A stretch of 64,000 nt of DNA, from the NCBI RefSeq assembly GCF_035084215.1, contig NC_090340.1, positions 42,470,001 through 42,534,000 on the forward strand. The letters are read 5' to 3'. This document shows positions 1 through 64,000 of this stretch, one piece after another. The translations under genes were made by a program, and so were the position numbers. Each line of letters begins with the position of its first letter. Within the stretch, counting starts at the first letter, position 1. Source of the DNA: Heptranchias perlo. Its lineage: Eukaryota. The notes under the pieces are model-generated. The model was not told where the DNA came from and ran no database searches. It worked only from the letters and a program-made list of their open reading frames with translations.

Positions 1-449
1 CATGAGAGTTTGCCATTTAATGGCTCTCCAACTATAATGGCACTTTAAAATATGAATTAAGTAGGGTTTAAAGTATTTTTTTTAATGCAATTCTTGATAA
101 TCTCACTCAAAGCAAAATTGTCTGCTCAGTCAATGTTGCTTCTTTTTAAAAAGTTACTTAAATTTACTTAAGAGTTTGTAGCCAATAAGATACCTGATGA
201 TCTCTGAACACGATTAGGATTTGGCTTAAAATTGCTGCAGACAGCGTTTACAAGAATACAGTACTCAAGTCTGAGAACCTAACAAGCAAAGGACTGCAGT
301 TACACTATCAACTTTTATATCCAAATAATTCTATGCATCACCTCTTCTCATTCCTGGCTGAGTTGGGTAAACTGCCTTTTGTTTTGCAATGCATTATGGC
401 AGGGGGACTATAGGAACATTGGAGGGAGGTATTCCAAACCAGATTATGG

Positions 450-24381
<23,932 letters not shown>

Positions 24382-25869
24382 ATTAACTGTGGCTGTTTAT
24401 TTATTTAATGGCAACAACCAAACGGGCCCGACTCAGTTTATAAAAGAAACCGAATTTAAACCATAAACTAAGCTCCGGCCAGCGCAGAAAGCTCCTCCGA
24501 CTGTCAGCTGACTCCGTGCATCCAAACTTAACAGCGCGCTGGCCCCGCCCTCCCGCCGGGCACTCGCCCAGACTTCGATTGACGTTCCAGCCAACCAATC
24601 ACTCGTCGGAACGAATTCCCGCCTCTTTGAGTTGATATACAACGGCTTTTGGCTTGTGATTGGTCATTGCCGGCGGCCATAATATCATGCAAACAAATTC
24701 TACCCGGTGACACTTTCGGATTGGTTGGAAGGGCCCCGGGGGCGGCGCCGACAGGAGCTTGTCAAGACGTGTGATTGGTTGGTGGCGCTTTGCTATCAAG
24801 TTAGGTTGAATGATTTCTGGGAATCCACAAGTAAACAAGTGGGTGTCGCAAGGAGGGCGGAGCTTGGGAACAAACTGCGGCAGAGCAATGAGGTGAGGAG
24901 GTAATTGATACTGCGGTCAGTGCCCGCGGGTCACGGGTGACAGACAGAAGACGACATTAGGACTGATGGTTGGAGATCTCTTAACAACTTTTTCCCCCAA
25001 ATCATTCACAAAGAATTATTCAATTCAACTTTACAGTTGCAGCTTTAATAACCGGTAAAATAACTCGGGTTAATTCAGGTTTCGGACACTAGAAAGTTGT
25101 GGTAATATCTCACTCTCACCGCATAAGCATTCGCCGTTTTAATTCGCCTCTTAACAGGCACCGCACTTTGAAAAAAAACTATTGGACGTGATTAAAGCGC
25201 AATATAAATGCAGATGTTAACTCCCATTTTGCTATTACTTAACAGCACCTCTTCCGTAACTTGGTTCCCAAACCTTCCTTTAATTCCAGTTTTAAAGTTT
25301 AAATGCCCACAGATCCCTACGACTCATAATCTTGTTATATCGTGAATTATAGGCTATACACAAGTTACGTGCAAGTTTAGAACATATGTTATTAGTGTGT
25401 AATACTCTGTTATAATTACAACAGTATCTACATTGCAAAAAAAAGTTCAAAATTGTCTATAAGCGCGTTTTGGGCGTCCTAAGGCTGTGAAAGGTGCTAT
25501 ATAAAAGCAAGTGCTTTCTATAATAGAACTCTATATCCAATCTGGTACAACTGTCACCAGTCACAAAATGTTCTCAATTTGAAGCTCGGTTGTGCATATT
25601 TACCCACGAAATGGGTAACTAATCTCTGCACAGATACAAGAACTTTATTTCAAAGCAACACTACAGCGTGGTGGGAAAAAATCTGAACTCATTGCCCATA
25701 ACCAGCCTTGTACCACTGCTAGTTATGTATTGTACAGTACTGTGTACACACTACATGCTCACCTTTATAATCTCTATTGCAGACCATCCTAATTTTTCAC
25801 TATATTGGAATCTGTTTTATATTACATTGTAAATCTATCCTATTTGACATCATGAAAAGGAGGTTTCTT

Positions 25870-27428
25870 GAATCACAAAGATAATAAAAGATCTACTGGT
25901 CCATCCAGCCTGTCCCATATAGTTGTGATGCCTTAAGCATCACAGTACATACATTCCCCACCCAGAGCCATGTAATCGCTTGGGAGAGGTGGAAAAACCG
26001 ATAAAAACCCAGGCAAATTAGGGAGAGAAAAAAAAATCTGGAAAATTCCTCTCCAACCCCATTAGGCGATTAAAACCAGTCCAGGAGACCACCCAGCCCC
26101 GTAATGTTACAAAGTTTCTACCTCTTGTACAAAGTGATCTTCACCCCAGCCAGAAATAGGTCCACTTGTTTGAAAGAATTCAGGGAATCAGCATTCAACA
26201 TACAAGCTGGCAACCTGCACCACAGGTCCACCATTCTCTGGGAAAAGAACCTCCGAACATCTAATTTGGTTCTGCCCTTACATAACTTGTAAGAGTGATC
26301 CCTGGTCCTCCCTAATTTATTCAGTTGAAACAATGTCTACACAAACAATCTAGTTGCTTCATTATTTTATAAACCTAGATCAAATCACCCCTAAGTCTGC
26401 ACTTCTCTCAAGTACAGAAACCCAGCTCTTTGGGCCCATCTGGGTAACTAAGGCACTTTAAACTGGGAATTAATCTTGTGGCCCTCCTCAGCACCTTTCC
26501 CAAAGCCTCAATATTACCCACCATGTGAGGAGACCAAAACTGGATGCAGCAATCTAACTGAGGCCCAAGGTCTTGTACAAGGACAAAAAGATATGCTTTG
26601 TTTTATATTGAATTGTTCTGTAAATACACCCTATTCACTTTAGCTTCATGGCATTGATCATGAACCATTAGCAATTGATGCACTAAAACATCCAGGTCTC
26701 TTTCTTTCACCACTGGCTTTAATTCTTTTCCCTGAAGGGTGTATTTATATTCAGCATTTGACCTGTTCACATGCATAACACTTGCACTTTTCTAAGTTAA
26801 CCTTCATTTGCCAATCACAGGTCCCAATCCCTCAGCACACCTGGGTCTGTTTGTAGTAGTTGAGCATCCTCTACAGTCCTTACCCTTACACATATCTTGG
26901 TATCATCCACAAATTTGCAGATCAGTCCCCCAACACCTACATACAGATCATTAATGAAAATAGTAAATAACAAAAGTCTTCGAACCAGTCCCTGCAGGAC
27001 ACCATTGGTGACCGTTCTCCAAGCAGATCCAAATCCATTAACAACCACTTTCTGCCTATGGGCATTCAGCCAATCTTCAATCCAGTGCAGTAGATTACCA
27101 CTAATTCCAGAAGATTCTATTTTGTAGAGAAGTCTCTTAAGCGGTACCTTATCAAAAGCTTTCCAAAAGTCCACACAGACAATGTCTCCCAGGTTTCCCT
27201 CATTCACCACCCTGGAGAATTCTTCAAACAATATAATCAAATTGACAAGTCACAATCTCCTTTTCCAGAAGTCAAGTTGGGTGTCACTGTTATGGCCTTC
27301 TCTGTCTAAGTAGTCACATAATATATCCCTAATAACTATGAGCATTCTGCCCATTACTGGCATTATGATAATAGGCCTATAGTTACCTGGATCTGCTGTA
27401 ACTCCCCTTTTTAAAGATTGGAACTACA
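25870..27428 (-). mobile_element. CR1 LINE RT fragment
   Basis: DFWKAFDKVP, GVLQG, KFVDDTK; RRFFSQRMVDLW. Confidence 0.85.
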
Positions 27429-27447
27429 TTAGCTTCCTTCCAGTCTA

Positions 27448-28270
27448 AGGGAACATGGGTTCAGGAGTAGGCCATTCAGCCCCTCAAGCCTGTTCCACCA
27501 TTCAATGAGATCATGGCTGATCTGTATCCTAACTCCATATCCCTTAATACCTTTGGCTAGCAAAAATCTATCGCTCTCAGATTTAAAATTATTAATTGAG
27601 CTAGCATCTACTGCTTTTGTGGGAGAGAGTTCCACACTTCTACCACCCTTTTGCGTGAAGAAGTGTTTCCAAACTTCTCTCCTGAATGGCCTGGCTTTGA
27701 TTTTAAGGTTATATCCCCTTGTCCTAGATGCCCCCACCAGTGGAAAACATTTCTCTCTATCAATTCCTTTCAAAATCCTAAAAACTTCAATCAAATCAAC
27801 TTTTAACCTTCTATATTCCAGAGATCCAGCCTAGTTTATGTAATCTCTCCTCATAATTTAACCCTTGGAGCTCTAGTAACATTCTGCTGAATCTGCGCTG
27901 CTTCCAAGGCCAATATATTCTTTTTACGGTGCGTTGCCCAGAACTGTACGCAGTACTCCAGATGTTGCCTAACCAGGGCTTTGTATAACTGTAGCAAAAC
28001 TTCCTCTCCTTTATATTCTAGCCCTCTAGTTATAACGGCTAACATTCAATTAGCCTTATTGATTATTTTTTGTACCTGACTACTACATTTTAGTGATGTG
28101 TACATGGACCCTTAAATCTCTTTGCACCTCCACTGTTCCTAGCTTTTCACCATTTAAAAAACTCACTCAGCTATCCTTTTTTGGTCCAAAATGGATGACC
28201 TCACACTTACTTGCATTGAAATCCATCTGCCACAATTTTGCCCACTCATTTAATCTATCAACATCTCCTT
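27448..28270 (-). mobile_element. CR1 LINE 3' fragment (second subfamily)
   Basis: [17 protein letters not shown]; LIEVFRILKG; KHFFTQ. Confidence 0.85.
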
Positions 28271-29329
28271 TTTAAGTCCCAGACTGCAGCAAGCTATTAA
28301 AGATACAAGCAAGGGGTTTGCATAGCACTTGTCCCATCTCAAGGACCCTTGGGTGGATATCATCCAGGCTGGCAGCTCTTCTATTTTAAGGTTCCTTATT
28401 CTTTCTAAAACTATATGTTCATCTCTTAATATTAACCATTTTATTACTGATGGCACCATTTAATTAACAATTTTTAAAAATGGGTGCTTCCCAATTGAAC
28501 ATCACTTTTTATGCTTTGGGAATTGGAACAAATTTAAATATTCCAGTACACAGTATGCATAGAAAAAGATATTCAGCAATAACTCATCATTTAGAACTTT
28601 AATTTACCAGCATTCAATCACATTAGGATCAATGCAAACAAAAGTTATGAAATAGACTACATTTCATATTGCCAATACAACTAATTTGTTGAATGAGTTT
28701 AACTTGAAAATGAAAGCCAAAACAAAAATCTGAACTCATTCTTACATAAGTTCTTGATTCAAATAGCAAATTAAATTACAAATTTCATTTTTGCAAAATT
28801 AAGTCTAGTCATATTCAAAAAAAGTTGTGAAAGAGCTATTTACATAAAAAGTTAAATCTGATGTTAATTAGAAACAAATTCATAAGGATGAAGAATTACT
28901 TATTTCAATAATCACTTGATAATGCATTTAATTACTATCACTGGTTTGGATTCCTTTGGTGAGAAGTCAGATTAGGCTATCTTGGTTGACAGCTCTTTTT
29001 CCTGCTAGGAATTGCAGATGAATATAATCAAGGACTCACAGTGGCTATATAAAGGCTGCCCCTTCCCACTGACATGTATATAATTAAGAATACAGTGTTA
29101 TTTAGGTTTAACACAGAACTAGGGATTCATAGAATATTATAGTACATACTTCATAATAATCAGTAGGATAAATTTGTGAAAACAACCCAGGAGGCCCAAA
29201 GAGTAAAATACTGTGTTAACTTCAGGAAGAAGTCAAATAAAAATTACTAATTTTCTAGTTCGCATTTTATGAACAAATGACCTGAAATTGGACAAATAGT
29301 TTGAATGCAAAAGATGCAAGGAAAATTAT

Positions 29330-30470
29330 CCAGTCTCTCCACACCTCCATCCCCCACCAGGACGGCCTGTGGGCCTTCTGCTTCTTCCTTGAATGGAGAC
29401 CCAACCAGTCCCCATCCATCACCATCCTCCTCCTCTGCCTGGCTGAACTTGTTCTTACATTGAACAACTTCTCCTTTGACTCCACTCACTTCCTCCAAAT
29501 AAAAGGTGTTGCTATGGGAATCCGTATGGGTCCTAGCTATGCCTGCCTTTTTGTGGAATACATGGAATATTCGTCGTTTCAGCCCTACTCAGGTCCCCTC
29601 CCTCACCTCTTTTTCTGGTACATTGATGACTGTATTGGTGCCATTTCCTGCTCTCGTCCCGAACTAGAAAATTTCATCAACTTTGCTTCCAATTTCCACC
29701 CTTCCCTCGCCTTCACAATAGTCCATCTCCAATCTTTCCTTCCCTGACTTCTCTATCTCCATTTCTGGGAATAGGCTGTCAACTAGTATGTACTACAAGC
29801 CCACCGACACTCACATCAACCTTGATTACACTTCCTCCCACCCCGCTTCCTGTAAAGACTCTATTCCCTTCTCCCAGATTCTCCATCGTATCCGTTGACG
29901 ACGCCACCGACCACGCCAGTGCTTCCAATGTGTCTTCCTTTTTCCTCAACCGCAGATTCCTCCCCACTGTAGTTGACAGGACCCTTGAAAGTGTCTGTCC
30001 TATTTCCCACATTTCTGCCCTCACCCCTTCCCCGCCCTCAGAACCACGACAGGGGCCCTTGTCCTCACCTTCCGCCGCACCAGCCTCAACATATCATCCT
30101 ACGCCACTTCCAACACGATGCTACCACCAAACACATCTTCCCCTCTCCTTTCGGCATTCGGAGGGAGCGCTCCCTCCGCGACACCCTGATCCACTCCATC
30201 ACCCGCTCGCCTCCCCACGGCACCTTCCTGTGCAAGCACATAAGTTGCACCCTCCTTGCCTTGCACCATCACCCCTTTTGTCATTTAATCACTCCTGCCC
30301 TCCACCTGATCACCGACCTTCCCTTTTATTCTCCCTCCCCCTCTGTACTTGCTTAAAAACTGTTTAATCTTCAACTTCTTCAGGTTCTGACGGGTCATTG
30401 ACCTGAAATGTTAACTCTGTTTCTTTCTCCACAGATGCTGCCTGAGTATTTCCAGCGTTTTCTGTTTTTA
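29330..30470 (+). mobile_element. Degraded Penelope-like element, second family (RT plus 3' terminal repeat)
   Basis: QSLHTSIPHQDGL, LNNFSF..FLQIKGVAMGIRMGPSYACLF, WYIDDCIG and YYKPTD are PLE RT motifs; terminus with a decayed hammerhead at 30383-30416. Confidence 0.85.
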
Positions 30471-31718
30471 AATAATCATTGTACGGGAACTGAGCTGACT
30501 TGGTGGGTAAATGCATCGTAAGGCATAGTCCTGAATCATACAAACTAACAAAGTTCAGTCCCGGTCTGTGCTAAGGCAGAGCAGGAGCTGGGGGTCTTAC
30601 AATTGGCCTTACTGTCTCCAAATAATTCCAGCTCCTGTTTGCAATCTAGGAACCTCTGATGCAACTGTGCATGTGGACACAAGGACAGGATCTCAATCAG
30701 CTCTGACAGGCATGAACCATGACCTTTAATGGGGGAGATGGGGAAGGAGGAGTAAGAGGAGAAAATGAAAAAAAACTTATAATTCTGAATGAACTCAAAA
30801 GGTCAACCCAGTAAATGTGTATCAGTAAAATTGAGCAGCAGTAAATTTTTACTGTTGCTTTACTGTGTTCAGAATGATCTCAAACTTGGTTCTCACATTT
30901 TTCCGAGCCTTGTATCAATAGATTTAGCCTTTCAGATTCATTCCTTTATCACTCTCGTCACAAACTTGCTGTCAGAACAACACAAGAATTAACTGCAGAC
31001 TGCTCTACATACTATCAGTAACAAGTACGGATCCATTCTGCAGATTTAGGCAAAGTTTCCTCCCCACGCCTTCCAGTTGGAGATGCATCACCAACTTTGA
31101 ACAAAGGAAAGAGTCTTCAAACATATACCTAGCAGATCAGTCAAACAGCCTTTCTGCAAAACTATGAAATTAAGAATGCAAAGCAAGCACATTGCTGTCA
31201 TGCAACTGAGCTGCTCGCTTATAGTAGTGCAATTTTCTCACCATTATAGAGCTCATGTAAATTCTAGACCATGTTTGTTTAATTTTACTTAATTATATGC
31301 TTAAATTAAGACTGCAATAAATACAAAATAGCAGCTGCTCCAGAAATTTAAAGTTTTAAGACATTCCACCGATTCCCCTTTATGTTGGGAGCACCTTCAA
31401 AAACATGTTATCTGACTAGTGTTTATAAACCAAGAATCAACTTTTGCCGTATGGCAAGTTGCAACTTATATTAATTTTTCTTTTTCAATTACTTCTAACC
31501 GTTAGAAAATTACTGTTGCTAAAGTGCTTTCCTTCACTTGTATTGTGTTAGCATATCTAAGCAGTCAATAATAATCCATGGAACTAAATACAATATGATT
31601 GCATCTTCTTTTAATAAGTGTTTCTATATCACTGTGGTGCAGTTTTGTTAGCAGTCATAGAATGCACCATTGGTACAGTTGCAAGTTAAAGTTCACTGAA
31701 GATTTAGTGCATGACATT

Positions 31719-31886
31719 TCAGTCCCATTCTCCATCGCCATCTTCATCTTGATACTCTTCCTGTGGTGGCTCTTGGAAGCGGATATTTGCCAACATATCC
31801 CTCATTGCAGCCATGAGTCGGTTTACTCCTTGATTCAATTCATGTTGGACCTCTGCACCCTCACCTTCCACATGTCTCCTGTCCTC
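31719..31886 (-). CDS. TCF25: TCF25 exon 18 (last coding exon)
   Basis: EDRRHVEG...[21 protein letters not shown]...GDGEWD; TGA at 31719-31721. Confidence 0.95.
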   Translation of the reverse strand, partial: EDRRHVEGEGAEVQHELNQGVNRLMAAMRDMLANIRFQEPPQEEYQDEDGDGEWD

Positions 31887-34800
31887 CTGAAAAATATATT
31901 GTCAGGAATATTTGTTTTTGATTTTTCGGGGGGGTGGGGGGGGAAAAGAGGGAGGGAAAGAAAGAAGCAAATTACTAAGTCATCTAGTTGGGAAATTCGG
32001 TGGTATAATGCAACTTCAATCCAGCCCAAAATAAATGGTTGCAATCATTCTTTTGTAAACCTGATGGTGCATTGGGCCACACCTAAAAACAGTCTGGCAT
32101 TGGATCATTCTTCATTTCAATGCTGGTATTAGTAAAGCTTTACAAAAAATAAAAAGTTCAAAACCTAAAAGCAGTTACCATTTATTTTCTTGTTGCCAAC
32201 AACCCTATATGATCCAAGAATACTTGTGGACACCAACAAATAAAATATTTGTTTAACAGTTTTTCCTTTTTCAAACAGAATAGTTTCACACCTACATTAA
32301 AAAGGAGAGTACTTTGAAGTTTGGGACTGTAGCCCCAAAGAATTTGATGCCTCAGCTCCAGGTTTAAAGCTGTGTGTATAAAGATTGTAGTAACAATGGA
32401 AAAACATCCATACAAAACAAAATGTGAACACCATAGAACTTTCTACAGTCTAGTCAACACAAATCACAAATTGTGACCATCAAGATGTAGAATGAAACAT
32501 GTTTTCTCTCTTATAGAAGCAACAAGAACTCCTAGGTCAGATAACCGTTCAGAACTTGCTGCACGTGCACTGCTCCAACAGAATCCATTTGTGCAGTACA
32601 AAATAACTATTTTGTTTCATATATTTTACCATAATGTTCTGGATTTATGTAAGGAATCTTACAACACCAGGTTATAGTCCAACAAATTTATTTTAAAATC
32701 ACAAGCTTTCGGAGATTATCCCCTTCGTCAGGTGAATGGGGATAATCTCCGAAAGCTTGTGATTTTAAAATAAATTTGTTGGACTATAACCTGGTGTTGT
32801 AAGATTCCTTACATTTGTCCACCCCAGTCCATCACCGGCATCTCCACGTTCTGGATTTAAACACAGTAAAATTGATATTTTTAAAAAAAACAAAATCAAT
32901 CATTCACAAACTCCCTCTTTAGCACATACCTGAAGATTAAAATTTGGCAACAAAGATCGAAAGAACAGTGACAAGGTGCTTCCATCTGCTGCTCGATTTA
33001 CCCTGAAAGGAAAATCACTCTAGCTCAGTAAACTCAGAACTCTGAGTCACAGATGAGAAAGCAGGGAAGGTAAGCACAGTAAAAATTTAATAAAAGCAAG
33101 TGCAAATAAATATATAATAACTGAAAATATACATTTGAATAAAATATCTTTATACTCCAATTACAATCAAAATTGTAACTTTACAATCTCAAAATCAATA
33201 GGCTTTCCTTCTGTGTTTATAGAAACTTAAAAATACAAAGGCATTTTCATTCAAATACTATTTCTCATCAGGGATCCAGGTATGTAGGAAATCATCCTTC
33301 TGTAAAAACTACATTGCAGCATGTAATTCCCTCTTGAATGATTTCCAGGGATTTTTTTTTTTGCTTCCACTACCCTATCTGAGTATTCAGGTACTAATCA
33401 CTGTGTGTGAAGAAGTGCTTCCCGACTGTAGTCCTGGACTTGCCCTTTACCAGTTTGTACTCGAGTCCCATTGTCCTGCTTGAAAGTATGTTCTGGATTA
33501 ATCCTTTTCTATTTCACTTAGTATTGTGTATATTGCTATAGGTCCCCCTCATTCACATTCTTTCAAGGCTAAAGAGTCTGGGCTTTGCTAACCTTTCCTC
33601 AATGCAGCCCTCTGATACTAATAATATTTCCAGCAACTAGATATTTCCTTTGTGCTTGGTGACCAGAATTGAATGCAATATCTAAGGTGCAGTCTGACCA
33701 AAGCATGATGAAGCTTTAGCAGGACACCTCATACTTCTACTCTACTGGTCTGGCAATATAGCTCAGCATTCTGTTTGCTGCTCTGCAGTGAGTGGACATG
33801 ATAAGTATTGAGTTTATTACTGCTCCCAAATCTCTTTCAGCCTCTCCCCAGTTGGTTCAACACTGCTGAGTAATTGTCTATTTTTTCTTCCACTGTGTAA
33901 CATCTTGTATTTATCTGTACTGAATTTCACCTGTAACAATTCTGTCCACTTGCAAATTCTGTCAAGGTCCTTCTGTAGTTCCTTAGCTACATCATCAGAT
34001 TCAATTGCTCCCTCCCTCTCCCCCAACCACCAACTTAGCTGAGAATCTGATCAATTTGAATTGTCTTTCTGAAACTAGGTCATTTATGTAGATTAGAAAT
34101 AGCAGGGGGCCCAGCACCAATCCCTGGAGTACTCCACTTAATATATCTCCCTAGCCTGACATGACTCCCCTAACCAGTACCCATTGTTCTCTCTGTCATA
34201 GAATGATACAGCACAGAAGGCCATTCAGCCCAGTGTGTCTGCACTGGCTCTTTGACAGAGTTATCCATTTAGTCCAACCCCCCTGCTCTTTGCCCATAGC
34301 CCTGCAAAATTTTCTCCTTCAAGTATTTATCCAATTCCCTTTTGAAAGTTACTACAGAATCTGCTTCCTCCAACCTTTCAGGCAGGGCATTCCAGATCAT
34401 AATAGTTCATTCTTTATCCACCTCCAAAATTTAAGATTGTGTGACAGCTTTTCCATGTGACACTTATTTGAAGGTTTTCACAAAGCTTAGGTATACTACA
34501 CCAGAGGGCTTTCCAGCATCACCTTGGGATTCCATTTCCTCAAAAAAGTCTGAGATTGGATCTCCCCCTTTAAAACCATACTTGGCTGTCATTTACTAAA
34601 TTTTTCTCAAACAGGAAGCCTTCAAGTTTGCTCCAATATTTTGCTGATTATTGATGGAAGGCAATAGTCTTAAGATAGCAGTCTCTTTGGTCACTTTTTA
34701 AAAAAATTTACGACAATCACTTGTTTCCAATTGAGTGGGACCACAGTTTTTATTCATTGACTCCATCAAAATGATTATTTGCACTTATTAGATTTTGTTT

Positions 34801-37800
34801 CTGGTCTCCCTCTGCACTTTTGGGTATAGGCCACCCATCACTGGGGATTTACTGGCTTTTAGCTCATCTAAAGGGGCCCTACTGAAATATCACATTTATG
34901 ACTTTGCTTCTGTGTTGTCCTGCTCATCGGATAAAAATGTTCTGCTTGTACCACTGTTCATTTTGTTACATCAAGTTTTCCCTTATTACAGGTGTCTGTG
35001 CTAAACCACGCACCCGCGCCCCCCCCCCCAGTGAAGGTGTAGAACCAGCTCCCCTGCCCCACATTTTTCATACAACATTACTATTTAGCTTGTGTACTCT
35101 ATGCCCAAATAACATCATGCTGTGATAATTTTCTGTATTTCTGGTATTAATATGCTCACACTCAAAAAATTATTTGTTGTGGAAAGATGTGAAAACAGGT
35201 ACAGTAAACACAAAGCAATGTTACTAATTTTAACATTCATTCTACCGAGAGACTGCAAGTTAATTTGGTTTAGCTCTAATTAAAGTTATTTTCCTGATGA
35301 TCCATACCTTTCAGGTCTAGTATACGTGATTATGCCATCCAGTGGAGGAAGTGGATCATAACCCATCACTGGCTGAGCAGTTACTTCCTGAAAAAGAATA
35401 AGTATCAAATTTCAGTATGTATATTTATCAACTGTATCGCAGTGCTTGTTCTTAGAACAAAAGTACCCTTCAATATATTAGTTGTCTGACTTAGGGAAGG
35501 GCAGTGTCTCCCACATCCCGAGAACAACATAAATGGAAAGTTAATGTTGTTGAAACAATCTCAATCACAACAACCTAGTATCTAGTCACCAGTTTGGTTT
35601 CTGGACAAATTGGTCAGCTTAGCCAGTCAATCATTACTCTACAAAATCTTTAACAATCTGGCAATTTGCCATTTGGCATGCTGCAAAGAAACCTCTCTTT
35701 CTCATACACTTACTACAGTCAAAAGCCTGGAAGATAATTGTAGTGGATGAGGTTTTAATATTCCATGGCTGAGTTCTTCCTCTATATGCATCACATAGAG
35801 TCAGTCAGGCATTTGGTTTTCTACACAATTATGAACAGAATAATTCCACAAGACAATTACAATGCTTAAGCTATATTTTCTGGTTAGAGTTAAGAAACAT
35901 GAGATTCTGCAACACCACCTCAATATATTCTGTACGAATCCAAAACTTCTATGAAGAACAGCAGAGTCTCCTTGCTCTAACTCATTGCATCCCGACACCT
36001 CAAAACTATGAAACTCTACCTCATTCAGTTTTGCCTGTCTCCTACAATCTACAGGTTTTTAATTACCCTACCAACCACTTTTAAAACCCAACCTTGGTAT
36101 CACTTATTCACTACTTATGATTTGCCTATTATTTTCTCCTATTTTTTCAATTCTGGTAGTGGTCTGCAATATGAGCCTTGTCCTTTCACCTATGTTCTTG
36201 AATTTGAAAAATATACTATAATGTTATCTTTAATTTAGTATGACTCAAACAAAGCAAAGGGAGGTCTAGGTACCCTATTAGTGGGTTGAAGAGTTAAGAA
36301 CACAATTTAATAATATCAAAATCTAACATTTTCAGCAGTAAATACAGAATTTGTCTAGTATCACTCACAGGTGGAAGGGTTGCAATAGCTTCCTTTATCT
36401 CAGACAGAATAATGTGACGATAGATGTTCCTGGGAACATTCTGGTATCTAATCCTTCTCCTGGAATGGGAAAAAAATGACACATGCACAATCTCAAACAT
36501 TAAGAATACTCAACCTTCATAATCTAGATTATAACATTATTAGACTATGATTCTGTAAAAGGTTATGGGAAAGGGTAAGGGCAGGAGAGTGGGATTAAGT
36601 GGATAGTTTTTTGAAGAGCTGGCATAGACACAATGGACAGAACGGCCTCTCTCTATACTGTAAAATTCTAAGACGCAGCCATCTTATGTCCTGTGGTTAT
36701 GAATCTACCTGAATTTCACAGAACAGGAGAGGGAAGGAAAACAACTAATATACATCAATATATTTAAAATCTAATCTCAGCAGCAGTGCTTTTTATTTAA
36801 AAAATTAAAAATGCCTAATACTGGTTTTTAATTGTTAAAAGCAAGATTAAAGAAACTCATTGGGATAAGAACCTGTAATGTCCTCATGTTTTAAATGTGC
36901 AAAATTCTGGCCTGAATATTAAAAAAAATCAGCTCACCGTGAAAAGACAGGACTCCTAATTAGGACAAATGTTTCTGGAAGTAGGATTAGGAAACATGGC
37001 ATTCTGTTGTTGAGCCTCAACTACCACCACCACCACCACCACCTCCTGCTGCTCATTGCATTGCTAATATGTAGCATGTTAATCTTACTTTCTAAAGCTG
37101 AACAGGGGCCTATGTTTTTCAAAACATTTCAGCGGATAAGATTATTTTAGTCAGTTTAATTACATTTATCTGGATTTTTATCAGATATAATATTAATTTA
37201 TAGCAACTCCAGTTCAAAGACAAAGAATGGTCTCTAACACACACACATTCTATATATAATGTGTCTATTGTACATTTTGTCCATCACACGCTGGACATTA
37301 TACTTTGCTACATAAGCAGAATAATCTTTAAAAAAAGGTCAGTCATTTAATGCTGGGTGCTTATAACATGGAGACTAAACACACAAAAATTAGAAAAAGA
37401 AATAGCAGTGGAAATGGTGAAGGCATTTCTCTGGGCATGTACATTTTCTCATGCCTTGGCAAAGAAAAAGGATAGGTTTGGCAGACAACTAGATAGAAGA
37501 TAGATTAAATGTGATTGAACATCTACACATACAGTTGGGACAGGATGAGGCGAATGCCCCAGAGGAAACTGATAATCAGAGTGAGCACCAACTGATGCAC
37601 TGTAGACATTAACAGAATTAGATTTGGAGCGGAATGGTAGAGAATAGCTATTCGCCTGTCCTGCCAGGGCTGGTCAATGCAATTGTTTTTTTTGTATTTC
37701 TTTATCTCTCCCTAACCATATTGCTTTTGTTAAACAAATATATTACAATTGATTCTTTTTAGAATTACAATATAGTGTCAAATTTTAGAAAATGCAGTTT

Positions 37801-40800
37801 CGTTAAACACCTACTTGTCCTCAGACTCCTGTACAAGTGGGTCTTTTGCATCTACACGTCTTAAAACCTCCTTCACATTCTCTTCCAGCCATGTCATGAC
37901 TCTTGCTTCTTTCCAGAGCATCCAGTTTCTTCCAATAAATAATGCTACTAACTGCTTCAGAGCACTTGGCTGTCTGTGGGGGGTTGGGGGAGGGGCAGAC
38001 ATAAATGTAGAAGTGAGGTTATGACAAGTGGTATGCAGTAAAATTTAACAGGAATGGAACAAATGGGAATGTATTGTTCAGAAGGATAGGGAAGAAAGAA
38101 TACATAACATTTGCAACACTACATTATATGTCACAGGCCACTCTTTAAGAATCTAGCCCTCATATAAAAACATATTTTTCTCTTCAGATATCAGTTTCTA
38201 TATGTTCTCCATAAATCCCAGTCTACAGAAAGTTAGTAGTGGCAATACCTCAATCATTAATGGTTTGAATTATATTTTGTGCATCATTGGTACAGGCTAG
38301 TAATATTTTTTGCTGATCCCACCTTAAAAGTAGCAGATGCAATAGCAGAATTTCTAATCTATATATAAAAAGTTAAATTGTTAATTGGGTAGGAAGTTAT
38401 TGATAGTTATGAAAATTGCATTTCAACACTCATCATTTGATTTGTTATTCGGTAGTGGGAATAAACTAAATAGTGCCAAAACTAACATTTTGTGTAAAAG
38501 TATCTTGACAATAACACTTCTGATTCTATGCAATTGTTCCTTTCATCTTTAGCAGCAATGATACAGGGAAAACGGTCCACATCATGAGTGATCATTATAT
38601 TTCAATAAATCCAGGTCCAAGTTTCATTACTTGTCTTCGTTCTGGCTTAAGTTTTCCAACACGCTATCATTATTCTGGTAGTAACCTACAAGAAGAAGCT
38701 GGGCAAGAAAGATCAAGCGGCAGCATCCTCTAAAATTAGCAGGTTAGTTCTCAATAGGATTATTTTACTATTGGCACTATTGCTAGGTCTGTTTCAATTT
38801 AGTTAACCAGGCTAATTTGTAGCAAGACAAATAGCACTCCAAATACCCACTGTATTGTGGATTTAAAATTACATTAAATAAGTGTTTCGTCTACATCTCA
38901 TCTTCATTTCAGTTTAATACTTAAAACCAATCTTTTTTTAGACTTGCCATTTTTCTTTAAATTCAAACAACTTATCTCTATCTCCATGCCACACAACTTT
39001 TTTTTATCCTGACTAAATAAAGTCAAATGTGCATACTAGGTTGATGGGATGATGAAAATAAACCTGTAAGTTAATGATTTTACAATCAGCACTACAATCT
39101 CAAGTATATAAAGCAAGGGCTCTTGACAAGTTCCTGTCACTACAAAAGGTGTCAAGATGTCTCCTTCCCTACCTTCAACAAGTTTTGCTAAAACGTATAT
39201 ATTTTATACATTAGTATGCATTATATATTGCGCAACATCTTATAGAAACATAGGAAATAGGAGCGGGGGTAGGCCATTCAGCCCTTCGAGCCTGCTTCAC
39301 CATTCAATATGATCATGGCTGATCCTCTATCTCAATACCATATTCCCGCTCTCTCCCCATGCCCCTTGATGCCTTTTGTGTCTAGAAATCTATTTCCTTC
39401 TTAAATATATTCAGTGACTTGGCCTCCATAGTCTTCTATGGTAGAGAGTTCCACAGGTTCACCACCCTCTGAGTGAAGAAATTTCTCCTCATCTCAGTCC
39501 TAAATGTCCTACCCCATATCCTGAGACTGTGACCCCTTGTTCTAGACCCCGAGCCTGGGGAAACATCCTCCCTGCGTCCAGTCTGTCTAGCCCTGTCAGA
39601 ATTTTATACATTTCAATGAGATCCCTCTCATTCTTCTAAACTCTGGTGAAAGCAGGCCTAGTCGACCCAATCTCTCCTCATATGACAGTCCTGCCATCCC
39701 AGGAATCAGTCTGGTGAACCTTCGCTGCACTCCCTCTATGGCAAGTATATCCTTTCTTAGGTAAGGAGACCAAAACTGCACACAATACTCCAGGTGTGGT
39801 CTCACCAAGGCCCTGTATAACTTCAGTAAGACATCATTGTTCCTATACTCAAATCCTCTTACAATGAAGGCCAACATACCATTTGCCTTCCTAAATGCTT
39901 GCTGCACCTGCATGTTTGCTTTCAGTGACTGGTGTACAAGGACACCCAGGTCCCTTTGTATATCAACATTCCCCAATCTATCACCATTTAAATAATACTC
40001 TGCCTTTCTGTTTTTCCTTCCGAAGTGGATAACTTCACATTTATCCACGTTATACTGCATCTGCCATGTCTTTGCCCACTCACTCAACTTGTCTAAATTG
40101 CCTTGAAGCCTCTTTGCATCCTTCTCACAACCCAACCTAGTTTTGTGTTGTCAGCAAACTTGGAAATATTATATTTGGTTCCCTCATCCAAATCACTGAT
40201 ATATATTGTGAATAGCTGGGACCCAAGCACTGATCCCTGCAGTACCCCACTAGTCACCGCCTGCCACCCTGAAAAAGACCCATTTATTCTTACTCTGTTT
40301 CCTGTCTGTTAACCAATTTTCAATCCATGCTGGTATATTACCCCCAATCCCATGTGCTTTAATTTTGCACACTAACCTCTTGTGTGGGACCTTATCAAAA
40401 GTCTTCTGAAAATCCAAATACACCACATCTACTGGTTCTCCCTTATCTGTTCTACCAGTTACATCCTCAAAAAAACTCAGTAGGTTTGTCAAACACGATT
40501 TCCCTTTCATAATTCCATGTCTATTTTGTCTAATCCCGTTGATATTTTCTACATGTCCTGTTATCACATCCTTTATAATAGACTCTAGCATTTTCCCTAC
40601 TGATGTCAGGCTAACTGGTCTGTAGTTCCCTGTTTTCTCTCTTCCTCCTTTTTTAAATAGTGGGGTTACATTTGCCACCCTTCAATCCGCAGGAACTGTT
40701 CCATAATCTATAGAATTTTGGAAGATGACAACCAATGCATCCACTATTTCCATGGCTACCCCTTTTAGTACTCTGGGATGCAGATTATCAGGTCCTGGGG

Positions 40801-43800
40801 ATTTATCGGCTTTCAGTCCCATTAATTTCTCCAGCACTATTTTTTTTTTACTAATACTAATTTCCTTTAATTCCTCCTTCTCACTAGACCCTTGGTTCCC
40901 TAGTATTTCTGGGAAGTTATTTGTGTCCTCTTCCGTGAAGACAGAACCAAAGTATTTGTTTAATTGCTCTGCCATTTCCTTGTTCCCCATTATAAATTCT
41001 CCTGTTTCTGACTGTAAGGGACCTACATTTGTCTTCACTAATCTTTTTCTTTTTACATACTTGTAGAAGCTTTTACAGTCCTCTTTTATGTTCCTTGCAA
41101 GTTTACTCTCTCACTCTATTTTTCCCCCTCTTAATCAATCTCTTAGTCCTTTTTTGCTGAATTCTAAACTGCTCCCAATCCTCAGGCTTGCTACTTTTTC
41201 TGGCAACTTTAAAGGACTCCTCTTTGGATCCAATACTATTCTTAATTTCTTTTATTAGCCATGGTTGGGCCGCTTTTCCTTTTGCGTTTTTGTGCCAGAA
41301 AGGAATGTATAACTGTTGCAATTCATGCATTCATTCCTTAAACGTTAGCCAATGCCTATCCACTGTCATGGCTTTTAATGAAGCTCCCCAATCTATCACA
41401 GCCAACTCACTCCTCATACCTTTGTAGTTTCCTTGGTTTAGATTTTGGACCCTAGTTTCAGATTGGACGACTTCACTTTCCATCTTAATGAAGAATTCTA
41501 TCATGTTATGGTCACTCTTGCCTAAAGGACCCTGCACAACAAGATTATTAATTAACCCCTTCTCATTGCACAATACCCAATCTAGGATAGCCTGTTCCCT
41601 TAGTTGGCTCCTCAACGTACTGGTCTAAAAAACCATCTCATACACACTCCAGGAATTCATCCTCCACAGTATTATTGCTCATTGGGTTTGGCCAGTCTAT
41701 ATGTAGATTAGTCATCCATGATTACTGTAGTACCCTTGTTACATGCATCTCTAATTTCCTGTTTGATGCCATCCCCTACATTACCACTATTGTTTGGAGG
41801 CCTATAGACAACTCCCACCAGTGTTTTGTGCCCCTTGGTGCTTCTTAACTCCACCCAGACTAATTCCACATCTTGATTTTCTGAGCCAATATCCTTCACT
41901 AACAATGCTACCCCCACCTCCATTTCTTTTTTGCTTGTCCTTCCTAAACATTGAATATGGTTGGACATTCAGCTCCCAGTCTTGGTCACCTTGCAGCCAT
42001 GTCTCCATATTCACAATTATATTGTATCAGTTTACATATGTTTGCACTGTTAATTCGTCTACCTTATTATTAAGAATGTAAACAATTTTACACCATGTTA
42101 TAGTCCAACAATTTTATTTGAAATTCACAAGCTTTCGGAGGCTTGTGATTTTCAAATAAAATTGTTGGACTATAACTTGGTGTTGTAAAATTGTTTACAA
42201 TTGTCAACCCCAGTCCATCACCGGCATCTCCACATCATTATTAAGAATGCTTCGTGCATTCAGATACAGTGCCTTTAGTTTTGTCTTTTCAACATTTTTA
42301 GACATCTTAACATTTTTTTGTACTATGGCCCTATTTGTCTTACTATCATTTTTTCTTACCAGGACTCTATTTGTTAGTACACTTATAATCAATTTAAAAT
42401 TATCTCCCATGTTAGCTGACCTCCTAAATCAAATCAAGCCATGCTGGCTGTTCCAAATGACAGCCCTGTGAAACTTCCACAATCATAGCGTATGCTGCAC
42501 AGGAAGTTGTTGAATATAACATTTATTGCACTAGTGAAAGAATGCAATGCACCAGTGAGTTGTAGAGATTTCCTTCACATGTGAAACAAACAACTTCCTA
42601 CGTGATATTCTCATTTAATGATGTATGTCTTTGACTTCTATTTTGTTTGAAATTTTCCTTTTAGCTATGAAGTTTTACTATTTCTTCCGCAGAGCAAAGT
42701 TCTATGAGTAAATCCACGTACTCTTAGTGGCAGTCATCAACACTGATTCTGTGGTGTGCTAGTGAGTAGTTGCTCAAGTGTCCATACTCTTGCACACAAG
42801 AGATGACACAAAACTTGGAAGTGTCGGGAACAGTGAGGAGGATAGTGATAGACTGCAAGAGGATGTAGACAGGCTGGTGGAATGGGCGGACATGTGGCAG
42901 ATGAAATTTAACACCGAAAAATGCGAAGTGATACATTTCGGTTGGAAGAATGAGGAGAGGCAAGATGAACTAGAGGGCACAATTCTAAAAGGGGTACAGG
43001 AACAGAGAGATCTGGGGGTACATGCATAAATCGTTGAAGGTGGCAGGGCGGGTTGAGAAAGTGGTTAAAAAAGCATACGGGATCCTGGACTTTATAAATA
43101 GAGGCATAGAGTACAAAAGTATGGAAGTCATGATGAACCTTTATAAAGCACTGGTTCGACCACAACTGGAGTATTGTGTCCAGTTCTGGGCACCGCACTC
43201 TAGGAAAGATGTGAAGGCCATAGAGGGTGCAGAAGAGATTTACTAGAATGATTCCAGGGATGAGGGATTTTAGTTACATGGATAGACTGGAGAAGCTGGG
43301 GTTGTTCTCCTTGGAACAGAGAAGGTTGAGAGGAGATTTTATAGAGGTATTTAAAATCATGAAGGGTCTAGGCAGAATAGAGAGAGAGAATCTGTTCCCA
43401 TTGGCAGAAGGGTCACAAACCAGAGGACGTAGATTTAAGGTGATTCGCAAAAGAACCAAAGGTGACATGAGGAAAAGCTTTTTTACGCAGCGAGTGGTTA
43501 GGATCGGGAATGCACTGCCAGAGGGGGTGGTGGAGGCAGAGGCAGACTCAACCGTGGCTTTCAAAAGGGAACTGGATAAGTACTTAAAAAGGAAAATATT
43601 TGCAGGGCTATGGGGATAGGACAGGAGAGTGGGACCGACTAGCTGGATTGCTCTTGCATAGAGCCGGCACGGACTCAATGGGCCGAATGGCTTCCTTCTG
43701 TGCTGTAACCTTTATGATTCTATATTCCAGCTGATTAGAACATGGCAGAAAGAACTATTTCAATCCATTTTATTTTGGTTTAGTGAGTTAGCGGTGAAGG

Positions 43801-46800
43801 ACAACAGGTATATTTATACAGTTACACGTATAGTATTTACATAGAGGACACAGTGAGCAAGAGTGGTAGTTAGTCAGTACTGATGGCAAGTGCACAGCTT
43901 CCTTGTTCCAACTGCTGGTCGAAAGCAATTCTAATCAGGTCATTATCTTATGTGCACAGAATTTATTAGTACTCAAGCAGATTCTTTCATGGCACATACC
44001 TTATTTGCACTTCAAATCCAAAAAACTTGTGAGACAACACAGCCTGGTCAGCCTGCACACCACACTGATCCAGTAATGGCATCAGTACTGGAAATGAATA
44101 CAAATAAGAGCTCATCACTTAATGTTTTTGACAAGGCATTATTATTTTCTATTAAAAAGGGGGCGGTTTCTGGACACACTTGTTAACTGAAACAATATCA
44201 GTAAAAATAAAAACATGAAATAGTTGCTTAATCCTATTGTGGCAATATATTACTAACCTATCACCAAGAGAATGGATATGACACTAAATTGCAAATCAAC
44301 ACTGTTGGTCTTAGGCCACAGAACCTGCACTTATCTAATAAATCAAATTTAAAATAAATCCATATTACAATTTTTAAATAAATTTACTTTAAGCTAGATA
44401 GTGAAACCTTTAATTGAAAAATGATTCACTGTCCCCAGTTTTCATATACAAAGCCATTTCTTATACCAATACCATAACTCCCTCTAGTCACTTCCCATAG
44501 CTGTCATTAATTCTGCTCCTGCTTCTCACAGAAGACCAAAGGTCCATTCAGCACTGATCAAATAATTGAGGGAACTGGGCTAAAGCACAGACTCATTATA
44601 TCTCCCAGGCAATTTGTGGACACAAGCATCGTTTGAGCTAGGCAGATGTGAATTAAACCTTCCCCTCAAGACTGATCACATACTAAATCAGCACTAAAAG
44701 GACCTCCAAATTTGTAATAGGCCAATTATACTACACATTTTGGGTTGATGCAAATCCAAAATATTTCTATTAACAGAAACTTAGTATCAATGGGATGTGA
44801 AATCACCTCAACAAATTTCATGTTCTTACATGGTCAGTTTTCACCTTTTTAATGCTACCATCTCTTTGTTAGTGCTCAGATTTAATCAGCAATTCCGTTC
44901 CTATGGCTGGAGTGTGACACAGCCAACACTTTTGAGCATCTCATACCAAGACACACAAGAGTGGCACAGTAATATAATGCATTGCAGCTCTAACATGCTG
45001 CATTCCAGAGCATATATGTGCCTGCAATTCTGGAATCTCAACAGTGATTCCTTGGGAAGATGCTGAACACAGACCAGGCATTTTCACCACAAGCAGTGAG
45101 AAAATATGAGGTTTGGTCACCTCAGGTTGCTAGCAAGTGCGTCAGAACATTAGCAAAGTCCCAGGAGTAGGTCTCCAGCTGTTTTCTTAGCTAGGCAGAA
45201 GAAAATCGGGGGAAGCATTCCCACCCCCACCCAACCACCTCTTCCTCACAAAAAGCACACTATCTATATTGATACAGAAAAGAATACTCCATTATACAAC
45301 TGTGGAATACAATTTTAGTTAGCACCACCACCACAAAAAAAAAATCACAAGAAACTATCTGGAACTGAAGAGGGCAAGTTTAAAAAAAATTCAATTGTTA
45401 GGAGGATGCCACTGAGTAAACCTAATCCATGGGTTTCAATGCTAACAAGTGTAGTATATAACGCCAGTATATAAGACACCGCATCCTCCCCACATATCAA
45501 ATCATGCAATGCTGGCTATAAGCATCACATCAAATTATTGCATCAGTTAAGGACTACGTGTTCTCATGCCGACTTTATGTAAGTGCACAGTTTTGTATAG
45601 AACATCTATATGTTCAGTACAAATCTTTCTGCTCACCACTAAAAAGGATAAGTTTTGAAGTTTGACATGCATTACATCTGTATAGTTTGTCACATATCTT
45701 TCTTTTGCATCTTATATAATAAACACAGACAAGGTCAAGAATGATTATTTAACAGAGTTTTTAAACAAGAAACAAATCATCGTCCTTAATGTAGGTATTT
45801 TAATTGCCAATACATGCCTCATCTTCCCATTAAATTGGTAATTGCACGTTTATAAAAAGGATGGCAGGGAAGATTGGCACTGAACATGTTCTAAAGGAGA
45901 CATCTTTAATATATAGCTATTGAAATTCTCAGTTGAAGTACAAGGTGAACATTTGACTACTTACCACTTGGAAACGCTATAAGAGCATTTTGTATCAGAC
46001 GCTTAGCTCGTTCCTGTTTTTGAGTGCGCTCAGTATCTGACAGATCTTCTCGTTGACTAAGATGGTAATAAGCCAGTGGAACGGAGAATGCAAAATTAGG
46101 GAGCTGAGACAGATTCAAATGGAACTGAGAGACAGCAGAAAGGAATGAGACATTACTGACAAAATTAAGTCCAAACATGAAACATACAAACACCCAATTG
46201 CATCCAAGAGCTACAAATCACTGTTGCTATATCCTTTTGAAAATATTTTTTTCCTTTTGTGAAAAATTAACTCGTTGGGATTCAATTGACTACACATAAT
46301 GCAAATAGATTTCATATATTCACATTATTAAAAGGAGAAATTACTTAAGTTTTCATATTTTTACTGCATACAACCAGGATAAAAGTTGTATTTTATTTTT
46401 CCTGTAGTCACTTGTACTCAATGCTGATCCACTCACTTGAGTAGAATGGGTGTGCATGTATGATGCTATTATTGCAAAATTAAAGTTCAAGCACTGATCT
46501 TGCTCTATTCAGTGCCATGTTTCCCAAAAAGAATGAGATCTCCACAAAGCACCCCTCCCCTGAGCTAGGAATGGGACAAAAGGGTTGAGAAGGAAAAAAA
46601 AAAGTTAGCCAGTATTTCCATTCCTGATCACTACCTAGTTTATTCCACTGGAAAGGGCATGTATTTTGATATTGGGTGAAGACACAATCAAACTTGGCTA
46701 CAATGCCCCAAAAGGTCAAATACCCTGCCAATGCTCACATTTGAGCAAGCAACCGCAGGGTAGTAGACACCCATAGAATTGCACTCCAGAACAGTGAACA

Positions 46801-49800
46801 TCTTTAGGATGGGGGGGGGGGGGGGGGGGCGGAAATAAACAGTAAGCACTTTTGCCAAAACATTTTAGTCTTGTCACCTGTTTTTTATTTCAATATAAAA
46901 TCAAAACTGTAACAAGCAAACCAATCATGGACACGTTCTCACCTCCCATTCCTCATAGAGCCGTATCAGGAAAGCATATTCTCGTGCTCGCAATGCCAAT
47001 AAATCAATAATCAACAGAGCACATAGTGGATCTCCCTCAGGGTCCAGGCTATGGAGACAAACATTATGAATTAGACTGTACACAGAATTAGAGCAATATT
47101 TATTAAGCCAAATTTCCTAGTGTATGATTTTCAATTAGTGCACAAGATTTCATATTTCCCAAAGCCTTATTAGTTCATTTAGTTCACGTCCAGCTGGTTG
47201 AGTTTGAAAACGTCTATTTTAAAAAATAAATTTATCTTCTCCTTTTGGTGCCATTGAAGTACATTTAGGTACTATGGAAGAGAGCAATTTAAGAGTGGCT
47301 TGACAGTAATCATAAGCTGATTTAATATTCAATTTTTTTTTGAGGCCTGACCTAGGTTGAAGGAGGAGGTGGACTCTTTAAAACTGATTACTGAATTTTC
47401 TTCCCTTTTTGAAGTATGTTTGCAAAACTTATTTTATCAGTTTCTACTGTTAAAAGAGTTTAAGCAAAAGGAATGAGAAAACATTGTATTTAACTATTAA
47501 CATTCTATTAAAAGCAGGTATCAAGGTAACAAAAGGTGGAGCACTGGAGGGATCTCGCTTTCCATTCAGTTTCTAAATTTGTTCAGTTCCAATGACTGAG
47601 AAATGACACAAAGGAACTTCTGATGGGCTTCTGATTGCGAGACTGTTGGTGGCTTGAAAATAGCTCATTCACCTCCATCTTGGCTGCAGGAGGCTCCACA
47701 AAAGAGAAAACAAGTACTACTGAAATGTAGGAGAAAGGAGGGCAGGAGCGTTCATCAGTGTTTACATTTTTGGAGTTAAGATTGAGAAAATCTGCAATTT
47801 TACTCTGCGGTGATTTTGTTCAATGGCTTTATTAGAATAGGCAGCTTGTCGTGACAAAGATTCACATTTTGATACACTTCTCTGTTTAGGAACTGTGGCA
47901 TCATGTTGTTACTTAAATATATATTTTCAATCATTCAAAATGGATTTTTAAACTTCACAGTGCTCCTTCCCTCTGAAGACATTCCTTTCAACACCCATTT
48001 TAAAGTTACTTTTATTTTGCAACAATGAAAAATGGAGGCTAGTGGCAGAGGCATGCAACTTGTGCATTTTCACCTGAAAATTGAATGTGGGGCAGACTGT
48101 AGTAATTTTATAGAAATTTCTTTCTGTCCAGTCAAAAATTTTTATTTGGTGATCTTTCCCTCAATGAACATTTTACCGTCAAAAGGGTGATAAAGTTACC
48201 AATGGTATATATGTCAGCAAGTGATTTCTGATTCTTACCAACGGATAAGCTTACAAAACTCCAGCGCTGTGCGCGGACAGCCCCTTTTCTCCAGAAATAT
48301 CATGTGCTTGTAGAGTGCAAGGAAGAACGACCTGTGCAATTACAAAAAAAGAGAATCTGTGTCAGATAAAGGAAATTAGTGAAGCAGTAAAAATAATCTT
48401 TCCCATGTGGGTGGCTGGATGGGGAAGAGAAAGAAGTGGACTGTGCGATATGCTAAATCAATGGAATTCAACTCTCAAGATATACTTAAGACTGCAAGAA
48501 AATGCATACATAACAAGTGACTGATAATTTTCTCCAACTCAGCTGATGTCAATCATAAATTGCTCATGCCTTGGGGTACAAATACTTTAGTACTATATAT
48601 TATCCAAAAGTTTCAATAGTGACATTAAAAGAATACTTCAAGGAAGGCTCATAAAGATCAGTCAGCCTTCCATTTGTACCTGCCAGTTTTTAAGATCAAA
48701 AATGAGATTAAAACTTGCCTTTGATTAAATTTTTTTTAGGTCCAACATATCTAGACTGTGACAGCCTCTCCCCTGCTTGAGTTCAGTTTCACAGCACTGT
48801 ATGAATGAATGAATGGAACATTGGGTGCTGAATTCAGCACTGTGCAAAGGACCAAGTGAAAGATTACAGCAGTATATTGCTTTCTCATCAAGTCATGCTT
48901 GCATTTTAGTGATATGTTAACAGAGGCAGCAATTCATGTTCACACTGAACTGTTCTGGTAAACCCACAACACTGGCCCTAATTTGTCTCACCAAGAGTTG
49001 TGCTATACTTAAAAATTAATGAGCAAGATTGCCAACTGCAAGCAAAGCATTAAACATATCCCCTCATGTTACTATGGATAACAGGAATGGGATTAGGGTA
49101 GATCAATAGAACAGTGTAGAATTATTTATATGGGTTAAAACAAGAGACTGATTTACTACTGCAATGAACCAATACAAAAAAAAAACTTCTAATGACCCAG
49201 TGAAGAGAAGCTCTCCAAGTGTCAAATTTAATCTTTGTGTGAAGTATGTTGCAAACCTGTTCTCAGCTCGTCGATAATCCAAACGGCTATTTCCATTGGT
49301 CAGGCTAAATACTGGGTGAAATGCACTTTCAAAACAGTACAGTGCTTTTTCTGAATGGAGGAAAGTGAGAAAAAAATAACTTACTAATGCATATAAATAA
49401 TCTTTGGCATATTTGAAAAAACATCCCAACTCTTGTAAGTGACAGGTTAGAATATTTTCCCATGTTATTATAAAGCAATTTTACTTCCAACTTCATAACA
49501 GTGCACCTGGACAGTTCCCCATATTTTGATTTAGTTAGTGCCAGCTGGAAAAATCTGATGAGGTCTTCAAGATTATGAAGGGTAAATAGTGATAGATTGT
49601 TTCCCCTAATTGATGAGACAGTAACAAGAGGGCACAAATTTAAGATGATCACAAAAAGAATTCAAGGGGAGGTTAGAAGAAATTTATTTCCAGAGGCCGG
49701 TTAAAACGTGGAATTCTCTGACACAAAGGGCATGATTTTGACTTGGCGCTGGGAACTCAACCTGTCCCTAGATATTTGCATGGGGAACCCTGAAGCCAAA

Positions 49801-52800
49801 TGAGTGCATCGCAATCTGCGATCGCAACACAATTGAAGGGGAGTATTTGTGCTTCCTGGTTTCCCGCGCGTCGTAAGAAGGGAAAGGAGTCGCAAATCAG
49901 AGAGGGAGCGATCAATCATGGGCCGTGGAACAAAATCGGGGGCGGGGGGGGGATCCAGCAAACATCGGGAGGAGAGTTCAGCCATTATTGGGATTGGGTG
50001 GGGGGGGGGGGGGGGGGGGTGTCCAGCGTCATGAGGTCGAGGCCAATCGCGGGGATCCGATCGACAGGTGAACTTGTTGGGCCTGGATGAAGCACTCCTG
50101 CTCCTCCGGGCACACAAGCAGTGCAATAAAGGCACTCACCTCACGGATCCAGCCCTTCCAGCCTGCTTTCATTTAACGTGAATCGGAAGCAATGGGAAAC
50201 CCGAACAGGTAAGGTTAAATTCATTTTACTTTAGTAATACACAAAAACTTAAGGACCTCAACTATTTCAATGAGGTACATTGCCCTCTAAGTATCGGCCT
50301 GCCAGCTTTAAGTGGGAACGGGACTTCCTGGTGTCTGTTGTGCGCACGCATCCAAATGCGCTTGGGTCAAACCTGGAAGTGGGAGTGTTGAAGCTGGGAT
50401 GTGGTGCTGCTCAAAAAAAGCTATTATTTTAACCTCCCTCCCATCCAGCCACCCCAACCCACCCATTCTTGAGGGTTAAAATTACTCCCAAACTGTTGTT
50501 GAAGCAGAGTCCATAAATTCTTTTAAAAGTGAATTAGATAATTGCTTGGAAAAGAGGAATATTAAAGACCAGGGGGAGTGAGCTGGGCAGGTTTACAAGA
50601 AAAACACCAGTGCAGACTTGTTGGCTGAATGGCTTGTTTTTGGGCTGTAACATTCTACAATTCTATGTCAACTTATGCCCACTGAGCAACTATATTAAAC
50701 CCAACCAATTAATTCACATGCCCTTGAAAGATACAGATAATTTGATTACCACAATTTGCTAATGAACAGTAACTTCAGTCAAGTTAAAATTAATAGACCA
50801 AGAATGATTAACAGCCACAACTTGAAACATCAATAATATTTACAGATAATTCAGTACTTAGAAACATTATTTTATTCAAGACACTGCATTTCTGGCAAGG
50901 TCACCCTGTGGGAAATTGAAGTACAAAGTCCCACAATTAGATTTAGAACACGACTTACGTAACTTTTCATATCAAGTGATTGCATAAACCAATAGCTAGG
51001 AAGCAAGTTCTGAACTCCCAAAAGGGAGACTATTTCAAATCCTGGACTGACAATTGTTTAATAAGGGACGTTTCCCTAATTTCAACCAGGTAAATTGTGA
51101 GAAGCAACCAGGAGAGGCAGATGTAAACAGGCAGGGACTATCCTATCCCCTTGACTGCAGACTAGACCATAGGTGCTACGGACGCATTTTCTTGGGGGCA
51201 AAGGGAGAAAACACTGCTGACTGGTATCATACTATTCCTTTCAATGGATATGCATTCACAATTCTATTTTGAAGTTAAAGCCTGCCTCTCACCAATTAGG
51301 TCACGTGCCATTTCCTGATCCTCTTGCATCCGACAGATGTCACTTAATTGCAATAATGAGTCAATGTGATGCGGGTTGACACGGAGCAGAGCCTAGGGTC
51401 AGGGAAGAACAAATTAGACTGTGTTGGTAGTTACTGATAACTTCTGTTAATTAAAGTGCCCCACCACATGCAACTGTGGCTTGTTGGTGATGACTCGTGT
51501 TTAGTAGAGGATGCAGCTCCTATTCATTTTAGTGAAAGGCACATGCAGTAAGAGGCACTACTAAATGAGAGTTTTCCTGAGGGCTTATTCTCTCCTCCCA
51601 TACAAGAAAATCCAATGCCAACACTTTCTAGAGTCTGGAATTTCCATGAAATCAGAACCCAATCAAATAAAAAAAAGTCTTCAAGTTCTGAAGACCTAGT
51701 TTCATTTAACAGAAAATAAAGCTTTTTAGGCATGGAGTCAGAGGTGGAGGGGAAGGAGAGAAAGAGGGGTGTCCTGGGTCTTTGCGATTTTAATGTTCAC
51801 AGACTGTATTCGCAAACCAAGATTAACACTTTCACTGCCACATCATTACTTTAGGGAGGGACTACAACTTTGAGCAATACTTTTGGAAGTCCGTAAGATA
51901 TAATATAAAGCTCTTATTGGTTAGGTGCTACTGCAATAGTGGCAGGATTGTGTGCCTACCACTAGGATATTTTGACTAGTACAGCATGATCTTTGTGAAA
52001 CAACCTATTTACAAAGAGCTCCTGTGCAACTGGCTGAAAGAATGAGTAGATATGCATTAAATTTAGCCTATATAAAGAATACCTTAGATTTGTTCCAGAC
52101 CCAACAGTACAATCTGTAGATACATAGTGAAATTTTTTTAAAATTTAGACACGAGTTACAACCCACTTTTTTTCTTTCTTACATAAATCAGGCGATTTGA
52201 TTGCCATGTACTTCATTTCTGCTGGTCTAACACAATTAATGACCTACTAAAATGTTATTTGGGTCCATAGAATCTACTGCATCCAAGAACTTGAACTGAG
52301 CCTGTTGATAATCACGGTTGTGTTCAAAGCTGAAGTACTGAGATCCTCCCTTTGTCTCCAGCAGCTGCATGGAAATCCCTGTAAGTGACAAAGCAAGAGT
52401 TAAGTTTTAGATAGATTCTGACTTTGAACACCAATGGTAATGCTAAGGCAATTTGGAGTATTGTGTGTTACATAATGAGATAAAAAAAACATTTTTTTGG
52501 GGGGGTGGTTTAGTGGAAAGGGAAAGAATGATCAAACCTTAAAACAATGCTGGAAACAACGTTTTCTAAAACATACTGGATTCTTTTACTACATAGTTTC
52601 CATTGTTGCACCACTCATATTCCAGTAACTGGGTTGCCATTCACTCTGTTGTCCAGATGTAGCCTGGTTGAATCTGCTCTAAACTGTGCTGCATTACATA
52701 TATATTTACCTGTTTTGGTGTACCGCGGCCAAGTATCTTTGGGTGTTGTGAGCCACGTGCTCCTGTGCAGTGGACGATGCCGCTGCTTTGACCTGATTTG

Positions 52801-55800
52801 AAAGATTTTAAGTGGAAAAAAAAGTAAATACCAAAAGCTTCACATTTCTTAATTCACAATAGTGAAAAATCTTTAGATAAAAAGCACGTAGAATTAAACA
52901 GATTAAGCAGAAATCAAAACTTTAATTGTGGTATTTTCCCCCAGTGCAAATAGGTTATGCAAAAGACACTGAATTGAGAGGAACCAGGTAAGACAAGATT
53001 ATATCATATACTATCACATTTTAAATAGGTTGAAAACAGTGACCGTCTCTTAGTTGACAACACCCGGAGAACACACTAGCTAACCTTTGTTCTCCAAGAA
53101 CTGCTCGGGCCCCAAAGTATCTCTTTAGTTCAGTCTCTGGATTCAGATTCCTGCAGGAAATAAAAAGTTAATTTATGATAAGCAAGAGATAGTGAATATT
53201 AAATAAAAAAGACTTGCATTTATATAATGCCTTTCAAGATCTCAGGATGCTCCAAAGCACTTTGGAAGTACTTTTGAAGCATAGTCACTGTTGTAATATA
53301 GGAAACACAGCAACCAATTTGCATAGCAAGGTCCCACAAACAGCAAAGTGATAATGACAAATAATCTTTTTTAGTGATGTTGGTTAACGGATAAATATTG
53401 GCCTATTCACCAGGGAAACTCCCCTGCTCTTCTTGGAAACAGTGCCATGGGATCTTTTATATCCACCTGGGAGGGAAGATGGGGCCTCGGTTTAATGTCT
53501 CATCCAAAAGACGGCACCTCTGACAGTGCAGCACTTCCTCAGTACTGCACTGGAGTGTCAACCTAGATTTTGTGCTCAAGTCTCTGGAATGGGATTTGAA
53601 CCTTCAACCTTCTGACAAAGGCGAGAGTCCTACCACTAAGCCACAGCTGACACCTAAATTAAATTTTAACCTCAGGTAGTAATTGTTAAGAGACATGAAA
53701 AAGCAACAATATGCACAAATCGATGTTACCAATCTACTAAAATATCAAAAGGCCAAAACTGACGTTACGCCTCCGACATGATAAAAAACGTGGTTTCATT
53801 TCTTACCTATGTTCAACATACAGCAATGGTCTTGATTCTGCACTGAGACTGTGAGTTTGGTAATGGAAACCATTGGGTCTCTCAATCTCTTGTAGAATAC
53901 TATCAATATCATCGGTAGCACCTTCCTGTAAAGAGGACAACCACTTTCTAAGACTTTATAGGACAATTCAACTTTACTTATTGCTAAGACTGAACAGAAA
54001 GGAGGCCTATTCAGGTCTGACATTGTAAGTTCAAAATAGCTTGCAACCAAATAGATTACTTTTTGCACTACAAGCAAACATTACACCCATTTCCCTTTGA
54101 TGATACACTTTTCATAAATAGTTACAGAAAATTGGTTACTTGTAGGAACAGAATTGCAAAGTGCTGGTTAATCATCATTCACAACATCACCTGAGCATCA
54201 ACAGGAGCACTGTTCCGGTTTCTCTTTCTCTTTTTTTTCCGTTTGGGCTTGTTACTTGAATTAGTCTAGGAAGCAAAAAAGAAATCTTTCTTAAAAAGTA
54301 GTCAGTCAATGAAATAGAAACTAATTTTCTATCTTTTACACATAAATATAAAGCAAGATTTGATGTGTAGCAACTAGTTAAACAGTAATGTTCACTGATG
54401 TCCTTTAGGGAAGGAAACCTGTCGTCCTTACCCGGTCTGGCCTATACGTGACTCCAGACCCACAGCAATGTGGTTGATTCTTAAATGCCCTCTGGAACGG
54501 CCTAGCAAGCCACTCAGTTGTACAATCTCACTAAAAAAAAAGTCATAAGAATAAAACCAGACGGACCACCTGGCATCGGACCACTAGGCACCGGACATGA
54601 CAAAGGCAAACTAAGCCCAGTCGACCCTGCAAAGTCCTCCTCACTAACATCTGGGGACTTGTGTCAAAATTGTGAGAGCTGTCCCACAGACTAGTCAAAC
54701 AACAGCCTGGCATAGTCATACTCCCAGAATCATACCTTTCAGCCAACGTCCCAGACTCTTCCATCACCATCCCTGGGTATGTCCTGTCCCACCGGCAGGA
54801 CAGACCCACCAGAGGTGCCAGTACAGTGATATATAGTCAGGAGGAAGTGGCCCTGGGAGTCCTCAACATTGACTCTGGACCTCATGAAATCTCATGGCAT
54901 CAGGTCAAACATGGGCAAGGAAACCTCCTGCTGATTACAACCTACCGCCCTCCCTCAGCTGATGAATCAGTCCTCCTCCATGTTAAACATCACTTGGAGG
55001 AAGCACTGAGGGTAGAAAGGGCACAGAATGTACTCTGGGTAGGGGACTTCAATGTCCATCACCAAGAGTGGCTCGGTAGCACCACTACTGACCGAGCCCT
55101 GAAGGACATAGCTGCCATACTGGGCCTGCGGCAGGTGGTGAGCGAACCAACACGAGGGAAAAACTTACTTGACCTCGTCCTCACCAATCTACCTGTCGCA
55201 AATGTATCTGTCCATGACAGTATTGGTAGGAGTGACCACCGCACAGACCTCGTGGAGACTAAGTCCCGTCTTCGCACTGAGGACACCATCCAACGTGTTG
55301 TGTGGCACTACCACCATGCTAAATGGGATAGATTCAGAACAGATCTAGCAGCTCAAAACTGGGCATCCTTGAGGCGCTGTGGGCCATCAGCAGCAGCAGA
55401 ATTGTATTCCAGCACAATCTGTAACCTCATGGCCCGGCAATTTCTGCACCTCTACCATTACCAACAAGCCAGGGGATCAACCCTGGTTCATGAGGAGTGT
55501 AGAACAGCATGCTAGGAGCAGCACCAGGCGTACCGAAAAATGAGGTGCCAACCTGGTGAAGCTACAACTCAGGACTACATACATGCTAAACAGCGGAAGC
55601 AACATGCTATAGACAGAGCTAAGTGATTCCACAACCAACAGATCAGATCAAAGCTCTGCAGACCTGCCACATCCAGTCATGAATGGTGGTGGACAATTAA
55701 ACGACTAACGGGAGGAGGTGGCTCTGCAAACATCCCCATCCTCAATGATGGCGGAGTCCAGCATGTGAGCGCAAAAGACAAAGCTGAAGCGTTTGCAACC

Positions 55801-58800
55801 ATCTTCAGCCAGAAGTGCCGAGTGGATGATCCAATTCAGCCTCCTCCCGATATCCCCACCATCACAGAAGCCAGTCTTCAGCCAATTCGATTCCCTCCAT
55901 GTGACATCAAGAAACAGCTGAGTGCACTGGATACAGCAAAGGCTATAGGCCCCGACAACATCCCAGCTGTAGTGCTGAAGACTTGTGCTCCAGAACTAGC
56001 TGCGCCTCTAGCCAAGCTGTTCCAGTACAGCTGCAACACTGGCATCTACCCGACAATGTGGAAAATTGCCCGGGTATGCCCTGTCCACAAAAAGCAAGAC
56101 AAATCCAATCCGGCCAATTACTGTCCCATCAGTCTACTCTCAATCATCAGCAAAGTGATGGAAGGTGTCGTTGACAATGCTATCAATCAGCACTTACTCA
56201 CCAATAACCTGCTCACCGATGCTCAGTTTGGGTTCTGCCAGGACCACTCGGCTCCAGACCTCATTCCAGCCTTGGTCGAAACGTGGACAAAAGAGCTGAA
56301 ATCCAGAGGTGAGGACAGTGACTACCCTTGACATCAAGGCAGCATTTGACCGAGTGTGGCACCAAGGAGCCCTAGTAAAATTGAAGTCAACGGGAATCAG
56401 GGGGAAAACTCTCCAGTGGCTGGAGTCATACCTAACACAAAGGAAGATGTAACCTCTGCAAGACATGCCAGATCATCGACACAGATACCACCATCACACG
56501 AGAGGACACCACCCACCAGGTGCATGGTTCATACTCCTGTGACTCGGCCAACGTTGTCTACCTCATACGTTGCAGGAAAGGATGCCACAGAGCATGGTAC
56601 ATTGGCGAGACCATGCAGACGCTGCGACAACGGATGAACGGACACCGCGCAACAATCGCCAAACAGGAGGGTTCCCTCCCAGTCGGGGAACACTTCAGCA
56701 GTCATGGACATTCATCCACCGACCTTCGGGTAAGCGTACTCCAAGGCGGCCTTCGAGACACACGACAACGCAAAATCGTCGAGCAGAAATTGATAGCCAA
56801 GTTCCGCACCCATGAGGACGGCCTCAACCGGGATCTTGGGTTCATGTCACGCTACACGTTACCCCACCAGCGAACAAATGTTATCTGTTTTTAATATAAT
56901 GGGTCATTTGCTGGCTCTCTCTGCCTTCCGGATGTTTCTGCCTCTCTCTGTTTTTTTTTTCTCTGTTTTTTTTCCCTGTTTGTTTTTTTGTTGAATGTGT
57001 ATTCGGGGGTTCTGCAGGTGACACCTCTCTGTCTGAACACGGTGATTGCCTTGGCAACGGGCAGTTGCAGGGGCAGTCTGTAAACACCATGTATTGTTCT
57101 ATATGTATAAATGCGTAGGCTTCAAGGAGCTCTTGAAACATTTGCCTGAGGAAGGAGAAAATCTCCGAAAGCTTGTGAATTTAAAATAAAATTGCTGGAC
57201 TATAACTTGGTGTTGTAAAATTGTTTACAAAGGAAGATGGTAGTGGTTGTTGGAGGCCAATCATCTCAGCCCCAGGGCATTGCTGCAGGAGTTCCTCAGG
57301 GCAGTGTCCTAGGCCCAACTATCTTCAGCTGCTTCATCAATGACCTTCCCTCCATCGTAAGGTCAGAAATGGAGATGTTCGCTGATGATTGCACAGTGTT
57401 CAGTTCCATTCGCAACCCCTCAGATAATGAAGCAGTCCGAGCCCGCATGCAGCAAGACCTGGTCAACATCCAGACTTGGGCTCATAAGTGGCAAGCAACA
57501 TTCGCGCCACACAAGTGCCAGGCAATGACCACCTCCAACAAGAGAGAATCTAACCACCTCCCCTTGACATTCAACGGCATTACCATCGCCGAATCCCCCA
57601 CCATCAACATCCTGGGGGTCACCATTGACCAGAAACTTATCTGGACCAGCCATATAAATACTGTGGCTACAAGAGCAGGTTAGAGGCTGGGTATTCTGTG
57701 GCGAGTGACTCACCTCCTGACTCCCCAAAGCCTTTCCACCATCTACAAGGCACAAGTCAGGAGTGTGATGGAATACTCTCCACTTGCCTGGATGAGTGCA
57801 GCTCCAACAACACTTAAGAAGCTCGACACCATCCAGGACAAAAGCAGCCCGCTTGATTGGCACCCCATCCATCACCCTAAACATTCACTCCCTTCACCAC
57901 CGGCGCACAGTAGCTGCAGCGTGTACCATCCACAAGATGCACTGCAGCAACTCGCCAAGGCTTCTTCGACAGCACCTTCCAAACCCGAGACCTCTACCAC
58001 CTAGAAGGACAAGAGCAGCAGGTACATGGGAACAACACCATCTGCACGTTCCCCTCCAAGTCACACACCATTCCGACTTGGAAATATATCGCTGTTCCTT
58101 CATCATCACTGGGTCAAAATCCTGGAACTCCCTTCTTAACAGCACTGTGGGAGAACCTTCACCACACGGACTGCAGCGGTTCAAGAAGGCGGCTCACCAC
58201 CACCTTCTCAAGGACAATTAGGGATGGGCAATAAATGCCGGCCTCGCCAGTGACGCCCACATCCCATGAACGAATAAAAAAAATACATATTTTGTATTTA
58301 ATGCACATCCATCACACTTGTTACAGGTGCAAAACAATTTTTTTTAAAAAGATTAATTCTTCTGAGCTCAAATAGAATTTACAAGTAACTACAATTGACC
58401 TGAGTTTACAAGGAAATACAATTTACTTGCTTATTCAGACCACTTCCTAATAGGCAGCTCTAAATTGAGCAGTGGCCTTAAAAAGGTGCAGGTAGGGTTA
58501 AACACAGCTCTACCTTCGCATATAAACATCAGTCATGTTCGAGGATACACATGAAGATGCGCCAGTTGTGGTTAAATTTGGCACAATGGAATGAGACAAA
58601 AATGCTTTTTCACGTCTTTTAACAATTACTACTTGAGTTTAAAATTTAATTTAGGTTTCAGCCATGGCTTAGTGGTAGCACTCTCGCCTTTCAGTTATCG
58701 AGTACCACAAACATAGTGAATTCAATCAGATTTAAGGTATTTTTCTATTAAAAGCTGTGCTTGTACAAAAGCAAAAGCTCTACCACACAATTCCTCAATG

Positions 58801-60800
58801 ATTCAGGGATGAAGTGCAATGCACAAAACCACTGTAAAGTTGTAAATTAGATGCCCAACCCCATGCATGAAATATTGAAAATTTACCTGCAAAACGTCAG
58901 ATTCATTTTCCAATTCTTCAATTTTCTTTTCCTGTTCTTCATTTTCTGTATTCTGTGCAGCTTCAGTTTGGTCATCCTTCTCCTCAGTCAAAGAGTCTTT
59001 CAGCCTCAAGTTTATACTATCCGGTTCTTCTGCAGGATGATCCTCTGTAACTGCATCATTCTCAGCATCAGCTTCACTAATCTACAGAAATAAAAAAACA
59101 ACAAAACCTTATACAAGGATTATATTGACCTCCACATATTACAACTGTATGATGCATTGTCCTTTCCACTGCTCATTCTTCAGTGCAAATGCTTTTCTAA
59201 GTACTAGAACTACATACACTGCATTTGTATAGTCAGGATCGTCGGATTCAATATTTGCATATTCATGTACTTAATGGAAGCATTTGAAATAGTCAACCAA
59301 GTAGTGAATTACACAGCAACAACAAATACAGATTTTTCTAATGATGCCCATAAAGTACAAGGCTTTTATAGAGGATACCAAAATTATGGAATAACCCAGG
59401 GGCAATTTTTTCAATCCTTAGTTTCATTATCAGAAACAGGATAATTCAACAGTGAAGTTTGCTTTATGTGATCTATAGTTACTAGGTCTCAATATCACAG
59501 CTTCAACCCCTATTCCAGCTCTTCTCACCTTCAGGTAGGTACACCTACTATTTTGTATTCTACTTTTTTCCAACTGTATTTAAGGTATTTTTCTATTAAA
59601 AACTGTGCTTGTACAAAAGCAAAAGCTCTACCACACAATTCCTCAGTGATTCAGGGATGATGTGCACTGCACAAAACCACTGTAAAGTTGTAAATTAGAT
59701 GCACAACCCCATGCATTACCATAACCCCAGATATGGTAAAAAAATTAAAACAGAAAATTCCAAGCTAAAAAGGAAGGAACAGACAGTAGATTCAATGATA
59801 CAGTACAGCATAAAAGAAATCCTGATTATCTTAAACAAAAACACTCTCTCCCTCCAGTTGTCAGGAAAATACAGGTCTGGAATCTTGGTCTTTCACAATC
59901 ATAATTTCCAGAATACAGAATAATGCAGAAGCAAAAATTACTTGTTGGGCAAGACATTAAGCCAAGGCCACATCTTTCTACGCAAGTGGACGTAAAAAGT
60001 CCCATAGCATTAATCATAGAAGAACATGGAGTTCTCAGTGCTCAGGTCCATATTCATCCCTTCAATCAAAAGCACAGAAAGACTAACTAGTTATTCATTT
60101 GCTGTTTGAGACCCTACTTTGCTACTGTATTTACCTACATAACAACATTGACCACACTTCAAAAGTAATTCATTGGTTGTAAAGTGCATTGGGACAGTCT
60201 GACGTTGTGATACAAGTGCCAGGGTCCCTGGGCACAACATTCACCACTTCCCCCATATGGTCTTCTTGTAATTCCTCTAACGAACACCCACTACCACAGC
60301 CAATTTTACCCCGAATCCCCACTGCTTTAAGCTTAAGTTGCAGTTTTTTTCGGCAGAACTCTTTCAAAGACTTTTTTGGAAGTCGAGTTGCACCAAATCA
60401 TGGGCCTTTCCACCGTCTAAATGGGATATCACCTTGTGGCGTTTGGTCGGTCGGTCGGTCAGGCTCCGCTCCTCTCTCCCCCCCCGCCGCCGCCGGGTGC
60501 TGTTTACCGGGTAACCTCGGCCTCCACTTTTAACACTATCCGCAGTGGCAGCGGATCCCAGACCTGCCGTGTCCCCGCACTCGATAAACCGCCCGCCCCG
60601 CTCTCTCCCCCACCCCCCGGGGCCTAGCTCCCGCTCACCAGCAGGTACAGGTTGTCAGCCGCCGCTTTCTTTTTCTTGTTCCTCCGCTGTTTACGGAGCG
60701 GCGCGGGCTCTAGCGGCCGCTCCTCTTCCTCTTCCTCCTGATGGTTCAGCGGCTCCTGGACCCGCTCCCCGCGCAACTTCCGCAGGCTCCGCGATGACAT
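31719..60800 (-). CDS. TCF25: TCF25 (NULP1, Rqc1 homologue, ribosome quality control factor); 18 coding exons, 2043 nt, 680 aa
   Basis: Exons join in frame with GT-AG junctions. Recognisable TCF25 motifs: [85 protein letters not shown] and the C-terminus GEWD*. Confidence 0.96.
32648..32847. mobile_element. Fold-back Penelope-like terminal repeat insertion
   Basis: Perfect 77-bp inverted repeat (32647-32723 / 32738-32814); 12-bp TSD gttctggattta at 32636-32647 and 32848-32859. Confidence 0.92.
32697..32737 (-). ncRNA. Minimal type-I hammerhead ribozyme motif, sense to TCF25 intron 17
   Basis: Minus strand: attcac CTGACGA a gggga-taa-tctcc GAAA gctt gtgatt. Confidence 0.72.
32930..33002 (-). 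CDS. TCF25: TCF25 exon 17
   Basis: [24 protein letters not shown]. Confidence 0.95.
33300..34700 (-). mobile_element. Degraded CR1 fragment(s), with a nested CR1 tail at about 34196-34400
   Basis: [19 protein letters not shown]; gggggcccagcaccaatccctggagtactcc. Confidence 0.7.
35308..35387 (-). CDS. TCF25: TCF25 exon 16
   Basis: [26 protein letters not shown](R). Confidence 0.95.
36369..36459 (-). CDS. TCF25: TCF25 exon 15
   Basis: [30 protein letters not shown]. Confidence 0.95.
37815..37973 (-). CDS. TCF25: TCF25 exon 14
   Basis: [52 protein letters not shown](K). Confidence 0.95.
39243..42360 (-). mobile_element. CR1 LINE ORF2 (APE + RT), frameshifted
   Basis: [47 protein letters not shown]. 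Confidence 0.92.
42079..42236. mobile_element. Fold-back Penelope-like terminal repeat insertion in CR1
   Basis: Inverted arms about 42077-42132 / 42141-42199; 13-bp TSD attattaagaatg at 42066-42078 and 42237-42249. Confidence 0.9.
42800..43722 (+). mobile_element. 5'-truncated CR1 LINE
   Basis: DDTKLG...[28 protein letters not shown]; tail tttatgattcta. Confidence 0.9.
44000..44087 (-). CDS. TCF25: TCF25 exon 13
   Basis: (V)[28 protein letters not shown]. Confidence 0.93.
45965..46124 (-). CDS. TCF25: TCF25 exon 12
   Basis: [24 protein letters not shown]...[11 protein letters not shown]. Confidence 0.95.
46943..47048 (-). CDS. TCF25: TCF25 exon 11
   Basis: [35 protein letters not shown]. 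Confidence 0.95.
48239..48331 (-). CDS. TCF25: TCF25 exon 10
   Basis: [30 protein letters not shown](C). Confidence 0.95.
49257..49350 (-). CDS. TCF25: TCF25 exon 9
   Basis: [30 protein letters not shown](R). Confidence 0.95.
49540..50666 (+). mobile_element. CR1 3' fragment split by an insertion
   Basis: gaggtcttcaagattatgaaggg...tggaattctctgacacaaa | actgttgttgaagcagag...cattctacaattctatg. Confidence 0.7.
49728..50488. mobile_element. GC-rich non-autonomous insertion with degenerate terminal inverted repeats (MITE-like)
   Basis: Ends ggcatgattttgac / gttaaaattactcc; it interrupts a CR1 tail that rejoins when it is removed. Confidence 0.55.
51293..51392 (-). CDS. TCF25: TCF25 exon 8
   Basis: [33 protein letters not shown](E). 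Confidence 0.95.
52248..52378 (-). CDS. TCF25: TCF25 exon 7
   Basis: [43 protein letters not shown]. Confidence 0.95.
52710..52792 (-). CDS. TCF25: TCF25 exon 6
   Basis: [27 protein letters not shown](G). Confidence 0.95.
53085..53150 (-). CDS. TCF25: TCF25 exon 5
   Basis: [21 protein letters not shown](R). Confidence 0.95.
53205..53655 (-). mobile_element. Full-length tRNA-derived Deu-type SINE (SacSINE1-like) with an L2-type tail
   Basis: Minus strand: ggtgtcagctgtggcttagtggtag (A box)...ggttcaaatccc (B box)...tatataaatgcaagtctttt. Confidence 0.8.
53807..53925 (-). CDS. TCF25: TCF25 exon 4
   Basis: [15 protein letters not shown]...PLLYVEH(R); |gtaaga. Confidence 0.93.
54191..54265 (-). 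CDS. TCF25: TCF25 exon 3
   Basis: [25 protein letters not shown], 75 nt, polybasic; cctag| and |gtgatg. Confidence 0.88.
56450..57230 (+). mobile_element. 5'-truncated Penelope-like element (Neptune-type) with GIY-YIG endonuclease
   Basis: Frame NLCKTCQII...[41 protein letters not shown], stop at 56894; 13-bp TSD acaaaggaagatg at 56437-56449 and 57227-57239. Confidence 0.95.
57140..57180 (+). ncRNA. Minimal type-I hammerhead ribozyme motif in the PLE 3' region
   Basis: atttgc CTGAGGA a ggaga-aaa-tctcc GAAA gctt gtgaat. Confidence 0.75.
58730..58868 (+). repeat. 139-bp direct repeat, copy 1
   Basis: 5 mismatches to 59578-59716. Confidence 0.95.
58887..59081 (-). CDS. TCF25: TCF25 exon 2
   Basis: ctgtag|ATT; acidic [11 protein letters not shown]...NESDVLQ|gtaaat; 195 nt, phase 0-0. 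Confidence 0.88.
59578..59716 (+). repeat. 139-bp direct repeat, copy 2
   Basis: 5 mismatches to 58730-58868. Confidence 0.95.
60020..60220 (+). mobile_element. Deu-type SINE 3' fragment
   Basis: cacttcaaaagtaattcattggttgtaaagtgcattgggac tail, as in 53205-53330 reversed. Confidence 0.6.
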
Positions 60801-61100
60801 GGTGTCGGTGTCCCTGACGATAGCCGGTACCGGGGCCCGGGGCTCGGGGCCTGTGTCCCGCCTTGACTCCAACTCCCACCGGAACACCCTTGTTAGCGGC
60901 GACGGTGGCCGGAACGTTCCGGCTCAAATGTCGGCAGGGAGCGGTTGAGGAAAGTCGAAACGATCAGAGAGAGCTGTAACGCCGCCGAGTGTTGGGAGCC
61001 CTGGTTTCATTTAGTGAGCGGTCACGGCCGGTGCACTCTGTGAGCAGCGAGGAATGGGACACCGAGCTGTCCCGCCTCACTCAGTTAAAGGAGGCTCGTT
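60430..61100 (-). promoter_or_regulatory. CpG-island promoter of TCF25
   Basis: GC/CpG-rich block spanning exon 1; 16-bp palindrome gccggaacgttccggc at 60908-60923. Confidence 0.8.
60639..60800 (-). CDS. TCF25: TCF25 exon 1
   Basis: gacaccATG; [18 protein letters not shown]...ADNLYLL|gtgagc. Confidence 0.93.
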
Positions 61101-63192
61101 CTAGTTTGAAAATGTGACCTAATTTGATGTGTGTATTCTGAAAAATAAATGTTGGAGAGAACTGAGTGACGGATACACTCACACCAGTCGAACAAACCTG
61201 CCCCTTTCATTATTCGTGCCCCCGTTTCTTTCACCTGCTGTCCCGAATTGGAACTCTATTACTCTAGTTTCTATATATATATGACTATATTTGGGTATAT
61301 AGGGTCAAACAGTGACATGATTTATCTTTATTTTATTATTACAGATGGTATTTAGTTTGTGTTTTTCAATACCTTAAATTTTAAATAGCCACCCCCCCCC
61401 CTTGTTATCACCCTTAGATGTTTTTGAAGCTTGGATAAATTTCCGTCTTCTGTTTCTTTTTCCATACCTCTGTGTTTATTGCCTGAATTTCAGGTATCTC
61501 TGGCATTTATTCTGGTACATTTTCTCTTGCATTTTCCTTTTGTGTTTCTGCCTGCTTTCAGTGTCACATATCCAGTAATCCAGTTCTCTCCCTCTTCAGT
61601 CTACTCATGCACAAAACAACTCAGAAAAGCAATTGTGCCAGACTGCCATGGTTTTTGTTCTCCTGACTATTGTGGCTATTTTATACACTTTCCACCCCTG
61701 ATCTATTGGGAAGCCCTGGTCCTGTTGTTTTTTTTACGCTGCTACTCACATTCCCAGAGTGCCCTCATGCACAATTATCACAAGTCGTCCCTGACGTTTT
61801 TGTGTACTATATCTACAAAGAAGCAAAACATATATACTTTAGTGCTCTTAAAATATATTTCCCTTCCAATAAAATCTCTCTTTAAGTCTCCTGTATCACA
61901 CACCATTCTTCAAACAACAGACAAATTATTCCTGGGAATGGATAAGATTACATAGACAAACTCCTTCAAAGTTCTGCTAATGTCCTTAAATTGCTGGTAG
62001 GAGGACAGTAACAGCTACATGAGTGTATTTACCCTCTGACCTTTTCTCACACCCTGTTGGGAGAGTGCCTTATCTCTGCTGAGCAAGGCCAAGATCAAGA
62101 CCATACAATGTCTACTCGACAACTCCACCTCTGTGCACCAAATTAGTTGGATCACCAGGTATCCGCATTTATTAAGGTTATCACCTGCCAGATCTGGAAA
62201 TTTTTTATCAGCCCAAAGAGGGGAATGCCAAGGACATGGCATTGTGGTACTTGGCGGATAACGGAGAGAGGATGATCTACAGAAAGCTTTATTTTAAAAG
62301 TGTATCACTATCTATATTTGAGTTATTTTCTTCTCTTTCCTAATATGCCATTTAGTGCAACAGCCCAGATATGGCTGGAAGGTCAGTAGGGCAGTTGGCT
62401 TTTAATTTTTATGAGTCAACATTTTTATAGGGAGTAAGGCTGTTATTATGCTGTGTCTGCCAGTGTAGGACCTCAGCAGTTAACCAGTCTCAGTTACACT
62501 GCTGCTTGTATCTCTGAGTAGAGGGTAGCAAAGTTCTGTGCACGTCTATTCAGATGCGTGGGCACGAGAGATATGAAGAGACCTGGTGAACTTATACTTT
62601 TGTCACTATTGAGCAATCTGCGAAAGTGCTCATACAGTTACTGCAGTTAGCTGTGTGCTTTGTAAATAGTCTGCTTAATCTCTCTCTTCTGAACGCAGCA
62701 ATGTGATAGGGTTCCACACATTGCAACAGGCAAAATCTTTTAGCTGGTACCATAACTGAGCACAGTGACAGTGACTGTGTTTATACTTGAGTCAGTCAGT
62801 AGAGGGAGCTCTTGTATGAAAATGGGTTCCTGGTTTTTTAGTTGTAAAATTTCTCATGGATTTTTCTGTTCATATATTTTGAAAATTAAATCCAGGTAAA
62901 AATCCTAGGTGGGGGGAAGAAAAAAAAGAATTATAGCTTCTCATCTACTTTTCAGGTGCAAATAGCAGAGCAAAATTGTTTACACCGATTCTTTTACTAA
63001 TTTTATAATAGTCTTCTAAAATATTTTCATATTTTGTTGGTGTTCTGAGATGAGAGAAAACAATGCAGACCACACCAGACACCACCTCCATCCCACCGCT
63101 GCAACCTCCCCTAGGCCTATGTCCCTGTTCACACTTTTTTTCCAACTTTGTTCCACTTGTGTATTCTCACCCCCTCTGCCCTACCATCAATG

Positions 63193-63291
63193 ATTTCGAC
63201 ATCGTTCACCTGAGGAAGGAGGAAGCCTCCGAAAGCTTGTGAATTTAAAATAAAATTGCTGGACTATAACTTGGTGTTGTAAAATTGTTTA
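63193..63291 (+). mobile_element. Solo Penelope-like terminal repeat inserted in a degraded L2 tail (about 63120-63527)
   Basis: Near-identical to 9429-9522; imperfect TSD ctaccatcaatg / ctaccataatg. Confidence 0.88.
63204..63244 (+). ncRNA. Minimal type-I hammerhead ribozyme motif
   Basis: gttcac CTGAGGA a ggagg-aag-cctcc GAAA gctt gtgaat. Confidence 0.78.
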
Positions 63292-64000
63292 CTACCATAA
63301 TGGTACAACTTCAGCCATCTCAGCCACACAGACTGGAACTCTGTCCCTAAAATTCTTCTTGCTCCACCCTTCATTCTTCCCCACTTTCAAAGCCTCCACA
63401 AAACCCACCCCTTTGATCCTGCCTTTGGCCACTGCTTCTAATTTTCCCTCCTACTCCAGTCTGACCCCAAATGTGAACCGTCTCGAGATAATGTTCTATG
63501 CTAAAGACACTATATGAATACAAGTTCTTTACTGTCCCCATTTGCTGATGAAAGAGGCAAAGAACTACATTTCATGAAACATAAAACTCCTGAGATTTCA
63601 GGAAAGTGAGCAGGTTGGTAAACTTGTCAATATTCAGATGGAAACAAAAATCTGTAAAACAAAACTGAAAATAAGCAGCTTTCATGGAAAGATTAGAGCA
63701 AGATGATTCATGAAACAGCATCAGCATCTGCAGTTCTCCTCTGGGGGCTTCTGATGAAGCCAAATTTATTACAGAAAAGTTTGTGAAACTTTCACTAGTT
63801 TCACTAGTTGAGAACGTCTCCAAATATGAACGTCTGTAGGCTAAAAGCTTGACCTGAAAGTCTATATGACCATCCTGGTTTCAGCAACTTCGCAGTGGTG
63901 TGGAGCATCAAGGTACAGCTACTGCAGAGATCTGCTAAAAAGCTGATAACTTTGATCACTATGCCTCTATTAGTCAGCGTCATTAGCATCTATTCCCTTT

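Follow-up and report, generated by a model that had tools for sequence, protein, structure and literature searches.

Minimal hammerhead ribozymes (min-HHRs) have been described in the pLTRs of metazoan Penelope-like elements (PLEs) by Cervera and De la Pena (2014, PMC4209133), who report that dimers cleave weakly and the monomer does not; the richest genome of that study holds about 9,000 motifs. The only PLE hammerhead that has been tested together with its protein belongs to the Poseidon element PAc of Anolis carolinensis, and it cut solely upon addition of the protein (Frangieh et al. 2024, PMC11167929). Craig et al. (2021, PMC8557442) describe the Neptune clade of endonuclease-containing PLEs, in which the linker is defined as CX2-5CxxC, and the layout of PLE inverted arms is already known from that work. 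A type I hammerhead akin to those of PLE pLTRs is carried by non-LTR retrozymes, which are reported from a retrozyme/PLE sample that includes one cartilaginous fish (Li et al. 2026, bioRxiv 10.64898/2026.07.22.740005). The role of PLE hammerheads is still open (PMC8557442, PMC11167929). Statements about these sources, here and below, refer to the portions of them that were compared.

The window analysed here is a stretch of 64,000 nucleotides from the shark Heptranchias perlo (NC_090340.1, positions 42,470,001 to 42,534,000, forward strand). It contains four complete copies of a minimal type I hammerhead, of which the one at 57140 is the focal copy:

57140..57180, plus strand: focal copy of the minimal type I hammerhead, found by pattern and fold
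57140-45/57175-80, plus strand: strands of focal helix I
57146-52, plus strand: focal core CUGAGGA, with the extra A at 57153
57154-58/57162-66, plus strand: strands of focal helix II, with GAAA at 57167-70
57171-74, plus strand: focal GCUU; predicted cut between 57174 and 57175
9434-9474, plus strand: full hammerhead in a solo stub (9425..9526, start -44, end +58)
32697-32737, minus strand: full hammerhead in the minus arm of an inverted pair
63204-63244, plus strand: full hammerhead in a solo stub (63193..63292, start -46, end +54)

The cut position, from which signed positions are counted throughout, is a prediction placed by hammerhead numbering, which we take to be established.

A first-pass annotation of the window had proposed these four copies, and a base-for-base check finds each at the position and on the strand that it gave, with helix II strands GGGGG/CCUCC, GGGGA/UCUCC, GGAGA/UCUCC and GGAGG/CCUCC. 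Its description of the core as varying at N alone is likewise borne out (CUGA(C/G)GA in all four), and the extra A, GAAA, GCUU, the downstream AATAAA and a helix III reduced to the palindrome AGCU are present in every copy as it described them. Its claim that helix II covaries among the four copies holds in part: all pairs form, but only pair 5 changes on both sides, the change at pair 3 being one-sided. Folding yields helix I and helix II as the minimum-energy structure of each copy; no window copy is more stable than its shuffled versions (z -0.85 to -1.77 for the four). Helix I of the focal copy contains two G-U pairs, which by sequence comparison are a state common to a subfamily and not decay, and helix I of the copy at 32697 has four contiguous pairs. 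Three further copies in the window are partial, none with a full core: one is the mirror arm (32738-32847), the other two are the arms of the inverted pair at 42077-42236. Searching the window with Rfam covariance models returned no hammerhead family at E<=10. This result does not weaken a functional reading, because minimal forms are without the helix III that is modelled. Hairpin matches of Rfam miRNA models to the inverted pair at 32.7 kb were far under gathering scores and were rejected. The motif is covered by four contig sets from one sample, whose RNA origin is a guess; contigs of this kind cannot show ends, strand or level and were left out of the evidence.

The element that carries the focal motif, and the sequences around the window copies, are laid out as follows:

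56450..57230, plus strand: 5'-truncated PLE copy, comprising the ORF end, a 280-nt 3' UTR, the hammerhead and a tail to the short end
56450..56894, plus strand: C-terminal part of the PLE ORF, with a CX2C linker remnant and GIY-YIG endonuclease (Pfam); stop at 56892-56894
57175..57230, plus strand: first 56 nt of the 92-nt leader, reaching the short 3' end site; AATAAA at 57185-57190
54390..58289, plus strand: older non-LTR retrotransposon (APE endonuclease and RT; Pfam) hosting the PLE insertion
453-638, 3746-3850 and 13372-13503, minus strand: exons of an ATG8/LC3-family gene (Pfam)
36297-52406, minus strand: exons of a TCF25-family gene (Pfam)

The placement of the motif 3' of a GIY-YIG ORF, which the first-pass annotation had used to tie it to a PLE, is supported by a Pfam match to PF01541 (E 8.5e-05; 23.2 bits against a cut-off of 22.6). 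The copy at 56450-57230 (~781-782 nt) is 99.7% identical, with 2 mismatches, to an intact 3,081-bp unit (locus L061), and the peptide of the focal ORF recurs genome-wide at 97-99% identity, in some cases within 918-codon open frames, among the best 150 of 38,968 candidates. Intact 3,081-bp units stand head to tail at retrieved loci. Each encodes a protein of 902 amino acids that begins at an ATG 92 nt beyond the predicted cut site, and 280 nt separate the stop codon from the next predicted cut site. The protein contains an RVT_1 match (E 3e-10), DKG and YIDD motifs, and a C-X4-C-X2-C linker (CHGNLCKTC) that lies ahead of the GIY-YIG in the C-terminal part. The single ORF with a PLE-type RT and C-terminal GIY-YIG is that of an endonuclease-containing PLE. 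Tandem units forming pLTRs, an inverted truncated arm, a 30-40-nt tail and target duplications of variable length complete the PLE layout. The linker motif, which Nematis shares, would assign the element to the Neptune type; this assignment is by motif and not by tree. Of the 120 homologues listed, which include no named Neptune or Nematis reference, the nearest with names are shark proteins (80-96% identity), so the family is common to several sharks; these are followed, in the same set, by turtle and invertebrate proteins at about 43%. One public shark gene model fuses the RT part of the 902-aa protein (96% identity, 29% of the query) with an epsin-2 model, which is probably an annotation artefact.

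Two further features of the carrier deserve mention. At locus L072 (2999-5202), two identical hammerheads are separated by 2,203 bp that contain no long ORF, representing a tandem duplication or a unit with an internal deletion. The AATAAA is retained in 78 of 80 copies. That it works as a poly(A) signal is doubtful: a poly(A) tail is found on 0 of 100 copies, and tandem units read through it.

An uninterrupted relative (90% identical) of the retrotransposon that hosts the focal copy lies on the minus strand at 13941-16994. Three motifs, all on the plus strand, are antisense to the ATG8/LC3- and TCF25-family genes, and the minus-strand motif lies within a 200-nt hairpin; these four cases prove nothing about selection. 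Further likely TCF25 exons, without Pfam support, are found at 35289-35411, 53024-53167 and 53807-53925. The stub at 9425..9526 lies inside a CR1-type LINE, antisense in an intron of the ATG8/LC3-family gene. This LINE (6441-10517) is young, encodes a GDSL-like ORF1 domain, APE endonuclease and RT, and is interrupted by the stub, whose 5' joint carries an inverted copy of target sequence, repeated twice, instead of a clean duplication. A direct repeat of 371 nt (98.7% identical; 6635-7005 and 7688-8055) is present in the first open frame of the LINE.

Genome-wide, an exact pattern that fixes the core and the outer helix II pairs returns 80,517 matches and its reversed control 0, so the four motifs in the window are not due to chance. 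A 19-nt tail pattern that is independent of the ribozyme gives 106,826 matches (control 0). The PLE family is young and very abundant. Longer variants of helix II, sought as a separate form, gave 94 matches, all of them sporadic insertions in this same family.

For an estimate of conservation that avoids circularity, we took a sample blind to the core, namely every tail-anchored copy (100 in total) from the first 4.0 Mb of contig C1. The core is spanned without gaps in 79 of these; truncation affects 20 and an insertion 1. Of the 79, 70 retain all 11 core letters. The positions C3-U4-G5-A6-N7-G8-A9, G12-A13-A14-A15.1 and U16.1 are those of a hammerhead core, with U at H17, whereas N7 is free (G in 48 copies, C in 30, U in 1). 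The commonest losses in the core region among the 79, G12A and C11.1U (5 copies each), fall at one CpG, as would be expected from neutral decay of single copies after insertion. The extra unpaired A after A9 occurs in 79/79, and the AGCU palindrome in 78/79; its GCU is part of the anchor, yet no full copy listed in the interval is without it.

Both helices are retained in this sample. Pairs 1-4 of helix I are formed in 79/79, 77/78, 75/75 and 74/74 copies (305 of 306 cells), and its outer two pairs in 47/69 and 57/65, giving an open helix of 4-6 bp. Pairs 1-4 of helix II, opened by G10.1-C11.1 and thus at least 4 bp long, are formed in 79, 76, 79 and 78 of the 79 copies. Pair 5 is formed in 63 and broken in 16, 15 of which have A-C, so that this pair is optional. 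Changes on both sides are seen at I-4 (UA/CG, 3 copies), at II-3 (AU/GC, 3 copies) and at II-5, where 33 copies have GC, 16 AU and 2 CG. With rare exceptions the inner four pairs of both helices are maintained, by G-U wobbles and by occasional changes on both sides; at II-2, two-sided changes account for only 3 matches genome-wide, none of which gives back a standard pair. Formal counts were made on 33 distinct variants of 47, omitting rows whose 5' side comes from flank or junction; the variant with C-G at pair 5 is absent from this set. Paired cells make up 94%, a level reached in 0 of 500 shuffles and far above all slid controls. Two-sided changes affect 3 pairs, as many as in 66/500 shuffles, and the covariation score is reached by 16/500. 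By these counts the covariation is modest to weak.

The first-pass annotation had also expected the core to be conserved above its flanks. Mean pairwise identity was computed for 38 long copies drawn from several subfamilies. It is 0.96 at the 11 core positions and 0.80-0.84 in the helix strands, falls to 0.74 in loop II and to 0.55 in the spacer upstream, and is 0.91 in the downstream tail. The expectation thus holds relative to the 5' spacer, but compared with the 3' tail the core is only slightly ahead. The sequence pattern that the annotation had named as its refutation is not what these copies show. Since the tail is nearly as conserved as the core, part of this conservation may serve the promoter or recognition by a protein.

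These identities bear on a reading in which the motif is a true descendant of a hammerhead that selection has abandoned, its conservation and apparent covariation merely reflecting the youth of the family. Most copies do belong to a few near-identical subfamilies, and formal covariation is weak. Against it, the adjacent spacer has fallen to 0.55 and acquired indels next to a core at 0.96, and where subfamilies differ in inner pairs the changes retain pairing. We regard this reading as hardly credible. The anatomy of the element, the kept core and the paired helices together uphold the identification of the motif as a PLE-borne minimal type I hammerhead.

The ends of the copies record how they were made. 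Their 3' and target-site features in the window are:

56437..56449, plus strand: target-site duplication, left, 13 bp
57227..57239, plus strand: target-site duplication, right; its first 4 bases overlap the 3' end of the element
32648..32847, both strands: inverted pair; the minus arm with the full hammerhead ends at +55, the plus arm without CUGANGA at +89
42077..42236, both strands: inverted pair with ends of both kinds, short and long, truncated inside the hammerhead so that no catalytic core remains; 13-bp duplication

The focal target duplication is present as a single copy in the uninterrupted relative of the host retrotransposon, at about 14965-14977, and the inverted pair at 32648..32847 is flanked by a 12-bp duplication (32636-32647 and 32848-32859). 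Among 136 copies, 3' ends are bimodal. Counted from the cut site, one group lies at +48..60 (63 copies) and the other at +83..103 (53 copies), and a further 8 copies continue into the ORF. We found 29 inverted pairs, and both arms could be classified in 24. Every one of these 24 pairs one short (~+55) with one long (~+92) arm (p about 1e-7), and in 23 a flank word of 12-15 bp is common to both sides. By analogy, the short and long ends may correspond to the two internal RT start sites and the two-strand priming of the anole element (PMC11167929).

The 5' ends of many copies lie a short way below a TATA-like box, which in the focal copy is placed as follows:

57106..57112, plus strand: TATA-like box TATAAAT, candidate pLTR promoter, 69 nt 5' of the predicted cut

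A box of this kind lies at -65 to -76 in 33 of 38 long copies. Starts fall at -46..-27 in 63 of 137 copies, at -59..-47 in only 4 and at +1 in 0. They track the box in two subfamilies, one with TATA at -75 and starts at -44..-46, the other with TATA at -69 and starts at -39; in one subfamily they scatter from -38 to -49 and do not track it. From these positions we infer an RNA start about 30 nt 3' of the TATA-like box. Genome-wide, 61 starts fall at +1, the cut site, against 42 at +3 and 48 at -8, an excess that is weak at best (one-sided p 0.04, with two control positions only). Thirty of the 61 loci were inspected; 13 proved to be fold-back junctions, and small deletions or duplications explain a few more. 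By eye, no peak at +1 is seen among the first 100 of 572 short-start matches (9 rows). Because starts pile up upstream without a clear excess at the cut site, the templates were likely mostly uncut RNA.

The model of Cervera and De la Pena, in which efficient cutting frees unit-length RNA that is ligated into circles and these template tandem insertions (put forward in PMC4209133), finds some encouragement here in the exact 3,081-bp head-to-tail tandems. These tandems are explained without circles by read-through of tandem loci, and the model sits poorly with the starts of the 137 copies, which cluster upstream of the ribozyme, have an abrupt limit near -46 and in no case fall at +1. Full-length ORF copies, moreover, start at various places. 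We therefore judge the circular route very improbable for this element.

As AGCU is too short to include a loop, helix III can form only with a second motif, either in the next unit 3.08 kb away or in another RNA. The double hammerhead is a sterically nested structure that is 7-9 kcal/mol less stable than the best predicted dimer, in which helix II strands are exchanged and AGCU stays single-stranded. In such models, this gap would be in line with the weak dimer activity (PMC4209133) and the protein dependence (PMC11167929) of known PLE hammerheads. We consider it probable that the pLTR hammerhead of this Neptune-type PLE cleaves after GAAAGCUU, slowly, when paired with a second motif via AGCU, and probably with help from the protein of the element.

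The life cycle that we propose around it is conditional throughout. Transcription directed by the TATA-like box would begin about 35-46 nt 5' of the cut. A start upstream of the cut means that a transcript has one hammerhead at its 5' end plus one for each further unit. Priming of reverse transcription would occur within the RNA, near +55 and near +92; in inverted insertions each cut target strand would use its own priming site, and the template would mostly be uncut RNA. Priming on the first repeat would run off at the RNA start and leave stubs of roughly 100 nt, which make up much of the family. Selection on the motif would act only on the few active master elements, the dispersed copies being passengers. 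It is tentatively possible, and we offer it as speculation, to view the ~100,000 copies as a fossil record of the PLE reaction. The TATA-driven RNA would begin at the hammerhead, +55 would prime first and +92 second, and only uncut RNA would be copied. On this view the ribozyme would not make templates but act as a switch, gated by dimerisation or by protein: in clipping off the first, capped 40 nt it would withdraw the RNA from copying (or alter its translation).

Several of the same observations would be accounted for by a hammerhead-derived motif with practically no cutting in the cell, maintained for its structure where the RNA begins, either to serve the promoter or to be bound by the protein of the element. 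The genomic starts bear no clear footprint of cleavage, the motif lies directly below the inferred RNA start site, and the tail is conserved to a similar degree. Insertion of the anole element in vitro is unaffected by catalytic mutants (PMC11167929), and Naiad PLEs thrive without canonical hammerheads (PMC8557442). On the other hand, the catalytic letters are precisely those retained, with N7 free, and unrelated families in the same genome have the same core with other helix II sequences and other palindromes. The anole hammerhead, furthermore, does cut and is rescued by the double change C3G/G8C (PMC11167929). We think a purely structural role unlikely and favor slow, gated cleavage.

Apart from this family, a search with other palindromes gave 644 matches, and 85 of the 100 matches listed belong to one unrelated PLE family. 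None of the 85 is more than about 1 Mb from a contig end (C1, C4, C5, C9; also C6, C7, C8, C10; loci L166-L177 and L180). This subtelomeric PLE forms tandem units of 7.7-8.3 kb and has a minimal hammerhead with the palindrome ACGU. Its ORF1 (754 codons) is proline-rich with a weak GDSL match below cut-off, and the overlapping ORF2 (744 codons) encodes RT, CX4CxxC and GIY-YIG. Degenerate CCCTAA is present in the 3' region, and telomeric arrays stand at truncation joints in one orientation. The element is 33% identical to the PLE with 3,081-bp units and has many relatives at 46-65%, two of them named from bony fish. To judge from its sequence, it looks like a telomere-repeat-associated, endonuclease-containing PLE with two ORFs. 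No description of such a PLE in vertebrate subtelomeres was found in the literature searched; PLEs beside telomere-like repeats are reported from sturgeon in the portion of PMC12031113 consulted. Its novelty may be greater than that of the hammerhead PLE in the window. Older hammerheads account for the remaining 15 of the 100 matches listed; they are scattered, have the ACGU palindrome, vary in helix II and are probably what is left of further PLE families. Among telomeric arrays on contig C4 (L169:1154-9793, within 141812000-141821999) lies a tandem repeat of 293 bp that carries a hammerhead core of its own, with 27 motifs in 10 kb; it would represent a retrozyme-like subtelomeric satellite.

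In comparing the shark motif with the min-HHRs of PMC4209133, we find the same CUGANGA, unpaired base before helix II, G10.1-C11.1, GAAA and palindromic 15.2/16.2 positions without loop 3, together with an AU-rich 3' flank, a pLTR location and many solo copies. The turtle (Chrysemys) motif of that study has the same GAAA-GC-U-U. Cartilaginous fish are absent from the portion of its alignment compared, and one of its supplementary files has 0 matches for shark, Callorhinchus, Squalus or Leucoraja. The non-LTR retrozymes of bioRxiv 10.64898/2026.07.22.740005 are short tandem non-coding repeats. The four window copies, by contrast, arose by truncation of an autonomous element and lie dispersed; this dispersal, their coding source and their ends in the PLE tail led us to reject a retrozyme identity. 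No description of a hammerhead PLE from a shark was found in the literature searched; the supplements of that preprint may list the family.

The closest likeness in architecture is to Neptune (PMC8557442), with which the shark element shares the single ORF, the RT, the CX2-5CxxC linker and the C-terminal GIY-YIG, as well as partial tandems, an inverted 5'-truncated arm, a tail at one end and a hammerhead in the pLTR. Clear target duplications of 12-15 bp are the rule in the shark PLE. PAc belongs to another clade and has the same tandem pLTR-ORF layout with a hammerhead near the ORF start (PMC11167929). Its two internal RT start sites that set a 30-40-nt tail, its cutting and extension of both target strands and its uncut RNA template are the features to which we liken the shark PLE. 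The two differ in detail: in PAc the ATG lies inside the hammerhead and RT starts 111-118 nt into the ORF, whereas in the shark PLE the ATG lies 92 nt past the cut and the copies end in the leader (+55) and at the ATG (+92).

The combination of a PLE with a hammerhead is thus already published, and what this family adds is a host lineage and a high copy number, 80,517 motifs against about 9,000 in the richest genome of PMC4209133. Tens of thousands of junctions let the RNA start, the priming sites and the absence of a cleavage footprint be read. With intact, near-identical tandem masters and natural helix variants, the shark PLE makes the role of the hammerhead testable with a single element.
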